From a virus, in the IMG/VR virus record IMGVR_UViG_3300045918_000470, positions 13,798-77,797 of that record: DNA of 64,000 nucleotides; one strand, given 5' to 3'. Shown here in pieces: positions 1-64,000 of this stretch (positions within the stretch are counted from its first letter, which is position 1; each line of letters starts with the position of its first letter). The position numbers were made by a program, and so were the translations under genes. The notes under the pieces are model-generated. The model saw only the letters and a program-made list of their open reading frames with translations, was not told where the DNA came from and did no database searches.

Positions 1-29
1 TTAAAATTGTCATCTTGACCTCATGTATT

Positions 30-52
30 TTTAAGGTTAATTATGATATAAT
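30..52 (+). promoter_or_regulatory. Host sigma70-type early promoter (TTTAAG-N11-TATAAT with TG extended -10)
   Basis: tttaaggttaattatgatataat; the motif recurs more than 12 times upstream of non-structural genes and RNA arrays. Confidence 0.75.
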
Positions 53-93
53 GATATATTCATAAATATTTCAATTATTTATAAAGGATTAGA

Positions 94-420
94 ATGAATT
101 TTGATAAAATATCAAAGATACCTTCCAACATTGCAAGCCCAAAGAATATCATTGACATTAAAAAATCAGGTAAAAAGATTATCATAAAATATGAGCAAGA
201 TATGTTGTTCAGTGATAATGATGTTCAGTTAAAAGAGGATAGGGTAATAACAATATTTTATCCTAAAAAAATTAGAGGGTTTGAGGTACAAGTCGATGAA
301 GATGATAATATCTTCGTAGCAGTAATATATAAACCGCCATTTACATTTTTTGGTTGGTCATTCACGAAAGCAGAACATGAAAATAACACTAACACAACAT
401 CAGCAAAAAGTATTCAATGA
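94..420 (+). CDS. Hypothetical protein
   Basis: 108 aa ORF with AAGGA RBS, downstream of an early promoter. Confidence 0.6.
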   Translation: MNFDKISKIPSNIASPKNIIDIKKSGKKIIIKYEQDMLFSDNDVQLKEDRVITIFYPKKIRGFEVQVDEDDNIFVAVIYKPPFTFFGWSFTKAEHENNTNTTSAKSIQ

Positions 421-1699
421 CATTACAGATGGTATCGATGAGTCATTAAAATTAGGTCAGAAATTTATCGGTTCTTTATCAGGTCCTGCAGGAACTGGAA
501 AGACTGTAATGACGGCAGAAATCATCAGATATTTACTAGAGAATTATTCACATAAACATTTAAGAATTGCAACACCTACCCATAAATCACTTCGAGTTGC
601 AAACGATTATATTGGTAAAACATTAAAGAAACATAAAAATTTCTCATCAAGCACAATCCACTCATATCTTAAATTGAAGATGGAAAAGGTTGAGGATAGA
701 ATCGTCTTTATTGAGGATTTTGGTAATGCAAAAGCTGATCCAACAAAAAATCTTGTCATTGATGAAAGCTCAATGGTATCGGAGTCTTTATTTAATCATA
801 TCAAGGCAAAAGCATTAATTGTTGGTCTTGATGTAATTTTATATGTTGGGGATAAAGTTCAACTTCTTCCTGTTGATGGAAAAACAAATCCAGTATTCTG
901 TGACATTAACCAATATGAACTTACTGAGGTTGTCCGTCAAGCAGAAGATAGTCCAGTACTTATGAAAGCAACTGAGATTAGGAAATGTATTGAGACTCAA
1001 AATTATGATATGAATGTATTACGGTTCGATGAGTTTACAACAACATCAGATGGTGTTATTGTGTTTGATGATGTAAAGGATTGGTTAGGTGATTATTTAT
1101 CAGATAAGACTGATAAAGTACTGTCAGCCTTCACTAACTCATCTGTAAACTCATATAACGAATTTATCAGAAAGATGGTAAACAACAGTACTGCACTTCC
1201 CATGTTGATCGATGGGGAGCAAGTTGTTCTTCAAGAGGCATTTGAGAATGATGGACAGTTTGTTCAAAATGGCGATACATTAACGGTATATTCCCCAGTA
1301 CTTGAACATCACCCAGTATTGAAGATAAATTATTGGACGTTTACACCAAAGGATGAAGATAGTAAAGAGATCTTCATCCGAGTTGTTGATACAGATTCCA
1401 TAGCAAAGTATAATACTTTGCTTGAGCGAATTGCAAACAAAGCTAAGACCCTTAAGTCAAATAAACAATACAAAGAAGCAAAGGAAATGTGGGAAAAATA
1501 TTGGGATGTAAAGAACATGTTCGTAGACATCAAATACAATTTTGCTCATACTGTACATAAACTTCAAGGTAGCACATACGATTCTGTTTATCTCAATCTA
1601 AAAGAAACAATCGCAAATACATCAGATAAAGACACATTATTTAGGTTAGTATATGTTGCATTAACTCGAGCAAGAAGTAAAGTGGCAATTTTCCGATAA
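377..1699 (+). CDS. dda: Dda-like SF1B DNA helicase
   Basis: Motifs GPAGTGKT, VIDESSMV, GDKVQL, LTEVVRQ, TVHKLQGSTY, YVALTRA; likely start is ATG 377 (MKITLTQHQ). Confidence 0.92.
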   Translation: MKITLTQHQQKVFNDITDGIDESLKLGQKFIGSLSGPAGTGKTVMTAEIIRYLLENYSHKHLRIATPTHKSLRVANDYIGKTLKKHKNFSSSTIHSYLKLKMEKVEDRIVFIEDFGNAKADPTKNLVIDESSMVSESLFNHIKAKALIVGLDVILYVGDKVQLLPVDGKTNPVFCDINQYELTEVVRQAEDSPVLMKATEIRKCIETQNYDMNVLRFDEFTTTSDGVIVFDDVKDWLGDYLSDKTDKVLSAFTNSSVNSYNEFIRKMVNNSTALPMLIDGEQVVLQEAFENDGQFVQNGDTLTVYSPVLEHHPVLKINYWTFTPKDEDSKEIFIRVVDTDSIAKYNTLLERIANKAKTLKSNKQYKEAKEMWEKYWDVKNMFVDIKYNFAHTVHKLQGSTYDSVYLNLKETIANTSDKDTLFRLVYVALTRARSKVAIFR

Positions 1700-1741
1700 T
1701 AAAATATCCTACATAAATAAAATAAAATGTAGGATAACAAT

Positions 1742-2230
1742 ATGTCTAAATTTCTCTTTTCTAAATATTTAAAAACATTAAATAACAAAGAAAATTTTAT
1801 AAAACTAACAGATAATATGTTAGAAACTATTATCGATCCTTCAATAAAATACTCTAAGCGATTAAAAAATCGTGACCTCTTCTACATTGATTACAACATG
1901 GATTCCATTGCAGGCCCAGGTATCATCTTCAAAAACATAACCGAAAACACTATTGTAAACCGTAAGTCAGGAATGATCTTTATCCCTATTAATCTTTTCA
2001 AGGTTACTCAGATAAAAGGAAATGAGGAAATTAAATCACTTCGAACCATGGACGAATCTTCTATCATATTTGAGTCATCATCATATATTATTGTTAACGC
2101 ATCAAGAGTTATTGCATACGCAAACCAAAGTAGGTTTAACACAATACGTTCTTTAGATGAATTAAAAACGTATAACGATCTAATTACATTACTTGAAGTA
2201 TATAAAAAATATTCTATGTATAAACAATAA
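1742..2230 (+). CDS. Hypothetical protein (late-promoter driven)
   Basis: 162 aa ORF, AGGA RBS, CATAAATA upstream. Confidence 0.6.
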   Translation: MSKFLFSKYLKTLNNKENFIKLTDNMLETIIDPSIKYSKRLKNRDLFYIDYNMDSIAGPGIIFKNITENTIVNRKSGMIFIPINLFKVTQIKGNEEIKSLRTMDESSIIFESSSYIIVNASRVIAYANQSRFNTIRSLDELKTYNDLITLLEVYKKYSMYKQ

Positions 2231-2250
2231 ATAAACGAAAGAGGTGTATT

Positions 2251-2385
2251 ATGAACGAAGAAACCGCAGCGGGCGATATTGCTGGTGTCGAAATGCCTTT
2301 AGGTGTTAAAAATAAATACACCAAGATAATTAGACGTATAAAAAAGATTAAAAAGAAAAAGGATGTTGAAGATGAACAAATTTAG
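2251..2385 (+). CDS. Small 44 aa protein MNEETAAGDIAGVEMPLGVKNKYTKIIRRIKKIKKKKDVEDEQI, resembling the mature capsid N-terminus
   Basis: Not in the ORF track; GAGGT RBS at 2241; similar to the gp23 segment EGTAAADIAGFTKILMPL. Confidence 0.65.
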   Translation: MNEETAAGDIAGVEMPLGVKNKYTKIIRRIKKIKKKKDVEDEQI

Positions 2386-2743
2386 TTCAATGATAACAGA
2401 GTCATTAGATGACCTTTTTAGTGTCATCACTGATACAATTAATACATATCAGGAATTGAAAAGTACAAAATTTATCCTTTCAAAACCTGAACAAGATTAC
2501 TATGAATTGTTCTACACAGTACCAAGTACATTTGATGATCTCGTTGCAACCCTTGATATTGATATTAAGGAATGGGATACCGATGTTGGTGCATCTGATG
2601 AATATGTTGAAGTGTTTGGAAAAGATGACTCAAAAGCAGAGAAAGATTTGCTTATTAAGTTACGTGATAATGCAGCAGAATTGATAGTGTATAGACAATT
2701 AATATTGTTAACAGCGCTTGAAGATTTAATGAAAATACAATAA
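2372..2743 (+). CDS. Hypothetical protein, possible internal head protein
   Basis: N-terminus MNKFSSMITE resembles T4 capsid-targeting sequences. Confidence 0.55.
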   Translation: MNKFSSMITESLDDLFSVITDTINTYQELKSTKFILSKPEQDYYELFYTVPSTFDDLVATLDIDIKEWDTDVGASDEYVEVFGKDDSKAEKDLLIKLRDNAAELIVYRQLILLTALEDLMKIQ

Positions 2744-2753
2744 GGAATAAAAC

Positions 2754-4310
2754 ATGGCATTGATTTTAAGAAGAGATAAAGGGGCAGTATTAACTCATAA
2801 CGAGGTTGATGATAACTTTGTTTATGTTGATACTACAGCAGTAAAATTAACTACAAACCAAACCATTGCAGGTGTCAAAACATTTTCAAGCACAATCGTT
2901 GGGTCTGTATCAGGCAATGCAGGTACAGTAACAAATGGTGTTTATATTGTTGGAAACCAATCTATTGATGGTACAAAAACATTCACATCTACAGTTGTTG
3001 CAAATATCTCAGGAAATTCTGAGGCTGTAACAAATGGTGTTTACACAATCGGTAATCAAACTATCGGTGGTACAAAAACTTTCTCAAGCACTGTTGTTGG
3101 TTCTATCACAGGAAATTCTGAGACCGTAACAAACGGTGTTTACTTACTTGGTAATCAAACAATTGCAGGTGTTAAAACATTCAGTTCAACAATTGTAGGT
3201 TCTGTTTCAGGAAATTGTGGAACTGTAACAAACGGTGTTTACACAATCGGAGATCAAGTAATTGCAGGTATTAAGACGTTTTCAAGCACTATTATTGGTT
3301 CTATCACAGGAAATTCTGAGACCGTAACAAACGGTGTTTATAATGTTGGAGATCAAACAATTGCAGGTGTTAAAACATTCAGTTCAACAATTGTAGGTTC
3401 AATCAATGGTAACTCTGCAACTGTAACAAACGGTGTTTATAATGTTGGAGATCAGACAATTGCAGGAAACAAGTCATTCTCGGCAACAATTATTGGTTCA
3501 ATCAATGGAAATGCAGCAACGGTAACTGGTGGGGTTTATACATCAGGAAATCAAACAATTGCCGGTGTTAAAACATTTAGCTCAACAATTGCAGGTGATA
3601 TTACCGGTAATGCTAATACTGTTACAAATGGGTTGTATTCTAATGGTTTATATACTGATCCTACATGGTTAACATTATCAAAAACAAAAGTTGGTTTGGG
3701 TAATGCTGATAACACTGCAGATACATCTAAGAATGTTCTTTCAGCAACGAAACTAACAACAGCACGTACAATCAATGGAATTAGTTTTGACGGTACATCA
3801 AATATCAACATTGAAAGTAGATTAGGAACGGCAGTTGCTTCTGCGGGTACAACTACAATCGGTACTGCTGGTATCGGTGAAGTAATGCATATCACTGGAA
3901 CAACTAACATTACATCATTCGGTGTCTCAACAACCGGAACAATGAGAACAATCATATTTGATGGGGCAGTTACGGTAACATATAATGTAACATCATTGAT
4001 CATTCCAGGAGCATCAGATATTGTGACAACTGCGGGTGACATTATGGTTCTTGTGTGTGAAAATGGCGCATCAGGATATTGGAGAGTTGCAAACTATCTT
4101 CCTGCATCAGGAAACGTAACATCTGGTACAACACAAACAATCTCGGGTGCTAAGACATTTACTAGCGATGTTATACAAACTCCTTCAGCGGTGGCGACAC
4201 CTGCGGTAAATGGTCAGATGATGTTTGAACATACAAGTGACACAACATTAACTGTTAAGGTTAAAGGTTCAGATGGCGTTGTAAGATCAGTTGCATTAAC
4301 ATTAGCGTAA
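2754..4310 (+). CDS. Fibre/virion decoration protein with about 8 tandem 33 aa repeats
   Basis: Repeat NGVYxxGxQTIAGVKTFSSTIVGSIxGNxxTVT; fibre motif ATKLTTARTINGISFDGTSNI; N-terminal LRRDKGAVLTHNEVDDNF anchor. Confidence 0.8.
   Translation: MALILRRDKGAVLTHNEVDDNFVYVDTTAVKLTTNQTIAGVKTFSSTIVGSVSGNAGTVTNGVYIVGNQSIDGTKTFTSTVVANISGNSEAVTNGVYTIGNQTIGGTKTFSSTVVGSITGNSETVTNGVYLLGNQTIAGVKTFSSTIVGSVSGNCGTVTNGVYTIGDQVIAGIKTFSSTIIGSITGNSETVTNGVYNVGDQTIAGVKTFSSTIVGSINGNSATVTNGVYNVGDQTIAGNKSFSATIIGSINGNAATVTGGVYTSGNQTIAGVKTFSSTIAGDITGNANTVTNGLYSNGLYTDPTWLTLSKTKVGLGNADNTADTSKNVLSATKLTTARTINGISFDGTSNINIESRLGTAVASAGTTTIGTAGIGEVMHITGTTNITSFGVSTTGTMRTIIFDGAVTVTYNVTSLIIPGASDIVTTAGDIMVLVCENGASGYWRVANYLPASGNVTSGTTQTISGAKTFTSDVIQTPSAVATPAVNGQMMFEHTSDTTLTVKVKGSDGVVRSVALTLA
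2850..3640 (+). repeat. About 99 bp imperfect tandem repeat (about 8 copies) within the fibre gene
   Basis: Recurrent aacaaacggtgttta...aattgcaggtgttaaaacattcagttcaacaattg blocks. Confidence 0.85.
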
Positions 4311-4397
4311 TGTATTCGAAGGACTAGTTGTAGTCCTTCATAATATATTAAGTTTAATATGATACAATTATCGTATCAAAGGAAAGAAGGAATAAAA

Positions 4398-4633
4398 ATG
4401 AAAACAGTTAAAGTAACAGCAGTTGATACATTTAAAGTATCTAATAAAGTTGAGTTGGTAGATACACCTGAAGGTACCATCTAAAGTTAGAAGATGGTAG
4501 TTTAGTAATTCCTGCAATTATCTATATGAAATTTGATGGTGTTGATACATGGAAAGAATTGGACGATGATGAACTGGTTGGTATTCGTGATACCGTGACC
4601 TTAGATTGGAATTTTAAAATGACGGAAAGTTAA
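4398..4633 (+). pseudogene. Frameshifted small gene
   Basis: MKTVKVTAVDTFKVSNKVELVDTPEGTI* continues in another frame as LKLEDGSLVIPAIIYMKFDG...MTES*; has its own early promoter and RBS. Confidence 0.5.
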
Positions 4634-4775
4634 TAGGAAAAGAAGCAAAAGATAAATTGCTTGTAGGATGCTTATTTATCTCAGGAGCGGCATTTGGTTT
4701 TGCCGCTAATGGGATTACAGGAATGAGTATAGGGATTGGTATCGTATCAGGATTTATTACTTTTATTATTGTTGC

Positions 4776-5306
4776 TTAATTCGATTTATCACGAAGCATT
4801 TTTAGAATATCTGCAGTACTTGATATAATATTTGTCTGATTGTTGTTAACAACACCTGGACCTTCTTCCTTACCAATATGCATGATTTCTTTTTGGACGT
4901 GTATAATATCTTTGTAGATAGCACTAAGAAGTTTTAATGATTGATTTACTGCATTTGTTAATTCAGCGAATGACGTAATCATACTTGATTTACGTTCTGA
5001 ATCCGATATAATTAATTCATCAGAAAGTGATTGTAGAATTAATCTACCGCTCTTAACAGTACTTAACAAGGTTTCACGAATTGTGTGAAAGTCCTCTTTA
5101 AGCAAACTTAGTTTAATTACACTCTCAACAACCTCAGTATCTAATTCAATAGGATTAGATTCGAACTTTTTCTCCGCAGGCAAAATCTCAGAAACATAAT
5201 CATTCATGTTGTCAACAGAACTTTCTGTAATATCAAACGCTGATGTAATCTTGTCCAATTTCTTAGCAAGTTGCTCACCCCTTTTAATATTTTCTTCTAA
5301 ACTCAT
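4776..5306 (-). CDS. gp16: Terminase small subunit (gp16-like)
   Basis: Directly downstream of gp15 as in T4; helical core and C-terminal VNNNQTNIISSTADILKML like gp16. Confidence 0.65.
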   Translation of the reverse strand: MSLEENIKRGEQLAKKLDKITSAFDITESSVDNMNDYVSEILPAEKKFESNPIELDTEVVESVIKLSLLKEDFHTIRETLLSTVKSGRLILQSLSDELIISDSERKSSMITSFAELTNAVNQSLKLLSAIYKDIIHVQKEIMHIGKEEGPGVVNNNQTNIISSTADILKMLRDKSN

Positions 5307-5980
5307 AATTCGCCTTTAGGTGTTATTTTCGAAAGATCATCATAAAGATTTGTAATAACGTGATTAACGATTTTACCGTCTTTGATAGGTGGATAAAGAT
5401 TTGCGTCTATAGATAGACTTAGTGTTGCATTACAGAAACGAATATCATCATCCATACTTAAATCCATGTCAAGATCCCATGATACGTCATTAAGACGTAA
5501 GGGTACTGATCTGTATTCTTCTTGGAAATCCATATCTTTAATCTTTATTGAATACGTAGGATTAAACATAGGTACAATCTGCTCAACTAACATGGTGAGT
5601 TCTGTAAAGGAGTCAGTAAGAATAGAAACTGTGAAATCAAAATTCCAAGACACAGAATTATATGTGTACGTCAGTGTCTTGCCATCAGCATTAAACTTCA
5701 TTACTTTATTTAACTTGTTGGTTTCTTTCTCAGCGGCTTTAGACATTCCATCAAAACTTAAAGATAATCTTGGAAGGACGTTATATTTTTGTTCTCGATA
5801 TTTTGCGAAATCATCAGACGTCAATTCAAATGCTTTTTGTTTTGATGCGAACGTGATAGGAATTGTAACATCCCTACCTACTGTGCCATCATCATTAAAT
5901 CTAACTACATGCATATCATTAAACGTATCCAATATAGCAGATGTGTACCTACGAATGGTATAATGATGAAAAAATTGCAT
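5303..5980 (-). CDS. gp15: Tail sheath stabilizer / tail terminator
   Basis: FFHHYTIRRY...FNDMHVVR, IPITFASKQK, LPRLS, EQIVPMFNP, LYPP motifs. Confidence 0.9.
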   Translation of the reverse strand: MQFFHHYTIRRYTSAILDTFNDMHVVRFNDDGTVGRDVTIPITFASKQKAFELTSDDFAKYREQKYNVLPRLSLSFDGMSKAAEKETNKLNKVMKFNADGKTLTYTYNSVSWNFDFTVSILTDSFTELTMLVEQIVPMFNPTYSIKIKDMDFQEEYRSVPLRLNDVSWDLDMDLSMDDDIRFCNATLSLSIDANLYPPIKDGKIVNHVITNLYDDLSKITPKGEL

Positions 5981-5989
5981 TGGTTATCC

Positions 5990-6484
5990 TTAGAATGATA
6001 ACCAGTGGCTGTATGTAAACGTTACAGTAAATTCTGTAATTGTATCTGCAGTATCAGAACCATATTCAACTGAACTTACAACTGTTGGGTATGCATTGTA
6101 CAATGTATATGTTTTAGTTACTTGATCATATGAATCTAATTGTGATACGTGAAGATCTTTCATGTAATCGAGGTTACTTGCAACGGATTTTACTTCTGTA
6201 GCATAACTATCGATACGGTCGATCTCATCAATAAACACTTGACGGAAATCCATCTCAGCAGTATTATAGAATGTAACATCCCAAGTACCAGCATACTGTG
6301 CTTCACCAGCTACTGTCATTTTACGGCCTTTGTGCCAAACTTCAATTGTTCCCAATGTAACGTCAGGTAGTGATGTTGCTTTTGCAAGAACGTCCATATC
6401 TGAACCACCGTATGGCAATTGTACTCTAAATTTATTTGCACGAGCACCAAGTCCTAAGGTACTTTTAAGTGTTTCTAAACTCAT
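5990..6484 (-). CDS. gp19: Tail tube protein
   Basis: GARANKFRV, LPDVTLGTIEV, GRKMTVAGE, WDVTF, YPTVVSSVEY, FTVTFTYSHW. Confidence 0.9.
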   Translation of the reverse strand: MSLETLKSTLGLGARANKFRVQLPYGGSDMDVLAKATSLPDVTLGTIEVWHKGRKMTVAGEAQYAGTWDVTFYNTAEMDFRQVFIDEIDRIDSYATEVKSVASNLDYMKDLHVSQLDSYDQVTKTYTLYNAYPTVVSSVEYGSDTADTITEFTVTFTYSHWLSF

Positions 6485-6542
6485 ACTTTCTCCTTAAATG
6501 ATAAATATCATGATTATTTATTTTATTTATCAGGAGCGAAAA

Positions 6543-7166
6543 ATGAAAAAATCTTTAGGACATCCTCCTAAACCGAAAAAATATGTGAAGCCAACTTTAG
6601 GACATCCTCCTAAACCCGATCTAAAACATCGGCTACCAGGTGCCGATGGATTACCAGTCCATAATCAGCATGGAGATACAAGTAAAGATTTTCAATTATT
6701 AAAACATGGATATGACAGTCCTACAAAATTTGAAGTAGAGATACAGGCACCATCTGGTGGGTTATTCATTACCCGCACTGAGATGATTCAAGCTTTGAAA
6801 ACTATTAATATTCCTCAGTTTAATGATGAAAGTATCGAGACATTTTTTAATAATCAATGGGTTTTTGCACGTGGACGCTCATCAATATTTCAGATTCAAC
6901 TTACATTAAAAAATATTAACTCAATGGATCTATACCAAAAATGTCTTAATATGATGAATGATAATATTGGAAAATACCCTGCTGATCAATATTTTACTAT
7001 AAAGGTAACATATACGGGTACATATGAAAACGATACTCATAAAACAATCACATTTCATAAATGTATGATGTCTAATTTATCGGATCTATCATTCGATCAT
7101 AGTGCAGCAAATTCAACAATGGACTTCTCTGTAGGGTTTAAATCTAACAGTATGATAATGTCATAA
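6543..7166 (+). CDS. Tail tube-like protein (gp19/gp54 family)
   Basis: PTKFEVEI...NIPQFN...SDLSFDHS...FSVGF pattern of tube-fold proteins; start ATG 6543 after AGGAG. Confidence 0.5.
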   Translation: MKKSLGHPPKPKKYVKPTLGHPPKPDLKHRLPGADGLPVHNQHGDTSKDFQLLKHGYDSPTKFEVEIQAPSGGLFITRTEMIQALKTINIPQFNDESIETFFNNQWVFARGRSSIFQIQLTLKNINSMDLYQKCLNMMNDNIGKYPADQYFTIKVTYTGTYENDTHKTITFHKCMMSNLSDLSFDHSAANSTMDFSVGFKSNSMIMS

Positions 7167-7193
7167 ATAAAATAATACACACAAAGGAATACT

Positions 7194-7868
7194 ATGCTAC
7201 CTAAAGCAGAAACACGTTACTACGACTATGAGATCAATGCAAAATCAATTGAATTCAGAGCATGGAAAACAAAGGACGAGAAAGAATTTCTCGTTATGCA
7301 AGCATCTAAAGATGAGATGACCGATCAAGATATTTTTGAGATTCTTGTTAAACCATGTTTAAAAGATCCTACAGTATCACTGACTGAAGGTGAGAAACAA
7401 CTTGTTATGCTTGAAATCAGAAAACGATCATTTGGTGAATCTGTTGACGTACAATACATGTGTGGTGCATGTAAAAAATACAACGAGACAAAATTAAACA
7501 TCAATAAAATTGTATCATACAAACCATTTAAACTTGAAGCAGTTTCAAAAGATGGTATAGTTGTTAATTTCAAAGATACAATCAATATCAATCTTCTAAA
7601 AGGTTTCGAAGGTTCAACACTGAATTATCAAAGATTTTTATTGCACGTTGCATCACTAACAATTGATAATCAAGTTTACAAAGATTTCAGTATCGAAGAA
7701 TTAGGTGAATATTTTGATAATCTTGAAGCAGAGACATTTGATTATTTCTTCGCTGAACTACAAGAACAGATGGAACAGGTAACATATGGTTCAACTGTAA
7801 AATGTATGTTCTGTAATGCAGAACAAGATATCGGATTAGGCGACCTCCCAAATTTGTTTCCATGGTAA
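7194..7868 (+). CDS. gp26: Baseplate hub subunit / assembly chaperone
   Basis: MLPK...IEFRAWKTKDEKEFL, LEIRKRSFGE, two CxxC pairs. Confidence 0.85.
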   Translation: MLPKAETRYYDYEINAKSIEFRAWKTKDEKEFLVMQASKDEMTDQDIFEILVKPCLKDPTVSLTEGEKQLVMLEIRKRSFGESVDVQYMCGACKKYNETKLNINKIVSYKPFKLEAVSKDGIVVNFKDTININLLKGFEGSTLNYQRFLLHVASLTIDNQVYKDFSIEELGEYFDNLEAETFDYFFAELQEQMEQVTYGSTVKCMFCNAEQDIGLGDLPNLFPW

Positions 7869-8023
7869 TTACGAGTACCTCGCTCGAAAATCTTTATAAT
7901 TATTATAATGTAATGAAATTTTACGGAAATTATAGTACGTTTGAGATTGACGATATGTATCCATTCGAGCGAGAGATTTATCATGGATTACTGTTCGAAA
8001 CTCGTAAAAAGAATATGGAATAA
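7862..8023 (+). CDS. gp51: gp51-like baseplate hub assembly catalyst (53 aa)
   Basis: Not in the ORF track; SLENLYNYYNVMKFYGNYSTFEIDDMYPFEREIY matches the gp51-like EIxxMxPxERxIY motif. Confidence 0.75.
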   Translation: MVITSTSLENLYNYYNVMKFYGNYSTFEIDDMYPFEREIYHGLLFETRKKNME

Positions 8024-8044
8024 ATAATAAAAAAGGATTGATAT

Positions 8045-8317
8045 ATGGCAACTTTTGAAGGCACAGTAGTTTTACATGGGGAAGATATTAAAAAAGATTT
8101 CATTGTTTTAAAAGGTGATTCTGCATATCTTAAAATAATATTGACATTAATAGACCCTGCTTATGTGTTGATGCCTAAAATCACTAATGATGCATTTCTT
8201 AAAAAAATTATGTCAGGAAATAACCTAAAGATTATTAAAATTGCATTATCAAAAGCATCAATCCCTAAAGAAGTTCTTGTACAAATCCTTACATTTGCAG
8301 ATATAAAAAAATTATAG
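8045..8317 (+). CDS. Hypothetical protein
   Basis: 90 aa ORF with RBS. Confidence 0.6.
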   Translation: MATFEGTVVLHGEDIKKDFIVLKGDSAYLKIILTLIDPAYVLMPKITNDAFLKKIMSGNNLKIIKIALSKASIPKEVLVQILTFADIKKL

Positions 8318-8325
8318 GAGATTAT

Positions 8326-8565
8326 ATGAAAGTAAAAGTAAACGGAAAGTTAAAAACGATAACTATAACTCCTCAAACAAACGATGAGAAGGATATGATG
8401 AAATTAATTGTAGCCTTTGCGGACAAAGATGCAGTAATATTCCCAACATTTTCAAAAGGTGCATTGACATCATTCGCATCATTTTTTGTTAATAAGATTG
8501 TTATTGATATGACACATAAAACAATCACTAAAGAATTTATTCAAACATTATTAAGACTATCATAA
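8326..8565 (+). CDS. Hypothetical protein
   Basis: 79 aa ORF with AGGAG RBS. Confidence 0.6.
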   Translation: MKVKVNGKLKTITITPQTNDEKDMMKLIVAFADKDAVIFPTFSKGALTSFASFFVNKIVIDMTHKTITKEFIQTLLRLS

Positions 8566-8583
8566 GGTAAAGGAGTTCATTCA

Positions 8584-11500
8584 ATGACAGATGTAATATT
8601 AACCCACAAGAATGAACTCAAAGAAGCTTTTGAAGAAATTCTTGATAAACGTGAAAGTAAAAATTCTTCACGTGTTGATGAAAAAGATGATAAAAAATCT
8701 GATTCTATATGGTCAAAATTCACTGGAAAAAAAGATGATAAACCTTCTGATACTATTGTTGCAGAAGCATTAAAAGAGCCACTTAAAAATGATAAAACAA
8801 TTATTGATGAGATAAAAGAAAATAATCATCTCCTTAAAAAAATTGATAAAAAACTCAAGAAATTATTGAGTGGAAAAGTAAAAGGTCATGACCCACGCCT
8901 TAGTTTTGATAATAACATTGGTGGTGGAAAATCATCAGGAAGTTTATTCAAGACGGTAAAAGGTTTAGGAAAAGCTGATCAGACAATCAAACCTACTGCA
9001 GGTGGTGGGTTAGGTTTGCTTGATCTTGCCGAGGGGGCTGCAGCTTGGAAAGGTGCAAAATCATTATTTCAAAAAGCACCTAAGGTTGCACCTAAAGTTC
9101 CTAATGTTAAACCAGACTCATGGTCTAAAGTTGCATCAGCAGAATCAACAGTTTCAAAACTAGCACCAGCAGAGGGTGTAATTTCTAAAGCTGCACCTGC
9201 TGCAATTGAAGATGCCGGAATGATGTCAAAAGGATTAGGCACTGCAGGTAAAATTGCTGGTAAGGTGGCTGTTCCATTAACTGGATTAGTTGCAGGATAT
9301 GACAAATACTCTCAGATCAAGGATGATAAAAACCTAAACGGTGGTCAGAAAACAGCTCAAGTTGTTGCAACTGGTGGTGGAGCAATGGCTGGTGCCGCAG
9401 GTGGAGCAATGGCTGGTGCCGCACTTGGGAGTGTCGTTCCCATTGTAGGAACTGCCATTGGTGGTATTCTTGGTGGTATTGCAGGTGCATATCTTGGACA
9501 AAAAGGTGGGGAAGCAGTAGGTAATGTTGCTAGCGATGCATTAGCAGATGATCCTAAAAAAGTTCTCGGAAAAACACCTGAAGGAAAAGCGATCCTTGGT
9601 GTACAGACATCATTAAATCGTGTTGAACGTAAAGTAAATACTTTAATTGCAAAAAAAGCTATTGATTTTAAAGGAACATATTCAGGTAAAGATCCTAAAA
9701 AATTAGGTGATACTGAAAAAACAGAAACCCCTGCAGATGTTGCACCTAAAAAAGAGGAAGAAGGAAAAGGATTTTTCGGTACTATTTCAAGTGGAATTCA
9801 ATCATTTGCTCATAGCGCAGCAACCGTAGGTAAAGATGCATGGGACGCAGCGAAAAAACTTGGCGGTCAAGGAATTGATAAACTTTCATCGTATTTTGAA
9901 TCTGGTAACAAAGGTGCTGGTGCAATATCATCAGGTCGTGGTGATCACGGCGGTGCATCATATGGTACACATCAATTCGCATCTGCTAATGGTTCTTTAC
10001 AAGGATACCTTCAGAATTCTAAATACGGTAAAGAATTCAATGGGTTGGCACCAGGATCTGCTGAGTTCAATTCTAAATGGAAAGATATAGCTGATAAAGA
10101 TCCTAAAGGGTTTGAGGCAGATCAGGCACAATATACAACTGCAAAATATTTTGTACCACAACAGAAAAAACTTGCAGATGCTGGCCTTGATGTTTCTAAA
10201 CGATCAAAAGCATTACAATCTGCTGTTTATTCTGCAAGTGTTCAATTTGGTGGAAATTCAGATATAATTTTAAATGCACTTAAAGCACAAAATATAGATC
10301 CAAAATCTGCAAAAGATGAAGATATCATTAATGCAATATATCAATACAAGATGGATAATAATTCAACATTATTCAAAAGTTCAAGTACTGCAGTTCAACA
10401 AGGAACATTAAATCGTGCAGCAACTGAAAAACAAACAGTACTAAATACATTACAAGAGGAAAGAAAAAATCCTAATTCAGGTGCCCAGACACCTGCTCAA
10501 GCATCAAAACCATCAGTTGCTAAAAAACCAGGAACCGTAGGAAGTAATCGTCCTAAGATGACAATGGGTACTAATTCATCACCTTCAACACCAGGAATGA
10601 ATAGAGGATCAGGTCGTGGTCAAGGTACAAGTATTTTCAGTGGAATCAGCTCAGGTTTAAGTTCCTTTTTCAAACCAATGGTTCCAGGTTTCATGGCAGG
10701 TGTTGATAGAACAACATCAGCCCTAGGAGCTGGTTATGATGCTATTAAAAGTTTTGTTGGTAATGCATTAAAACCGGCAGATCCAAGCGTTAATATAAGC
10801 GGTGTTCAACCAGCAGTTTTGGGAAATTTAAATGCAATGGCATCGGATTATGCAAAACGAACTGGACAACCATTACAAATCAATTCAGGTTATCGTGCAT
10901 CAGCAAAACAAGCTGCATTGTATCAAGCAGATCTTGCTAAAAATGGAGGCCAACCATCAGGTAAAGTGGCACCTCCTGGTTCATCTCTTCATAACTATGG
11001 AATGGCTGTAGATGTCAATTCAACAGCAGGTAACTACTTACAACAGTCAGGTATGCTAGATGCATATGGATTTACAAGACCGATGCCTGGTGAACCTTGG
11101 CATTTAGAACCAAAAGGTATTAATAGAACAAACGTCAAAAACAACCCTGCCGGGGAGGCTGCAAAGGTTCAACAGAATGCAAAACCAGCGGTTGCTATTA
11201 AAGATGTGAAACCACCACAATCAGGTGGTAATGATGTATCTAAACGTAAAACAGAAAGTGCTGGTCCTCCTGATAAAGGTTTCCAGGCACTTGTAGCAAA
11301 GAAAAAACCACAAACAGCTACTGCTTCCGTAGCAAGTTCCTCAGGAGGTTCGCCTAAGACCCCTGCACCCGTTGTTGCAAAACCATCAGGATTAGCAGGC
11401 AACGTTGTTAAACCAACAGGAACGCCGGGGGTAACCCCGGTAGTTGTTGATAATACACCAACAGATGCATCAGCATCAGCGCCATCATCAAGTGGTTCAT

Positions 11501-11730
11501 TAGCCAATGTATGTAATGCAACCCCATTAGCTGTAACACCTAGTGCAGATATAAAAGTATCATCACAAAATGATAAACTGGATTCAACTGCAGATAAACC
11601 TCAGGCACCTGTTGTGATAAATAATACTAATAACACATCTAGTCAAGGCGAGAATAAAGGTTCATCTGAATTTGGTATGAGTCAAGTTGCAGGTCCAAAT
11701 CCTTATACAATTGCTTTAATGACATTTTAA
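8584..11730 (+). CDS. Tape-measure/gp29-like baseplate hub protein with a lysozyme-like domain and an M15 peptidase domain
   Basis: Gly/Ala-rich membrane segment; FESG..GAISSGRGDHGGASYGTHQF; SGYR..Q..LY...VAPPGSSLHNYGMAVD...EPWH; C-terminal PVVINNTNN. Confidence 0.75.
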   Translation: MTDVILTHKNELKEAFEEILDKRESKNSSRVDEKDDKKSDSIWSKFTGKKDDKPSDTIVAEALKEPLKNDKTIIDEIKENNHLLKKIDKKLKKLLSGKVKGHDPRLSFDNNIGGGKSSGSLFKTVKGLGKADQTIKPTAGGGLGLLDLAEGAAAWKGAKSLFQKAPKVAPKVPNVKPDSWSKVASAESTVSKLAPAEGVISKAAPAAIEDAGMMSKGLGTAGKIAGKVAVPLTGLVAGYDKYSQIKDDKNLNGGQKTAQVVATGGGAMAGAAGGAMAGAALGSVVPIVGTAIGGILGGIAGAYLGQKGGEAVGNVASDALADDPKKVLGKTPEGKAILGVQTSLNRVERKVNTLIAKKAIDFKGTYSGKDPKKLGDTEKTETPADVAPKKEEEGKGFFGTISSGIQSFAHSAATVGKDAWDAAKKLGGQGIDKLSSYFESGNKGAGAISSGRGDHGGASYGTHQFASANGSLQGYLQNSKYGKEFNGLAPGSAEFNSKWKDIADKDPKGFEADQAQYTTAKYFVPQQKKLADAGLDVSKRSKALQSAVYSASVQFGGNSDIILNALKAQNIDPKSAKDEDIINAIYQYKMDNNSTLFKSSSTAVQQGTLNRAATEKQTVLNTLQEERKNPNSGAQTPAQASKPSVAKKPGTVGSNRPKMTMGTNSSPSTPGMNRGSGRGQGTSIFSGISSGLSSFFKPMVPGFMAGVDRTTSALGAGYDAIKSFVGNALKPADPSVNISGVQPAVLGNLNAMASDYAKRTGQPLQINSGYRASAKQAALYQADLAKNGGQPSGKVAPPGSSLHNYGMAVDVNSTAGNYLQQSGMLDAYGFTRPMPGEPWHLEPKGINRTNVKNNPAGEAAKVQQNAKPAVAIKDVKPPQSGGNDVSKRKTESAGPPDKGFQALVAKKKPQTATASVASSSGGSPKTPAPVVAKPSGLAGNVVKPTGTPGVTPVVVDNTPTDASASAPSSSGSLANVCNATPLAVTPSADIKVSSQNDKLDSTADKPQAPVVINNTNNTSSQGENKGSSEFGMSQVAGPNPYTIALMTF

Positions 11731-11739
11731 GGATAATAT

Positions 11740-12618
11740 ATGAATGGTTTAATTGAGTCAGGTGCAACAGCAACTAAGAACAAACACACCAATAAAACAA
11801 AATCATCTGCATTTACTGGTTATAAATTTCCAACGGCGGCTACAAGTAATAAACTGGGGGATCTAGGTATAATAATTGGGGCGTTTAATGAGAAAGAGGA
11901 AGATAGAAAAGGTAATAAACAATACAATAAGACAGATTCAAAAGCAAATTTTCAAAGCGCTGTTCTTCTTCCTATGCCCAATTCAATACAAGACGCACAA
12001 GGTCACCTTTGGCAAGAATATTCTGTAACAGATATGATAGGTGAAGGAGTAGCAGCAGCAGGTGATGCTGTTTCTAGTTTCGGTGGGGCTCGAGGTGCAA
12101 TGGTTGGTTCGTTCATAAAAGGTGCCGGTGCAGCAATGCAGACATCAGGCACAGCAAATAAACTAGCTAGACGAGTTACTGGTATTGGACTAGATCCTAA
12201 TACACGTCTTGAATACACCGGCGAAGCTATGCGAGAATTTACTTTTAATTTCACTATGATTCCAGAATCACAGGCGGATTCTGAGGCAATAAGAAATATA
12301 ATAAAATTTTTCAGGGTAAATGGTACAGGTGCTACAACATTAGGTGGTGATAGTGATGGTTCAGTAACAACTGGATTGGATAAAACTACAATATCTGATC
12401 TTCATGCATTTATAACAGAGCCTGGTTGGTTCACGATTGATTTTAGAAACAAGTATCTAAATTCTATGTTTATGCCTGATCAAATGGTGTTAACAGCATT
12501 CAGTACATCATTATTTGAAGATGGATATGCCGCATTCTTTGATGATCAATCACCTAAAAAAGTTTCTATGTCAATGACATTTAAAGAACGTATTCCTAAA
12601 TATCAAAATAGCTGGTAA
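11740..12618 (+). CDS. gp48: Baseplate tail tube cap
   Basis: LLPMPNSIQD, DPNTRLEYTGEAMREFTFNFTMIPES, MSMTFKE. Confidence 0.8.
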   Translation: MNGLIESGATATKNKHTNKTKSSAFTGYKFPTAATSNKLGDLGIIIGAFNEKEEDRKGNKQYNKTDSKANFQSAVLLPMPNSIQDAQGHLWQEYSVTDMIGEGVAAAGDAVSSFGGARGAMVGSFIKGAGAAMQTSGTANKLARRVTGIGLDPNTRLEYTGEAMREFTFNFTMIPESQADSEAIRNIIKFFRVNGTGATTLGGDSDGSVTTGLDKTTISDLHAFITEPGWFTIDFRNKYLNSMFMPDQMVLTAFSTSLFEDGYAAFFDDQSPKKVSMSMTFKERIPKYQNSW

Positions 12619-12621
12619 AAT

Positions 12622-13446
12622 ATGAAATCAAGAATACAATATAATAATTCAATTGTTAATCATCAGAAAAAACAATATCAATTTACCAATTTCACACGTG
12701 ATTTACATAGGATTCCTGATGAATTTTATGCAACAAATATGTACAATAATGTGCTTGTTGAAGATGATCTAACTTTTGAATTATGTTCAGAAGGGATATA
12801 TAAGAAATCTGATTATTGGGATCTTCTTATGTTATATAATAATATAACAAACCCTCTTGCATTACCTAAGTCAGCATATACAATTGAAGCAATTGTAGAT
12901 TCAAGACTAAATAGTTGGTTATCGAGATATATACTAAAAGGTAATGATTTAGATATTCCAGATATAACCATTAAAGATAATGTGTGGTATATCTTTGTAC
13001 CCGATCAAAATGCAACTGATAGCGCAAATGCAGATTTAATTCAAAAAGTATCATCAATAAATGCGAGTATAGGTAATCTTACAAAAGATCTATCACGTAT
13101 GGAAACTGAATATGAATCTATAAAAAATGATTCGAGCGATTTTGGTGGTTATAAGCGAAAAATTTTAAGAACAGATATTAATGATACTCGTGATAAAATA
13201 TTCAAATTTCAACAAGATATAATGGATATTGAAGATGAAGGAATTAATATAAAAGGTACATGGAATCCTATTCGCCAAAAAGATCTTGATAAATTATTAT
13301 CTAAAAGTGCAAGCACAATGGTAAAACAGGTTTATATAAAGTTGATGAACGATGCTTTAAAAGAAAATGAGAAACATAGATATTTAAAATTCCCAAAAAT
13401 TGAATATATTGCACGGATGTTAGATTACATTAATAAAGGTACATAA
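12622..13446 (+). CDS. gp53: Baseplate wedge subunit
   Basis: ELCSEGIYKKSDYWDLLMLYNNITNPLALP LysM-like motif; gene order. Confidence 0.75.
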   Translation: MKSRIQYNNSIVNHQKKQYQFTNFTRDLHRIPDEFYATNMYNNVLVEDDLTFELCSEGIYKKSDYWDLLMLYNNITNPLALPKSAYTIEAIVDSRLNSWLSRYILKGNDLDIPDITIKDNVWYIFVPDQNATDSANADLIQKVSSINASIGNLTKDLSRMETEYESIKNDSSDFGGYKRKILRTDINDTRDKIFKFQQDIMDIEDEGINIKGTWNPIRQKDLDKLLSKSASTMVKQVYIKLMNDALKENEKHRYLKFPKIEYIARMLDYINKGT

Positions 13447-14654
13447 TGAAAGCAAGTCCATTATCGGAATTATACACAAAAGACAGTCAATTATTTTTCA
13501 TGAGCAAAAAAGGTGAGAAATATTTTATTGAAATTTCGTGGTTAGATAGATTAGAAATTCATTGGAATATGTTATCTATGTCAGGAGTTGTAGGTGCAAC
13601 AATGACATTTGCCGATCATCTTTCTTTCAATGAATCTATTCCGCTCGAAAAAGGCATATCTTTTGAGATGAGTCTTGCGGACACGAGCAAAAACAAATTT
13701 AAATATGTATTTGTAATTACTGATATTAAAGTAGAAACTGTTAATAAGACAAGAAAAAATATATCGCTTGCAATGATGGACCCGTACTCATTTAATATGA
13801 TCAAGACATTTCATAGTAAAGGATATAATCAGAAAAGAACTGATGAGATCATTAATGATATGTGTCTACTAGATGAGGACATTAAACTTTATGATAAAAT
13901 TAATGGTGTTCATGAATGGAATTCAGGTGTTACCACATTACCGACAGGCAAATATTGCAAAACTTATAGTTATGTTACTAGCGGAAAGAAAAGTTCATTT
14001 AGAAACATTAAAGAAAAATGTTATGAAGAAGGGATTCTTGCATACACGGATCGTGAAGCACGAAAATATGTTTTTCTAAATGATATGTTTAAGGATAAGG
14101 AACCTCGCACTGATATATATCATCAAGTTGCCGGTAATGATGATTACATATATAAAATTGACGAGATTAAAAAAGTACCACCTGGGAATATCGATTTATT
14201 AGACCCTGCATTGAAAAAAGAATGGTTTTCCCCGTGGTATGGTGCGCCACAAACTGTTGATATTGATCTACCTAAATATGAACTAGATTTTGAATATAAA
14301 AAGAAGATTTCTAAGGTTATTGATTATCACGGACAGATAGGTCAGAATGCAACAAGATTAAATGATGTATCCCCGGAAGGTAGAATCATCCATTCATATC
14401 TTTCAAAAGCTCTTCAACGAAACCAAATACTTATTTTAATTTATGGTGATTTTACATTAAATTTAGGTGAGTTAATAGAGACACAGATTTATTCAACGGG
14501 CGGAAAGATCGATGAAATTGATCAGGAAGTATCGGGGGTGTGGATGGTAACAGAAATTGTTGATGCTATTCACCCACCATCATTTTATCAAGTAGTTACT
14601 TTATCAAGACCAAGAATAATGAAGAAAGATCATGCCCCGATTAAACCCAAATGA
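13446..14654 (+). CDS. Baseplate hub protein (gp27-like)
   Basis: Precedes gp5; C-terminal IYGDFTLNLGELI...SGVWMVTEIVDAI. Confidence 0.6.
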   Translation: MKASPLSELYTKDSQLFFMSKKGEKYFIEISWLDRLEIHWNMLSMSGVVGATMTFADHLSFNESIPLEKGISFEMSLADTSKNKFKYVFVITDIKVETVNKTRKNISLAMMDPYSFNMIKTFHSKGYNQKRTDEIINDMCLLDEDIKLYDKINGVHEWNSGVTTLPTGKYCKTYSYVTSGKKSSFRNIKEKCYEEGILAYTDREARKYVFLNDMFKDKEPRTDIYHQVAGNDDYIYKIDEIKKVPPGNIDLLDPALKKEWFSPWYGAPQTVDIDLPKYELDFEYKKKISKVIDYHGQIGQNATRLNDVSPEGRIIHSYLSKALQRNQILILIYGDFTLNLGELIETQIYSTGGKIDEIDQEVSGVWMVTEIVDAIHPPSFYQVVTLSRPRIMKKDHAPIKPK

Positions 14655-14675
14655 ATAAATAATTAAAAAGGGGAT

Positions 14676-15680
14676 ATGATGGATGATTTTCAAAGATTAA
14701 AAGAAAGCGTTCACCCTAATCATACCTTCTATCGTGCCGTAGTCGAAGATAACAATGATCCTGAGATGTTAAATCGTTGCAAAGTACGAATAGTTAATAT
14801 CCATACATCGGATAAGAAGCTAATGCCTACGGATTCATTACCTTGGGCAGAACTTATGTTCCCAACAACACGAGGTTCACAATCAATACCATTACCTGGT
14901 CAATGGGTATGGTTATTTTTAGATCAAGGACGTGAAGATAGACCTATTGTTATTGGTACGATCACAACTATTGGTGCTGGTAAACCAGATATTACTAAAG
15001 GATTTTGTGACCCATCAGGAACATATCCTAAAGCTAATGATTATAATTCTCCAACAACTCACAGATTTTCACGTGTTCAGGAATTGGATAAAACACCAAA
15101 CAAAACAATTAATGATACGTTGTCTGAGACAAATACTACGATTGGTTCAGGACCCGATAAAGTTGATGTTAAATTTAAACAAAAACCATCAACAAATGAT
15201 AAATCAAAATACCCATCAGTAAATGTTCAAGAAACTGCCGGTGGACATCTGTATGAAACTGATGATACCCCTGGAAATATGCGTATTCGTCAATTTCATA
15301 CAACGGGAACATATTGGGAAATTGAAAATTCAGGTACATACACATTTAAGTCAAAAAATAATTATGAACTTTATGTAGATGTAAATATGATAACAAAGGT
15401 AAAAGGAACCAGTACAGTTCATATTACCGGTAACGTAACTGAGGTTATGGATGCAAATGAAGTAACACAAGTTCATGGAAATCAGACAAAATATGTAACT
15501 GGTAATGAGACGAATACTATTACAGGAAACTTCAAAGAAACTGTCAAAGGTAATGTTACAATCAATGTCACGGGAAAACACACTGAGAATGTCAAGGGTG
15601 GTATAGATATTAATGGTAACCCAAAAGTTAAAATTCATGCATCAGCAGTTTATATTGACTCATTCGTTTATTTAGGATAA
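14676..15680 (+). CDS. gp5: Baseplate central spike, no lysozyme domain
   Basis: OB-fold VVEDNNDP...CKVRI...LPWA; YPSVNVQETAGGHLYETDDTPG; VxGN beta-helix repeats. Confidence 0.9.
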   Translation: MMDDFQRLKESVHPNHTFYRAVVEDNNDPEMLNRCKVRIVNIHTSDKKLMPTDSLPWAELMFPTTRGSQSIPLPGQWVWLFLDQGREDRPIVIGTITTIGAGKPDITKGFCDPSGTYPKANDYNSPTTHRFSRVQELDKTPNKTINDTLSETNTTIGSGPDKVDVKFKQKPSTNDKSKYPSVNVQETAGGHLYETDDTPGNMRIRQFHTTGTYWEIENSGTYTFKSKNNYELYVDVNMITKVKGTSTVHITGNVTEVMDANEVTQVHGNQTKYVTGNETNTITGNFKETVKGNVTINVTGKHTENVKGGIDINGNPKVKIHASAVYIDSFVYLG

Positions 15681-15689
15681 AGGTAAAAA

Positions 15690-18600
15690 ATGGCAACAGC
15701 TAAATTTGTAACAACTATAACTAATCATGTAAGTTCAGGCACTATGTCGGGTGCATCATTGAGTAAACTTGTAGATTTAAAAAATGCTGCACAAGCAAGT
15801 TGTATGGCAGAGACAAAATTTCTAACAGATGCATTGAAAGCATATAAACAACTTACACATTTACTTAACGCAACATCATGTACTGTTCATTTAAGTACAT
15901 TTGATTTTGCCGGTCGTGTTGCAATGGGAGATTTTCTTAATGATACATTAATGGAAGAATTTGGTACAAATCCCGATAAAGCTTTATCAGGAGCAGTGAA
16001 TCTTATTAATTCAGCATGTTCATCAATCAATGGAATTATGGGTATGATTAACATGCTCAAAGATTTCCTTCTTGCATTATATCGCCTAATGGATTTTCTA
16101 AAAGGATTAGGAGATTTTGGTATTGAATGTCATTTTGGCGAGTTAGAATTATTGTTAGGTCAAACTAATAAACCCACACCAGGGGTATTTTCCTTCCCAG
16201 TTTCAATACAGACACATTTTGATAACTCAGCAAGAATTTTGAGTAAAATGTATGGTAATGCATCATCAGGTGTCCCATCTGCATTATCATATTCAGAAGC
16301 ACAATTATCACGAGATCCAGTTCTTGCAATAGATTCTGTTAGTGGTATCGAAATTACATCAGCAATGATACTACAAAATAGTCTTGTCAATCCTAATAGC
16401 CTAGTGTATGATCCTGATATTTCATTCATGTATGATAAAGGATTAAGATTTGGTCAGGCACTTGTAGATATGCAATCACGTGTAGCAAATGGGTTGATCA
16501 TGGATGCAGGAGATATTGCTACTGCTGAATTAATGTCTATTGGGACGTGTAGTATAGATGGATATTCTGATAAAACATCATGTGAGACGGCAGGAGGAGT
16601 ATGGACTGTAATATCAACCCTTGCAAAAACAACGGCAAAAATTCCTAGAACATTACAAATATCTGCAATGAGTGAATTATTCGATACAACGGTTGAGTCA
16701 AAGGATAATGTTCTAAATACATCTACCGGTATTACATACATCAGATCATATGAAACATTGCCACTAACTATTGATCTAATGTCCGTGCAAGGAGTTGCAG
16801 GTTCTGTACCACCATACCATTACACTTTATCAATTCAAAGCAAAAATGCTGATAGTAGTTATATATCATTACAGTCGATTCCAGGTCTAGAGCAAAAATT
16901 AGTTACCGTCACAAGCGATTATAATTCTTCCTTATTAAAATTATTAAATGCTAAAAATAGTCTTGCGGATGCTATTACTAAAGCATCAGATGTTGGTACA
17001 CCTCCATCCGTACTTTCAACATATACATCTTTAATGAATTCATATGATTCTAAATCAGGAAACATTACAGACAAATACAATATCGTTAATAATAACCCAA
17101 ATAAAATTGGACAGTTAAAATGGTTAATTGATTTAGGAAACCAAGCAATCACAAATGGCGTAGATCATGCAACCCTAAATAACGGAACAACTGGATTAGT
17201 TACGTTGACATTTCCTATAAAGAGTTTTGATACAACACCAGGTGCATTTAATGATATAACTAATTCAAATGAATTTATAAGCACAGATATCACAAATGTA
17301 AATTCATATCTTAATCAGATTCAACAGTTTTATAATGAGAGTAATGTATTAGATAATTTTATAACTGATCTTTCATCAAAAACTAGAGATCTAATATTAG
17401 TGTATAATGATTTTCAATCAAAGAATGCATTGTCAGATCAGATATATTATGGTGTACATAAACCATATGTGTTTCCAGGAAAAGGAACAATCAGAACCGG
17501 TGATGCTAAAGTTTATGTATCATTTTCTAAACCTCATACTGAAATTCTAAATGATATTCCAGATAATATTACATTGAATTTGTTTCATGGTGATGTATTT
17601 TATGATAATACTAATGATAATGGTATAACGGTAAAAATGTATTTGAGAGTGTTGGGATCTGTTCCTAATTATTATAATTATAAATGGGTAGATATCGGGT
17701 CAACTGTTTCTATTGATAAAGATATATCAGGAACACCAATTCCAATAACTATTACAATAGATCCTACTGTGTTTGCATCAATTGATAGTAAGACAAATAT
17801 ATATACATCAGGTGATGGTATAGATCCTTCATTGAATTGGAGTGTGTATAAATCTTGGATTAATATCGGGGATGTTTGGTTAGATTCAAGTAATATAACC
17901 ATAGGTCTTTTACAAAAAGTATATATTTACGATTCAGGATTAGAATCGTTTAAATGGACAGCATTACTATCAAATAATGCGCCGGCACTAGTTCCTAATA
18001 ATATTACAACGTTAGAAGATTCAATAATCACTGGTAATCTATTATCTTCAGCTTTTGATATGGAGAATGATGTAATCACATTAGTCTCCGTAACCGTTGC
18101 AGGTGTTGAAACAAATGCGATAAATGGATCAAATGTAAATGTAACCATATCTAACTCGTTAGGTATTTTCACATTAATAAGTGATACGGGTGATTATATC
18201 TTTACTCCTACAGCAAATAAGAATACCAATACAACGTTTAGTTTTACTTATAAAGCAAAGGATTCTAAAGGTGCTGTTTCAACGTCAATATTCTCAATCG
18301 CAATAACACCTGTAAATGACCCACCTCAGGTTTCAGGACCGATAGATGTAATATATCTAACATCCCAAGTGGCAACAACAATTGATTTATTATCAAATAC
18401 AACTGATATAGACCTCGATATTATAAGTATTGACGATTTAGGAAAGGTTTCAGGTAATGATTCAAATTTTGTTAATTATAACAAATATACACGAGTATTA
18501 GAATTTAATCCAACATATTTCGTGGATATTTTAAAACGTGATGAGATTAATAATGTATTATTGACATACTCAGTAACAGATAATAAATCAGCGAAAGTAC

Positions 18601-19589
18601 CAACATCAGCATCAATTAAATTTAAAGGTATTAATCATCCACCGATAATATCAGGCCCAATTTCAAAACTATTTCTGGTAACAGATGCAGTGTCAGATGT
18701 TCATCTTGATCAAAATGCAACAGATTTTGATGGGGATATTTTGCGTGTTGATTCCGTTGGGTTCACAGTAACAGGTGATGAAGTAGGAATTACGAGGGTT
18801 CTTTCATCGAATAAGGTAACAGTCAATCCATCATTATATAGTTCATTGAAGCGTGATCAGACATCCGTTGTAACATATTCATATCATCTATTAGATGCTA
18901 TTAATGCACAATCATCAGGAACAACGGCAACTATAACTATTAAAGGTATTAATCATCCACCGATAGTTTCCAACGATATTATAGTTAATAAAATAACTAC
19001 AGATGCATCATTTGATATTATGTTAGATCAAAATGCAACAGATTTTGATGGTGATATACTTTCCATTGATCCATTAGATTTTAATGCAACTGGAAATGAA
19101 AATGGTATTACAAGAGTTCTTGCATCAAATAAGGTAACAGTTACGCCACAACAATATCATAATATATTAAAACGTGATGAAACGTTAGATATTGTTTATA
19201 CATATTATGTACTTGATTCAGTATCAGTTCGTTCTAATATGGCAACGACAAAAGTAACATTAAAAGGTGTTAATCACCCACCTGTTATTTCAGGTAATAT
19301 AACAGTAAATAAATTGACTTCAGATACCACATTTGATATTATGTTAGATCAATTCGCTACAGATTTTGATGGTGATATACTTTCTGTTGACCCATTAGAT
19401 TTTAATGCAACTGGAAATGAAACTGGTATTACTAGGGTTCTTTCATCGAATAAGGTAACAGTCAATCCTTCATTATATACCTTGGCAACAGGTGTACACA
19501 GTGTTATCACATATACCTATTATGTACTCGATGAAGTTTCCGCACGCTCAAATCTTGCTACGCTTACAATTACAATTACTGGTGCATAA
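15690..19589 (+). CDS. Large virion protein with C-terminal tandem cadherin/Ig-like domains
   Basis: About 5 repeats starting NNAP/NDPP/NHPP with ATDFDGDIL and YTYxVxD motifs. Confidence 0.75.
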   Translation: MATAKFVTTITNHVSSGTMSGASLSKLVDLKNAAQASCMAETKFLTDALKAYKQLTHLLNATSCTVHLSTFDFAGRVAMGDFLNDTLMEEFGTNPDKALSGAVNLINSACSSINGIMGMINMLKDFLLALYRLMDFLKGLGDFGIECHFGELELLLGQTNKPTPGVFSFPVSIQTHFDNSARILSKMYGNASSGVPSALSYSEAQLSRDPVLAIDSVSGIEITSAMILQNSLVNPNSLVYDPDISFMYDKGLRFGQALVDMQSRVANGLIMDAGDIATAELMSIGTCSIDGYSDKTSCETAGGVWTVISTLAKTTAKIPRTLQISAMSELFDTTVESKDNVLNTSTGITYIRSYETLPLTIDLMSVQGVAGSVPPYHYTLSIQSKNADSSYISLQSIPGLEQKLVTVTSDYNSSLLKLLNAKNSLADAITKASDVGTPPSVLSTYTSLMNSYDSKSGNITDKYNIVNNNPNKIGQLKWLIDLGNQAITNGVDHATLNNGTTGLVTLTFPIKSFDTTPGAFNDITNSNEFISTDITNVNSYLNQIQQFYNESNVLDNFITDLSSKTRDLILVYNDFQSKNALSDQIYYGVHKPYVFPGKGTIRTGDAKVYVSFSKPHTEILNDIPDNITLNLFHGDVFYDNTNDNGITVKMYLRVLGSVPNYYNYKWVDIGSTVSIDKDISGTPIPITITIDPTVFASIDSKTNIYTSGDGIDPSLNWSVYKSWINIGDVWLDSSNITIGLLQKVYIYDSGLESFKWTALLSNNAPALVPNNITTLEDSIITGNLLSSAFDMENDVITLVSVTVAGVETNAINGSNVNVTISNSLGIFTLISDTGDYIFTPTANKNTNTTFSFTYKAKDSKGAVSTSIFSIAITPVNDPPQVSGPIDVIYLTSQVATTIDLLSNTTDIDLDIISIDDLGKVSGNDSNFVNYNKYTRVLEFNPTYFVDILKRDEINNVLLTYSVTDNKSAKVPTSASIKFKGINHPPIISGPISKLFLVTDAVSDVHLDQNATDFDGDILRVDSVGFTVTGDEVGITRVLSSNKVTVNPSLYSSLKRDQTSVVTYSYHLLDAINAQSSGTTATITIKGINHPPIVSNDIIVNKITTDASFDIMLDQNATDFDGDILSIDPLDFNATGNENGITRVLASNKVTVTPQQYHNILKRDETLDIVYTYYVLDSVSVRSNMATTKVTLKGVNHPPVISGNITVNKLTSDTTFDIMLDQFATDFDGDILSVDPLDFNATGNETGITRVLSSNKVTVNPSLYTLATGVHSVITYTYYVLDEVSARSNLATLTITITGA

Positions 19590-19608
19590 ATAATCTAAAA
19601 GGATTATT

Positions 19609-19890
19609 ATGCCTCCAGTATCTCGCATAAATGACCCAGTACAACATGGTTGCTATGGTGGTCACGTCCTCAATTCCGGTTCAGGGAATGTATTCGCAAA
19701 CGGTATTCCAATGTCAAGAATAGGCGATACTGTTACCGTCCACTGTTGTGGTCCCGCATGTCATAGCGGAGCACATTGTACGGGTTCTGGAAAAGTATTC
19801 ACAAATGGTAAACCCCAGGCAAGGATAGGTGACCCTATAGATTGTGGTTCTATTATTGTTGGCGGAAGCGGAAACGTATTCGCAAATTAA
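19609..19890 (+). CDS. PAAR spike tip protein (gp5.4-like)
   Basis: GSGNVFANGIPMSRIGD...GKPQARIGDPIDCGS with His/Cys metal ligands. Confidence 0.92.
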   Translation: MPPVSRINDPVQHGCYGGHVLNSGSGNVFANGIPMSRIGDTVTVHCCGPACHSGAHCTGSGKVFTNGKPQARIGDPIDCGSIIVGGSGNVFAN

Positions 19891-19899
19891 AGGAAAAAT

Positions 19900-20145
19900 A
19901 TGTTAAAAGAGTATTCGGAAGCAGTTAAAAATCTACCTGAGATAAAAAAATCTACAGATGTATTAACTCGTGAGGAAAAGTTAGACCAATTACTTTCTAT
20001 ATTTGATGGTATAGAGGAAATCAATGGTTATACGATAATAAAATTTAATAAAAAAGTAATAATCGCTTCAGACAATGATATTGCATTAGTTTCTAAAAAA
20101 AATATTATGTTTAAAACAATTGACGGTGCATTATTTTTAAATTGA
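19900..20145 (+). CDS. Hypothetical protein
   Basis: 81 aa ORF with RBS. Confidence 0.6.
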   Translation: MLKEYSEAVKNLPEIKKSTDVLTREEKLDQLLSIFDGIEEINGYTIIKFNKKVIIASDNDIALVSKKNIMFKTIDGALFLN

Positions 20146-20170
20146 ATAAATAATTAAAAAAGGAGTATCA

Positions 20171-20521
20171 ATGAAATTTGTAGATATGTCTCCCGACTTT
20201 CTTGGTTATTTGATCTCCGACAAAGATGCCATTAGAAATGCAATTAAAAATATAATTCTTATACGAAAATATTCTCTAATGGGAAATCCTTCAATGGGTT
20301 CAAAAGCAATGAATATTATATTTTCAGGGTTTGATGATCTCGATGCAGCGATGTTTAAAATGGAGATCATGACTGTTTTAAAAAATAAAGAACCAAGAAT
20401 TAATGTACTTGACGTGATCATGGACAGAAATGATAATCATGAGATAAACGTTAATATTCTTTATAGTATAAAGAATTCACTAATCGATTCAGTAGAAACT
20501 GTTCGTTTAAATTTAAATTAA
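20171..20521 (+). CDS. gp25: Baseplate wedge protein
   Basis: DAIRNAIKNII...PSMGS...EPRINVLDV. Confidence 0.88.
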   Translation: MKFVDMSPDFLGYLISDKDAIRNAIKNIILIRKYSLMGNPSMGSKAMNIIFSGFDDLDAAMFKMEIMTVLKNKEPRINVLDVIMDRNDNHEINVNILYSIKNSLIDSVETVRLNLN

Positions 20522-20530
20522 GAGGTTACA

Positions 20531-22870
20531 ATGATAGAGGTTGTCCCATTCAATTTTGAGGAAATTTCACTTGCATTAAAAGAAAAAGTGAAAGCTTCAA
20601 ATGTTTTTACTGATGTCGATTATGAAGGATCAAATATCTCTGTCTTGATCAGTCTACTTGCAAGTGCAGCTCAGATCGTAAATGCTAATACAAACTTTGG
20701 TGTTAATGAGATGATTCTAAATGATGCAACAGACAGAACAAACATTCTTAAATCTGCAAGAAATATTGGGTATGAGGCATTAAAAGCAAAATCTGCTGAA
20801 TTTGAAATCACCCTTGTTCCTGCAATTGCAATTTCTGAATGGCCTTCAGATACAATAACAATCACCGTGCATAAGTACACACGATTCAAAGCAAACAATG
20901 GAATGTATTGTTATTACATGGGTCCTGATATTGAACGTATTATTTCTCGTGAGGACGTTCTTAACTATAATGATAATTCTCGAGTTACGATTCGTGTTAA
21001 AGAGGGAACTCTTATTATGCAATCAGAACGTGGTGACTTTAACTATGTTATTGGTACATTTGTTGACTACAATGGCGAACTAAAAACGGAGTCATCAATT
21101 CTTGTATATGAAGATGCAGTTGAAGAAGATGGTATTGAAGTATTTGTTACATCGGCAGAAGATATTCAAGTATATTTTCAATTGAGTACTCCTACGATGG
21201 TGCCAAAAGGATCACTTTGGGTTCAGACTGAATTTTCAAATGGATTAATCAAAGATATACTAGCAGATACAGATGTTTATATTGCAAAATCTGATGATTC
21301 TTCAAGTATTATGAAAGGAGAATGGGAATTTTTAAGTTCGTGGAAAAATTCAACAAATAGTATTATTAATAATTATAAAAGTAATCCTATGCTTGATATA
21401 CAAGCAGTTGAACCTATGATTGATAGACCATTCCATAAAAGAACATATTTTGTTATCGATGATGAAGTTGATAACAATAAAGATTCATTCCTTCCATTAA
21501 TGGATTTCGATACTGGGTTTATTCGTGTGTATTTCAGATATGGAAACACAGGTAAGAGTTTATATCCAGGTTCTAGAGTATCTGTAAATGTATTGAAAAC
21601 TAGTGGGGCATTAGGAAACAATATTACAACTATTGATATTGAAGATACGATTCTAAAAGCAAATACTGTAATAGAACCTGGCTCTGCGCCGAGAATGGTT
21701 GCAGTAGGTACTAATGAGGAAACCAACGAAGATATCAAGATAAATGCACCGATTTTTTATAATACAGCAAATCGTGCCGTTACAGCAATGGATTATAAAG
21801 CGATATGTGAAAGACGTACTGAGGTCCAACGATGTATAGTTTATGGTGGTGAGGATAAAATTGAAAAAGAGATAGGTAATGTATATCTATCATTTTTATC
21901 ATCAATAACATCAAACAACTCAGACAAATTTAATCATGATGTCGATAATAATGTATTCAGATTGATCAACAACGATATATATGACAATGCAACGGGAATA
22001 GTAATTGAACCAAATGCAAGCACATTTTATAATAATCAATTTTATCTAAGTGATACAAATGTGAATGATATTTTGAAATATCTTGAGCGTTATAAGATTA
22101 TGACAATGAAGCTCATTCATGTAAATCCCGTGTTTATAGATTGTGATATTATGATCAAAGTTATGCGTTATATAAACGATAGTAAATCTACGCAGATGTC
22201 ATTATTTAATGTAATAAATTCGTATTTTAAATCAGATATGAATGAATTTGGTGTAGAGTATTTTAATTCAAATGTTATAAGAATGGTAGATGGGCAGTTT
22301 GGAAATATATCAGGTGTAGATATCAATGTTGAATATTCTATTAATCTAAGCACAGGAAATATGATCAGTGTTGGTGATAATTTTATGTTTCAATTTTATC
22401 TTGAATTACCATTTGAAGCAATGTATAATGAGTCGACACCTGAAAAATTACTGATTGTTGAAAATATGCCAAATATTGATACAGTAGATTTCATCAAGAA
22501 TTATGATGTAACACTAGATCATTCATTGATTGTTGATTATACTCGTGTTAAACATACAATTGATCTAAATGCACCTTATCAGGTAAATGATATATCTGAA
22601 ATTTCAGAACTTGATGTTTTACCTATTGTTTACGCAGGAAAAGATGTTGGACAGTATATTATAAGAAATGGTGTTCTAGATAGCGACAATTATATTAGAG
22701 TTGATATTTGGATAAATAATGGTGGTAACGGAACAGATGTATTTGCTAACTCATCATTGTTAAAAAGTTATTTTAACCAACCACAAAAAATTCGTCTTGC
22801 AAATAAAACTGATAATGTTAGATTTTTCAGAAACAGCATTCCACGTCTAAATAGTGTACAATTTATTTAA
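20531..22870 (+). CDS. gp6: Baseplate wedge subunit
   Basis: FTDVDYEGSNISVLI, ARNIGY, RVYFRYG, NRAVTAMDY, VYGGED. Confidence 0.9.
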   Translation: MIEVVPFNFEEISLALKEKVKASNVFTDVDYEGSNISVLISLLASAAQIVNANTNFGVNEMILNDATDRTNILKSARNIGYEALKAKSAEFEITLVPAIAISEWPSDTITITVHKYTRFKANNGMYCYYMGPDIERIISREDVLNYNDNSRVTIRVKEGTLIMQSERGDFNYVIGTFVDYNGELKTESSILVYEDAVEEDGIEVFVTSAEDIQVYFQLSTPTMVPKGSLWVQTEFSNGLIKDILADTDVYIAKSDDSSSIMKGEWEFLSSWKNSTNSIINNYKSNPMLDIQAVEPMIDRPFHKRTYFVIDDEVDNNKDSFLPLMDFDTGFIRVYFRYGNTGKSLYPGSRVSVNVLKTSGALGNNITTIDIEDTILKANTVIEPGSAPRMVAVGTNEETNEDIKINAPIFYNTANRAVTAMDYKAICERRTEVQRCIVYGGEDKIEKEIGNVYLSFLSSITSNNSDKFNHDVDNNVFRLINNDIYDNATGIVIEPNASTFYNNQFYLSDTNVNDILKYLERYKIMTMKLIHVNPVFIDCDIMIKVMRYINDSKSTQMSLFNVINSYFKSDMNEFGVEYFNSNVIRMVDGQFGNISGVDINVEYSINLSTGNMISVGDNFMFQFYLELPFEAMYNESTPEKLLIVENMPNIDTVDFIKNYDVTLDHSLIVDYTRVKHTIDLNAPYQVNDISEISELDVLPIVYAGKDVGQYIIRNGVLDSDNYIRVDIWINNGGNGTDVFANSSLLKSYFNQPQKIRLANKTDNVRFFRNSIPRLNSVQFI

Positions 22871-22880
22871 GTAGAGAGAT

Positions 22881-25073
22881 ATGAAAAGAGATTTTGAAAT
22901 TATTTTAAACGCATTAGTTCCTGAACACATTAAGGAGAACAATCCAGTTATCTCTGAGTTGTTCAGGATCTTCCTAGAATTTATTGATGAAACATCATAC
23001 TCTAAAATCTCAAATATCGCAAATCTCGTCACAAGCATCCAAGAGGACGAGGCTGAAGATAAATCATCATTCAGTTTTCAACCAGTAAATAAAAGACAAA
23101 ACATTGAATTAAAGATGGCGTTTGTAAATCTATTCACTACAAATATAAATCATTTTTTTGATACCATTAAAAATGATCGAGAAATTGATTCAAAACTAAC
23201 AAGCTATGCAAAGTTATTAGGATTAGAAAAAACTGATCTATATGATATGAGTAAATTAAATATCAATATCAATGAGGAAATCATTGCATGTTCTAAACCT
23301 TTTGCACAGACAAAAGGTACAAATATTCCTTTTGATTTTTTATCAAATCTATTAGAAAATGAAAATCTTGACCCAGGTATTACCCCTATAGGTGGAATAC
23401 GTGTTAAAGACCATAGAGATCCTGAAACCGACGAACTCGTACCATGCTCTTATGAGGTAGAATCATCACTACATAATGTTGTGTTTAATCGTGCTATAAG
23501 ACCAGTGGTTCATCCCGTCGGTTTCAATGTAATATACACTCGTGTGTTAAAATTATTAATGGAAGATCACTTCAATTTAAAAATTGAAAATTATGGGTTT
23601 GTAGTTACTGTAAGACAGCGCAACGGAAAAACATATTCTTGGAAAGATGAACTTGATGCAAGTGGTAATGTTAAAAATCAACTCATTAAAACATTCAAAT
23701 CAGATCTTAATGAATATGGAATAGAAGAATTAGATATTAGATTTATGACAGGAGAACGATTATATCGGACTGTAAATGGTGATCTTGTTTATTATGATAA
23801 AGAATCTATTCCACACAAATGGTCAAAAAAATTCTATGAATTAGATTACACGTTTAAAAAACGTGTAACTGTCTTGACAAAAGACGCACAAATGGCGATA
23901 CATACATCATATATAGACGATAATTATGATGTAGTTTATGCAGTTCATAATGGTATTGTAACAATATCACATGTACCCGTTCGTGATTATAATGTGAGGG
24001 TAGATCATATTGACGATAATAGTTATCTTGAAGATATAAAAGATTATTTCGAACCCGATCTAACAGATCACAAAACAACGTTCCTTCCTGAGGATTTTCC
24101 AGAACCAGAGGAAAATAGTATATTCATGGAAGAAACAATTTGGATGAATAATTCAAAAGTTTTCGGTGAAAATGGCGATCAATTCGCATACCAACTTACT
24201 GATGCATTAAATGAATATTCACCCAAATTTTCTGAGGATGAAGAGCTGTTTTGGAACAATACAGATTATTATGTAAATCATTTTATTAAGATATTAAGTG
24301 ATCTTGAAATTGACCTTGCATATAATCAGGATATGTACGATACATATGCAACACGTGAAGGAAGACGACGAATTGGTGCATGGAAAGGTTTCAGCGATCC
24401 TAGACCACAATCAATGTGTAGGGACGTTCCATTACTTACTGGTGACATACTAATCGCAAAAATCCGTGAGTTAAAAAACATTGTAACCCAGGACAAAACA
24501 GATATTCTTAATATCACAGAAAGATTGAATAAGACATTAAGTTCACGTGAGGAATTTTACTTTATTATTCAAGGTGAGGATCTAATAGATTCATATATCG
24601 TTGAAGATATAACTACAATATCTGATGAAAAAAATATGACTGATACTGTTATAACAAATGATCAGATGGGAAGAACAACAATCTACATCAATATGGATAA
24701 TGCTGATGGTATGGCAGTAGGTAGTGTTGGTATTGGTCAAAAACCACTTGGTTATGAGGATGCAATGGATACAGATGATGGTGCAGGTATATACACATAT
24801 ATTCTAACAAACGGTATCTATGTTCTTAACGATTACATTGGGTTTATTGGTGACGTATTAACACTTGATTCAGAATTGATAAATGATTACAGAACAAATA
24901 TTGCAGAATTAAATATTCTTATTTCAGACAAAGAAGCAGAAATTCTTACAGTAGTAGGAATATGGGGTGTGTACACAAGAACACATCTTCGTCTTGAACG
25001 TGACGATCTTATAAAAACAAGATCAGCATTCCAAAAAGAGTTAGATATAATTCTTAATAAATACAACAATTAA
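22881..25073 (+). CDS. Baseplate wedge protein (gp7-like)
   Basis: LVPEHIKE...FLEF, KGT...F, YEVES...RPVVHPVGF; follows gp6. Confidence 0.65.
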   Translation: MKRDFEIILNALVPEHIKENNPVISELFRIFLEFIDETSYSKISNIANLVTSIQEDEAEDKSSFSFQPVNKRQNIELKMAFVNLFTTNINHFFDTIKNDREIDSKLTSYAKLLGLEKTDLYDMSKLNININEEIIACSKPFAQTKGTNIPFDFLSNLLENENLDPGITPIGGIRVKDHRDPETDELVPCSYEVESSLHNVVFNRAIRPVVHPVGFNVIYTRVLKLLMEDHFNLKIENYGFVVTVRQRNGKTYSWKDELDASGNVKNQLIKTFKSDLNEYGIEELDIRFMTGERLYRTVNGDLVYYDKESIPHKWSKKFYELDYTFKKRVTVLTKDAQMAIHTSYIDDNYDVVYAVHNGIVTISHVPVRDYNVRVDHIDDNSYLEDIKDYFEPDLTDHKTTFLPEDFPEPEENSIFMEETIWMNNSKVFGENGDQFAYQLTDALNEYSPKFSEDEELFWNNTDYYVNHFIKILSDLEIDLAYNQDMYDTYATREGRRRIGAWKGFSDPRPQSMCRDVPLLTGDILIAKIRELKNIVTQDKTDILNITERLNKTLSSREEFYFIIQGEDLIDSYIVEDITTISDEKNMTDTVITNDQMGRTTIYINMDNADGMAVGSVGIGQKPLGYEDAMDTDDGAGIYTYILTNGIYVLNDYIGFIGDVLTLDSELINDYRTNIAELNILISDKEAEILTVVGIWGVYTRTHLRLERDDLIKTRSAFQKELDIILNKYNN

Positions 25074-25092
25074 AATAAAGTAAGGAAGATAT

Positions 25093-25710
25093 ATGTTATC
25101 AGATACTATTAAATTCATAGGAGATTTCTCAATTAGCGAATACAATGCTAATGGGGATCTAATCTCAAGTTACTCAGACAAAAACCTTATCATGGATGCA
25201 GCTCGTAAGAACATGGCAGAATTGATCGCTGGTCTTGCAAACGGTAAAGTTATCAATCGATTCATTCTTGGTACACGTGGGCACGTGGGAACGGATCTAT
25301 TAACTCCTAAAGCTGTAGGTGGCTCATACACAGAAGGTAATTTTGATTCAACACGTTTGAAACTTTACTCAGAGGTTGCACCTGCAGGAACACCATATTG
25401 GTATGTAGACTTTACACCAAGCCCATTAGGTGGAGCATCAACAATTTCAAATGTTTTCAACACGGTAAATGGGTCAGAAACACTAAATGATGTCAATGTT
25501 GCAATCAACGTATCAGGTAAAGAAACAACTTATACTGTTACCGTCCCAGTAACAAGCGCAAACAACCCAGCAGGTCCTGTTGCATATACTGAGGCGGGAT
25601 TAGTTTCTGTATCAGGTGGTGACACCGACCTTTTCAGTATGAAATGTTTCCCTGCACGTGTTAAAGAAGATACAGTAAAACTTATTATTGTATGGAAAAT
25701 TATATTTTAA
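25093..25710 (+). CDS. Baseplate/tail structural protein
   Basis: KNLIMDAAR, YTEAGL, LFSMKCFP..VK...IVWKIIF pattern typical of baseplate/fibre-attachment proteins. Confidence 0.6.
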   Translation: MLSDTIKFIGDFSISEYNANGDLISSYSDKNLIMDAARKNMAELIAGLANGKVINRFILGTRGHVGTDLLTPKAVGGSYTEGNFDSTRLKLYSEVAPAGTPYWYVDFTPSPLGGASTISNVFNTVNGSETLNDVNVAINVSGKETTYTVTVPVTSANNPAGPVAYTEAGLVSVSGGDTDLFSMKCFPARVKEDTVKLIIVWKIIF

Positions 25711-25754
25711 TTTAAGTATAAATATGTTATAATATCTAATAGAGGATTTATAAC

Positions 25755-27680
25755 ATGATTAAACCAGAATTATTACTCAATTTCTTCCCAAATGGTGACG
25801 TAACAAAAAGAAGCACCCAAGATTTAACTCGATATGAAACTTTCAAAATAGACTTGGAGTTATTAACTCCATTTCTACCTCAAGACACTTCTCCTCAAAC
25901 AAGACTTTTCTATTTAAAATTAGATATTAAAGAACCTCAAATATGTTATAATCCAAATTGTAATACCCTCGTATTACCCGATAGAAACAATCAATTTAAA
26001 AAATATTGTTCTAATTTATGTCAGCGGAATGATACAAATAACCTAATTAAATCTAATAATAAAAAATCATTAGAAGCTAAGATTAAAAAAGAATCTAATG
26101 TTTGTGAAATATGTAATAAGATTTTAATTAAAGATAGATTAATAAAAGAACATAGATGTAGTAATTTTGCTTGTACATTAATTGAAAAATATAATTTAAA
26201 GAACATAGATGATATTATGTTATCTTATAAAAATCACATATTAGAAATAATTAATTTATTAAAAATAGATTATTCTCATATAAATTGGACATCTAACCCA
26301 TATGAGATTTTTTATTGTTTAAATAATAATATTTTGAAAAATCCAAAGTTAAAGTTTGTAGACAATAGAATTGGATATAAGAATATTAAAAAATACAAGT
26401 TTTATACAAGTAAATATGATTTAGTAATGGAGTTGATTAATACTGAAAAATATAATGCGAGTAGATATAAAATAGTAAGAGAATACTTTGGAGATAATTA
26501 TTCAGAAGAAATATATATGATAATCAACAATATAAAAGAATACCAAATATGTGAATGTGGAAATAAAATAAAATTTAAAATATTTTCAAACCCATATTCA
26601 TCTGGATGTTCAATACAATGCATTAATAGAATTAATGCTAAGAATAAATCAAAAATAAAATATAATAATTTTAAAATTAAATTAGATACTTTATTATTAG
26701 ATAGAAATATAACTATATTGGATGAGTATAAGGGAATGAAAGAATATCAAAGAATTAAATGCTTAGTTTGTGGAGATGAATATACTGGAATAATATCAAC
26801 ATCAAGTTCTATATGTAGGAAATGTACACCAAAGATTTCTGGATTTTCAAACGCAGAAATTGAAGTTAAAGAATTTATAGAATCGCTTGGATTTATAACT
26901 GAATCTCGTAGATTTGTTGGATTGAATGAAGTTGATATTTTCATACCTGAATTAAATATTGGGTTTGAATATAATGGGTTATATTGGCATTCAGAATCTA
27001 TGGGCAAAGATAAAAATTATCATAAAAATAAGCAAATAATAGCAAACGAATTAGGTATAACTTTATATCATATATTTGAACATCATTGGGTATTAAAAAG
27101 AAATATAGTCGAATCTATAATTAAATCTAAATTACATAAATTAGATAGATTATGTTATGCAAGACAAGTTATTATAAAAGAAATTGATAATTCAACAAAA
27201 AATAGTTTTTTGTTAGATAATCATATACAAGGTAAAGATACATCAAGTATTAGATTAGGAGCCTATTTTAATAGTACGCTTGTTTCTGTAATGACTTTCT
27301 CTAAATCAAAATACAAAAAAGATGAAATAGAATTATCAAGATTTTGCACATTGATAGATTATAACATTTCAGGAATGTTTAGTAAATTTCTCAAATTCTT
27401 CAAAAATAATTATGTGTTTAATAATTTAATATCATATGCAGATACGAGTAGAAATCAAGGGAATAAAGTATATGACGCTTACTCATATAAATCGGAAGAA
27501 ACTCCTCCATCTTATTGGTATTTTAATGGGTTAGAAGTATATCATAGAAGTACCTTTATGAAACATAAACTAAAAGATAAGTTAGAAATTTTTGATGACA
27601 ATTTAACTGAGTACCAAAACATGTTGAATAATGGTTATAGCCGATATTGGGACTGTGGAACTATTAAGTATTATCTTTAA
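25755..27680 (+). CDS. Hef-like free-standing homing endonuclease
   Basis: Zn-finger CxxC repeats; SNAEIEVKEF...EVDIFIPELNIGFEYNGLYWHS; YARQ...NHIQG...ELSRFC...SYAD...WDCG; very AT-rich; own early promoter at 25711-25733. Confidence 0.85.
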   Translation: MIKPELLLNFFPNGDVTKRSTQDLTRYETFKIDLELLTPFLPQDTSPQTRLFYLKLDIKEPQICYNPNCNTLVLPDRNNQFKKYCSNLCQRNDTNNLIKSNNKKSLEAKIKKESNVCEICNKILIKDRLIKEHRCSNFACTLIEKYNLKNIDDIMLSYKNHILEIINLLKIDYSHINWTSNPYEIFYCLNNNILKNPKLKFVDNRIGYKNIKKYKFYTSKYDLVMELINTEKYNASRYKIVREYFGDNYSEEIYMIINNIKEYQICECGNKIKFKIFSNPYSSGCSIQCINRINAKNKSKIKYNNFKIKLDTLLLDRNITILDEYKGMKEYQRIKCLVCGDEYTGIISTSSSICRKCTPKISGFSNAEIEVKEFIESLGFITESRRFVGLNEVDIFIPELNIGFEYNGLYWHSESMGKDKNYHKNKQIIANELGITLYHIFEHHWVLKRNIVESIIKSKLHKLDRLCYARQVIIKEIDNSTKNSFLLDNHIQGKDTSSIRLGAYFNSTLVSVMTFSKSKYKKDEIELSRFCTLIDYNISGMFSKFLKFFKNNYVFNNLISYADTSRNQGNKVYDAYSYKSEETPPSYWYFNGLEVYHRSTFMKHKLKDKLEIFDDNLTEYQNMLNNGYSRYWDCGTIKYYL

Positions 27681-27854
27681 GCAATATTTAATATATATTA
27701 TGATATAATAACACTATGTAGATACCTCTCTACACAGTTTGAAATCAAAAGAAATTTTTTCTTAGTTTTTCAAACCTTCCTCACAATAATTCTCTCACAA
27801 AATCTTCAATCAATCCTATATTATAAATATCATAATAAGAAAATAGGATTAAAC

Positions 27855-28919
27855 ATGCCAGTAAATATTCAACTGTTAAAGCAAGGAGATCGTTCTCCTG
27901 AAAATTTTAATACTCCTTTAGTCCAACTAAATACTGGAAAGGAAGATCGTATATCATTACCCTATAAACTAGGTTTAGTGTTAACTTCCGATCTCCAAGG
28001 TAATAAAACATGGATTCAAAATCTCGATCTTGGGGTAACTGCTGAAACCGCATATCGTGGCGATTTAGGTCAAATTGCATATAATCATAGTCAATCATTT
28101 CATGATTATTACCCAAATCAAGGTGGTAAGATCAAAGGTGATATTGACCTAAATACTCATAAATTAATCCTAAGCACCACTAATACATTAGAAGCTATAG
28201 CAGCGGACACTGTTGTTACATCAAATGGATTCTTAAAGATAAAAGGCTTGGGTATAAAAATAGATTCGCCTGTAAATGATCTTACAATTAGAAGTTATAG
28301 TGGACCATGGTCAACAGGTATAGGATTTTATCTAAATGGGGATTATCTCGCATTTGGTAGATGGCAACCAAATGTTGACCGCCCTCAAGATGAACTTGTA
28401 TTATATTCTAGCGCACCAAAAATTTATATTGGTGATCAAGTAAGGGCACAACGTTTAACTGCACCCGTAGTTGTTGCCGGTACATCTCAACTTGACAGTT
28501 CAGGTTTAACAATTGGCGGACAAAAAGTTATTGATAGTTCAGGTACCATATCAGGTGCAAACATTGATTTAGTTGCAGATTATGAATCTGCATGGATTTA
28601 TGTAACAGGTGGTAATTATCGCATTACAGTACCTCATGGTATGAATGGCAGACCAAGAATAGCACAATTATTGTTCTCACACAATAATTCTACATCACTC
28701 ACTAAAGATGTATATACGATTCCTCATATTCAGACAAACAATAACAACTATTGGTGGTATTGGTGGTATGGTTGGAATGGTTATGGTGCAAACTGTCATA
28801 CCATTGTTGAAAGTTATAATAGTTCAACATATACTATAAAAACAGGATCAGGCGGTGTGTATTCCAATGGTGATTCACAATGGTACTCTGGTTACGTAAA
28901 AATAATGTTCTGGAAATAA
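27855..28919 (+). CDS. Tail fibre / receptor-binding protein
   Basis: LGVTAETAYRGDLGQIAYNHSQ fibre motif; DYESAW...TVPHGMNGRP H-lectin-like tip. Confidence 0.65.
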   Translation: MPVNIQLLKQGDRSPENFNTPLVQLNTGKEDRISLPYKLGLVLTSDLQGNKTWIQNLDLGVTAETAYRGDLGQIAYNHSQSFHDYYPNQGGKIKGDIDLNTHKLILSTTNTLEAIAADTVVTSNGFLKIKGLGIKIDSPVNDLTIRSYSGPWSTGIGFYLNGDYLAFGRWQPNVDRPQDELVLYSSAPKIYIGDQVRAQRLTAPVVVAGTSQLDSSGLTIGGQKVIDSSGTISGANIDLVADYESAWIYVTGGNYRITVPHGMNGRPRIAQLLFSHNNSTSLTKDVYTIPHIQTNNNNYWWYWWYGWNGYGANCHTIVESYNSSTYTIKTGSGGVYSNGDSQWYSGYVKIMFWK

Positions 28920-28926
28920 GGGGTAA

Positions 28927-29283
28927 ATGATGTACGCATATTATAACGATAAAGGCGATATTATATCGCTTTCGGAAGTTGAGATTATAATCGAAGGTAT
29001 GAAAGATATCAAAGTACCAGATGATACAGACCCAACAAAATTTCAAATTATTAATGACAAGCTTGTTACACGTGATGTTCAAGTTCAATCATTTACAAAA
29101 ATAATACAACCAGTAGCTCTCGATGATAATTTTGTTTTTTTAAATTCAACTGATTTTAAAGTTCTTAAATACCGAGATCAATTAGATTTAGGAATTGAAA
29201 CATCACTAACAGCTGATGAATATAAACAATTACTAACTCAAAGACAGGCTGCTCGTGATGCAATCGCAGCTAAACCTAAGTAA
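28927..29283 (+). CDS. Tail fibre assembly chaperone
   Basis: FLNSTDFKVLKYRDQ...LTADEY...RQAARD. Confidence 0.65.
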   Translation: MMYAYYNDKGDIISLSEVEIIIEGMKDIKVPDDTDPTKFQIINDKLVTRDVQVQSFTKIIQPVALDDNFVFLNSTDFKVLKYRDQLDLGIETSLTADEYKQLLTQRQAARDAIAAKPK

Positions 29284-29294
29284 GGGATGATTTA

Positions 29295-30932
29295 ATGACT
29301 ACATATTTAACAACAGAAGCTGAATTTTTAAATGACCTAGTACAGAATGGTCAGTGGATTTCAGAACAAAAAATTAATGAAGGTTTTCTAGTTCTTAAAC
29401 GTGAACAGTTAACAATGAACCGTAGAACAAATATTATATTTGGTGAGAGACCACAAGCGTGGGATGTAAATCATGCATATGCTAAAGGTGATCTTTCTCA
29501 AATAATTGGACGATATTGGGTTGCATTGCAACCACATACAAATATGCAACCAGACTTTAATCCATTATATTGGGAAGAGATTCCTATTGATATTGATGCT
29601 GATCAGATAGCATACAATCGTTATATTCTACAAGATACAAATCCAGGTACTACTGATGATACAGTATGGACTTTACCACAAAACAGAAATCAGATTCTAA
29701 ACACGTTCAAACCAGGAAATCTATTTACTGCTATTGATGGACTAGATCGATTAAAAGCAAATTTAAATGGTTCTATATATGAATATTTTTTAATTTCTGA
29801 TTCAGATAATCAAGACGCAGCAACCACAAAAAAATATGTACTTGCACAACTATCAACTAAAGCATCATTAGCAGGTAATAATACTATTAAATTTAACGTT
29901 GCGGAACCAACTGCTATTTCACATGCAACCACAAAAGGATATGTGGATACTGAGATTAATGATATTAAAGATTCATTTCTTGGATACGCACGTGTTAATG
30001 GTAATTCAGCAAATGTATTTAATGTTGCAACCCCAGTACTTGGAACACATGCAGCAAACAAAGGATATATTGATGCGGAGATAGCAAATAAATTTGCTGA
30101 AGGTCACAATAACGTAATCAAGAAAATTGATAAAGTAATCACTCAAGTTTCTATTAATTCATTGAATGTTGGCGTACCGATGATGGTGGGTCAAATTATG
30201 ATTTATTCAGGTTCAGCACTTATGTATGAAGGAACAGACTTTAACATCAATAATCAGGATAACACAAGTATTATATGGCTTGAACCACGTAGAAATGGTG
30301 AGAGAATTACTGTGTTGTTTTTATCCGATAATGCATTACAAACAATTCTTGACCCAATCTATGTAAAACAAACTGGTGATTCACTCACTGGTGCAATTAA
30401 ACAACCTGTAGATCCAATTGATGTACAAGATTTGACTAATAAAAAATATGTTGATGCAAAACGTGATGAAGCAAAATTGTATTCAGATAATCAACTTACA
30501 CAAAGTAACAATTATGCAGTACCACCTGGCGGTATTATATCGTTCTCAGGAAGTACAGTGGAGGTTGCTAACCTCGCACCGTATTGGTACTTATGTGACG
30601 GTTCACACGGTACACCTGATCTTCGAGGAAGATTTATATTGGGTGCAGGTACATCTGGTGGGACAACCTATATGATTGATCAATTTGGTGGTAGTTCAGA
30701 TAAAGCTTTATCGATTGATAATCTTGCGCCACATACACATGAATTATTGATGGGTGAGGAAGGTCCTTCTGAACACACAGCACCAACGGGTTATAATGAA
30801 TTAACATTGAAACCTGTAACTCCTGGGGTTTCAGGAAATTCTACAGTTGTAAATACTGCAGGTGGTGGACAGCCATTTAATATCATGCCTCCATATTATG
30901 TATTGTCATATATCATGAGAGCAAAATCGTAA
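29295..30932 (+). CDS. Tail fibre with tail-collar domain
   Basis: CBM5/12-like AWDVNHAYAKGD...YW; HATTKGYVD repeats; PPGGIISF...WYLCDG...TPDLRGRF; MPPYYVLSYIMR. Confidence 0.85.
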   Translation: MTTYLTTEAEFLNDLVQNGQWISEQKINEGFLVLKREQLTMNRRTNIIFGERPQAWDVNHAYAKGDLSQIIGRYWVALQPHTNMQPDFNPLYWEEIPIDIDADQIAYNRYILQDTNPGTTDDTVWTLPQNRNQILNTFKPGNLFTAIDGLDRLKANLNGSIYEYFLISDSDNQDAATTKKYVLAQLSTKASLAGNNTIKFNVAEPTAISHATTKGYVDTEINDIKDSFLGYARVNGNSANVFNVATPVLGTHAANKGYIDAEIANKFAEGHNNVIKKIDKVITQVSINSLNVGVPMMVGQIMIYSGSALMYEGTDFNINNQDNTSIIWLEPRRNGERITVLFLSDNALQTILDPIYVKQTGDSLTGAIKQPVDPIDVQDLTNKKYVDAKRDEAKLYSDNQLTQSNNYAVPPGGIISFSGSTVEVANLAPYWYLCDGSHGTPDLRGRFILGAGTSGGTTYMIDQFGGSSDKALSIDNLAPHTHELLMGEEGPSEHTAPTGYNELTLKPVTPGVSGNSTVVNTAGGGQPFNIMPPYYVLSYIMRAKS

Positions 30933-30941
30933 GGAGATAAC

Positions 30942-31412
30942 ATGGGAACAAAAGTAATTTTAGAGCGTCAAGAACTTCAAGATTTAAGTAGTTATTCAAC
31001 AAAGGCTGATTACAATTACCTTTTAGGATTAATTGGTCAGGCATCAGTTGCAGCTGCAGCATCCGCATCAGTTGCAGCTGCAGCTGTAAAGTTAGCATCA
31101 ACTAAATCAATCACATTTAACAGTGGTGGGTTTAAATCAGCAGGAACATATAATTATGAACTATCATCTATATTAGGCATTGTTAATCCTGATGCATGGA
31201 ATTATTCAATAAGTGTTTCCGTTCTTGGTGCTACAACTGGTACAACGGGGTATGGTGGCGGTGTTCCCGTTGCTTCGTCAGCACCTTCAGTTTCGGGTTC
31301 TGTTTCAGGACACTCGGCGATAATTGTTGTTTCTGCAAAAGCTGTTGCTGGTTATCATGCAACACAATCGACATTATCATTTGGTGTTACTGTTTCAGCA
31401 GCAATGAAATAA
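30942..31412 (+). CDS. Hypothetical virion protein
   Basis: 156 aa, Ala/Ser/Gly-rich, AGGAG RBS. Confidence 0.55.
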   Translation: MGTKVILERQELQDLSSYSTKADYNYLLGLIGQASVAAAASASVAAAAVKLASTKSITFNSGGFKSAGTYNYELSSILGIVNPDAWNYSISVSVLGATTGTTGYGGGVPVASSAPSVSGSVSGHSAIIVVSAKAVAGYHATQSTLSFGVTVSAAMK

Positions 31413-31421
31413 AGGAAATTA

Positions 31422-32393
31422 ATGTTTAGTATTGGTTATACAGCAGGATTGAGCGAGGTATTTGAAGAAATTAATACATACGATAAAATTAGTGATGTAT
31501 ATTTCTCAATACCAAATGCATATACATCATCAGCACGTGCTACTGGGTTCAATGAGAAAATGTTCTATGAGTTGAGAAAGATTCAATCAAAAGGCATAAA
31601 ACTTCATTTGGTATTAAATGGTGCAACATATAATGAGGATGTTTATTCAGATGATGGATTGAACAATATTATTAACATTATTGATACCCTTGGTGTTGAA
31701 ATGTTAACAATAAACAATACAGCAGTAATGAGATCACATCAGTTTCAAGAATTGAATAAAAAAATTGTCATAAAAAATTCAGTTAATAATAAATTGAAAA
31801 CGTTAGATGATGTTATTCAATATGTTTCATTTTTTAAATTTAAACATATTATGTTAGATCGATCACTAAACAGAAATAAAGATGAATTAGAAAAAATTAT
31901 ACAATATTGTAAAAACAATGATATAACTACCACATTGCTTGTTAACGAAGGATGTATTGCAAACTGTCCTTATAAACAGTTTTGTGATGATGCACTATCA
32001 AATCATGACTTAACAAAAAACAATAATTTTTCTGTACTCACGTGTGGTTCAGATTTTGAAAGTGATAAATCACTCACATTGAAATCTCCATTTATCGTTC
32101 CAGGATATATCAATAAATATCGTGATATGGGTATCAATTACTTCAAAATCGCATGTAGAGGAAAACCACTAGAGGATGTGAGATCACGATTGAAAGCTTA
32201 TATGTTTGATAATAAAAATATATCACTCTCCGTTGCATTGGATACCAATCCTCATTACATTTACAAAACTGTTAATGCATATGTTCTAGATGAGTATAAT
32301 TTTTTTGAACACACAGTAAATTGTAAGAACAAATGTAATGAATGTAATTACTGCGATACCTTACTTGAAAAATTTCTAAAAGAGGAAAAATAA
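31422..32393 (+). CDS. U32 peptidase-family (Fe-S) protein
   Basis: LDRSLNR, LLVNEGCIANCPYKQFC, FKIACRG, C-terminal CKNKCNECNYC. Confidence 0.75.
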   Translation: MFSIGYTAGLSEVFEEINTYDKISDVYFSIPNAYTSSARATGFNEKMFYELRKIQSKGIKLHLVLNGATYNEDVYSDDGLNNIINIIDTLGVEMLTINNTAVMRSHQFQELNKKIVIKNSVNNKLKTLDDVIQYVSFFKFKHIMLDRSLNRNKDELEKIIQYCKNNDITTTLLVNEGCIANCPYKQFCDDALSNHDLTKNNNFSVLTCGSDFESDKSLTLKSPFIVPGYINKYRDMGINYFKIACRGKPLEDVRSRLKAYMFDNKNISLSVALDTNPHYIYKTVNAYVLDEYNFFEHTVNCKNKCNECNYCDTLLEKFLKEEK

Positions 32394-33037
32394 TGATTAA
32401 ATTATATGAAACACAAGAGGAACGAAACTCGTTTCAACAACTATTCGAATCTCAAAGATCAATACTTGTTGATGAATACGATGAAAATAAATCTTTGATG
32501 ATTTTTGTTAATGAACAATCAGGGATTATAAAAGGATATATGTACTCTGAACATCTCCCAGTTTCTGTATCACATAATGATGGGTTAAAAGAAGTAAATC
32601 TTGGTAAGGTTTCAAAGGAAGATTATCAACTAGCAATTATGTGTGTTGATGATTATTTGGATAGTTTTCCCGTTTACGATTTTGCACGTAAAGAAATGGG
32701 ATTAGTGTTCCTAGTTGTAAATGGTGTAAACTGCACCCTTGATGAACAATCAGGTAAATTTTCATTGAATGAAGGGGAAACATCATATAAATTTCATCTT
32801 ATCATTGAAGATCCTATTGATGATATTGATCATTTTAGCTCAACATATGTTAAACAACAAGATAAAAATCCTGAAACAATAAAAATTGGTGGACAAAAAA
32901 CATCAAAGAAAACTATTAAGAATAAGAGTACCTTTACCATTGAAAATTTAAAAGGTGCAGAGCAAACATTAAAAGTTAAATGTACTTTAAATAATGAAAC
33001 TGATGTGTGGTTAGTTAAATACATTACAATTCAGTGA
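32393..33037 (+). CDS. Hypothetical protein
   Basis: 214 aa ORF translationally coupled to the U32 gene. Confidence 0.6.
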   Translation: MIKLYETQEERNSFQQLFESQRSILVDEYDENKSLMIFVNEQSGIIKGYMYSEHLPVSVSHNDGLKEVNLGKVSKEDYQLAIMCVDDYLDSFPVYDFARKEMGLVFLVVNGVNCTLDEQSGKFSLNEGETSYKFHLIIEDPIDDIDHFSSTYVKQQDKNPETIKIGGQKTSKKTIKNKSTFTIENLKGAEQTLKVKCTLNNETDVWLVKYITIQ

Positions 33038-33044
33038 GGTAAAT

Positions 33045-34463
33045 ATGATTACATTAATGCGTAATAAAGGAACGTTTCTTTCTGCAGGTGAGATGGATGA
33101 TAATCTTCATCAACTTGATATAAATCGTGTTAAACTTGATACGGATGCAGCAGTCGCAGGAATTAAAACTTTTACAAAATCACCTCGTGGTGTAGATGTA
33201 TTAGTTGATGATGTCAATCAATTTCAGGCATTCCCAATATCCCTTTTATCAACTGTATCGAGTACTACAACTGTAGTTAGTGTTGAAATACCAGTTAACC
33301 CAGATTCCACTAAAAATAAAACATGGATACAGATTAATAGTAGTAATGATGTACAAACCATATTTTTTAAACTGAGCACTGAATGGGATTTATTTACTAA
33401 TCCAAGGAAAATCGTATCTTTCGGTTGGTATACATTCATTGAAAAATCTGATGGAACCGTATGGGCCTGTGGATATAATTACAGAGGCCAACTTGGTTTA
33501 GGTGATACGATTAATAGAAATGTATTTACTAAAATTGATACACAATTTGATAATCCAAGTAAAATTGCATGTGGGTATAATCATACATTTATAGAAAAAA
33601 ATGATGGCACTGTTTGGGGTTGTGGATGGAATGGTACCGGTGGGTTAGGGTTAGGTAATAATCTTAGCACCGAGGTGTTTACACAATTATCTACGGAATT
33701 TAATAATCCAAATAAAATAGCATTAGGTGGTGGTAACACTTTCATTGAAAAATCTGATGGAACCGTATGGGCCTGTGGATATAATGACTTTAGTCAGTTA
33801 GGTTTAGGTGATACTCTTGATAGAAATGTGTTTACACAATTACCAGATGTTACATTTCCAAGTAAAATTGCATGTGGGTATAATCATACATTTATAGAAA
33901 AAAATGATGGCACTGTTTGGGGTTGTGGATGGAATGGTACCGGGGCATGTGGAACTGGTGATTTTTCATCGAGGAGTGTGTTTACACAATTATCTACGGA
34001 ATTTAATAATCCAAATAAAATAGCATTAGGTGGTGGTAACACTTTCATTGAAAAATCTGATGGAACCGTATGGGCCTGTGGATATAATGACTTTAGTCAG
34101 TTAGGTTTAGGTGATACTCTTGATAGAAATGTGTTTACACAATTACCAGTAGAATTTAATCACCCAAATAAAATAAAATTTGAAAATAAAAGTACTTTCA
34201 TTGAAAAATCTGATGGAACCGTATGGGCCTGTGGATATAATGATTCTGGACAGTTTGGTTTAGGGAATGAAATGAATACAACTGTATTCACCCAGATACC
34301 AAATATAATATCACCAAGCAAAATAACTACGGGCAATGAAAGCACTTTCATTGAAAAATCTGATGGAACCGTCTGGGCATGTGGATGGAATGGTAATGGT
34401 GAGTTAGGACTCGGTGATACGATTAATAGAAATGTGTTTACACTTATACCAAAGATTCCTTAA
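33045..34463 (+). CDS. RCC1-repeat beta-propeller protein with fibre-type N-terminal anchor
   Basis: Seven repeats of TFIEKSDGTVWACGYNxxGQLGLGD. Confidence 0.9.
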   Translation: MITLMRNKGTFLSAGEMDDNLHQLDINRVKLDTDAAVAGIKTFTKSPRGVDVLVDDVNQFQAFPISLLSTVSSTTTVVSVEIPVNPDSTKNKTWIQINSSNDVQTIFFKLSTEWDLFTNPRKIVSFGWYTFIEKSDGTVWACGYNYRGQLGLGDTINRNVFTKIDTQFDNPSKIACGYNHTFIEKNDGTVWGCGWNGTGGLGLGNNLSTEVFTQLSTEFNNPNKIALGGGNTFIEKSDGTVWACGYNDFSQLGLGDTLDRNVFTQLPDVTFPSKIACGYNHTFIEKNDGTVWGCGWNGTGACGTGDFSSRSVFTQLSTEFNNPNKIALGGGNTFIEKSDGTVWACGYNDFSQLGLGDTLDRNVFTQLPVEFNHPNKIKFENKSTFIEKSDGTVWACGYNDSGQFGLGNEMNTTVFTQIPNIISPSKITTGNESTFIEKSDGTVWACGWNGNGELGLGDTINRNVFTLIPKIP

Positions 34464-36529
34464 CCAAAATTGCTATCAACATATCTATCTTCAGATTCAC
34501 GATATGAATTCCAATCTGCGAATTCATTTCTGTGAATACTATCATCTATCTCATCAAATGAACCAAATGCGAATACTTCTTCAAAAGTTGTATCTTCCTC
34601 ATCTTCATCCATTTCCTCAAATAACGAGTCAATAAATTTTTTCTGATCTTCAAGATTTCTTATATCTTTAATAGGTGCAAATGAAATAGCAAGTGCCATT
34701 ACAAGGTCATCATGATAACCATCATCCGCTTGATATTTTCCTTTAATATCGATAAAATGATAGAATTCATCAATAGTTGCATGATCTTTTAGTATTAATC
34801 TATCATTTTCAAGAAATGTACGTAATAAACTTAATGTTACCTTACGTGAACGTGACGTTGTTCTAAACCCAAAATATCTACGCATTTTTCCGTCTTTGCC
34901 GGGCGCATCCTTATATACATTTTCATACTCGTATGTGTTCGTAACAGAATCTACAAGTGATTGACCTGCACCTTCATTATTTTCTACAACTAAAAATGCA
35001 TTATTATATTCCTTACATAACTCAGTTAGAGGACCAGCAAGTTTAAGATAACTTATATCGAGATTTGCAGATGCCACTTGTATGAATGGGAATTTTGTAA
35101 CATTTATCATCTGAATAGCAATTTTATCAAGACCATCTTTAGCACTATCAACAGCACAAATATATTTTGATTTTTCCTCAGGCATATCATAAACACGTAA
35201 GCCATCAATGAATTTATTTACATGCAATGGAGGCACTGGAACCATACGCTGTAATGCAAGATGTGATATTAGCGTATCATCAGAACCTTCAAATTGACAA
35301 TTATGATTTATTATATTATTTGCAACATAATTGTGGTTATATGTGTGTAAAATATCATAAACATACTCAGCATCCCCAATTCTTATATCTATAATTTTTT
35401 CTAATCCAGTAATAGACTCAAGATAATCACCTATAATTAAATCTCGTGCATATACGTCTTTATCATTGATAACAAACATATGATCTATAGATACTGTTAT
35501 TGAATTTTTTTCCAACTCAAATATAATTGTATTTTTTAGTATTTTTTTAATACCATCGAAAGGAGATAATCCATCAGACGTTTTTATTAAATATCTACTA
35601 TTAATAATACCTGTAGGTGCATCTAAAAATCTTATACATTTTGATAATGTCTCGTTAGGATTATTCTTATATTCATTTTCATTTATGAATAAAATATCAT
35701 AACCTTTAGATTTACATATATTATATCTTGAAATATCATTTTTATAGACTTCTGGGGTGTTATGCCAATAACCCCCATTAAATTCTATTATCTTATTTAG
35801 ATACATAAAATCTAAATTTATTCTTACTTTGTTTTTAGTTAATATTAATTTATCATATTTGTTTAAATTTATATGTTTCTCATAATTTAACTCTTCAAAA
35901 AATATCTCAGATTTATCATCCATTTTATCATAAATTTTCCAGAATAACTCTTGAGATATTTTTGAATAATTTCTTGAAGTATTCCTATTAGAAAAGTTTT
36001 TATCCCAATATTCATCATATCTTAAATTTCCGTTTCCTGGAAATTTATCTTCAAAATACTGTAATGTATTTCTTCCTTTAGATATATTAGACTGACTCAA
36101 ACAATTCTCGTTATATCTTGTGGTACCTTCATCTAAACCATATTTTTGAATAAAAAAATCTTTTGAATTTGTTGCTGGCTTACATGATGGACACCATTTT
36201 ATAAATCTAAAATCTACAGAGTCCCATTTTATTCTTGAATTACAATTACAATATATTTGTTGTTCCTGGTCTTTTAAAAATATTATTCTTGCACGTAATG
36301 TTATATTTTTTCCATTATTAAGTAACGATGTATGTCTAATAATAGATCTATATAATTTAGGATTATCTTTAATCATTGTTCTGTGCCCGCCAGATTTTAA
36401 ATACATGTCAAGGTCTTTAAAATCAATAATATTTAATAATTCTTTCTCATCATATACATCACCATCATTATTTTTTTCTAAAATATGTTTGTTTTTGGTT
36501 TTTTCTTTAATTATTGTATAATCTCTCAT
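34460..36529 (-). CDS. gp17: Endonuclease - IntC - terminase large subunit C-terminal nuclease domain
   Basis: YSKISQELFW...LDF..NKIIEFNGGYWH (Vsr/DUF559-like); intein C-end YVYDI...YVANNIINHN|CQFEGS; TerL motifs CAVDSA, VVENNEGAG, HDDLVMALA. Confidence 0.88.
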   Translation of the reverse strand: MRDYTIIKEKTKNKHILEKNNDGDVYDEKELLNIIDFKDLDMYLKSGGHRTMIKDNPKLYRSIIRHTSLLNNGKNITLRARIIFLKDQEQQIYCNCNSRIKWDSVDFRFIKWCPSCKPATNSKDFFIQKYGLDEGTTRYNENCLSQSNISKGRNTLQYFEDKFPGNGNLRYDEYWDKNFSNRNTSRNYSKISQELFWKIYDKMDDKSEIFFEELNYEKHINLNKYDKLILTKNKVRINLDFMYLNKIIEFNGGYWHNTPEVYKNDISRYNICKSKGYDILFINENEYKNNPNETLSKCIRFLDAPTGIINSRYLIKTSDGLSPFDGIKKILKNTIIFELEKNSITVSIDHMFVINDKDVYARDLIIGDYLESITGLEKIIDIRIGDAEYVYDILHTYNHNYVANNIINHNCQFEGSDDTLISHLALQRMVPVPPLHVNKFIDGLRVYDMPEEKSKYICAVDSAKDGLDKIAIQMINVTKFPFIQVASANLDISYLKLAGPLTELCKEYNNAFLVVENNEGAGQSLVDSVTNTYEYENVYKDAPGKDGKMRRYFGFRTTSRSRKVTLSLLRTFLENDRLILKDHATIDEFYHFIDIKGKYQADDGYHDDLVMALAISFAPIKDIRNLEDQKKFIDSLFEEMDEDEEDTTFEEVFAFGSFDEIDDSIHRNEFADWNSYRESEDRYVDSNFG
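35300..35610 (-). mobile_element. C-terminal fragment (IntC) of an atypically split intein
   Basis: IKTSDGLSPFDGIKK...TVSIDH (block B)...YVYDI...HN followed by Cys+1 at 35297-35299. Confidence 0.85.
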
Positions 36530-37484
36530 AGAAATCCTTTATTGTTATATCTATATATTCACCAGTTAATGTATCAAATATATTTATAATAGAATTTTCA
36601 CCAACACAACCAAAGTTTTGATTAAAGTATGCAATACCTTTATCAGCTATAATGTTATCACGCCAATTCTTATCACGACCAGGAACCTCGTCCCATTCCA
36701 TCTCAGATAAAACATAACCAGTGGTGTTTAATCTTGCACCTTGAACCATGTTATAAAAATGATTCATACCTTTTGGTGTGCTTGATATAATAATTTGAGA
36801 ACCTTCAACAGCAGTTACCGTTGGGAAGACAGAATCCTCAAAATCTTGCCAGATTGTAGGACGGATAAATGCACACTCATCGATATATAACAATTCCAAT
36901 GTAAAACCACGAAATGAGTCACCATTAGTAGCACTTGTTAATATACGTACCTTATTTTCAAACTCAACAGTTTTCTTGTTCCATGAATTTACACCTGTCA
37001 TTAACCAAAAAGGTAAATTCACAAATATATTTTTTATTTTATCAAGTACCTCAATCGCCATACCTTGTTTATTAGCTGCGATTCCAATGGTCATTTCATC
37101 GCCTAGATAAAATAATGATTTCCATAAGATGTATGTTGCAACAGTTACAGTCTTTCCTGATTGTCTACCAAATAATACCAAGTTTCTTTTATTATCAAGT
37201 AAATCACCTTCAAGTCTTGCTTGATAATCACGTGGTTGTGGTCGTGCATAACCTTTATCTGTCAAGATGATACAATAGTTTTCCCTGAAATATTGAAAAC
37301 TCATTGCACATTTAAAAATTTCTTCTGCATGCTCATTTGTTAGATTTAATTTGGTAAATGCGGGTTTGATTGTTCTGATTCCATTGAATGAAACTCTATT
37401 ACCAAACGCATCGACGTAATATCCTTCGTGGTCACGTGGAAGTGCCAAACGTGCTACTACATCGTCTATATCGTGTCGTGTCAT
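36507..37484 (-). CDS. gp17: Terminase large subunit N-terminal ATPase domain plus IntN
   Basis: RDYQ, GRQSGKT, LYIDECAF, IISSTPKGMNHFY, WDEVPGRD; start ATG 37484 after AAAGGA. Confidence 0.92.
   Translation of the reverse strand: MTRHDIDDVVARLALPRDHEGYYVDAFGNRVSFNGIRTIKPAFTKLNLTNEHAEEIFKCAMSFQYFRENYCIILTDKGYARPQPRDYQARLEGDLLDNKRNLVLFGRQSGKTVTVATYILWKSLFYLGDEMTIGIAANKQGMAIEVLDKIKNIFVNLPFWLMTGVNSWNKKTVEFENKVRILTSATNGDSFRGFTLELLYIDECAFIRPTIWQDFEDSVFPTVTAVEGSQIIISSTPKGMNHFYNMVQGARLNTTGYVLSEMEWDEVPGRDKNWRDNIIADKGIAYFNQNFGCVGENSIINIFDTLTGEYIDITIKDFYERLYNN
36510..36608 (-). mobile_element. N-terminal fragment (IntN, 33 aa) of an atypically split intein
   Basis: CVGENSIINIFDTLTGEYIDITIKDFYERLYNN* directly after extein FNQNFG. 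Confidence 0.85.
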
Positions 37485-37497
37485 AATAATCCTTTTG

Positions 37498-37526
37498 TAT
37501 AAATAATACAATAACAATTATTTATA
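37498..37526. promoter_or_regulatory. Back-to-back T4-type late promoters (TATAAATA on both strands) for the divergent terL and portal genes
   Basis: tataaataatacaataacaattatttata; (T/C)ATAAATA also precedes other structural genes. Confidence 0.65.
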
Positions 37527-37540
37527 TTAAAGGAAACTTA

Positions 37541-39112
37541 ATGGGAACTATATACGAGTCGTTGAAAAAGACATTTATTCCCGCACAGAAAGACGATAAA
37601 AATTTATCTGACTTTGACACTGACCAGCTTGTTGTTGCACGTTCATTCAGTAAAAATTTCTCTGATGAGATATCACCTACAATTGGATTTTTCGATAATA
37701 CCGATAATGTAATGGATAGATCTTCACGTGACCTTATGGCATCATCCCTGGCGGAACAAAAAAGATATATTGAAACATTTCGTGATATTGTAACACATCC
37801 TGATGTATCAGCAGCAGTATCCGAGATTGTAAATGAAATTGTCTTTACAACAGGTAATGACCAACTTGTAAAAATAAACTTCAGCGATGCAGAAACATCA
37901 TCAGCAACTAAAAAAATGCTTACTGAAGCATTTGATGAAATGGTAAAACTTCTTAGATTTGATGCTAATGCATATTCATTGATAAACCAATGGTTTGTTG
38001 ATGGACAACTTAATATCCAAACAATCTATGATAATTCAGATATTACACGTGGTATTGTAAAATTAAATGTTCTTACACCTATTGATTTATATTTTGATAA
38101 AACAAAACAAGAATGGACATATATCATTGAGGAAATTGATTCATTCACCGGTTTCACAACTCAGACAACATCTGAAGTAAAATTTAAGGTTGATGAGGTT
38201 TTTAAAATTGATAGCGGTGTTTATATTGATCCAAGTTTTAAACGCTCACGTAATGGTTCAGAAAAACTTATTTTAAGCGAGTTGCATACAGCAATCAAAC
38301 CTGCAAATCAATTGAAAACTGTTGAAGATATGCTTATTCCAATGCGTTTCAGTCGTTCAATATCTAGACGTGTTTTTAACGTTGACGTAGGTGATCTACC
38401 ACATCAAAAAGCGGAAGCGGCGATTGATAAGGTAAAAGCTAATTTCAAATACAAAAAATTCTATGATGTTGAAAAAGGAACTATTAGTAATCAAAATCAT
38501 GTTACAACACTAGTTGAAGATTATTGGTTTCCAAATCGATCAGGTGGTCGTGGAACAACTGTAGATACATTGGATGAAACTGGTAACTTGGGTGAACTGG
38601 GTGATGTTCTTTACTTTAAGAAAAAATTATACACTGCATTGAAGATACCAATGTCACGTATCAATAATGAGGTAGAAGGAAACAATTCAGAATTTGATTT
38701 TACAGCAACAAGCATTCAACGTGACGAAGTAAAATTCTTTGCATACGTACAAAGACTACGTAAAAAATTCCTTCAATTATTTGAAGAACTTATGTACAGA
38801 CATCTTCTTGCACAAGGAAAGGTTACTTCAGAAGAATGGAATGAGATATACGATTCATTTGAGTTGTATTTCAGTAAAGAGAACACGTTCCTTCAGAATC
38901 TTGAGAGTGAGATGTTTGGAAAGAAAATTGAAGCATATAACAATATTGCTGACCTTATAGGTAAAATTTTTAGTGTTGAATTCACATTTAAAAACATCCT
39001 TAAGATGAGTGATGATGAAATTACTGAGATGTCTGAACAGATTGAAAAAGAGAAAAAAGATCCAAAATATTCATCATTTTATAAAACTGAAGAAGATTCC
39101 GGCGGATATTAA
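37541..39112 (+). CDS. gp20: Portal protein
   Basis: WFVDG, LHTAIKPANQLKTVED, RRVFNVDVGDLP, EDYWFPNRSGGRGT, IQRDEVKF. Confidence 0.95.
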   Translation: MGTIYESLKKTFIPAQKDDKNLSDFDTDQLVVARSFSKNFSDEISPTIGFFDNTDNVMDRSSRDLMASSLAEQKRYIETFRDIVTHPDVSAAVSEIVNEIVFTTGNDQLVKINFSDAETSSATKKMLTEAFDEMVKLLRFDANAYSLINQWFVDGQLNIQTIYDNSDITRGIVKLNVLTPIDLYFDKTKQEWTYIIEEIDSFTGFTTQTTSEVKFKVDEVFKIDSGVYIDPSFKRSRNGSEKLILSELHTAIKPANQLKTVEDMLIPMRFSRSISRRVFNVDVGDLPHQKAEAAIDKVKANFKYKKFYDVEKGTISNQNHVTTLVEDYWFPNRSGGRGTTVDTLDETGNLGELGDVLYFKKKLYTALKIPMSRINNEVEGNNSEFDFTATSIQRDEVKFFAYVQRLRKKFLQLFEELMYRHLLAQGKVTSEEWNEIYDSFELYFSKENTFLQNLESEMFGKKIEAYNNIADLIGKIFSVEFTFKNILKMSDDEITEMSEQIEKEKKDPKYSSFYKTEEDSGGY

Positions 39113-39165
39113 CTTCAGTAAATTTTAATCTATAAATAACACTGAATAAAAATTAAAGGCATCCA

Positions 39166-39426
39166 ATGGAAGAATTATCTCCCGCAACCCTCGATCAAGC
39201 GAAGAATGGTGAATTTTCAGCTTTCGCAGCGACAGTCAAAAAAGTTCTAGATCAGAAGGTAAAAGCACATCCTTATATTAAGGATAAAAAGTCAGAAATG
39301 GAAGGATATGCACGTATCAAAGATATCTTTGCACAAATCGATTCAGCAAAAAAACCTGAAGAAAAACAAGAACCTGTAAAACCAGAAACAAAAAAAGAAG
39401 ACATCGCATCAATTGATGCAGAATAA
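39166..39426 (+). CDS. Prohead core protein (gp67/68-like)
   Basis: Small charged protein between portal and protease; late promoter at 39131. Confidence 0.55.
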   Translation: MEELSPATLDQAKNGEFSAFAATVKKVLDQKVKAHPYIKDKKSEMEGYARIKDIFAQIDSAKKPEEKQEPVKPETKKEDIASIDAE

Positions 39427-39489
39427 TTGTAGTGAGAATTAAATTTTAAATTCTTATCTCAGTACAGCATGTCAAAGAGGAGTAAATCG

Positions 39490-40419
39490 ATGAAACTTAT
39501 TCTCGAACAAGCCGTACCATTAGACGGATATTGTGTTGAAGATATTAATGAGGCAAGTGGTTTTAAATCTAAATCATATTATGTCGAAGGTGTATTTTCA
39601 ACAGCTAACGTAAGAAATGCCAATAAGCGTATCTATCCAACAAATGTATGGCAAAAACAAGTCCTTGAATATCAATCCGTTCTTAAAGGTTCAGGATTAG
39701 AGAAACTTGGCGAGTGGCAACATCCTCCACGTACAACAGTTGACCCAATGAAAGCAGTTATCAAGATTACTGAGCTTCGTATGGAAGGTGACTTCGTTTA
39801 CGGAAAAGCAAAATTACTTGATAATCCTGAGGCAAACAGATTGAAAAATCTTATTGATGAAGGCATCAAAATTGGTATCAGCTCACGTGGTGTAGGATCA
39901 GTAGGACGTGACGGTGTGGTAGAAAGTTTTAAACTTATCACATATGATCTAGTTGATAACCCAAGTAACCCAGGTAGTTACTTAAATGGTATATCAGAGT
40001 CATTAATTGTTGAAAATGGTGTAGTACAAGATTTTGATTACGAAGTAACAGAATCAGGTGAGATTGAGAAGGTAACAATGTGTAGCGAAAGCGGTTGTTC
40101 AATTGTCGATAAAACTTTGGTACAGGAAGCAGCAAAAGGCAAATTTAAAGATTTATTCAGTATGTTATCAGAGATAGAATCTAATCCTGAAACAGCAGCA
40201 GCATCACCTAAATTCTACAAAGTAACACATAAAATTGGTTCAGCGTATGCAAAGAAATTTAATGTTTCGCCAGATGGCAAACGTGCAATGGACAAACTAA
40301 TGGTTGCACTTGATGATAATGTGAAAGATCTTAAAGATGACGACAAGGCGACGGCAGTTAATGATATTATATATTCTATAATTGAAGCTGTTAACTTAAA
40401 GTTTAATATTAATAAATAA
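39490..40419 (+). CDS. gp21: Prohead protease
   Basis: YVEGVF...NANKRIYP, LGEWQHP, GISSRGVGS, DLVDNPS. Confidence 0.93.
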   Translation: MKLILEQAVPLDGYCVEDINEASGFKSKSYYVEGVFSTANVRNANKRIYPTNVWQKQVLEYQSVLKGSGLEKLGEWQHPPRTTVDPMKAVIKITELRMEGDFVYGKAKLLDNPEANRLKNLIDEGIKIGISSRGVGSVGRDGVVESFKLITYDLVDNPSNPGSYLNGISESLIVENGVVQDFDYEVTESGEIEKVTMCSESGCSIVDKTLVQEAAKGKFKDLFSMLSEIESNPETAAASPKFYKVTHKIGSAYAKKFNVSPDGKRAMDKLMVALDDNVKDLKDDDKATAVNDIIYSIIEAVNLKFNINK

Positions 40420-40449
40420 TATTGTAATTAATTAAAAGGAAAATAAGAT

Positions 40450-41199
40450 ATGGAAAATATCCTTGCTAAACTTGATGAAGCTGTTTTCACAGACGAGTTG
40501 AAGAAAGAAATTTCTGAATCTTTTACATCAGCAGTAGACACTAAAGTTGAAACACTTGTAGCAGAAAAAATTGTTGAATTGGTAGAAGCTAAAGAAAAAG
40601 AAATCACAGACAAATTCGTTGCTGAAGCTGCAGAATACAAAGAAAAATTGCTTGAAAATCTTGATGAGTTTTTGAACTTGATCGCTGAAGAGTATATCAA
40701 AGAAAACAAAATCACAATTGAAGAAAGTGTACAGGGTGAAAAACTCGAATCTCTATTGGAAGGTTTCAATGCATTGCTTATCGCAGGTGGTGTAGAATTG
40801 AAAACTATTTCTGAAAATCTTGATGACACAGAAGCACGTGAAGCAGTTGTAGAAAGTACAGCGCGCATTGATGCACTTGTTGTTGAAAATATGGAATTGA
40901 AAAAACAAAAAGCAGAACTTCTTAAAATGGGCCTAGTTGCTGAAGTAAAAGAAGGTATGAGTGTTGTTCAAAAAGAAAAATTCGACAAACTCGCAAGCGT
41001 AGTTGAATTCGATGCAAGCAATTCTGCAAAATACTTGAAATCACTTGAAGTATTAAAAGAAAGTGTTATTGGTTCAAAAACAGATGACGTACCTGCTGTA
41101 ACAGCTGACGTACCTGCAGTATCAGTATCAGAGGCCGTAGAAGCGTTCGCAGGTTCTACATTAGATAAATCAGTTGCAGATTCTGCACGTTTTTTCTAA
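40450..41199 (+). CDS. gp22: Prohead core scaffold protein
   Basis: Glu-rich coiled coil, LDEFLNLIAEEYIKEN, KEKFDKLA; gene order. Confidence 0.88.
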   Translation: MENILAKLDEAVFTDELKKEISESFTSAVDTKVETLVAEKIVELVEAKEKEITDKFVAEAAEYKEKLLENLDEFLNLIAEEYIKENKITIEESVQGEKLESLLEGFNALLIAGGVELKTISENLDDTEAREAVVESTARIDALVVENMELKKQKAELLKMGLVAEVKEGMSVVQKEKFDKLASVVEFDASNSAKYLKSLEVLKESVIGSKTDDVPAVTADVPAVSVSEAVEAFAGSTLDKSVADSARFF

Positions 41200-41243
41200 A
41201 ACATAAATAAAACAAATCAATTAATAAAAGGAAACAAGGTAAT

Positions 41244-42569
41244 ATGCAAAACCTAACAGAAAAATTCCAAAAAGAATTGTTGAGCGAAAATTTTTCGTCA
41301 ATTAAGAAATCAGACATGAATACTATGGCTGTTATTCTTGAACAACAAGAAAAAGCTATCGAAGCAATGTTGAAAGAAGGGACAGCTGCAGCTGACATCG
41401 CAGGATTTACAAAAATCCTTATGCCTCTTGTACGTCGTGTATATCCTAACTTGATCGCAAACGAAATTGCTGGTGTTCAACCACTTGCAGGTCCAACTGG
41501 ATTCATCTATGCAATGACAAGTTCATACACTGGTAACGGTATCAATGGTATCTCTCCAAGTCCTAAAAAACAAATCGTTGTTGTATCTAAAGCAGAAGGT
41601 GACCTTTTAACAGTTGCTGGAAAAGTTATTTACAAAGAATCAGCAGTAGTAGACGGTGTTGACGTAGTTAAAGTTCTTTGGAACGATGTAACTGCAGTAG
41701 CAAACGGAACTAACACAATCACTGACGGTACACATACTGCAGTTATTCTTGACACTTACTCAAACGAAGCAACATTTAATCGTGTTCTTAAAGGTTACAC
41801 AGGTCCATTCAGTACAGCAGCGGGTGAAAAACTTGGCGAAGATATGAATGAAATCGGATTCGAACTTAAACGTAAATCTGTTGAAGCACAAACTCGTAAA
41901 TTGAAAGGTAAATATACTCTTGAGATGTACCAAGATTTGAAATCTCAACACCAATTGAACGCTGATGAAGAACTTATGGGAATCATGAGTTACGAAATGC
42001 AAGCAGAAATTGACCGTGAAATCATCAACAAAGTTAATAACACAGCACGTGTTGCAACAGATGCTGCAATCGGTGGATATGATGGTCGTTGGGAAATCGA
42101 AAAATATCGTATTCTTGCAATCAAACTTGCTGACGAAGCAGCTAAAATTGGTCGTTTGACTCGTCGTGGTGCTGGTAATACATTACTTGTATCTCCAAAA
42201 GTATCAGTTGTTCTTGAAGCACTTGGTGGATTCACTGCAAGCGGTGTACAAACAACAGTTGATGGTATGTCTACAGCAGTAGCAGGAACATTCGATGGTC
42301 GTTACAAAGTTGTTGTTGACACTTTCGCAGAAAACGATTATGCAACTGTATTGTACAAAGGTCAAGATCGTCGTGATTCAGCTGTATTCTTCAGCCCATA
42401 CGTTCCAGCAACGTTCCAACGGGTAACACTTCAAGAAAGTGGCCAACCAGCTATCATCTTGTCACAACGTTATGCAATCGACACAACTCCTCTTAACCCA
42501 GAGAACTTCATCAGTACATTCGGTGTAGATTTCACGGCAGCAGCAGGTAAAGTATCTCCACTTCAATAA
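41244..42569 (+). CDS. gp23: Major capsid protein
   Basis: LVRRVYPNLIANEIAGVQPLAGPTGFIYAM, TRKLKGKYTLEMYQDLKSQH, EIDREII, FFSPYVP. Confidence 0.97.
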   Translation: MQNLTEKFQKELLSENFSSIKKSDMNTMAVILEQQEKAIEAMLKEGTAAADIAGFTKILMPLVRRVYPNLIANEIAGVQPLAGPTGFIYAMTSSYTGNGINGISPSPKKQIVVVSKAEGDLLTVAGKVIYKESAVVDGVDVVKVLWNDVTAVANGTNTITDGTHTAVILDTYSNEATFNRVLKGYTGPFSTAAGEKLGEDMNEIGFELKRKSVEAQTRKLKGKYTLEMYQDLKSQHQLNADEELMGIMSYEMQAEIDREIINKVNNTARVATDAAIGGYDGRWEIEKYRILAIKLADEAAKIGRLTRRGAGNTLLVSPKVSVVLEALGGFTASGVQTTVDGMSTAVAGTFDGRYKVVVDTFAENDYATVLYKGQDRRDSAVFFSPYVPATFQRVTLQESGQPAIILSQRYAIDTTPLNPENFISTFGVDFTAAAGKVSPLQ

Positions 42570-42601
42570 GTGGATGATACCTTAGTGTATCTCTAATACG
42601 T

Positions 42602-42637
42602 AGGTCATTCAATTTTTAATTGAGTGACCTTTTTTTA
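42602..42637 (+). terminator. Intrinsic terminator after gp23
   Basis: aggtcattcaatt-ttt-aattgagtgacct followed by a T run. Confidence 0.85.
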
Positions 42638-42732
42638 TCTCAAAAATTCTAGGAATTAATGAATGATGTGTTAACAATTATAACATAGTTTTGATTAATT
42701 TAAGTTGAAGGAAAGAAGATACAGTGTGAAAA

Positions 42733-43548
42733 TCACACTGTATATGCGTATGCGTTTGTTAAACCTGATGCACCTATATTTAATTCCATTACTACAATAA
42801 TTTCACTAGATGAATAAACAGGTGGTCTGATCCATATAATTTTTGGGTCCCATGTTATAGTTGCATCTAATGTATTAGTTAAAATAAGTTTAATAGTTTT
42901 TGACCAGAGTGATGTTGAGTTATCATTTGTTGTGAATTCTGGTAATGTCTTAAATGTAAAATTAACTGTTCCAGATAATACATCTTTTATAAGCAATGTG
43001 TTTTTAAGAAAATCAATAATATTATCTTCATCCCAGTCAGTACTCCATGAATCTTTAGACTCAATTACTCCACGAACCGTCATAAATGTACTTGGATACA
43101 TACCTATATATTCTGGTGAAAAATTATAACTTCCACCAGTAAAATTGATACCTCCAAGATTCATATTATTAAAAGTTGTTGCAGAATTCCAGTCTATATC
43201 TGTATTTGCATAGAGTTTACCATTAAGTGATAATGTTGAGTTAATTATAACTGAGTCTGAAGGATTGAACTCAACAGTTTGTCCCTAAACATAATTTTGA
43301 ATACTTATCTCAGGAACATTACTAGCACTATTCAATCCAGTACCAATAGAGATTTGCCCATCATTTAAATCAATATATGATCCACCATTTGAATTGGTAA
43401 GTGATGCTAATTCACCTACTTTAAGAGTTTTTAAAAAAGATTTGAATCCATCTATAATCTGGGTATCTGTTAAATTTACAACACTTAATAAATTCTGATC
43501 CATTTCTTGCCAGGTTAATTGTGCACCTTTAGAAGTTCTTGTTATCAT
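42733..43548 (-). pseudogene. Fibre-like gene with one in-frame TAG (43285-43287): pseudogene or amber readthrough
   Basis: Track ORFs 43285-43548 and 42733-43164 are in the same frame with no other stop between them; the TAG aligns with Tyr in the neighbouring paralog. Confidence 0.75.
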
Positions 43549-43573
43549 ATTATATCCTTTTAATACTTAATAC

Positions 43574-45616
43574 TTAATACTTAATACTTCTTTTACCACT
43601 CTCGACGGTAAGGAAATATGTTTTATTAGTTGGGGTACCTGCTGACGCCATACCACCAGTAATTAATACTCTACCAAATGAAAGTAGTAAAGCTCTATGC
43701 TCGAAAAGGTTACTTGGCATGATTATAGGATCACTATATAAAATTGTATTACCAACTATTGTTAAAATATAGGCTTTATTTGATAATCCAGCCATATCCG
43801 TATTAGATGACCCACCAGTAATTAATACTCTACCATCTAATAGTACTGTTTGTTCATGCCCGAATAAATCCGTCGGAAGTATGTTGCTTTCAACATACGT
43901 GATCGTCGTTCCAGTAATAGTACCAATATAAGTTTTGTTTGCTGCGCCAGTAGAAGTAAATCCACCAGTAATAAGAATTCGACCATCATGAAGTTGAGAA
44001 ACTCTATGATAATATAATGAGCTTGGAAGAGGAGTACTAGTAGTTATAGTCATAGGAGTACCCAACCCATTATACTGAACTATTGCTGTAGTGTTTTGCG
44101 GTACTGAATTCTTGATACCACCCATAAATAATACTCGATTATCAGCTAATGTGATTTGTGAATACCCTACTGCCCCATTGTTGATCATTGGTAACATCCC
44201 ACTTTGACCAGGATTGGGTCCTGACCAATACCCGGCATTGAAAACTGATAAATCAGATCCGGTCCCATTAACTGAACCTTCACCAGATACTAGGAAAGCC
44301 TGCTCTCCGGTGTAATCAGGATGATTTAAAGGAGAAATTTTATAGGGAAGACCTCCATTAGTCATTGAAACATTAATACCAGCATTACTTGTGCTATTAG
44401 CAAATACATTCCCAGATATCTTGTAGAATTCCCCGACTGCTCCTTGAATCCCAGTAGTATCAAGAGCAAATTCATCAGTTGATAAGAATTGCATAGCGTG
44501 ATTAGCATACTCATATGTTAAGTTTGGACCAGCAACAAAAGTAACACTAGCAGTTGTAGCTAAATTAGGAAGGTTAAATGTTGTACTTCCATCACCAGCA
44601 CCATAAGTTGTACTAATAACAGCAAATAAAGCCGAGTACATAGTTCTTGAAATAGCTTGACCATTACATTCTAAGTAACCAGTTGGAATATTATTATATA
44701 GAACAATTGACCCAACTTCCGAATATGTATTTGATACTACAATATTCTTTAATTGTAAGAATGTTGTTTTCTTATAAGTACTTGTAATTGAATCCCAGAT
44801 AAGAAATTCATCTGTATTAGCCAGTATTGTTTTCTCAGTTAATGAATGTATATCTGTGCTACCACCAGAAATAGTAATATCGCCGGCACCAAGAATACTA
44901 GTACCATTAACAGTTTTAATATTAGTACCAGAAGCTAATGTAGCCTGTTTAGTAGCCAATGATGTACCAAGTAATGATTGAATAAAAGCTGTATTTGCCA
45001 TTTGAAAGGAATTATCATTAATTGGTATCGTTTTTTCATAAGAGGCATTTAACCCATTTCCATAATCATAAATTCGTAAAAAATCACAAATATTATTATG
45101 AGAGGAAATATCCCCAAAACCTGACGGTCCTTGAACATTTATACCGAATCCAAAAACACTAGGAGCTTGAAAAACAACAGTATCTGATGGTCGGAATACA
45201 ACACTCATCCCATAGCCAGTATTTTCAATACTTATCTCAGGAACATTACTAGCACTATTCAATCCAGTACCAATAGAGATTTGCCCATCATTTAAATCAA
45301 TATATGATCCACCATTTGTGTTTAATATAGAGACAATTCCATCTGTTTTGATTAACTGTGTAAATGTTTTCTGACCAGTTACATTTTGAACAGTATCAGT
45401 AGTAACAGCAGAAGTAACAGCAGATGTAACAAAAGCTGTTGTTGCAACCTTTGTTGTATTATCACCTGGTAAAGGTGTTGGTACAACGGGTGATGATGTG
45501 AATGTCTTAACACCATCAACAGTTTGTGCATCAAATATATTTACAGAACCTGCAAAATTGTCATCAAGTTCATCGTGTGATAATGCAGAACCTTTATTTC
45601 TTTTTAAAGTTATCAT
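43574..45616 (-). CDS. Fibre protein with tail-collar domain and Kelch-like propeller
   Basis: GYLECNGQAISRTMYSALFAVISTTYGAGDGSTTFNLPN; repeated H...L.DGRVLITGG. Confidence 0.85.
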   Translation of the reverse strand: MITLKRNKGSALSHDELDDNFAGSVNIFDAQTVDGVKTFTSSPVVPTPLPGDNTTKVATTAFVTSAVTSAVTTDTVQNVTGQKTFTQLIKTDGIVSILNTNGGSYIDLNDGQISIGTGLNSASNVPEISIENTGYGMSVVFRPSDTVVFQAPSVFGFGINVQGPSGFGDISSHNNICDFLRIYDYGNGLNASYEKTIPINDNSFQMANTAFIQSLLGTSLATKQATLASGTNIKTVNGTSILGAGDITISGGSTDIHSLTEKTILANTDEFLIWDSITSTYKKTTFLQLKNIVVSNTYSEVGSIVLYNNIPTGYLECNGQAISRTMYSALFAVISTTYGAGDGSTTFNLPNLATTASVTFVAGPNLTYEYANHAMQFLSTDEFALDTTGIQGAVGEFYKISGNVFANSTSNAGINVSMTNGGLPYKISPLNHPDYTGEQAFLVSGEGSVNGTGSDLSVFNAGYWSGPNPGQSGMLPMINNGAVGYSQITLADNRVLFMGGIKNSVPQNTTAIVQYNGLGTPMTITTSTPLPSSLYYHRVSQLHDGRILITGGFTSTGAANKTYIGTITGTTITYVESNILPTDLFGHEQTVLLDGRVLITGGSSNTDMAGLSNKAYILTIVGNTILYSDPIIMPSNLFEHRALLLSFGRVLITGGMASAGTPTNKTYFLTVESGKRSIKY

Positions 45617-45670
45617 TTATTGTCTCCAAAGTTTAACTGTGGTATTTTCTAACATAGTATTCCTTTTTGT

Positions 45671-46127
45671 TTATTTATAGGGATGCATCAGCAAGACCCA
45701 TCTACCTGTACCTACATTAACATCATTTTGAACTAATGTACCATATGTAGTTATAAGTGAAGCTATATTATTATATGTTGATGAAGATCCTCCATAAAAT
45801 AAAGAGTTTGTACCAACATCAGCACCTGCAGGTCTTTCCCTTGCGGAGCTTATATAAACCTCAGATTGTTTTAATATCATTAAAGTATCTATTATTGTGA
45901 GTGTGTTGATATTGGGTCAACCAAAGCAACACCTGCATCAAATACTGATTGACCTTCAGTTGCAATAAAATGATATTTTGCAGTACTAACTCCTGATAAT
46001 GCGTTATGTATAAATTCAGTAGTTGCTAACTGTAATGAACTATCCCCTGGTAACACAGTAGGTGCGTTGGTATGATAGCAAATGATGCCACATCCGTTAC
46101 GTGTAAATCTGTTGTATTAACTGCCAT
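45671..46127 (-). pseudogene. Decayed fibre/propeller gene
   Basis: MAVNTTDLHVTDVASFAIIP / frameshift / APTVLPGDSSLQLATTEFI...FIATEGQSVFD / frameshift / ...GADVGTNSLFYGG. Confidence 0.6.
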
Positions 46128-46131
46128 GTTA

Positions 46132-46761
46132 TTATCCTAATGTACCAAAGACGGAATCTCTAGTTGTTGTTGATTTTGCTGCTTCTGTTTCTTGTTCTGT
46201 CTTGATGTCATTAAATACAGATGTTAGATTACTAAAATCATATTCATCATTCGGAATTAATTCTTCTACTTCATCACGTGGATTATAGTTATAGATTCTA
46301 CATTTTAACATATAGACATTTTTCCCGTTACTTTCTGTGAACATATTACTTAGACCTGCAACCTCATCCTCAATACCTGTAACCTCAAATATCTTACCTC
46401 GATTTACACGGATAAGATCACCTACACATTGCATAATATTTTTAAAATCTGTAACATCATATATAGATTTCATATATTCTTTTGAAACCATGAGGTTGAT
46501 CGAGTCAGTAAACTGTAATCCAAATTTACTAAACATATCACCGGCATTATCAAATGATTCTGTATTTTCAGGATATACCATGATAGGAAAAACATCATTT
46601 GAATTAGATTTTCTATAGTTAAATTCATTAAAGATAATATTTCTTCCAATATTATCAATCTTAAAGTATTCAACCTGGATACCAAACTTGTCAATGAACT
46701 CTTTGCTTTGTCTGCTGAATAAATTGTATTCATTTGGGCTTGAGTTAAAGTTCCATGCCAT
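46132..46761 (-). CDS. gp14: Neck protein (head closure)
   Basis: EFIDKFGIQVEY, GDMFSKFGLQFTD, GDLI...IFEV, VFG C-terminus. Confidence 0.88.
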   Translation of the reverse strand: MAWNFNSSPNEYNLFSRQSKEFIDKFGIQVEYFKIDNIGRNIIFNEFNYRKSNSNDVFPIMVYPENTESFDNAGDMFSKFGLQFTDSINLMVSKEYMKSIYDVTDFKNIMQCVGDLIRVNRGKIFEVTGIEDEVAGLSNMFTESNGKNVYMLKCRIYNYNPRDEVEELIPNDEYDFSNLTSVFNDIKTEQETEAAKSTTTRDSVFGTLG

Positions 46762-46854
46762 ATGTACTCCTTCTTTTAGTTTATTTATAATTTAATCTAT
46801 TTCAAAGGTTCATTGTGTTATAATGTATTACACATTTATATATGAAGGAAACAT

Positions 46855-47244
46855 ATGTCAGTAGACACAAAATATAACCACCTACGTAATGGTACATTAT
46901 ATGGTGGAGCAACAATTGGTTGGTCAATTCAAGATGACGATACATTAATTACTGCATTAGCAAAATGTAATAATGTAGATCGTTTTGTAAAATCAGAAGG
47001 TAGAGTAATCGTTGATATGAGGATTAATAACTACATCGCTAATCCTGAAAAAAATACAAGCAAGTATGTTGCAGTTGTAACATTAGATGAGGTACGTGCA
47101 TTTTTGTATGAAAACTCCGAGCGTGTGTTCCCAGTATTAAATCGTGATGCTACTTTGCGAGCGATTGAGTCCGTCACGATGCGTGATTTTAATTATAATA
47201 CACATGCATTTATTACACAAGGTGTTTTTGACGAAATTCTTTAA
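46855..47244 (+). CDS. Hypothetical protein
   Basis: TALAKCNNVDRFVKSEGR conserved-looking phage motif; early promoter upstream. Confidence 0.6.
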   Translation: MSVDTKYNHLRNGTLYGGATIGWSIQDDDTLITALAKCNNVDRFVKSEGRVIVDMRINNYIANPEKNTSKYVAVVTLDEVRAFLYENSERVFPVLNRDATLRAIESVTMRDFNYNTHAFITQGVFDEIL

Positions 47245-47363
47245 TTTATAAAATCTATAAATAAAACATAAGTAGTTCTTAAGGTACATTGTGTTATAAT
47301 ACACGTACATAAAAAGAATAAACGAATTTTGTATCATGAATTAGTTTAAAACATTAATTTGTT

Positions 47364-47386
47364 TTTAAGCAAAGTTATGATATAAT
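47364..47386 (+). promoter_or_regulatory. Early promoter of tRNA array 1 (second copy at 47278-47300; late CATAAATA near 47392)
   Basis: tttaagcaaagttatgatataat. Confidence 0.7.
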
Positions 47387-47426
47387 GTTCACATAAATAA
47401 AAACAATAAACACATAGGAGAATATC

Positions 47427-47564
47427 ATGTTTGGTATCGAAACAAGCGCATCATCAACAATCGCAACATATCGTGATACCAGCATTATCTCTTATACATC
47501 TACGTCTGATATTACCGATGCTTCGGCATCATATGAGATTAACTCGGCGGAAGCCAACTCCTAA
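47427..47564 (+). CDS. Leader peptide 1 (45 aa) upstream of tRNA array 1
   Basis: AGGAG RBS; MFGIETSASSTIATYRDTSIISYTSTSDITDASASYEINSAEANS; hairpins immediately after the stop. Confidence 0.75.
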   Translation: MFGIETSASSTIATYRDTSIISYTSTSDITDASASYEINSAEANS

Positions 47565-47710
47565 CAGAAAGTTATTTTGACTTTCTGTGATGGAAAGTCA
47601 AAATGATTCCTCAAGCACATACACGTGCAAAATTAATCAATTTTTCTTTTCATCTTGGATAAAAGTGTCGTATTCGTTTACGGCGTTCCATATTCGTATG
47701 GTCTTTTTTC
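47565..47710 (+). promoter_or_regulatory. Competing hairpins and terminator-like element between leader 1 and the tRNAs
   Basis: Hairpins 47565-47587 and 47571-47607 are mutually exclusive; ccata-ttcg-tatgg plus T tract at 47688-47710. Confidence 0.55.
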
Positions 47711-47738
47711 TCAAGTTTTACTCAAACAACTTGTTCGT

Positions 47739-47828
47739 GGGCGGTTAATCAACACTAACTGGATAGGTGCATCGGCTGTAACCCGGTTTCTTTATGGACT
47801 CTTGGTTCGAATCCAAGGCTGCCCACCA
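47739..47828 (+). tRNA. tRNA-Tyr(GTA)
   Basis: ctGTAac loop, long variable arm, GGTTCGAATCC, CCA; extra bases before the D arm. Confidence 0.8.
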
Positions 47829-47836
47829 TCATATAT

Positions 47837-47911
47837 GTCACCATGGAGAAGGGGTTATCTCGTCACACTTTCACTGTGAAGTCAGGGGTTCAAATCCCCT
47901 TGGTGATACCA
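47837..47911 (+). tRNA. tRNA-Glu(TTC)
   Basis: Cloverleaf, ctTTCac loop, CCA. Confidence 0.85.
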
Positions 47912-47915
47912 AATT

Positions 47916-47990
47916 GGGGATATAGTATAATTGGGAATACATAAGACTTGCAATCTTGAGTCGAGGGTTCGAATCCCTCTATCTCCACCA
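47916..47990 (+). tRNA. tRNA-Ala(TGC)
   Basis: G3-U70 pair, ctTGCaa loop, CCA. Confidence 0.9.
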
Positions 47991-48003
47991 AGAATTTAAA
48001 AAT

Positions 48004-48078
48004 GGTCTTGTAGCTCAGAGGCAGAGTGCTCCGTTGTCAGCGGAAGGGTCGGGATTTCAAAATTCCTCAGGATCGCCA
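48004..48078 (+). tRNA. tRNA-Asp(GTC)
   Basis: ttGTCag loop, GCCA end. Confidence 0.85.
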
Positions 48079-48085
48079 AAAATAT

Positions 48086-48159
48086 AGTTCTATAGCTCAA
48101 TGGCAGAGTAATCCCTTGATAAGGGATAGACGAAGGGTCAGTACCTTCTAGAACTACCA
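48086..48159 (+). tRNA. tRNA-Ile(GAT)
   Basis: ttGATaa loop, CCA. Confidence 0.85.
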
Positions 48160-48164
48160 AACAT

Positions 48165-48257
48165 GGGCAATTGGCAGAAATGGAATAATTGCACTAGTCT
48201 TGAAAACTAGCAGAGCGTCAAAAACTCTTGTTGGATCGTACCCAACATTGCCCGCCA
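48165..48257 (+). tRNA. tRNA-Ser(TGA)
   Basis: ctTGAaa loop, long variable arm, GCCA. Confidence 0.85.
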
Positions 48258-48262
48258 AAATA

Positions 48263-48343
48263 TGTTGTTTGTAGTATAATAGTTATTACAGGAGAGAACA
48301 GTGGACACTCCAGATACGGTGCAATTCCGTCGAGCGACAACCA
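48263..48343 (+). tRNA. tRNA-like RNA with enlarged anticodon loop (His/GTG-like?)
   Basis: Acceptor, D and T arms and CCA intact; ggag-agaacaGTGgaca-ctcc anticodon region is abnormal. Confidence 0.5.
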
Positions 48344-48349
48344 AAATAT

Positions 48350-48425
48350 GCCGATTTAGCTCATTCAGCAGAGCAGTAGTTTTGTAAACTACAGGTGAGG
48401 GGAGCAAAGCCTCTAATCGGCACCA
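48350..48425 (+). tRNA. tRNA-Thr(TGT)
   Basis: ttTGTaa loop, CCA. Confidence 0.85.
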
Positions 48426-48504
48426 GATTGATTTTTATGAAGGGTCTATTTCTTAAATGAAAATCTTTCACAAAAGTTAATAAATTCATAGAATTTAATC
48501 TAAC

Positions 48505-48527
48505 TTTAAGCTATACTATGTTATAAT
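48505..48527 (+). promoter_or_regulatory. Early promoter of tRNA array 2
   Basis: tttaagctatactatgttataat. Confidence 0.7.
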
Positions 48528-48596
48528 GTCTGTACATAAAAAGAAAAACATAGTTTTTCAAAACATAAATAAAACAATAAAAACAAGGAGCACACA

Positions 48597-48767
48597 ATGT
48601 GTAACACAAGCAGCAACGTACAAAATGTTAATGTCAATGTATTAAATCGCAATAGCGTGCTCCGTGCTAGTCAACTGAATTTGGCAGGGTTAAGCTTAGG
48701 GCAAAATCAAGCAGTTCAAAGTTGGTTAAATACTTCTAATTCTCTTTTACAGAATACTTCAATCTAA
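48597..48767 (+). CDS. Leader peptide 2 (56 aa) upstream of tRNA array 2
   Basis: AAGGAG RBS; MCNTSSNVQNVNVNVLNRNSVLRASQLNLAGLSLGQNQAVQSWLNTSNSLLQNTSI; hairpin at 48774-48801. Confidence 0.75.
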   Translation: MCNTSSNVQNVNVNVLNRNSVLRASQLNLAGLSLGQNQAVQSWLNTSNSLLQNTSI

Positions 48768-48875
48768 GTTTTCTTTAAAGGGGATTTAGTTCCCCTTTAA
48801 ATGATAAACAAAAACCAATCATTTAAAACACTAAATTCTCTATTGTTAATTCAATTTTTTCTTAGAATTCTCAGT

Positions 48876-48963
48876 TCTCTACAGCGCGCAAGGTGTGCGA
48901 GGCGACTGTTAATCGTTTGGCGAGAGTTAAATCCGATGCTTGGTTCGATTCCAAGGTGGAGAG
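48876..48963 (+). tRNA. tRNA-Asn(GTT), long variable arm, no CCA, extended acceptor stem
   Basis: ctGTTaa loop, U1-A72, G73; flanks pair over 48859-48978. Confidence 0.7.
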
Positions 48964-48997
48964 CTGAGAATTCAAGAAATCTATTAGATAACTTCGC

Positions 48998-49070
48998 TCA
49001 AGAGTAGGCAAACTGGTATGCCAACGGTCTTTGAAGCCGTAGATTGTAGGTTCGAACCCTGCCTCTTGAG
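48998..49070 (+). tRNA. tRNA-Gln(TTG), no CCA, extended acceptor stem
   Basis: ctTTGaa loop, U1-A72; 20 bp perfect stem over 48985-49082. Confidence 0.75.
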
Positions 49071-49137
49071 CGAAGTTATCTATTTAGAATATAGGACGTA
49101 TTACTTTGAAAATGATAAATAAAGTATATATTTATCT

Positions 49138-49941
49138 AGGAACTACACTTTACATTATGATAACTTAATCAATAGAGCTAAAGAAAGAACTCTTGAAAGT
49201 TACACCGAATCTCATCATATAATACCACGTTGTTTAGGTGGTACAAATGATAAAGATAATTTAGTTGACTTAACAACAAGAGAACATTTTATAGCTCATT
49301 TGTTATTGTGGAAGATACATCCTAATCATTATGGTTTAGTTAAAGCTATTTCTATAATGTGTGTTCAATCTACTAATATGAACGAAAATCGTTCTTGTAA
49401 TAGAATGTATGGATGGTTAAAGGAAAAATTTTCAGAAGCTCAATCTTTATCTCAATCGGGTGATGGTAATAGTCAATTCGGTACTATGTGGATTCATAAT
49501 TTAGATTTAAAAGAGTCTAAGAAGATACCTAAATCTGATGAAATACCTTTAGGATGGAATAAAGGTCGTAAAATTAAATTCGATCTTGAAAATATAAAGA
49601 AAGAAATTAAAGATCAAATCAAAGAGAGAAACAAAAATAAACTTGAAGAAAAACTTCAAGAAAAGAGAAATTCTTTCCTAGATATATTTGAAGCTTATAA
49701 AGCTTATGGATACAAATATGTTATTGAAAATTTTGATTATGATAAATCTGAAGGTGTTTTATATTCAAAATTGAAAACTCTTTTTGGAGAATTTAAAAAA
49801 CAATATGAAGTGAAAATTGATAGATTTTATATTTGTCAAGAATGTAAATGTACCTTCACGAAAAAAGGGAAGTCTACAGATAATTTTAAATGTTGTAGTA
49901 GAAAATGTTCTGGTTTATTGAATAGACCGAAATTTGGATAA
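49138..49941 (+). CDS. HNH homing endonuclease, apparent start codon lost (AGG at the Met position)
   Basis: Frame is open from 49123: NYTLHYDNLI...ESHHIIPRCLGG...LTTREHFIAH; GNSQFGTMWIHN. Confidence 0.75.
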   Translation, partial: RNYTLHYDNLINRAKERTLESYTESHHIIPRCLGGTNDKDNLVDLTTREHFIAHLLLWKIHPNHYGLVKAISIMCVQSTNMNENRSCNRMYGWLKEKFSEAQSLSQSGDGNSQFGTMWIHNLDLKESKKIPKSDEIPLGWNKGRKIKFDLENIKKEIKDQIKERNKNKLEEKLQEKRNSFLDIFEAYKAYGYKYVIENFDYDKSEGVLYSKLKTLFGEFKKQYEVKIDRFYICQECKCTFTKKGKSTDNFKCCSRKCSGLLNRPKFG

Positions 49942-49946
49942 AATAT

Positions 49947-50023
49947 GCTCGTCTAGTGCAACGGTAGACGCATCAGACTTAAAATCTGTCCAGGTGTGGG
50001 TTCGAATCCCACGGCGAGCACCA
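49947..50023 (+). tRNA. tRNA-Leu(TAA), short variable arm
   Basis: ctTAAaa loop, CCA. Confidence 0.85.
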
Positions 50024-50034
50024 AAATTATAAAT

Positions 50035-50108
50035 GCTTCCTTAGTGAAATGGTATCACACCTTCCTTCCAAGTAGGAGTCGTCGGATCGTTACCGACAGG
50101 ACGCACCA
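50035..50108 (+). tRNA. tRNA-Gly(TCC)
   Basis: ctTCCaa loop, CCA. Confidence 0.8.
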
Positions 50109-50110
50109 AT

Positions 50111-50185
50111 GCCAGATTAACTCAAAAGTAGAGTGTTTCCCTTACAAGGAGAAAGTAGTAGGAGCGTTACCTACATCTGGTACCA
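50111..50185 (+). tRNA. tRNA-Val(TAC)
   Basis: ctTACaa loop, CCA. Confidence 0.85.
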
Positions 50186-50191
50186 AAAAAT

Positions 50192-50267
50192 GTTCCTGTA
50201 CTCCAACGGCAGAGGGAATCGGCTCAAACCCGATATAGTGATGGTTCGAATCCATCCAGGAACACCA
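50192..50267 (+). tRNA. tRNA-Leu(CAA), short variable arm
   Basis: ctCAAac loop, CCA. Confidence 0.85.
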
Positions 50268-50275
50268 ATAATTAT

Positions 50276-50361
50276 GCTCGAGTGATGGAACGGAATACAT
50301 ACTGGTCTTAGAAGCCAGCGCTCTTAGAAGATTGTGGGGTCAGGACCCACCTCGAGTACCA
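50276..50361 (+). tRNA. tRNA-Leu(TAG)
   Basis: ctTAGaa loop, long variable arm, CCA. Confidence 0.85.
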
Positions 50362-50367
50362 AAATAT

Positions 50368-50451
50368 GCATAAATGGTGGAACGGTATACACATTGGTCT
50401 AAGAAGCCAACGCCGAAAGGATTGAGAGTTCAAGTCTCTCTTTATGCACCA
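50368..50451 (+). tRNA. tRNA-Leu(AAG)
   Basis: ttggt-ctAAGaa-gccaa, long variable arm, CCA. Confidence 0.85.
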
Positions 50452-50460
50452 AAAATTTAT

Positions 50461-50536
50461 TCCGGTGTAGTCAAATAGTAAGGACGGGTAGCTGTTAACT
50501 ATCACAATGCAGGGGCGGAACCTGTCACCGGAGCCA
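50461..50536 (+). tRNA. tRNA-Asn(GTT)
   Basis: ctGTTaa loop, GCCA. Confidence 0.85.
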
Positions 50537-50543
50537 AAATATA

Positions 50544-50615
50544 TGTTGATTAGCTTAAGTAGCAAAGCGGTGGATTGCAAATTCATGACCATCCGTTCGA
50601 TTCGGATATGGGACT
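50544..50615 (+). tRNA. tRNA-Cys(GCA), degenerate acceptor stem, no CCA
   Basis: ttGCAaa loop, T arm atccgTTCGAttcggat, U discriminator at 50615. Confidence 0.6.
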
Positions 50616-50687
50616 ATCCTACATATAACTAGCCTTCTCGTGGCGTAGGGTGTAATTAGGTCAATAGACTGAAACTAGTAAGTTATA
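50616..50687 (+). ncRNA. HDV-like (theta-type) self-cleaving ribozyme candidate
   Basis: P1 atcctac/gtagggt, P3 gcc/ggc, L3 ttctcgt, P2 tataacta/t(a)agttata; starts right after the tRNA discriminator. Confidence 0.6.
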
Positions 50688-50768
50688 ATTTTGCTAACTA
50701 AGTAAAGGATAGATAATAGTAGTTCGCTTATAAATAATAGTATATATACTTTTCGGAGATAGAATACT

Positions 50769-51542
50769 ATGGATTATAAACGAACTTACGACCTATTGGT
50801 TTTACGAGCACAAAACAGAGTTAACAACGGATACACAGAAAATCACCATATCATACCTGAGTGTATGGGTGGTTCAAATGATAAAACCAACATGGTCAGA
50901 CTAACAGCTAGAGAACACTTTGTTGCTCACCAACTTTTAGTTAAAATATACCAAAAAGAGTATGGACTGATTATAGCGGTAAACATGATGTGTATAGGTC
51001 AAGAGGAACGTAAAAGAGCCAACAACCGTATGTATAGTTGGTTACGTGAGCGTTTTGTTAGTGAACAAAGTAGAAACCAAACAGGTGAAGGTAATTCGCA
51101 GTTCGGAACTATGTGGATTCACAACTTAGAGGAACAAGTAAGTAAGAAGATTCCTAAAGATGACCTACTTTTTTGGGAACAACAAGGTTGGGAACGAGGA
51201 CGGGTAGTCAATTTTACAAACAAACTACTTTCGATTAGAGTTAAAGCGGAAAAAGAAGCTCGTGTTATTGAGGAAAAGGCGTTGAAAGTCAAAGAAAAAC
51301 TAAGACTGAACAAGGCAAATATAGTTAAAAAACAAAAACTATCCTCGGATAGAAAAATTTTAGCTGAAGAGTATTATTGTATTTACCGAGCGGTAGGATT
51401 TGTAGAGTTTACGAAATTAACAGGTTACAGCAAATCTCTTGAATGTTTAATTATGTTCTTTAAGCGAAATGTAGAACATTATGTATCATTTGACCATAAA
51501 GAAGTAAAAAAAAAAAGGAAAGTAAATCAATCGGGTGATTGA
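50769..51542 (+). CDS. HNH homing endonuclease
   Basis: MDYKRTY...ENHHIIPECMGG...LTAREHFVAH; GNSQFGTMWIHN; 3' end overlaps tRNA-Ser. Confidence 0.88.
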   Translation: MDYKRTYDLLVLRAQNRVNNGYTENHHIIPECMGGSNDKTNMVRLTAREHFVAHQLLVKIYQKEYGLIIAVNMMCIGQEERKRANNRMYSWLRERFVSEQSRNQTGEGNSQFGTMWIHNLEEQVSKKIPKDDLLFWEQQGWERGRVVNFTNKLLSIRVKAEKEARVIEEKALKVKEKLRLNKANIVKKQKLSSDRKILAEEYYCIYRAVGFVEFTKLTGYSKSLECLIMFFKRNVEHYVSFDHKEVKKKRKVNQSGD

Positions 51543-51607
51543 AACAGTTTGCTAAACTGTGTGTACCTTAAATGCGGTATTCGGGTCGGTACCGATGCTT
51601 TCCTCCA
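51517..51607 (+). tRNA. tRNA-Ser(GCT)
   Basis: acagt-ttGCTaa-actgt, long variable arm, CCA. Confidence 0.8.
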
Positions 51608-51622
51608 TATCCAAAACTTTAC

Positions 51623-51699
51623 GCTCTGTTAGCTTAGTGGTCTAAAGCAGTCGGCATATAACCGACAGACTGTGGGTTCGATTCCCACACTTCCCGCCA
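51623..51699 (+). tRNA. tRNA-Ile(TAT)-like, acceptor stem largely unpaired (pseudo or chimeric)
   Basis: gtcgg-caTATaa-ccgac; gctctgt/acttccc mismatched. Confidence 0.55.
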
Positions 51700-51704
51700 G
51701 ATAT

Positions 51705-51782
51705 AGGGTATTAGTTCAATGGTAGAATAACGGATTCCAAACCCGTAGATCGTTTTGGGTTCAATTCCCCGATACCCTGCCA
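51705..51782 (+). tRNA. tRNA-Trp(CCA)
   Basis: ttCCAaa loop, GCCA. Confidence 0.8.
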
Positions 51783-51814
51783 AATATAAATTAAATAAAA
51801 AAGAAGGATAAACG

Positions 51815-52273
51815 ATGTTTAGTGATAAAGAGTTACAGGGCATTTTTGACTATATCAATAATAATCCCGAAGCTAAGATTTACTTAGGTTGTGACTCTCT
51901 GAGATCTAAACATAAGAAAGTTAAATTTGTAACAGTCTTAGTCGTTTATCAAAAAGATAAATCAAAAATTTTTAAGAACATCATTTACGAAAAAATAACT
52001 GATGCAAAATTATCTCGTCCATTTAATCGTATGATGAGGGAAGTACAATCTGTAACAGAATTGTATATGTTGTTAGAAGATGTGTTGATATACAGAGACT
52101 TTGAAATTCATATCGACGTATCGCCTGATCCAATAAATGGTTCTAATGTTGCATACAACTCGGCAAAAGGAATGGTTTACGGAATGACAGGTGTAGAACC
52201 TGTATGTAAACCAGACTCGTGGGCAGCATCACATTGTGCCGATAGATTCACTAAAGATACAAGAAAGCGTTAA
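51815..52273 (+). CDS. RNase H-like YkuK/DUF458 family protein
   Basis: IYLGCDS, RMMREV, EIHIDV, NGSN, KPDSWAASHCAD. Confidence 0.8.
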   Translation: MFSDKELQGIFDYINNNPEAKIYLGCDSLRSKHKKVKFVTVLVVYQKDKSKIFKNIIYEKITDAKLSRPFNRMMREVQSVTELYMLLEDVLIYRDFEIHIDVSPDPINGSNVAYNSAKGMVYGMTGVEPVCKPDSWAASHCADRFTKDTRKR

Positions 52274-52327
52274 TTCTTTAAGGTTATTATAAATATTTTA
52301 TTATACAATACACTTAAAGGATAAACA

Positions 52328-52774
52328 ATGGATAAGTTCAAAGATTACATCATTCCTAAAATGAATGAAGCTGGAGATTACAAAGTCTATATGATAGACA
52401 AAGAGTTTTGGCTTGCATATGGCGACGGTAGTGGTACAACAGCACAAGTTCCAAATATGGATAGTTTCTTAACAAATAAAAGTGGTGATAAGAATTACGA
52501 TAGTATCGTAGATAGTGTCACTAAGAAATTTGTAACATTTAATGAACCACAAATGACTAAGAAATCATCAGATAAGATGACTAAATATTCTTTGTACTAT
52601 TTACCAGCGTATAAACATTCCGATGTTAGACAAGGTAAGATTGAAGCATGGGGCGGAAACATCAACCCGTTTACAACTTATTACATGTTAGTAATTCAAG
52701 GTGAAAAGACAGATATTATTCAGTTTTTCAAAACAGCTGGTGAAGCAAAAGCTTACGTTAATTCACTTTCTTAA
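52328..52774 (+). CDS. Hypothetical protein
   Basis: 148 aa; MDKFKDY...MNE N-terminus. Confidence 0.65.
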   Translation: MDKFKDYIIPKMNEAGDYKVYMIDKEFWLAYGDGSGTTAQVPNMDSFLTNKSGDKNYDSIVDSVTKKFVTFNEPQMTKKSSDKMTKYSLYYLPAYKHSDVRQGKIEAWGGNINPFTTYYMLVIQGEKTDIIQFFKTAGEAKAYVNSLS

Positions 52775-52952
52775 GTGTTTTGGGTTTATTAGTAAATCCC
52801 GCTCAGTCAAAAAACGATTAGTAATCAGCGCTTTAGCGGGAACCGTAGAAGTCTCAACTATAATAAACAGAGGGAATTGGCGGAACAGTTATGATGTTCT
52901 GGAAAGGGATACCACCACGATAATATAAAAAATCGGACAAAAACATCACTAT

Positions 52953-53027
52953 GCCGTTTTAGCTCAATGGATAGAGTACGGGTCTACGAAACCTGTGATA
53001 CTGGTTCGAATCCAGTAAATGGCACCA
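52953..53027 (+). tRNA. tRNA-Arg(ACG)
   Basis: ctACGaa loop, CCA. Confidence 0.88.
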
Positions 53028-53127
53028 AGTTCTTATATTAAATTTTAATGGAGATGTAATATAAGCACTTTATGTTGTATTAATGTTCATTGATGTATAA
53101 TGTTACATAACAATATGAAGGACTTAC

Positions 53128-53562
53128 ATGAAGAATGAATTAACACCGGAGCAATTATCAGATATCAATGTTATTGTAGAATCGCAAAAAGGTTTAGGAT
53201 TAATTTCTAAAGCAAAAGAATTTTATACTGGTGAACTAGATTTAGTTCAAGAAAAATATATCAAAGTGAATCTTCCTGATTCTGAAGAAAAATTCAAATC
53301 AGGGAATGGTGAAGGTATCTGGGCGTATCCAGTAACTGAAGCAGACGAACTCATCTGTAATAATGGTGGTGTTGGTGAAACCTTTGATGTATATACAATG
53401 AATGATTGTATCATGTATCCTTTTACATGTGCAACAATCATCAAAGTACGAAATACTGGTGCTGAAACCCGTCCAGTTCTTGATTACGATTGGATGGACA
53501 ATATCATTAAAGTATCTTCTAATGGTGAGTATTCGCTACATGAAATGCTTCAAGAGGCGTAA
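53128..53562 (+). CDS. Hypothetical protein
   Basis: 144 aa; GNGEGIW motif; early promoter. Confidence 0.65.
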   Translation: MKNELTPEQLSDINVIVESQKGLGLISKAKEFYTGELDLVQEKYIKVNLPDSEEKFKSGNGEGIWAYPVTEADELICNNGGVGETFDVYTMNDCIMYPFTCATIIKVRNTGAETRPVLDYDWMDNIIKVSSNGEYSLHEMLQEA

Positions 53563-53571
53563 GCCTCACAT

Positions 53572-53641
53572 GCCGATACAAAAGGATAGAATGAGACTTC
53601 GAATCTCTAGTATGCAGGTTCGAATCCTGCTGTTGGCTCCA
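53572..53641 (+). tRNA. tRNA-Arg(TCG), truncated D arm
   Basis: ctTCGaa loop, GGTTCGAATCC, TCCA. Confidence 0.6.
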
Positions 53642-53668
53642 AACTTTATAATAAAAATTAGGTGTGAT

Positions 53669-53878
53669 ATGAATATTAAAGAAATGGTAAAAGATAACAA
53701 ACAAGTCATTTTTGAATTCTATAGGAAGAGTGAATTGTGGTACAAAACTGAGTGTGGTTTTATGTTCCCTGTCCCTATAGAAGATTGTGGTGATGGAACA
53801 TTTTTACCTAAAGATAAAGCTATGATGTTTATGCGATATATTCGTAAACAGATTGAACAATTAAAAGATGAAACATGA
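53669..53878 (+). CDS. Conserved hypothetical phage protein
   Basis: LWYKTECGFMFPVPIEDCGDGTFLPKDKAMMFMRYIRK; start ATG 53669. Confidence 0.7.
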   Translation: MNIKEMVKDNKQVIFEFYRKSELWYKTECGFMFPVPIEDCGDGTFLPKDKAMMFMRYIRKQIEQLKDET

Positions 53879-54186
53879 AAACACTAAGAGAGAAATTCTT
53901 AATCAATTCTGAAGATACCGGTAGATTTATCGTGACATCAATTAGAACTGGTAAGAAATATTTTGTAGAAGCAATAGGTGACCCACATATTGAATGGGGT
54001 TCGGTAGACCAATCAACTGGCAAGTTTAATGTCAAAAAAGGTTGGAAGAAAAACAAAGGTTCTATAGAGAAAGAAGAATCTATGATTAACACAGAAAATG
54101 GATTTGAAAAGATTCATGACCTCAAAGCTGGTGAAAGTCCGTTAATTTATATAGATTCATTAGATTCTAAATACCCAACAAAATAA
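53875..54186 (+). CDS. Conserved hypothetical phage protein
   Basis: DTGRFIVTSIRTGKKYFVEAIG...WG...GSI...ENGF. Confidence 0.7.
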   Translation: MKTLREKFLINSEDTGRFIVTSIRTGKKYFVEAIGDPHIEWGSVDQSTGKFNVKKGWKKNKGSIEKEESMINTENGFEKIHDLKAGESPLIYIDSLDSKYPTK

Positions 54187-54304
54187 AGGTAGTTGATATG
54201 TCACAGCTAAACGCAGTCTAAAGAAAAGAATTAAAAACCATATCCTATATAACTCTGGTATATCTATCAATGACAAGCGAGTTATAAAAGGTATTGGTAA
54301 GTTT

Positions 54305-54529
54305 ATGGATTCACAAGGTTTGTCCTTAATATTCATTTTAGATTTATTGAACAATGAAAATTGTCTAGTTGACTGGGTTGATTTCATTGATTATACTATA
54401 GAAAAGAAATGGAATACAACTCAGACATTTTCTAAAATCGAAGAAGCATTAGTTGATGTATTTGGTCGTGATTACACTGAGCAGATACTTCTTAGACTTA
54501 GATATTACTTAACAAAAAAATATAGTTAA
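54305..54529 (+). CDS. Hypothetical protein (5' end possibly frameshifted; frame open from about 54197)
   Basis: Track ORF; the upstream ATG at 54198 is out of frame. Confidence 0.45.
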   Translation: MDSQGLSLIFILDLLNNENCLVDWVDFIDYTIEKKWNTTQTFSKIEEALVDVFGRDYTEQILLRLRYYLTKKYS

Positions 54530-54688
54530 TTTTTATTAGATTATTGCGATACCACTTAATAAATATTTAAGTTACGATGTGTTATAATGTACTTTTAGAT
54601 AACAATATAAGGATTAAATCATGAAGGCGAAAACTGAAACCTAAGTTACCTTGACGAAAGTTAAAATTATGGTAACACGAGGTTCAAC

Positions 54689-55480
54689 ATGAACGGATTG
54701 TGGAAAGAGAATGTAGGTGGTTGGAATCATAAAGATACCAGACGAAAAAAACAAACACGTAACAACATCTTCCGAGATAAGGGTCGTGCGTTACTTAAAG
54801 TTTACGATGCTAAGACTAAAATGGTTACTGAAAAATGTGACCATAATATCTACCGTCGTGAAAATGAACAAGTTATAGTATATAAGCCTCGTGCAATGAA
54901 ACCTTTGGTTCAAGTCACTAATGCTTATAAAGCTTTGATTGAATATATCTCTGGGTATAAAGAAGTGTTCTATGAGATGAAACACACTATTGGAGAAGAA
55001 GTAATCGTTCGTACATATAGTAGAATGGATTCTATTACCAAGATGAAATATGTTACTATCTATTATGATGAGAATGAAAAATTTTACTGGCGTAAAACCA
55101 TGTATGATGTTAAAACTCGTCTACCATTAGAGAAAGTTTTGAAACTCGATAGAACACAAAGTAGAAGTTTGAAAATGATTTCTCAAAACAAACTCTCACT
55201 TGAGGTAAAACTCGATTGGGAGAAAGAGAAAAAGTATAGAGAAACAGAACATATCAGCGAGTTTTATACTTATGATATTAAAGAATACCTTTACGGAAAA
55301 CTTCTTCCTGATTGGAAACGCTATACATTATACAATGATGGGAAGCGTCGTAAGATTGGTCAAGAGATTGCAAATGGCACTGATAGAGCTATCATTCGTG
55401 ATTGGATATCTAAAGGTGATTGGGATAAAGTTATCTCAACTCATGCATATTCAAAAAGCATTTCTTGGTTCGTTCATTAA
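54689..55480 (+). CDS. Hypothetical basic protein
   Basis: 263 aa ORF with GAGG RBS. Confidence 0.65.
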   Translation: MNGLWKENVGGWNHKDTRRKKQTRNNIFRDKGRALLKVYDAKTKMVTEKCDHNIYRRENEQVIVYKPRAMKPLVQVTNAYKALIEYISGYKEVFYEMKHTIGEEVIVRTYSRMDSITKMKYVTIYYDENEKFYWRKTMYDVKTRLPLEKVLKLDRTQSRSLKMISQNKLSLEVKLDWEKEKKYRETEHISEFYTYDIKEYLYGKLLPDWKRYTLYNDGKRRKIGQEIANGTDRAIIRDWISKGDWDKVISTHAYSKSISWFVH

Positions 55481-55722
55481 TCTTATTTTAAGGTTATTAT
55501 GATATAATACATGTATCAAAAAGAAAACAAATAGTTCCTCATTGATTGAGGAATTAGTTAAAATATTTAATTGATTTTTAAGGTTATGTATGATATAATA
55601 CATATACAAAGCAGGAAATTGTAACGAGTGCATTTAGATGTATTGTTTACAATTTCCTGACCATGATAGTGAGGACTAGCTATCCCAATATCCGTCAGGC
55701 AATTATAGTATATATTTGTTAT

Positions 55723-55798
55723 CATGATTGTAAGCTCAGTTGGTTAGAGCTATCGGGTAAACTCCGATGTGCGTGGGTTCGAGTCCCATTAATCTTGT
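55723..55798 (+). tRNA. tRNA-like RNA with non-canonical anticodon loop
   Basis: D arm agctcagtttggttagagct, T arm gtgggTTCGAgtcccat; loop gtaaact; no CCA. Confidence 0.45.
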
Positions 55799-56000
55799 CG
55801 ATAACTCAAAAAACGTCTGAATATGCATAAGGTGAGGTACAAGTAGCCCTGCATTGTTAGAAGATATGCGAAACATGAAAAAGCGTACATAATAACCTAC
55901 GAGTGTGATGGTGCATACCTGGCATTGAGTTGGGAGGTTGTCGGGATCGAAGCCGACATAGGTGAAATTTGTACGTAATATCATGAACAATGTGAGAAAT

Positions 56001-56051
56001 AGGTAACATACAGCAATCACACCCAATTTTATGGAAAAATAGCGTTACCTG
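56001..56051 (+). ncRNA. CAGCAA stem-closed element 1
   Basis: aggtaac-ataCAGCAA...gttacct. Confidence 0.6.
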
Positions 56052-56066
56052 ATAATGTTTTAGATT

Positions 56067-56135
56067 AGGAAATATTCAGCAAAAAATATTTAAATATCAA
56101 ACTCAAACTTTGAAGCTAAAATAAAAATTTCCTGA
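56067..56135 (+). ncRNA. CAGCAA stem-closed element 2
   Basis: aggaaat-attCAGCAA...atttcct. Confidence 0.55.
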
Positions 56136-56154
56136 TCTAAGACATTTATGTCTG

Positions 56155-56333
56155 AACGTGTCAAAAAAGTAATTATAAACGATGGAAGTGCTTTCTTAAA
56201 TGATGCACACGCCTTAAACATACACTAGCAGTAGCGTTATCGACGGATAGCAAATACAAAGTAGTAGGTCGATTTTACAGTCAGTGTCCTAGGAAACGCT
56301 AGATGGTCAATATGATTACTTTTTTGACACGTT
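56155..56333 (+). ncRNA. Putative structured RNA closed by a 23 bp stem
   Basis: aacgtgtcaaaaaagtaattata / tatgattacttttttgacacgtt. Confidence 0.5.
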
Positions 56334-56335
56334 AT

Positions 56336-56396
56336 AGAAAGCATACAGCAAATCAAACAAACTTTCACTTTTAATGAAAATAAGATCGCTTTCTGA
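56336..56396 (+). ncRNA. CAGCAA element 3 with Lys(TTT) anticodon stem-loop
   Basis: agaaagc-ataCAGCAA...tttca-ctTTTaa-tgaaa...gctttct. Confidence 0.6.
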
Positions 56397-56403
56397 TTTA
56401 TAT

Positions 56404-56480
56404 TGCAGGGTAGAGCAGTTCGGTAGCTTGCAAGGTTCATACCCTTGAGGTCACTGGTTCAAATCCAGTTCCTGCGTCCA
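56404..56480 (+). tRNA. tRNA-Met(CAT), initiator-like body
   Basis: gcagggtagagcagttcggtagc, ttCATac loop, CCA. Confidence 0.8.
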
Positions 56481-56484
56481 AGAA

Positions 56485-56578
56485 GGTAAAGTCGTCTAAC
56501 TGGTTAGGACGGTTCCCTTAAGTGATATTCGTATTATTTAAGGGAACAATGTGTGTTCGAACCACACCTTTACCAACA
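56485..56578 (+). ncRNA. tRNA-shaped RNA with anticodon loop replaced by a 16 bp UUCG hairpin
   Basis: ggtaaag/ctttacc acceptor, D and T arms; gttcccttaagtgata-ttcg-tattatttaagggaac. Confidence 0.6.
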
Positions 56579-56652
56579 TATGATAAGATTAATTTAAATC
56601 CTTAATAAGGTTTTAAGGTTCTTTACTGTATAATACATATACAAATTATTAT

Positions 56653-56730
56653 GCCCAGTTAGCTAAGCGGATTTAAAGCGTCGAGTTGCAACCTCGAAGA
56701 TCGGGAGTTCAAATCTCTCACTGGGCTCCA
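56653..56730 (+). tRNA. tRNA-Cys(GCA)
   Basis: ttGCAac loop, TCCA. Confidence 0.85.
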
Positions 56731-56804
56731 TTGTATATTTTTATGTTCATAAATTGAACATAAAAATATTCAAAACGTTAAATTGAATATAAAAACCTTC
56801 AAAA

Positions 56805-56919
56805 TTGAACCATACAGCAACCCAAAACTTTGTGTCGGACGTGCAACTCGTTCCTCTCCACCATCTTATATGGAGAGGTAGATCAGGTAGTCGACCAAAA
56901 GTGCAAAAATCGGTTTCAG
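56805..56919 (+). ncRNA. CAGCAA element 4 with permuted tRNA domain (YrlA/Y-RNA-like)
   Basis: T arm ggacg-tgcaact-cgttc, closed acceptor stem ctctcca/tggagag, then a D-arm-like segment. Confidence 0.6.
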
Positions 56920-57245
56920 ATATACATGAATAATCCATTAATATAAGGATTATTCATGACCTTCAAATCACACCTTTAAAACAAAGACCTCCTTTTCAAA
57001 AACAATCAAGTAAAAATGTTTAAAACATCAGCCGGTTCCGATAAATGTACTAGGTTACTCCTGATAAAATTGCACAAGCATATTCACGTTTAAAATTCGG
57101 TCCTAACAAAGGAAGATCATTTATACTCGAAGATGCACGTCATCAAAAATTTGATGGGTTTTTCACGCATCTTTGAATACAAACGGGGTTTGTAGGTTAT
57201 ATTAAGTTTATTATGATATAATATGTGTAAGATAGAAGGATTAAT

Positions 57246-57659
57246 ATGAATATTATACCGGCAGTTCTCATTGGTAAACAATTTGATGTTCCTGAGTTTG
57301 GATTTGATATAAACGAGTCATTGTTAATGACTGAAGAATGCATACAAAATAAGTACGGTTTTATATTATGGACATTCATTAAGATGGGACATATAACAGA
57401 TCAGTATTTTCTTAATTATGTAAATGATGCAGTCAAAAACATTGAAAAATTTAAACCATCAACATATAGTGAGTTTATTGTTTGTGTGAATCCACTAACA
57501 AACAAAAATTTTGGTTGTATAACTGTTGGTATATCATCTATCAGAACACCAGATCATGAATTTTGGTTAGGTGTATGGACGTATATTCAGAATCCTGGAT
57601 TGTTTACATACAGATATGAGGATAAGATTTATCGTCTTATGCCTGAATTAAAACTATAG
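57246..57659 (+). CDS. Hypothetical protein
   Basis: 137 aa; early promoter and RBS. Confidence 0.6.
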   Translation: MNIIPAVLIGKQFDVPEFGFDINESLLMTEECIQNKYGFILWTFIKMGHITDQYFLNYVNDAVKNIEKFKPSTYSEFIVCVNPLTNKNFGCITVGISSIRTPDHEFWLGVWTYIQNPGLFTYRYEDKIYRLMPELKL

Positions 57660-57667
57660 AGGCACCT

Positions 57668-58207
57668 ATGAAATTCAAGAAACTAATATTTGAAAGTTTT
57701 GATATTGTACCTATTACCGAAAAAAGACTTAATAAATCAGATATAATTAAAATTATCTCTTCTAAATTAAGAGAACAAAAAAATTCTGATTATGACATAG
57801 AATATACAATCAATGTTTTAGATTCATATAAATTTTTATTCGGTTATAGAAAAACAATAAACAATAATGATTATCTGTTTATGTATAATAAAAAAATGAA
57901 CTTTTTTGAACTTCATTTTTTTTATCTTGATGATCTCGAATCAAATGGTGAAGATATTCAAGCTCAAGATAATAGTATTAATGTGTTTTCATACATGATG
58001 AGTATATGTTTAATATTGTTAAAAGATAATAGACCCGTTAGGATAATATCCCCTAGTAAGAAGAGAACATTATTTTATACAAAAATATCTAATAAAATAA
58101 TTAAAAAATATAATTTAGATTATATTGCGGTTATTAAGGACGATTGTATAGAATTTCTAAAATCAAAGGGAAAAACTGATATTGTGGAATCATTTTTGCG
58201 AAAGTAA
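57668..58207 (+). CDS. Hypothetical protein, possible internal head protein
   Basis: MKFKKLIFE N-terminus; very AT-rich. Confidence 0.55.
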   Translation: MKFKKLIFESFDIVPITEKRLNKSDIIKIISSKLREQKNSDYDIEYTINVLDSYKFLFGYRKTINNNDYLFMYNKKMNFFELHFFYLDDLESNGEDIQAQDNSINVFSYMMSICLILLKDNRPVRIISPSKKRTLFYTKISNKIIKKYNLDYIAVIKDDCIEFLKSKGKTDIVESFLRK

Positions 58208-58260
58208 AAATGATTTAAGTTTATTATGATATAATTGTTATATTAATTAGAAGGAAAGAT

Positions 58261-58755
58261 ATGAAAACTCAAGACTCAACAAAAGAAGTAATCCGTAATG
58301 CAATCGATGAATTAATCATTGATTTATTGGAAACACAAACACCGTTTACCCTTGTGGTGTCGAGCAAAAACTGGGATTATGCGTTACCTGATCGTTTAAA
58401 AAATGAGCAAGCGTTCATGATACAAATCCAAGAGCAATCACTAATTGAAAGTGATTATGATGGTGAGTATATTACTATCAGAACACAATTTGATGGCATT
58501 GATAACTCGTTGACATTATATCCACAGGATGTACATGCAATTTTCGATATTGATATGAAATCACCAATTCTCATCAAACCATTTTATGATGAACCAACAA
58601 ACGTTGCATTGGAAAAACATATTACATCAAATCCGTTGAAGAATTTCAAACCAGAAGAATTGACACCTGGTGTCAAGCATAGTCTTGATTGTTTCATCAA
58701 AGGTAATCCTGAGATGTTTACGGAGGCAACAGGAGTACAAGATGGCGAAGTATAA
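58261..58755 (+). CDS. Hypothetical protein
   Basis: 164 aa; early promoter at 58214-58235. Confidence 0.65.
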   Translation: MKTQDSTKEVIRNAIDELIIDLLETQTPFTLVVSSKNWDYALPDRLKNEQAFMIQIQEQSLIESDYDGEYITIRTQFDGIDNSLTLYPQDVHAIFDIDMKSPILIKPFYDEPTNVALEKHITSNPLKNFKPEELTPGVKHSLDCFIKGNPEMFTEATGVQDGEV

Positions 58756-58960
58756 AGTTGGTACTAAATGTATCGTTGGGTTTTATCAGAATATTCTTCT
58801 TGATATTACAGGAATAACTAAAGATAAAAAACGTTATATAGTAACATTTACTGTTCAAGATCCTTTTGCATCAAGAAGTATCTATGAGTTTCCTATAAAA
58901 GATTTCGATATGATGTTCAGTGTTGCACGATTAAATGTTTTCTTGAGATGCAATTATTAA
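58742..58960 (+). CDS. Small hypothetical protein (MAKYKVGTKC)
   Basis: AGGAG RBS; similar N-terminus to the next ORF. Confidence 0.55.
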   Translation: MAKYKVGTKCIVGFYQNILLDITGITKDKKRYIVTFTVQDPFASRSIYEFPIKDFDMMFSVARLNVFLRCNY

Positions 58961-59010
58961 TCAATCTTTAAGAAATGTTATGATATAATACAATATAAGA
59001 AGGATTGAAA

Positions 59011-59196
59011 ATGGCAAGATATAATATTGGTGATAAATGTTCTATTAATGGTAAAAAAGAAACAGTATGTATAATCAAAGATATTGTTGATGATGGATAC
59101 AAATATGTTGTAGAATTTATCTACACAGATTCTACATCACAGTTTAATATCTCTGTTATCAGTTTTGATGATGCTTATACTAAGCACAGATCTTAA
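59011..59196 (+). CDS. Small hypothetical protein (MARYNIGDKC)
   Basis: Early promoter and RBS; similar to the 58742 ORF. Confidence 0.55.
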   Translation: MARYNIGDKCSINGKKETVCIIKDIVDDGYKYVVEFIYTDSTSQFNISVISFDDAYTKHRS

Positions 59197-59659
59197 ACCA
59201 GTGATAAACATCTATTGGCATAATCATCTTCTGCGCTCGTTCGATCAGGAAGATGAATTACGTGCAATGAACGCATGGGAATTTTTTAATTCATTCCTTT
59301 TAAAAGAAAAACTTAAATTGAAACATGAATAAATTATGGTAGGTTCATGAGGTCATTCCTCATTAAAACGTCCTTTAAACTCATCCCTTGGGGAGTTGCC
59401 AAAATTACAGATTGTTTACGACATGGACAAGATGTACTCACTTTCAAAGTTTTATTTCAGAACAATCTCCACTTACCAAATGTAGGCAACAACGAAAGTT
59501 AGTTGAGGAGTGGCTAATATGCATTGCCGTAATTGCACTATTGTTTGTAAGAACAATTATTAAAGACTATCGGAATCCGTTTAGGACGTAGAACCCAAGG
59601 AAGAAATTCACGAGGTGATAACCGTAAAACCGTTGGCAGTTTTTAGTCTGCCTTCAAAC

Positions 59660-59737
59660 GGGTTGATAGCATAATCGGTTAATGCCATCGTCTCATAAAC
59701 GGTAGAAGGAGCGGTTCGAATCCGCCTCGACCCACCA
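59660..59737 (+). tRNA. tRNA with CAT anticodon (elongator Met or Ile2)
   Basis: ctCATaa loop, CCA. Confidence 0.8.
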
Positions 59738-59739
59738 AT

Positions 59740-59837
59740 GGGAATATAGTGTTGATAGTTTAGCGACTTTGGATAACACTGCGTAATATCAGCTGTATGT
59801 ACGCCAATGTGAGTTCGAATCTCACTATTCCCGTCCA
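59740..59837 (+). ncRNA. tRNA-shaped RNA with expanded D loop and extended anticodon arm
   Basis: gggaata/tattccc acceptor, gtgagTTCGAatctcac, TCCA; no canonical 7 nt anticodon loop. Confidence 0.5.
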
Positions 59838-60132
59838 AATATTTCATTCAGTACATAGAGTCGTTCAGTGTATTGATAGGATATTTGTTAGACAGTTTGA
59901 CAACGAATCATAAGTAATGAAAGATTAACAAGCAATTGAGGGCACTTTCAACAAGTTACTTAGCTGATTCCATGTGAAGATACATTTAAATCACATGGAA
60001 GCACGGGCTTATATCCGAAAGTTAGGCATAAAGCATTTTAATGATAGTTTTAGTAAAAAATGGAGTTTAACTATAAAACTCAATTACACTCGTCCTCCTC
60101 TGTATATCAGGAGCAAACGATGGGTGGATTAC

Positions 60133-60208
60133 GCCCAATTAGCTTAGTGGTTAAAGCAGTCGGCATATAACCGACAGATCATAGGTTCAATTCCTACATT
60201 GGGTTCCA
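60133..60208 (+). tRNA. tRNA-Ile(TAT) with A33
   Basis: gcccaat/attgggt, gtcgg-caTATaa-ccgac, TCCA. Confidence 0.7.
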
Positions 60209-60265
60209 TTCACAATTACCTCACAATCTTATGTTATAATATATCATTCACAAAAAGGATGTATT

Positions 60266-60541
60266 ATGAGAAAAGTTATTTTAGCGTTAATGTTCTGTGT
60301 ATCGTTATTTGCATATGATACCAGTAAATGTATTGCATGTCATGGAACAACATTTGAAAAACATGCATTAGGAAAATCTGCAGTTGTCAAAGATATGAGA
60401 CATCAAGAAATTGAGAAATCACTTCTAGGATATAAGGCAGGTACGATGAACAAGTATGGTATGGGTGCATTGATGAAAGGTCAACTAGCAACTGTATCAG
60501 AAAAAGATATCAAAGACATTTCAAAAAGTATTGGAAAGTAA
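60266..60541 (+). CDS. Periplasmic cytochrome c553-like protein
   Basis: Signal peptide, CIACH heme motif, FEKHALGKS, YGMGALMKGQ axial Met region. Confidence 0.9.
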   Translation: MRKVILALMFCVSLFAYDTSKCIACHGTTFEKHALGKSAVVKDMRHQEIEKSLLGYKAGTMNKYGMGALMKGQLATVSEKDIKDISKSIGK

Positions 60542-60761
60542 GTGATATTTAAGCTTCATTATGATATAATACATCATAAACAAATTAAAAGCAATCATTA
60601 ACCAAACTATGTAGTCGGCGCCGACGAAACAGAATGAGATTGCACTCAACTTATCGAGTTTCTCAATTAAGGTCCAGGCCGATGGGATATAGATGAGCTT
60701 CTGGTAATGAAGTTACCTGCGTGGAGAGCAACCTCGGATTGCGGACACGGCCTATAAAGTT

Positions 60762-60900
60762 ATCACAGAAAACATACAGCAACCCCTAAATGAAAATCAC
60801 CTTTTAAGTGAGCGATCCGGGTTCGAATCCCGGCGGTGCGGTTATACCAAACTGTAGTTTAACGGTAAAACACTAAAATTCAAAACCTGTTTTCTGTGAT
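60762..60900 (+). ncRNA. CAGCAA element 5 with Lys anticodon loop and permuted tRNA domain
   Basis: 13 bp closing stem; tcac-ctTTTaa-gtga; ccgggTTCGAatcccgg; closed acceptor; D arm tagtttaacggtaaaac. Confidence 0.65.
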
Positions 60901-61098
60901 GCCTTTATCAAGTATCAGCTTCGTATTTGCTATAAATGTACCCGTCCAAAACCTTGGTTGACAGTAAAAATAACAGGTTGGGTCTTACCGTGACGCTATA
61001 ATCGGTGGAGTGTTTTAATCGTGTAAATTACGCAAGGGTTTGACTCTGACAGAATCCTTTAAAAATATAGCCTACGATGATAAGTATGGTGATCTTAT

Positions 61099-61185
61099 GC
61101 CCTGTGTCCCGGTCACTCGACTTCTAATCGATTCCATTAAGTAGACAGGCGGAGGCAAGTTGTTCAACTCAACCACGGGGCTCCA
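61099..61185 (+). tRNA. Atypical tRNA-Arg(TCT)-like RNA (8/4 fold, minimal D arm, long variable arm)
   Basis: gccctgtg/cacggggc, tcga-ctTCTaa-tcga, gttg-ttcaact-caac, TCCA. Confidence 0.6.
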
Positions 61186-61230
61186 AGAATTTATATTGAA
61201 GTTCATATTGATGAATTTCAAATGCATTCC

Positions 61231-61276
61231 AGGTTCCATTACAGCAACACCACCCAAAAAATAATAAATGAACTTA
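61231..61276 (+). ncRNA. CAGCAA element 6
   Basis: aggttc-cattaCAGCAA...gaactt. Confidence 0.5.
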
Positions 61277-61408
61277 AACATTGAGCCCGCACGAAATGGG
61301 GTTGGATATAAAAGCACGAAACATTAATAGGCGCTAACTACACGGAACCAGTCAAGTAGTTGTCTTGAGACAAAGTAATGTAATAAAACGCCAAACGAAG
61401 TAGTGCAC

Positions 61409-61582
61409 ACAAGAACAGTGAAATATTGACTCTATATGACGGTGTATCTAAGGTAAGACAAGATCGAACCGGAAAGCCAAACGTAATCCTCGAAGCAGAT
61501 GGGTAGATACCGCCCTTGGGATGATCCGCAAGGATAGACTCGACATTGCTCGAGAATAGATAGATAGAATAACTGTTCTTGT
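61409..61582 (+). ncRNA. Putative multi-branched structured RNA
   Basis: acaagaacagt/actgttcttgt closing stem; cggtgtatcta/tagataccg; atcc-gcaa-ggat GNRA hairpin. Confidence 0.5.
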
Positions 61583-61670
61583 TAGTTAATTAATGCAAGA
61601 ATTAAATGTAATTTTTTCATTAGTTAAGTAATTTTTTTCTTTCTAACACACAATCACATAAGGAAGAATC

Positions 61671-61970
61671 GTGACGTTCACAGAAGATTTAATCGAATTT
61701 TGCAAGGAAGAAGTAACCTTGTATAAGTCTGAACTAGTTTCAGCAAACGCAGAAGATGTATATAAAATCGAGCAGAAGATGGCTATGCTAAAAGACGTTA
61801 TATCATTATCAAAAGAATATGATTATAATGAATCAACAAGATTTTCATTCGATGCAATTAACACAATTATACGTGGTATCAGAAAAGTAAAACAATCACA
61901 TACAACAGATATTATGAGTACAAAAATCAACATCTTTAAAGATGATATTTTATTTTTCGGACAAAGATAA
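61671..61970 (+). CDS. Hypothetical protein
   Basis: 99 aa, GTG start with AAGGA RBS. Confidence 0.6.
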   Translation: MTFTEDLIEFCKEEVTLYKSELVSANAEDVYKIEQKMAMLKDVISLSKEYDYNESTRFSFDAINTIIRGIRKVKQSHTTDIMSTKINIFKDDILFFGQR

Positions 61971-62599
61971 TGTGTTCAATCGTTGGTTCATTCAGTAAAA
62001 AAAGATTCAAAGATTTAATAAAACTAAATCAATCACGTGGTTCGTTCTCATATTCGTTTATGGTTATTAATCCTGAGAATCTTGAGATTATTCAGATGAT
62101 ACAGGATTTTGGTGAGTTCAATTATGATGTAGTTGATGTTGCACCTGATGGGTATTATATCGGTCACACTCAAGCACCTACGGGTGGGTTAATAAAAGAT
62201 CCTGAAAGAATTCATCCTGCATTGCATAAAGATAAATTCCTGTTTCATAATGGTATCATTAAACAGAAAGACGTTGAACGTCTAAAAGAAGAACAACAGA
62301 CAGATGAATCATGGGATTCTAAACTCATGTTGCAAGAGATCACTAACAAAGGTTTAACACCCACATTAAACACAATAGATGGTAGTTTTGCTTGTGTTTA
62401 CTTTGATGGGTCATCAATCGATGTATTTAGATCAGCAGCGGGTATTTTATTCGTAGGCAATGACCTAGATATAAGTTCGACTAAGTTCGATGAGGCAATA
62501 AGAATCGAGAAAGACATTATATACAGTTTTGATATTGGTAATAGAACAATTACAAAATATGATGATTTCACATCAAAATCGGCACCCTATTTTTATTAG
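61970..62599 (+). CDS. Class II glutamine amidotransferase (Gat)
   Basis: N-terminal MCSIVG, RG, GHTQAPT, HNGII, DS, GSFA. Confidence 0.85.
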   Translation: MCSIVGSFSKKRFKDLIKLNQSRGSFSYSFMVINPENLEIIQMIQDFGEFNYDVVDVAPDGYYIGHTQAPTGGLIKDPERIHPALHKDKFLFHNGIIKQKDVERLKEEQQTDESWDSKLMLQEITNKGLTPTLNTIDGSFACVYFDGSSIDVFRSAAGILFVGNDLDISSTKFDEAIRIEKDIIYSFDIGNRTITKYDDFTSKSAPYFY

Positions 62600-62650
62600 T
62601 ATTTAAGTTTATTAATGTTATAATACAGATAGAAAGAATGAAGGATTGTT

Positions 62651-62974
62651 ATGAATTATCAAGAAAAATTAGATTCGGAAGAATACGTTTTAAAGATGAA
62701 CATTCAGGATATAGTTAAAATTCCCGAATGGCAATCCCTTCGTGCATATTTTGTAGGAAAATGGAAATCACAACCTGAAAAAAATCTTCAAATGTTAAAA
62801 GATTTTGCAGGAGATATTACAACATTATCAAACAGACGCCTACGAATTGTCCATAATTATGTAACAGGTTCAGGTTTTCGTATTGGTATCATTTCAAATC
62901 CTGCCATATTAACATTTACAGAAGTTGTTCGTAATGAAGTAAATACACGTAAATCCGATGGACGGTGGAAATAA
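62651..62974 (+). CDS. Hypothetical protein
   Basis: 107 aa; early promoter at 62602-62624. Confidence 0.6.
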   Translation: MNYQEKLDSEEYVLKMNIQDIVKIPEWQSLRAYFVGKWKSQPEKNLQMLKDFAGDITTLSNRRLRIVHNYVTGSGFRIGIISNPAILTFTEVVRNEVNTRKSDGRWK

Positions 62975-63429
62975 TGTTTGCAAAATGGCACGATGTAAAT
63001 GGTGTAAAATGTCAAGGATTTATTGAAAAACGTGTTGCAGTAATGTTACAACGTGATAAGACAAAATGTTTCTATCGTGGTAAAGCACAGAAAACACCTA
63101 ATGGTAACTACACACCTGATTTTGATTTAGGATGGTGTTTTCTTGAGATAAAATCAATGCATAGTTGGTTACAAGCATTAGGTGTAGTAAGTATTATCGA
63201 AAATGCACGTAATGAAAAATTAGCAGAGATAACAAATAAATCTCAGTTGAAGATGGAATATGTAAATGAAAAAGTAAAACCTGTGTATGTATTCATTGAA
63301 TTAACAGAAGAATCAAAAAAATTCAAAGATATCAAAGTACCTGATCATTCATTAACAACAGTATATGGCAGTGTTGAGGATCTTCATGAATTCTTACGGA
63401 TAAATAAAATAAAAGGAAATGAATGTTAA
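62965..63429 (+). CDS. PD-(D/E)XK nuclease-like protein
   Basis: YTPDF...LEIK motif. Confidence 0.6.
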   Translation: MEIMFAKWHDVNGVKCQGFIEKRVAVMLQRDKTKCFYRGKAQKTPNGNYTPDFDLGWCFLEIKSMHSWLQALGVVSIIENARNEKLAEITNKSQLKMEYVNEKVKPVYVFIELTEESKKFKDIKVPDHSLTTVYGSVEDLHEFLRINKIKGNEC

Positions 63430-64000
63430 ATGAAGTTTTAAGTCGATTACCAGAGATTGAAGAAGGTACAAAAGTTGTATCAGTTTTATCAGGTGGGTTG
63501 GATAGCACAATCGTAACATATACGCTTGTAAAAAAATATGGTGCGGAAAATGTTGTTGCGTTGTCATACAATTATGGACAGAAACAATCTGTTGAATTAG
63601 AGAAAGCAATCCTAACTTGTCAAAAACTTGGAGTTGTACATAAAATTCTTGACATCAGTTTCTTAGGTGAAGTAGTATCAAAAGTATCTGCACTTTCACG
63701 TGTTGGTAATGTGGCAATGCCTACAATTGAAGATGTATTGGGTGAACCTCAACCGGTAACATATGTACCTTACAGAAATCTTATCTTGTTCTCAATTGGA
63801 ATGAGTTTCGCTGAAAGTAACAATGCATCATTTGTATTCAACGGGTTACAAGCACATGACGAATATTCTTACTGGGATACAACAAAAGCATTTGTTCAAA
63901 GTGTAAACAACGTATCTGAGCTTAATCGTAAAAACAGTGTTAAAATTGTTTCACCATTCGTTGAATTTAGTAAGAAAGACGAGATTCAAGTCGGTAAAGA
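63423..64000 (+). CDS. queC: 7-cyano-7-deazaguanine synthase (truncated by window end)
   Basis: Not in the ORF track; VLSGGLDST, YNYGQKQ..ELEKA, TYVPYRNLIL, HDEYSYWDT. Confidence 0.92.
   Translation, partial: MLNEVLSRLPEIEEGTKVVSVLSGGLDSTIVTYTLVKKYGAENVVALSYNYGQKQSVELEKAILTCQKLGVVHKILDISFLGEVVSKVSALSRVGNVAMPTIEDVLGEPQPVTYVPYRNLILFSIGMSFAESNNASFVFNGLQAHDEYSYWDTTKAFVQSVNNVSELNRKNSVKIVSPFVEFSKKDEIQVGK

Follow-up and report, generated by a model that had tools for sequence, protein, structure and literature searches.

A short ORF precedes a phage tRNA array

What tRNA genes do for phages is a decades-old argument with two main ideas, codon compensation and the replacement of tRNAs destroyed by host defences. 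A locus in an uncultured, T4-like phage raises a related question: does a 45-aa ORF ahead of a tRNA array sense the decoding of the array's own amino acids and gate its transcription? We analysed a 64,000-nt stretch of DNA, here called the window (IMG/VR record IMGVR_UViG_3300045918_000470, positions 13,798 to 77,797). Blastn of the region against cultured phages returned matches to tRNA genes only. The tail-fibre and capsid proteins have their best cultured relatives among Vibrio and Campylobacter myoviruses (~48%), none of them close. The sequencing runs that contain the phage are of DNA, and RNA runs match only 5-7% of the words.

A first-pass annotation of the window had described a promoter, an AGGAG ribosome-binding site, a 45-aa ORF and eight tRNAs, one of them His-like. 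All of these are present in the sequence and make up unit 1:

47279..47300, + strand: promoter P1, TTAAG-N12-TGTTATAAT, extended -10
47365..47386, + strand: promoter P2, TTAAG-N12-TGATATAAT
47416..47420, + strand: AGGAG ribosome-binding site, 6 nt 5' of the ATG
47427..47564, + strand: leader ORF 1, 45 aa, 39/44 post-Met residues in the amino acids of block 1
47743..48425, + strand: tRNA block 1, with Tyr(GTA), Glu(TTC), Ala(TGC), Asp(GTC), Ile(GAT), Ser(TGA), His-like(GTG) and Thr(TGT) (ARAGORN, Rfam)

Default ARAGORN calls six of these tRNAs (Glu, Ala, Asp, Ile(GAT), Ser(TGA) and Thr(TGT)); Tyr(GTA) at 47743-47828 and His(GTG) at 48263-48343 are found at relaxed ARAGORN thresholds only and are missed by Rfam. 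P1 and P2 are among the 11 plus-strand copies in the window of a phage promoter motif, TTAAG-N12-TGnTATAAT. The P1 core followed by downstream GTACATAAAAAGAA is present only at unit 1 and ahead of a second leader, described below, and P2 is kept in a relative (L008, 80% MCP) at 17657-17679.

The short ORF has its own ribosome-binding site and sits between the promoters and the first tRNA (47743), a layout that is repeated in L008. TAGGAGA is identical in the two genomes. Leader ORF 1 belongs to no family in Pfam. From its sequence the ORF looks translated: it has a conserved ribosome-binding site, and in five lineages indels have left the frame intact. The leader frame is open in nine homologues of 31-64% identity despite indels, and the indels listed among strains spare both leader ORFs, several lying in the flanks.

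The leader is written in the amino acids of its own array

The first-pass annotation had claimed that the leader is spelled in the amino acids of the tRNA array behind it, with 39 residues drawn from Y/E/A/D/I/S/T and no K, L, V or Q. Our counts confirm this composition (S11 T7 I6 A6 Y3 E3 D3; K, L, V and Q absent). Against usage in the phage's own proteins, 39/44 residues in the array set compare with an expectation of 0.467 (binomial P=6.8e-9). Leader 1 ranked first among 283 six-frame ORFs of 35-70 aa (0.886 in set; runner-up 0.69). When the phage proteins were cut into 18,085 sliding 44-aa windows, the maximum was 31 residues in set and 0 windows reached 39. The composition claim thus stands, and the leader is extreme among both genome ORFs and protein windows.

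Codon choice was examined as well. Rare synonymous codons are enriched in leader 1 (L1, P=0.007), in the second leader (L2, P=0.005) and in the relative's leader 2 (L2', P=0.0004), with P=0.10 for the relative's leader 1 (L1'). The leu leader of enterobacteria likewise uses rare CUA codons. That all Ile codons are ATY, another point of the annotation, is correct (6/6) but alone not significant (0.7^6 = 0.12); 9/11 Ser codons are TCN. Six in-set codons (ACC x2, TCC, GCC, AGC x2) fall outside the classical reading of the array's U34 tRNAs, and the match is therefore mainly at the amino-acid level. His has a tRNA in block 1 and is absent from leader 1.

A second leader matches a second block

Downstream of block 1 lies a second unit, paralogous to the first:

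48506..48527, + strand: promoter, same motif as P1 and P2
48597..48767, + strand: leader ORF 2, 56 aa, N12 L9 S9 V6 Q6 G2 C1 W1, matched to block 2
48736..48826, + strand: unit 2 switch, predicted pairing between an in-ORF segment (48736-48749) and the 5' arm of a post-stop hairpin (48771-48802)
48876..51782, + strand: tRNA block 2, with Asn, Gln, Leu(TAA), Gly(TCC), Val(TAC), Leu(CAA), Leu(TAG), Leu(AAG), Asn, Cys-like, Ser(GCT), pseudo-Ile(TAT) and Trp

Leader 2 matches its own block (Asn, Gln, Leu, Gly, Val, Cys, Ser(GCU), Trp), with 46/55 residues in that set (P=5.6e-11). The two leaders partition the amino acids reciprocally (Fisher P=8.6e-11). Within 46800-64000 there is no further short ORF behind an SD that looks like a matched leader. 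Block 2 is split by two HNH-like genes, and homologues of leader ORF 2 were found (P0015-P0017).

Composition is kept while the sequence drifts

We then compared the leaders with those of relatives. Leader 1 has homologues P0010-P0013, and homologues in four further lineages keep the composition at identities down to 31%. P0010, P0011 and P0012 are 71-84% identical to leader 1; L1' is 31% identical to it and has 34/41 residues in set. At variable sites, 13/16 alternative residues are in set versus 0.466 expected (P=0.005). Several of the replacements are radical: S to Y, T to I, and S to E, which takes three base changes. Codon changes among strain contigs comprise 11 nonsynonymous versus 2 synonymous ones.

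Serine codons in leader 2 co-vary with the array. In the window, which has tRNA-Ser(GCT), 6/9 Ser codons of leader 2 are AGY, compared with 26% in the genome. The relative lacks both a Ser(GCT) homologue and, in leader 2, any AGY codon; Asn (AAY) stands at those positions. In the two DNA lineages compared, AGY serine codons thus occur in leader 2 only where tRNA-Ser(GCU) is present. Similarly, L1' has six Tyr residues and the relative's block holds extra Tyr genes. L1' also has three Val residues, yet its block is without a Val tRNA.

These comparisons support selection on leader 1 composition to match the tRNA block behind it, because a second matched unit exists, replacements stay in set and AGY codons co-vary with tRNA-Ser(GCU). 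Co-variation of leader composition with array content, as predicted for related phages, was seen in the two DNA lineages compared. The more distant relatives (46% MCP) have only a 7-aa ORF ahead of the array, and Vibrio phage phiKT1024 and T5 are without a matched leader. In phiKT1024, ordinary small proteins precede the array, and we rejected it as a case. T5 was likewise dismissed as a candidate for codon-matched small ORFs in its tRNA region, since the small ORFs annotated there resemble ordinary proteins. Searches for related loci with the upstream 129-aa protein or with its alignment found none in viral or metagenome contigs, and a back-translated leader pattern had no match in viral contigs.

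Predicted alternative RNA folds begin at the leader stop codon

The RNA 3' of the leader 1 stop codon is predicted to form the following structures:

47564..47588, + strand: hairpin A (segments 1:2), predicted -11.5 kcal/mol; L008 equivalent -10.4
47573..47605, + strand: hairpin B (segments 2:3), predicted -14.0 kcal/mol; L008 equivalent -11.8
47589..47655, + strand: long 3:4 hairpin, apical part C-rich and G-poor, predicted -19.2 kcal/mol; L008 -16.2
47688..47712, + strand: weak UUCG hairpin with T tract, the earlier candidate terminator, 5 bp, -3.0 kcal/mol
47712..47733, + strand: small hairpin directly 5' of tRNA-Tyr, in the relative too with changed stem letters

Mutually exclusive hairpins starting at the stop had been noted before, and the folds agree. 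Hairpin A begins on the last base of the stop codon, within the footprint of a terminating ribosome. Hairpin B shares one strand with A and one with the 3:4 helix, and excludes both. The same topology is predicted independently in L008, with letters changed on both helix sides (B stem GAC/GUC to GUC/GAC; 3:4 apical stem GCAC/GUGC to GUCC/GGAC), a comparison of separate single-sequence folds, as indels misalign the helices in the MAFFT alignment of the post-stop regions. The L008 equivalent of B forms on masking segment 1. Among strains that differ at ~15% of ORF positions, variation is almost absent from the 170 nt that follow the stop, and the 3:4 hairpin is nearly invariant. Its loop (47607-47646) has C=10 and G=3, against C=9 and G=5 in the relative; in the folds this C-rich loop takes part in pairing in the ground state and is released by the formation of B. 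Taken together, these folds support a two-state RNA at the stop codon that the ribosome could address, ribosome dependence being suggested by the geometry, and this RNA recurs in the relative.

The UUCG hairpin had been proposed as a terminator, and this part of the annotation does not hold. Its -3.0 kcal/mol compares with -15.6 kcal/mol for the phage's capsid-gene terminator, which is canonical and ends in U7. The length of its T tract differs between strains, it has no counterpart in L008, and masking folds did not couple the A/B/3:4 switch to it. No U tract follows hairpin A, hairpin B or the 3:4 helix (B is followed by GAUUCC and 3:4 by UUGGAU), and none of the alternative helices of unit 1 is a canonical intrinsic terminator.

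Unit 2 has an equivalent predicted switch. The antagonist of its post-stop hairpin is formed by the last codons of leader ORF 2, and the 3' arm of the hairpin can pair instead with 48817-48826. The hairpin is predicted at -16.1 kcal/mol and is followed by UUUAAAU; the alternative duplex is predicted at -11.8 kcal/mol, and the relative's MFE is the alternative state. The hairpin pattern was found in viral contigs of the G001 type only and at 30 unrelated loci in metagenome contigs, without tRNAs or leader-like ORFs.

A proposed ribosome-sensing leader and its alternatives

From this anatomy, and from the composition match with its conservation and co-variation, we infer how translation of the leader, an output step and its polarity might work together. 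Leader 1 would report decoding speed for the amino acids carried by its own operon's tRNAs; selection would hold its codons in that amino-acid set, with rare synonymous codons enriched. The choice of fold would be set by the position of the ribosome while RNA polymerase makes the first 90 nt past the stop. A ribosome delayed inside the ORF would leave segment 1 free, and hairpin A and the long 3:4 helix would form, the ground state. A ribosome that reached the stop in time would cover segment 1, and hairpin B would form, leaving the C-rich loop and the U-rich segment 4 single-stranded. The B state would lower transcription into the tRNA genes, most plausibly through Rho entry or pausing at the weak U-tract site rather than a classical intrinsic terminator; for Rho the pointer is the C>G composition. 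Slow reading of a block's codons would then raise the output of that tRNA block and efficient reading would lower it, which would place tRNA supply under negative feedback. We give a probability of about 0.5 to the reading that the 45-aa ORF, in one of the two paralogous units, is translated, acts in cis and serves as a multivalent ribosome-sensing leader gating its tRNA operon. The general form, that phage tRNA operons are gated by multivalent leader-peptide sensors, each block being transcribed in proportion to slow decoding of its own amino acids, in this lineage through an output step without a classical terminator, is offered tentatively, at somewhat under even odds.

The same translated sensor might work with opposite polarity. 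A ribosome keeping up with RNA polymerase would then stand in the way of Rho entry or of an inhibitory fold, much as in coupling of the pyrBI type, and the block would be transcribed only when amino acids or charged tRNAs are plentiful; a stall would shut it off, in a stringent-like check on charging. The first hairpin starts 0-7 nt past the stop in 4/4 units, where a terminating ribosome could block it, and the unit 2 hairpin, with its GC core and following UUU, is the most terminator-like element found; its palindrome ends ordinary genes in unrelated metagenome contigs. Leader ORF 1 is also C-rich and G-poor (C=12, G=5 in 47447-47486), and a stalled ribosome would therefore leave rut-like RNA bare. 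However, this polarity would be a positive feedback on tRNA supply without obvious use to the phage. The in-ORF antagonist of unit 2 fits the classical logic instead, in which an upstream stall frees the antagonist and the hairpin is prevented, and in unit 1 the structured ground state (A and 3:4) is the state without a ribosome at the stop. We consider opposite polarity unlikely.

Two further readings do without a sensor. The ORFs might encode small functional peptides, or be translated only for transcript stability or coupling, with the hairpins as 3'-end protectors or as RNase processing sites separating mRNA from tRNA precursors, and the likeness to the array a side effect of low complexity. 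Homologues do share motifs (NRN.VLR..LLNLAGL and SLLQNTS[IK] in leader 2, ISYTS in leader 1), the post-stop RNA is far better conserved than the ORF, as a processing element would be, and a good terminator is absent. This leaves unexplained two low-complexity peptides that each match their own block and exclude the other's, replacements that are radical yet in set, and AGY codons that track tRNA-Ser(GCU); the 31% identity of L1 and L1' is poor for a binding peptide, and Pfam holds no family for it. We regard this reading as distinctly unlikely. That the ORF is untranslated, a chance frame in a C-rich, G-poor unstructured 5' leader such as a Rho or RNase entry site with its composition set by base constraints, is very improbable. 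C exceeds G across the ORF and its choice among synonymous codons differs from that in the phage's genes, but the conserved AGGAG is strong and ideally spaced, nine homologues keep the frame open through indels, and the composition is beyond any other of the six-frame ORFs. Base biases also differ between the two leaders, yet each fits its own array.

Relation to known leader systems

Multivalent leader-peptide attenuators are known from enterobacterial amino-acid operons, for example the thr leader (Thr and Ile) and the ilvGMEDA leader (Ile, Leu and Val); further leader-peptide attenuators precede trp, his, leu, pheA and pheST. The phage units resemble them in having a promoter, a ribosome-binding site and a short ORF rich in operon-relevant and rare codons, and in overlapping alternative helices from the end of the ORF among which the ribosome's position is predicted to select. 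Unlike the enterobacterial leaders, they precede tRNA genes and not biosynthetic or synthetase genes, they spread seven to eight amino acids over 45-56 aa where the former have a run of one to three amino acids, and unit 1 is without a canonical intrinsic terminator among its alternative helices. An Rfam search matched no leader family to the phage leader. A Thr_leader hit on the minus strand at 47047-47213 (27.5 bits, gathering score 55, E=0.12) falls within the upstream gene and was taken as chance.

Rho-dependent leader-ORF switches need no intrinsic terminator, as in the predicted phage scheme. In tnaC (tna operon) and mgtL/mgtP (Salmonella mgtA, mgtCBR), which sense free Trp, or Pro charging and Mg2+, and control protein-coding genes, the ribosome's position on a leader ORF picks folds that hide or expose a C-rich entry site, as predicted here. 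The phage targets differ in being tRNA genes, and Rho dependence is suggested here solely by C>G. T-box riboswitches, which have no ORF, recognise uncharged tRNA by direct binding, and their targets are synthetase or amino-acid genes. The proposed leader would share with them a cis-acting RNA that reads tRNA charging and sets readthrough; no T-box match was found in 46500-61000 (Rfam, E up to 1).

A long tRNA array in Anabaena sp. PCC 7120, the trn operon, is induced under translational stress (PMC8421152) and is controlled at the promoter, where direct repeats are bound by the repressor TrcR (PMC10272220); neither paper mentions a leader peptide or attenuation. Both it and the phage blocks are accessory tRNA arrays, and expression of the Anabaena array responds to impaired translation; the Anabaena operon has a repressor at its promoter, whereas the phage unit has a leader ORF. 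A literature search for phage tRNA genes linked to leader peptides or attenuation turned up no account, in line with the first-pass annotation.

Implications for phage tRNA arrays

If the sensing model is correct, tRNA genes would join amino-acid and synthetase genes as targets of ribosome-mediated attenuation, and leaders would sense seven to eight amino acids instead of one to three. Feedback would act per block: shortage or mismatch of host tRNAs, or their cleavage by anticodon nucleases, would switch the spare tRNAs on, and a restored supply would switch them off. Such block-specific regulation would mean that the phage actively monitors tRNA supply, and each leader would show what its block remedies. 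The leaders would then be compact natural sensors of decoding capacity. They also offer a sequence-only means of delimiting transcription units and of spotting missed tRNAs in the genomes of uncultured phages.

Leader ORFs matched to their tRNA blocks

The window makes up the final 64 kb of a virus contig of 77.8 kb (G+C 33%). Its structural genes are of T4 type (portal, gp23-like capsid, baseplate wedge, and neck); the closest cultured relatives share only ~48% identity in the capsid protein. Metagenome runs containing the stretch come from wetland, pond, sediment, mat, and vent. The tRNA region starts at 47.3 kb and reaches the window end; its ~27 tRNA or tRNA-like genes share the + strand and are broken up by HNH-like and other small genes. 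The phage promoter motif TTAAG-N12-TGnTATAAT occurs in 11 copies on the + strand of the window. We call a promoter, leader ORF, post-stop RNA, and tRNA block a unit, and two paralogous units were found:

47279 and 47365, + strand: promoter motif copies upstream of unit 1
47427-47564, + strand: leader ORF 1, 45 aa, AGGAG 6 nt upstream of ATG
47688-47712, + strand: UUCG hairpin and T tract, 5-bp stem, -3.0 kcal/mol
After leader 1, + strand: tRNA block 1 (ARAGORN), Tyr, Glu, Ala, Asp, Ile(GAT), Ser(TGA), His-like, Thr; Tyr and His-like called only with relaxed settings
48506, + strand: promoter motif copy upstream of unit 2
48597-48767, + strand: leader ORF 2, 56 aa, downstream of the 48506 promoter, with a leader-1-like 5' UTR and AAGGAG
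After leader 2, + strand: tRNA block 2, Asn, Gln, Leu x4, Gly, Val(TAC) (anticodon assigned by eye), second Asn, Cys-like, Ser(GCT), Trp

All parts that the first-pass annotation listed for unit 1 are present: the AGGAG, the 45-aa ORF, strand-sharing hairpins at the stop codon, the UUCG hairpin with T tract, and the tRNAs. Its claim that leader 1 is biased toward the array's amino acids was borne out, as 39 of the 44 post-Met residues are block 1 amino acids against a phage-protein expectation of 0.467 (P=6.8e-9). This composition is the most extreme among 283 six-frame ORFs of similar length, and 44-residue windows across the phage's own proteins reached a maximum of 31. Ser codons of leader 1 are TCN in 9 of 11 cases, and block 1 has Ser(UGA).

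The second unit makes the match specific. Leader 2 (N12 L9 S9 V6 Q6 G2 C1 W1) has 46 of 55 post-Met residues in the block 2 set (P=5.6e-11), and with Ser left out the two leaders divide between the two amino-acid sets as 28:3 versus 7:37 (Fisher P=8.6e-11). Both leaders have zero Lys and Pro, tRNAs for which were not found in the window. AGY accounts for six of nine Ser codons in leader 2 (versus 26% in the genome); block 2 has Ser(GCU). The observation of a codon-matched leader before a tRNA array is confirmed and extended.

The leader 5' UTRs (47387-47426 and 48528-48596) have a block in common, CATAAATAAAA(A)CAATAAA...AGGAG. The leader 5' UTR is joined to another ORF in strain contigs (loose ends at 47402 and 47412) and is therefore a portable expression cassette.

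Leader content in related phages

Protein searches returned 45-aa homologues of leader 1 (84, 82, and 71% identity) plus a 41-aa one (31%), and leader 2 homologues of 47–57 aa. DNA was available for one related lineage, four IMG/VR contigs identical across both leader units, with 80% capsid identity. Its unit 1 has the same layout: promoter, AGGAG, ORF, stop-codon hairpins, then Tyr, Glu, Asp, Ala, Asp, Ile, Ser, Thr and further. Behind its second unit lie Asn, Asn, Val, Cys, Gly, Gly, Leu x3, Gln, Leu, and Trp. Leader 1 of this relative is almost unrecognisable in sequence, but the set still accounts for 34 of its 41 residues. The 45-aa forms vary at 14 positions, where 13 of 16 alternative residues are in the set (0.466 expected from random nonsynonymous changes, P=0.005), and many of these exchanges (S/Y, T/I, A/E, S/I) are radical in chemical terms. 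In strain contigs aligned to the window, ORF 1 showed 11 nonsynonymous versus 2 synonymous codon changes; among all these changes, two are TCN to GAA with three base changes each. No indels are listed in either leader ORF, and the 170 nt 3' of the leader 1 stop are almost unchanged. Selection on codon content, not on peptide, would look like this.

Composition is kept in related phages; that it tracks array content is only suggestive, because the events are few and the lineages two. A tRNA-Ser(GCT) homologue was not found in the 18.5 kb searched of the DNA relative, whose leader 2 has zero AGY codons and carries Asn (AAY) where the window has AGY Ser. Additional Tyr genes stand in its block 1, and its leader 1 contains six Tyr versus three in the window. 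Synonymous codons in all four leaders are unlike those of phage genes (P=0.007 and 0.005 for leaders 1 and 2; 0.10 and 0.0004 in the relative), with GC3 of 0.30–0.41 versus 0.20 for the genome; this agrees with slow-codon sensors but also with weak selection on codon use.

Post-stop RNA and the output step

Separate folds of the window and the DNA relative predict the same unit 1 architecture (z=-4.3 and -3.2 against shuffles). Hairpin A (segments 1:2) starts at the stop codon (-11.5 kcal/mol in the window, -10.4 in the relative), hairpin B (2:3) takes the 3' strand of A (-14.0 and -11.8), and a long 3:4 helix takes the 3' strand of B (-19.2 and -16.2). Letters changed on both sides of helices from window to relative (GAC/GUC to GUC/GAC; GCAC/GUGC to GUCC/GGAC). 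Segment 1 would lie within the footprint of a terminating ribosome. Unit 2 is predicted to carry an equivalent switch, in which the post-stop hairpin (-16.1 kcal/mol) competes with pairing of its 5' arm to leader 2 codons 47–51 (-11.8 kcal/mol); in the relative this pairing reaches -14.0 kcal/mol and is the state taken by the MFE.

We consider a sensing leader that controls the tRNA block the best explanation, with a probability of about one half. The first-pass annotation had a stalled ribosome turn the array on, with the UUCG hairpin as terminator. That terminator is unsupported: its 5-bp stem (-3.0 kcal/mol) compares with a -15.6 kcal/mol stem and U7 at the end of the capsid gene, no counterpart was found in the DNA relative, T-tract length varies among strains, and in-silico masking of segment 1 left it unaltered. 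No U tract follows any unit 1 switch helix. Our leading guess for the output step is Rho entry, favoured because hairpin B would expose a C-rich, G-poor loop. The same sensing leader may also act with the opposite polarity to stalling that turns the array on. The proposed link to anticodon nucleases is unsupported.

Comparison with known systems

The leader design resembles the multivalent thr and ilv attenuators in its mode of working, but here tRNA genes are controlled, seven or eight amino acids are read, and unit 1 falls short of an intrinsic terminator. Rfam gave no leader or T-box match at this locus, and no account of phage tRNA genes controlled by a leader peptide turned up in full-text literature searches. 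The nearest published case found is the Anabaena trn array, induced by translational stress via a promoter-bound repressor (PMC8421152, PMC10272220).

The design was not seen in T5 or in a Vibrio myovirus, and in relatives at 46% capsid identity the array is preceded only by a 7-aa ORF and hairpin. In these (L022:2534-2650 of G004, and L023, reverse complement), the array of Pro, Thr, Met, Gln, Gln, (Leu, Gly), Phe, Ile, Lys, and Lys comes immediately after a promoter-like TGTATAAT, AAGGAAG, the ORF MLSPIKG, and a strong hairpin; the array's own set covers six of the ORF's seven residues, a length too short for statistics. Within this phage, at 55578-55722, the promoter before tRNA-Phe leads to a long perfect hairpin (AGGAAATTGTAA...TTACAATTTCCT) in place of a leader ORF, and therefore the design is absent from some tRNA blocks.

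Other features of the tRNA region

Three paralogous HNH-like homing-endonuclease-type ORFs (49300-49941, 50769-51542, and 54689-55480) share stretches of 71–83% identity (repeat families D7, D10-D12). In the window, tRNA block 2 is split by two of these ORFs; in the DNA relative it is unbroken. An RNase H-like protein gene (51815-52273; PF04308, E=3.5e-18) lies between Trp and Arg(ACG). At 51628-51690 lies a tRNA-like sequence with anticodon TAT whose acceptor stem is broken (Rfam matches only positions 6-65). It aligns with the intact tRNA-Ile(TAT) 8.5 kb downstream (60133-60208) at 87% identity over 47 nt, and is therefore probably its decayed duplicate. The tRNA-Asn(GTT) call at 48876-48964 (89 nt) has extra paired sequence and a long-arm-like insert, unusual in tRNA-Asn; the second Asn(GTT)-like gene (50461-50533) has 73 nt. 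Position 34 is A in Leu(AAG) (50368-50451), Arg(ACG) (52953-53027), and Phe(AAA) (55723-55799), as expected in Arg(ACG) but unusual in Leu and Phe of bacteria and phages.

Follow-up and report, generated by a model that had tools for sequence, protein, structure and literature searches.

Attenuation by leader peptides is familiar from the enterobacterial trpL, hisL, leuL and pheL leaders, and genes of the translation apparatus are likewise controlled by tRNA charging through the pheM leader of pheST and through T-box riboswitches. Several leader-peptide attenuators of enterobacterial amino-acid operons are multivalent, that of thr reporting on Thr and Ile and that of ilvGMEDA on Ile, Leu and Val (PMC1183508, PMC3082878). 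Inducible expression of a 'cryptic' tRNA array has been described for the trn operon of Anabaena PCC 7120, where control was attributed to the repressor protein TrcR and neither report mentions a leader peptide or attenuation (PMC8421152, PMC10272220). The tRNA clusters of T4, T5 and their relatives have been given a role against tRNA-cleaving defences (PMC10264068, PMC11555353, PMC11464382); no leader or attenuation is mentioned in the first of these papers. We found no published precedent in the literature for leader control of tRNA genes like that proposed here.

Here we analysed a 64,000-nt stretch (the window) of a 77.8-kb phage contig in which two arrays of tRNA genes each lie behind a short leader ORF (Table 1). 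The phage is an uncultured T4-like myovirus with a gp23-type capsid (match to phrog_138, with 49% identity to T4-like phages of Vibrio and Campylobacter), and its tRNA blocks, with twenty tRNAs by ARAGORN and further Rfam-only ones, are interspersed with homing endonucleases (two in all) as in T4/T5-type clusters. The locus resembles the enterobacterial attenuators in its promoter-proximal short ORF with a Shine-Dalgarno (SD) sequence and many 'regulatory' codons, in overlapping exclusive hairpins that we propose are read out by ribosome position, and in having a relative (L021) with a hairpin and U-tract terminator. It differs from them in that tRNA genes rather than biosynthetic enzymes would be regulated, in that regulatory codons for about nine amino acids make up three quarters of the ORF rather than a short run, and in being phage-borne, with a window copy that has neither a U tract nor an Rfam leader-family match. 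With pheM and the T-boxes it would share a tie between the expression of a decoding component and the availability of the matching tRNA, although the pheM leader controls a synthetase and involves one amino acid, and T-boxes work without an ORF, by direct binding of uncharged tRNA. The tRNA array is supernumerary like the Anabaena trn operon, which is switched on when translation is impaired but belongs to a cyanobacterial plasmid rather than a phage. We consider it likely that translation of leader 2 gauges tRNA supply and so controls the transcription or survival of array-2 RNA, and the phage would probably make array-2 tRNAs only when ribosomes are short of them.

Table 1. Features of the leader cassettes and of tRNA array 2, numbered from the first nucleotide of the window.
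Feature	Position	Strand	Remarks
Paralogous cassette 1	47292-48425	+	two promoters
Leader ORF 1	47427-47564	+	
Overlapping hairpins A and B of leader 1	A 47565-47587, B 47575-47603	+	
Array 1 tRNAs: Tyr, Glu, Ala, Asp, Ile GAU, Ser UGA, His-like element, Thr	within 47292-48425	+	
Extended -10 promoter element (TGTTATAAT) of leader-2 cassette	48519-48527	+	member of 13-copy phage promoter consensus
A-rich 5'-UTR motif, common to both cassettes	48563-48581	+	near-identical copy 47391-47410 before leader 1
SD, AAGGAG	48585-48590	+	6 nt ahead of leader-2 ATG
Leader ORF 2, 56 codons plus TAA	48597-48767	+	ATG 48597, TAA 48765-48767
Region 1 (leader codons 47-54)	48736-48759	+	pairs with region 2
Region 2 (last two stop-codon bases, hairpin 5' arm, most of loop)	48766-48789	+	pairs with region 1 or region 3
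Hairpin 2:3 (11-bp perfect stem, 6-nt loop, -15.4 kcal/mol)	48774-48801	+	proposed 'off' structure
Weak hairpin 3:4 (10 bp, -5.9 kcal/mol)	48796-48827	+	proposed holder of region 3 upon 1:2 formation
Motif shared with leader-1 cassette (TTAATTCAATTTTTTCTT)	48846-48863	+	counterpart 47633-47648 after leader 1
tRNA with GUU (Asn) anticodon, 89 nt, long variable arm	48876-48964	+	ARAGORN
tRNA-Gln UUG	48998-49071	+	ARAGORN
Homing-endonuclease-like ORF, inserted in array 2	49300-49941	+	phrog_655
tRNAs Leu UAA, Gly UCC, Val UAC, Leu CAA, Leu UAG, Leu AAG, Asn GUU, Cys GCA	49947-50609	+	ARAGORN/Rfam
HNH homing endonuclease ORF, inserted in array 2	50769-51542	+	
tRNA-Ser GCU (low-scoring), Ile UAU-like, Trp CCA	51517-51782	+	
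tRNA-Arg ACG, downstream of two ORFs	52953-53027	+	one of the two ORFs is RNaseH_like (PF04308)

Leader ORF 2 lies between a promoter and the tRNA genes and has its own ribosome-binding site and start codon. The promoter is one of 13 copies of a phage consensus (TTTAAG, about 9 nt, TRTGWTATAAT), and the 5'-UTR stretch, SD region included, has a near-identical counterpart ahead of leader 1 (47391-47420); the 5'-UTR motif and SD are also conserved in the DNA alignment with the related phage L001. An initial annotation of the window had described a 56-aa ORF with the same upstream layout as leader 1 (promoter, A-rich motif, AAGGAG) and a downstream motif shared by the two cassettes, all of which we recovered. 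Codon counts also bore out the peptide composition that it gave (N12 S9 L9 V6 Q6 T3 A3 G2 R2 C1 W1 I1), from which D, E, Y, K, F, H and P are all missing. Serine is encoded by AGC (four codons), AGT (two), TCT (two) and TCA (one), arginine by CGC and CGT (n = 2), and leucine by five TTA and one each of TTG, CTC, CTG and CTT. No PHROG family matches to the leaders were found.

The codons of each leader match the tRNAs of its own array. Leader 2 is enriched in codons that would report on the regulated product: under strict wobble, array-2 tRNAs decode 42 of its 55 codons, against an expected fraction of 0.33 derived from the long ORFs of the phage itself (p 9e-11), whereas array-1 tRNAs decode just 5 of 55. 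The contiguous proximal block alone (48876-50609) reads 33/55 against 0.25 expected (p 3e-8), and the 13 unmatched codons are Thr, Ala, Ser-UCN, Ile-AUC, two Val GUY and one GUC. For leader 1 the pattern is reversed, with a match to array 1 and not to array 2. When the 412 six-frame ORFs of the contig are ranked by their match to array 2, leader 2 comes first and leader 1 last; in the ranking for array 1, leader 1 leads and leader 2 is third from the bottom. A 2x2 test (leaders by arrays) gave p 8e-12. None of 20,000 nucleotide shuffles equalled the observed leader-2 match. The initial annotation had claimed a match beyond chance and proposed a contingency test of leader codons against anticodons, together with comparison to shuffled short ORFs, and the enrichment survived these controls. 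Its claim that the match extends down to synonymous codons was overstated: six of the nine Ser codons are AGY, but the AGY versus TCN contrast between the two leaders is a trend only (Fisher p 0.065), and the use of CGY for Arg (n = 2) is not significant alone. Array 2 covers one in three of all codons, so the gauge would be a broad one.

In array 2, ARAGORN with default settings detected Asn, Gln, Leu UAA, Gly UCC, Leu CAA, Leu AAG, Trp and Arg ACG. Further ones came solely from the Rfam tRNA model together with loop reading, namely Val UAC (50111), Leu UAG (50276), Asn (50461), Cys (50549), Ile UAU-like (51628) and Arg UCG-like (53572), and Ser GCU (51517-51607) was detected only at relaxed ARAGORN thresholds. 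The annotated tRNA set is present, but Ser GCU and several others score low or are read only from Rfam and their loops. The array is broken up by the two homing-endonuclease genes and several ORFs; an L001-type array is contiguous across the stretch corresponding to the first of these genes (49300-49941). The Ser GCU, Trp and Arg tRNAs lie beyond the homing-endonuclease genes, and a weak promoter-like site (50679) belongs to one of the two. Transcription of array 2 from internal promoters had been named at the outset as an observation that would count against a role for the leader. Our consensus scan found no copy of the phage promoter inside array 2, the next one after 48519 being at 54580, so this objection was not borne out. 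The first two tRNAs, Asn (48876-48964) and Gln (48998-49071), lie within extended flanking helices and have no encoded CCA. Copies of the long-arm Asn tRNA occur in L001, L021 and L022 with 93-97% identity.

We compared the leaders across two to three lineages. In L001, whose neck protein adjoining the leader locus is 64% identical to that of the window, both leaders are in frame and similar in composition, with divergent sequences, leader 1 most of all. Between the L001 orthologue of leader 2 (6276-6419, minus strand) and the window copy, 15 codon differences are nonsynonymous and 8 synonymous, third positions show no excess, and the net length difference of 27 nt (9 codons) results from in-frame gaps of 6, 15 and 6 nt. 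Three further metagenomic leader-2 homologues (P0006-P0008) keep the ORF and SD; ATG and SD are present in 5/5 leaders, and set membership stays at 38/46 to 51/56 in five homologues. A natural variant of leader 1 has 20 substitutions in 138 nt without a stop (the frame would stay open in 37% of cases by chance), and 9 of its 11 amino-acid changes fall within the array-1 set; random substitutions preserve the leader-1 codon match in 0.9% of trials. The 93 nt 3' of this variant ORF contain one change only. Composition, not sequence, is what these leaders preserve. Array 2 of the window includes Ser GCU, and its leader uses AGY codons six times; the L001-type leader 2 has zero AGY codons, and Ser GCU was not found in the L001-type phage (locus, 12 kb beyond, and two records of 38 and 76 kb). 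This co-variation between tRNA array and leader is one case only.

A third leader, of 38 codons and rich in N, I, T and K, precedes an array of Lys x4, Ile x2, Asn, Thr x3 and Leu x2 in L021, a syntenic and more distant relative. Its own array reads 27/37 of its codons (p 2e-7 with the window codon background), and it does not match either window array. L022, which has the odd Asn tRNA, carries Phe-rich mini-ORFs before two arrays, with no match to those arrays. The four cultured-phage tRNA regions that we scanned as controls (about 70 tRNAs) differ from the window in having no codon-matched leader: no ORF upstream of their tRNAs surpassed p 0.01, and an SD is missing from each of the few top candidates listed.

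Downstream of leader ORF 2 the RNA can form mutually exclusive pairings, one of them with the end of the ORF itself. Pairings 1:2 and 2:3 are about equal in energy (-17.4 and -15.4 kcal/mol in the window, -16.0 and -15.7 in L001), and the 5' strand of hairpin 3:4 is shared with the 3' arm of hairpin 2:3. L001 has an identical 2:3 stem and a 9-bp equivalent of 3:4. Hairpin 2:3 is among the five longest perfect hairpins of the contig; fold z-scores of the leader structures range from -4.2 to -7.3, with z = -5.2 for the leader-2 exclusive pairings. Hairpins A and B of leader 1 show compensatory changes in L001. The shared downstream motif forms the 3' strand of a long 3:4 helix in leader 1 and is poorly kept in L001 leader 2. 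A cmscan of 44000-64000 (E up to 1) returned no Rfam leader (Thr, His, Leu, Trp) or T-box match on the + strand at either cassette; the sole Thr_leader match is on the minus strand (47047-47213) with 27.5 bits versus a threshold of 55.

The initial annotation had placed an 11-bp hairpin just after the leader-2 stop, and its stem stands, but a recognisable intrinsic terminator was not found in the window. Hairpin 2:3 is followed by TGATAAAC, with no U tract, and a terminator scan gave no + strand terminator-like sites after either leader; an 'off' output therefore stays putative here. As the G+C-rich hairpin with a U tract expected ahead of regulated genes is missing in the window, we file this copy as one that works like an attenuator and not as a proven canonical member. 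Gene-end hairpins elsewhere in this phage likewise lack U tracts, which may be its normal style. L021, with the same geometry, has a canonical terminator, a 14-pair hairpin at 286-317 followed by T9; its 5' arm can pair alternatively with CCCCC codons of the leader and has the core AAAGGGG in common with the window arm.

In the mechanism that we favour, host RNA polymerase would start at the extended -10 element and a ribosome would load at AAGGAG to read 55 codons, of which three quarters depend on tRNA species that the downstream genes supply (Asn, Leu, Gln, Val, Ser-AGY, Gly, Arg, Cys, Trp). With these tRNAs plentiful, the ribosome would reach the stop codon, unwinding and covering region 1; since the 5' arm could then pair with region 3 only, hairpin 2:3 would form and give the 'off' signal by termination, pausing or processing. 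Where any one of these tRNAs is scarce, the ribosome would stall within the first 40 or so codons, 1:2 would pair once region 2 is made and block 2:3, and region 3 would be captured by the weak 3:4 helix, letting transcription run on into array 2. The outcome would be negative feedback, the tRNA set being made when decoding of the same codons is slow. Cassette 1 would do likewise for Tyr, Glu, Ala, Asp, Ile, Ser-UCN and Thr. The sequence itself shows the ORF with its signals, the specific codon match, the conservation and the competing structures; we infer that leader 2 is translated, that ribosomes stall on it, that 2:3 is the 'off' structure and that the outcome is termination. The sensing role suggested by the initial annotation stays presumptive, and every prediction of it testable in the sequence proved favourable.

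We think it rather unlikely, while giving it some weight, that leader 2 is translated and codon-matched with an output other than termination at 2:3. This output might be RNA processing or stability, Rho access to the spacer 48803-48868, or the opposite polarity, in which smooth translation would open the RNA and give positive feedback or a timing delay. Several features fit such an output: the missing U tract, a spacer that is nearly G-free, the long processing-like helices around the first two array-2 tRNAs, and the effect of stalls in the last 13 or so codons (also array-2 codons), which would mask region 1, favour 2:3 and so give the opposite outcome. The canonical terminator of L021 argues against it by fixing the polarity there in the same geometry, as does the AAAGGGG core common to both 5' arms.

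We regard it as improbable that the leaders encode short low-complexity peptides with an independent function, resembling the arrays by coincidence or shared compositional bias. Such peptides would be in keeping with the prediction of the metagenome homologues by gene callers and with the fairly conserved N-terminal half of leader 2, but not with leaders that top the ranking of 412 ORFs for their own array yet come last or nearly last for the other, with a third leader/array pair that uses a different amino-acid set, or with sequence that drifts while composition stays; the lack of PHROG matches and the empty cultured-phage controls also speak against them. That the open frame is incidental to an untranslated RNA element, such as a promoter-proximal structure or a processing signal, seems very improbable. 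The hairpin region is indeed more conserved than the ORF, yet all five leaders have SD and ATG, the 27-nt length difference between the window and L001 is a multiple of three, the frame stayed open after 20 substitutions, and composition is preserved in this frame only.

Replacement of depleted host tRNAs is, by analogy with the cultured-phage clusters, a plausible use of these tRNA blocks. As a more tentative and at present doubtful extension of the gauge that we favour, the leaders may belong to a family of diversifying phage 'tRNA-pool gauges', one per tRNA block and rewritten as tRNAs are gained or lost, which would induce the depleted set as an inducible counter-defence. Examples of such rewriting would be Ser-GCU with AGY codons and the N/I/T/K-rich L021 leader. 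If this is true, the phage would induce precisely those tRNAs whose counterparts in the host have run low, also where tRNA-cleaving host immunity is the cause.

The initial annotation described a short ORF ahead of the second tRNA array (leader 2 and array 2, together cassette 2) that matches the tRNAs downstream of it, and this observation was confirmed as a whole. The 56-codon ORF lies 6 nt 3' of an AAGGAG and ∼70 nt 3' of an extended −10 element. Its promoter and 5' UTR have paralogous counterparts ahead of leader 1, the ORF preceding array 1 (cassette 1), bearing out the common upstream layout proposed for the two leaders. Amino acid composition and codon counts agree with the figures first reported. 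A perfect 11-bp hairpin begins 6 nt past the stop codon; the contig's five longest perfect hairpins include it and both overlapping hairpins after leader 1. In contigs of two public sequencing runs (X6 and X8), sequence upstream of the leader 2 promoter (48486) is joined back to the leader 1 promoter region (47279) with 10 other letters between, a sign that relatives may have their cassettes in another order or have undergone recombination between the paralogous promoters.

For the codon comparison we applied strict wobble rules and used the phage's own long ORFs as background. Array 2 reads 42 of the 55 codons of leader 2 (expected fraction 0.33, p 9e-11) and array 1 reads 5 of them (expected 0.36), while 29 of the 44 codons of leader 1 are read by array 1 (37 if U34 reads whole four-codon boxes) and 5 by array 2. 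With the uninterrupted proximal block 48876-50609 alone, leader 2 still scores 33/55 against 0.25 expected (p 3e-8), and a 2x2 test of leaders against arrays gave p 8e-12. The view that shuffled sequence or other short ORFs would match equally well found no support, as none of 20,000 nucleotide shuffles reached the leader 2 match, which ranked 1 of 412 ORFs. Among these six-frame ORFs (at least 35 codons, whole contig) each array is matched best by its own leader; ranked against the other array, leader 1 comes last and leader 2 third from last. As a negative control we scanned for upstream ORFs in four cultured-phage tRNA regions (T5-like, Seunavirus, Karamvirus and a Vibrio phage; ∼70 tRNAs), none of which had one better than p 0.01; with the same automated scan, all five leaders considered here came out as top matches. 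No comparable leader accompanies the other window arrays (55.7-56.7 kb and 59.7-60.2 kb), and PHROGs has no family for any leader. The further claim that the match extends to synonymous codons held in part: leader 2 does carry six AGY serine codons, but the AGY/TCN contrast between the leaders reaches only p 0.065 by itself. Another alternative is that array 2 is transcribed from internal promoters independently of the leader; after 48519-48527, however, the next copy of the phage promoter consensus is only at 54580.

At default thresholds ARAGORN identified tRNAs for Asn, Gln, Leu (UAA), Gly, Leu (CAA), Leu (AAG), Trp and Arg (ACG) in array 2, and the Rfam tRNA model added six whose loops read Val UAC, Leu UAG, Asn GUU, Cys GCA, Ile UAU-like and Arg UCG-like. 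Ser GCU of array 2 and a Tyr tRNA of array 1 were seen at relaxed thresholds only. Array 2 is interrupted by two homing-endonuclease genes and several ORFs; since the equivalent block (Asn to Trp) is contiguous in L001, a contig of a related phage, the endonuclease genes look like insertions in the window phage. The first Asn tRNA has a long variable region of ∼20 nt with a 3-bp stem only and no encoded CCA, is 93-97% identical across four phage lineages, and was unreported by the Rfam model in the window; Asn tRNAs of type-II-like form are unusual. This tRNA and the Gln tRNA are enclosed in long helices made by their own flanks, the Gln acceptor stem being extended by a perfect 19 bp, discriminator included. 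The flanking helices look like a processing signal.

Features of the two cassettes and their counterparts in related contigs (window positions unless another contig is named)
Feature	Position	Remark
Leader 1 ORF	47427-47564	
Tyr tRNA, array 1	47743-47828	relaxed thresholds
Leader 2 ORF	48597-48767	
Hairpin after leader 2	48774-48801	11 bp
GUU (Asn)-anticodon tRNA	48876-48964	L001 6048-6134(-); L021 1169-1260; L022 7478-7566(-)
Asn tRNA with flanking helix	48862-48975	
Gln tRNA with flanking helix	48986-49083	
Homing-endonuclease gene in array 2	49300-49941	phrog_655
Homing-endonuclease gene in array 2	50769-51542	HNH
Ser GCU tRNA, array 2	51517-51607	relaxed thresholds
RNaseH_like (PF04308) gene inside array 2 transcription unit	51815-52273	conserved in L001 4351-4803, minus strand
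Consensus promoter copies	46816, 47292, 47378, 48519, 54580, 55500, 55591, 57214, 58227, 58981, 60232, 60562	

Both cassettes are present in L001-L004, four IMG/VR contigs of one phage with a neck protein 64% identical to that of the window. A search of viral contigs with the single neck-protein sequence returned no relative, and the neck-protein alignment returned this one lineage only, its contigs identical in both leader regions. More distant neck-protein matches (L005-L009) had no tRNAs nearby, a metagenome scan with the alignment and genome-contig scans gave no match, and viral scans with alignments of leader 2 and of ORF-103 gave no new relatives. A hairpin pattern search returned three unrelated chance matches (L014, L016 and L018), which were discarded. 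Leader 2 of L001 has 47 codons, its 27-nt shortfall against the window copy falling in the DNA alignment into in-frame gaps of 6, 15 and 6 nt, and it keeps the SD, the ATG, the final six codons and the hairpin stem. Over the 47 aligned codons 24 are identical, 8 synonymous and 15 nonsynonymous, with no third-position excess, and despite this divergence 38 of 46 residues stay within the array 2 set. The 41-codon leader 1 of L001 is hardly alignable but has the same composition (34/40 in the array 1 set). Protein searches added three leader 2 homologues of 57-58 aa (P0006-P0008), with 49-51 residues in the array 2 set, and one leader 1 homologue (P0010).

A natural variant of leader 1, from contigs of vent, sediment and mat metagenomes, carries 20 substitutions in the 138-nt ORF, which stays open, and one in the following 93 nt (47565-47657); this ORF evolves far faster than the adjoining switch region. 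The comparison uses assembled contigs only, with uncovered parts and a 56-nt skip at 48814-48871, of unknown filling, excluded as evidence. Nine of the 11 replacements remain among array 1 amino acids, and simulated random substitutions retained the codon match in 0.9% of cases; it would seem, then, that the codons present are what is under selection, rather than the peptide. In a single instance of possible co-variation, a Ser GCU tRNA in array 2 of the window goes with six AGY codons in its leader 2, while the leader 2 of the L001-type phage has three Ser codons, all TCN, and Ser GCU was not found in its locus, in 12 kb beyond, or by BLAST in its 38- and 76-kb records. Because these records are fragments, the co-variation is suggestive only.

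A third leader and array pair came from a search with the unusual Asn tRNA, which found L021, a metagenomic contig with three neighbouring genes in the same order as in the window. A near-consensus promoter and an SD precede its leader, an ORF of 38 codons with abundant N, I, T and K; next come a hairpin of 14 pairs, a T9 tract and an array ordered Lys x4, Ile, Asn, Ile, Thr x3, three ORFs and Leu x2. Its own tRNA set, Leu AAG and Leu UAG included, reads 27 of the 37 leader codons (p 2e-7 against window codons as background); against the window's arrays there was no significant match. In the minimum-energy fold, CCCCC codons near the ORF end pair with GGGGG in the terminator's 5' arm. This is the classical attenuator arrangement, in which a ribosome at the leader end masks the anti-terminator strand, whereas the strand stays accessible if the ribosome stalls upstream. 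A second mini-ORF (449-487, 12 codons) with a very similar SD context, preceded by a weak promoter-like site (407-436), is located between this terminator and the first tRNA-Lys; it might either circumvent the attenuator or act in addition to it. The codon-match rule does not hold for every such mini-ORF. In L022, another contig with this Asn tRNA, the promoter-SD-mini-ORF unit is duplicated (8700-8800(-) and 10410-10470(-); 19 and 32 codons, Phe-rich N-terminus), and neither copy matches the contig's two arrays, which encode no tRNA-Phe.

The end of leader 2 can form alternative RNA pairings. Codons 47-54 (48736-48759) pair with 48766-48789, comprising the stop-codon end, the 5' arm and most of the loop (pairing 1:2, −17.4 kcal/mol), in competition with the 11-bp hairpin itself (2:3, −15.4). 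The corresponding values are −16.0 and −15.7 in L001, where the loop has one additional A and the register is shifted accordingly; the weak helix 3:4 (48796-48827) is likewise kept. After leader 1, one strand is common to hairpin A, whose start is at the stop codon, and hairpin B; compensating changes are present in both in L001. All five leader regions fold better than shuffles (z −4.2 to −7.3).

By analogy with L021, the switch would be 'off' when 2:3 (B in cassette 1) forms, and a lagging ribosome would favour 1:2 (A). The element would function in the manner of multivalent leader-peptide attenuators, with tRNA genes as the regulated genes. Several points weaken this switch: a ribosome stalled within the last dozen codons would favour 2:3, and the U-tract terminator, a defining feature of leader-peptide attenuators, is absent in the window copy. 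Neither 2:3 nor B is followed by a U tract, and a terminator scan found no site there. An AT-only hairpin with a T run in the motif shared by the cassettes, and a UUCG hairpin with a T run (47688-47710, −3.0 kcal/mol), were rejected as terminators, being too weak and poorly conserved in L001. Gene-end perfect hairpins (e.g. 4318-4339 and 42719-42743) are rare, numbering 17 of at least 8 bp on 77.8 kb, and in no case precede a U tract. Canonical intrinsic terminators seem to be absent from this phage, whose terminators may simply be atypical; output via Rho, via RNA processing or with the opposite polarity is possible. The sensing role first proposed for leader 2 is supported by this comparative evidence from sequence, though unproven.

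The window makes up the final 64 kb of a viral contig 77.8 kb long. The encoded capsid protein is a match to the T4 gp23-type family and shares 49% identity with its counterparts in Vibrio and Campylobacter T4-like phages; blastn against cultured phages found no close relative, matches being confined to tRNA genes. Public runs containing the stretch are wetland, pond, hydrothermal-vent, sediment and microbial-mat metagenomes, and in public RNA runs 5-6% of its sampled words are present. The promoter consensus from 13 copies (TTAAT, ∼8 nt, TTTAAG, ∼9 nt, TRTGWTATAAT) is an extended −10 without a clear −35, a style known in Campylobacterota, and this fits the habitats and a cytochrome-c-like gene. 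The latter, a 91-aa ORF (60266-60541) directly 3' of a consensus promoter, contains the haem motif CxxCH and matches Pfam cytochrome c models weakly, below curated cut-offs; it is a possible auxiliary metabolic gene.

That phages carry tRNA genes was recognised over 50 years ago; codon compensation, host tRNA decay and escape from anticodon nucleases are still debated as the function of these genes. A full-text literature search combining leader peptides or attenuation with tRNA operons or phage tRNAs gave no relevant match, and neither 'leader' nor 'attenuation' occurs in a key paper on phage tRNAs and host defences (PMC10264068). The published system that comes nearest is the trn operon of Anabaena, induced by translational stress, with control attributed to the repressor TrcR and a leader peptide mentioned in neither paper (PMC8421152, PMC10272220). 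The idea lends itself to direct testing, since cross-specific induction is expected of two cassettes within one phage: cassette 1 should respond to Ile, Ser or Thr limitation and cassette 2 to Asn, Leu or Gln limitation. The cassettes could also serve as compact, programmable sensors for specific tRNA pools. If the proposal is true, classical attenuation would extend from amino acid supply to tRNA supply, and the phage would measure decoding capacity codon set by codon set and answer with matching tRNAs.
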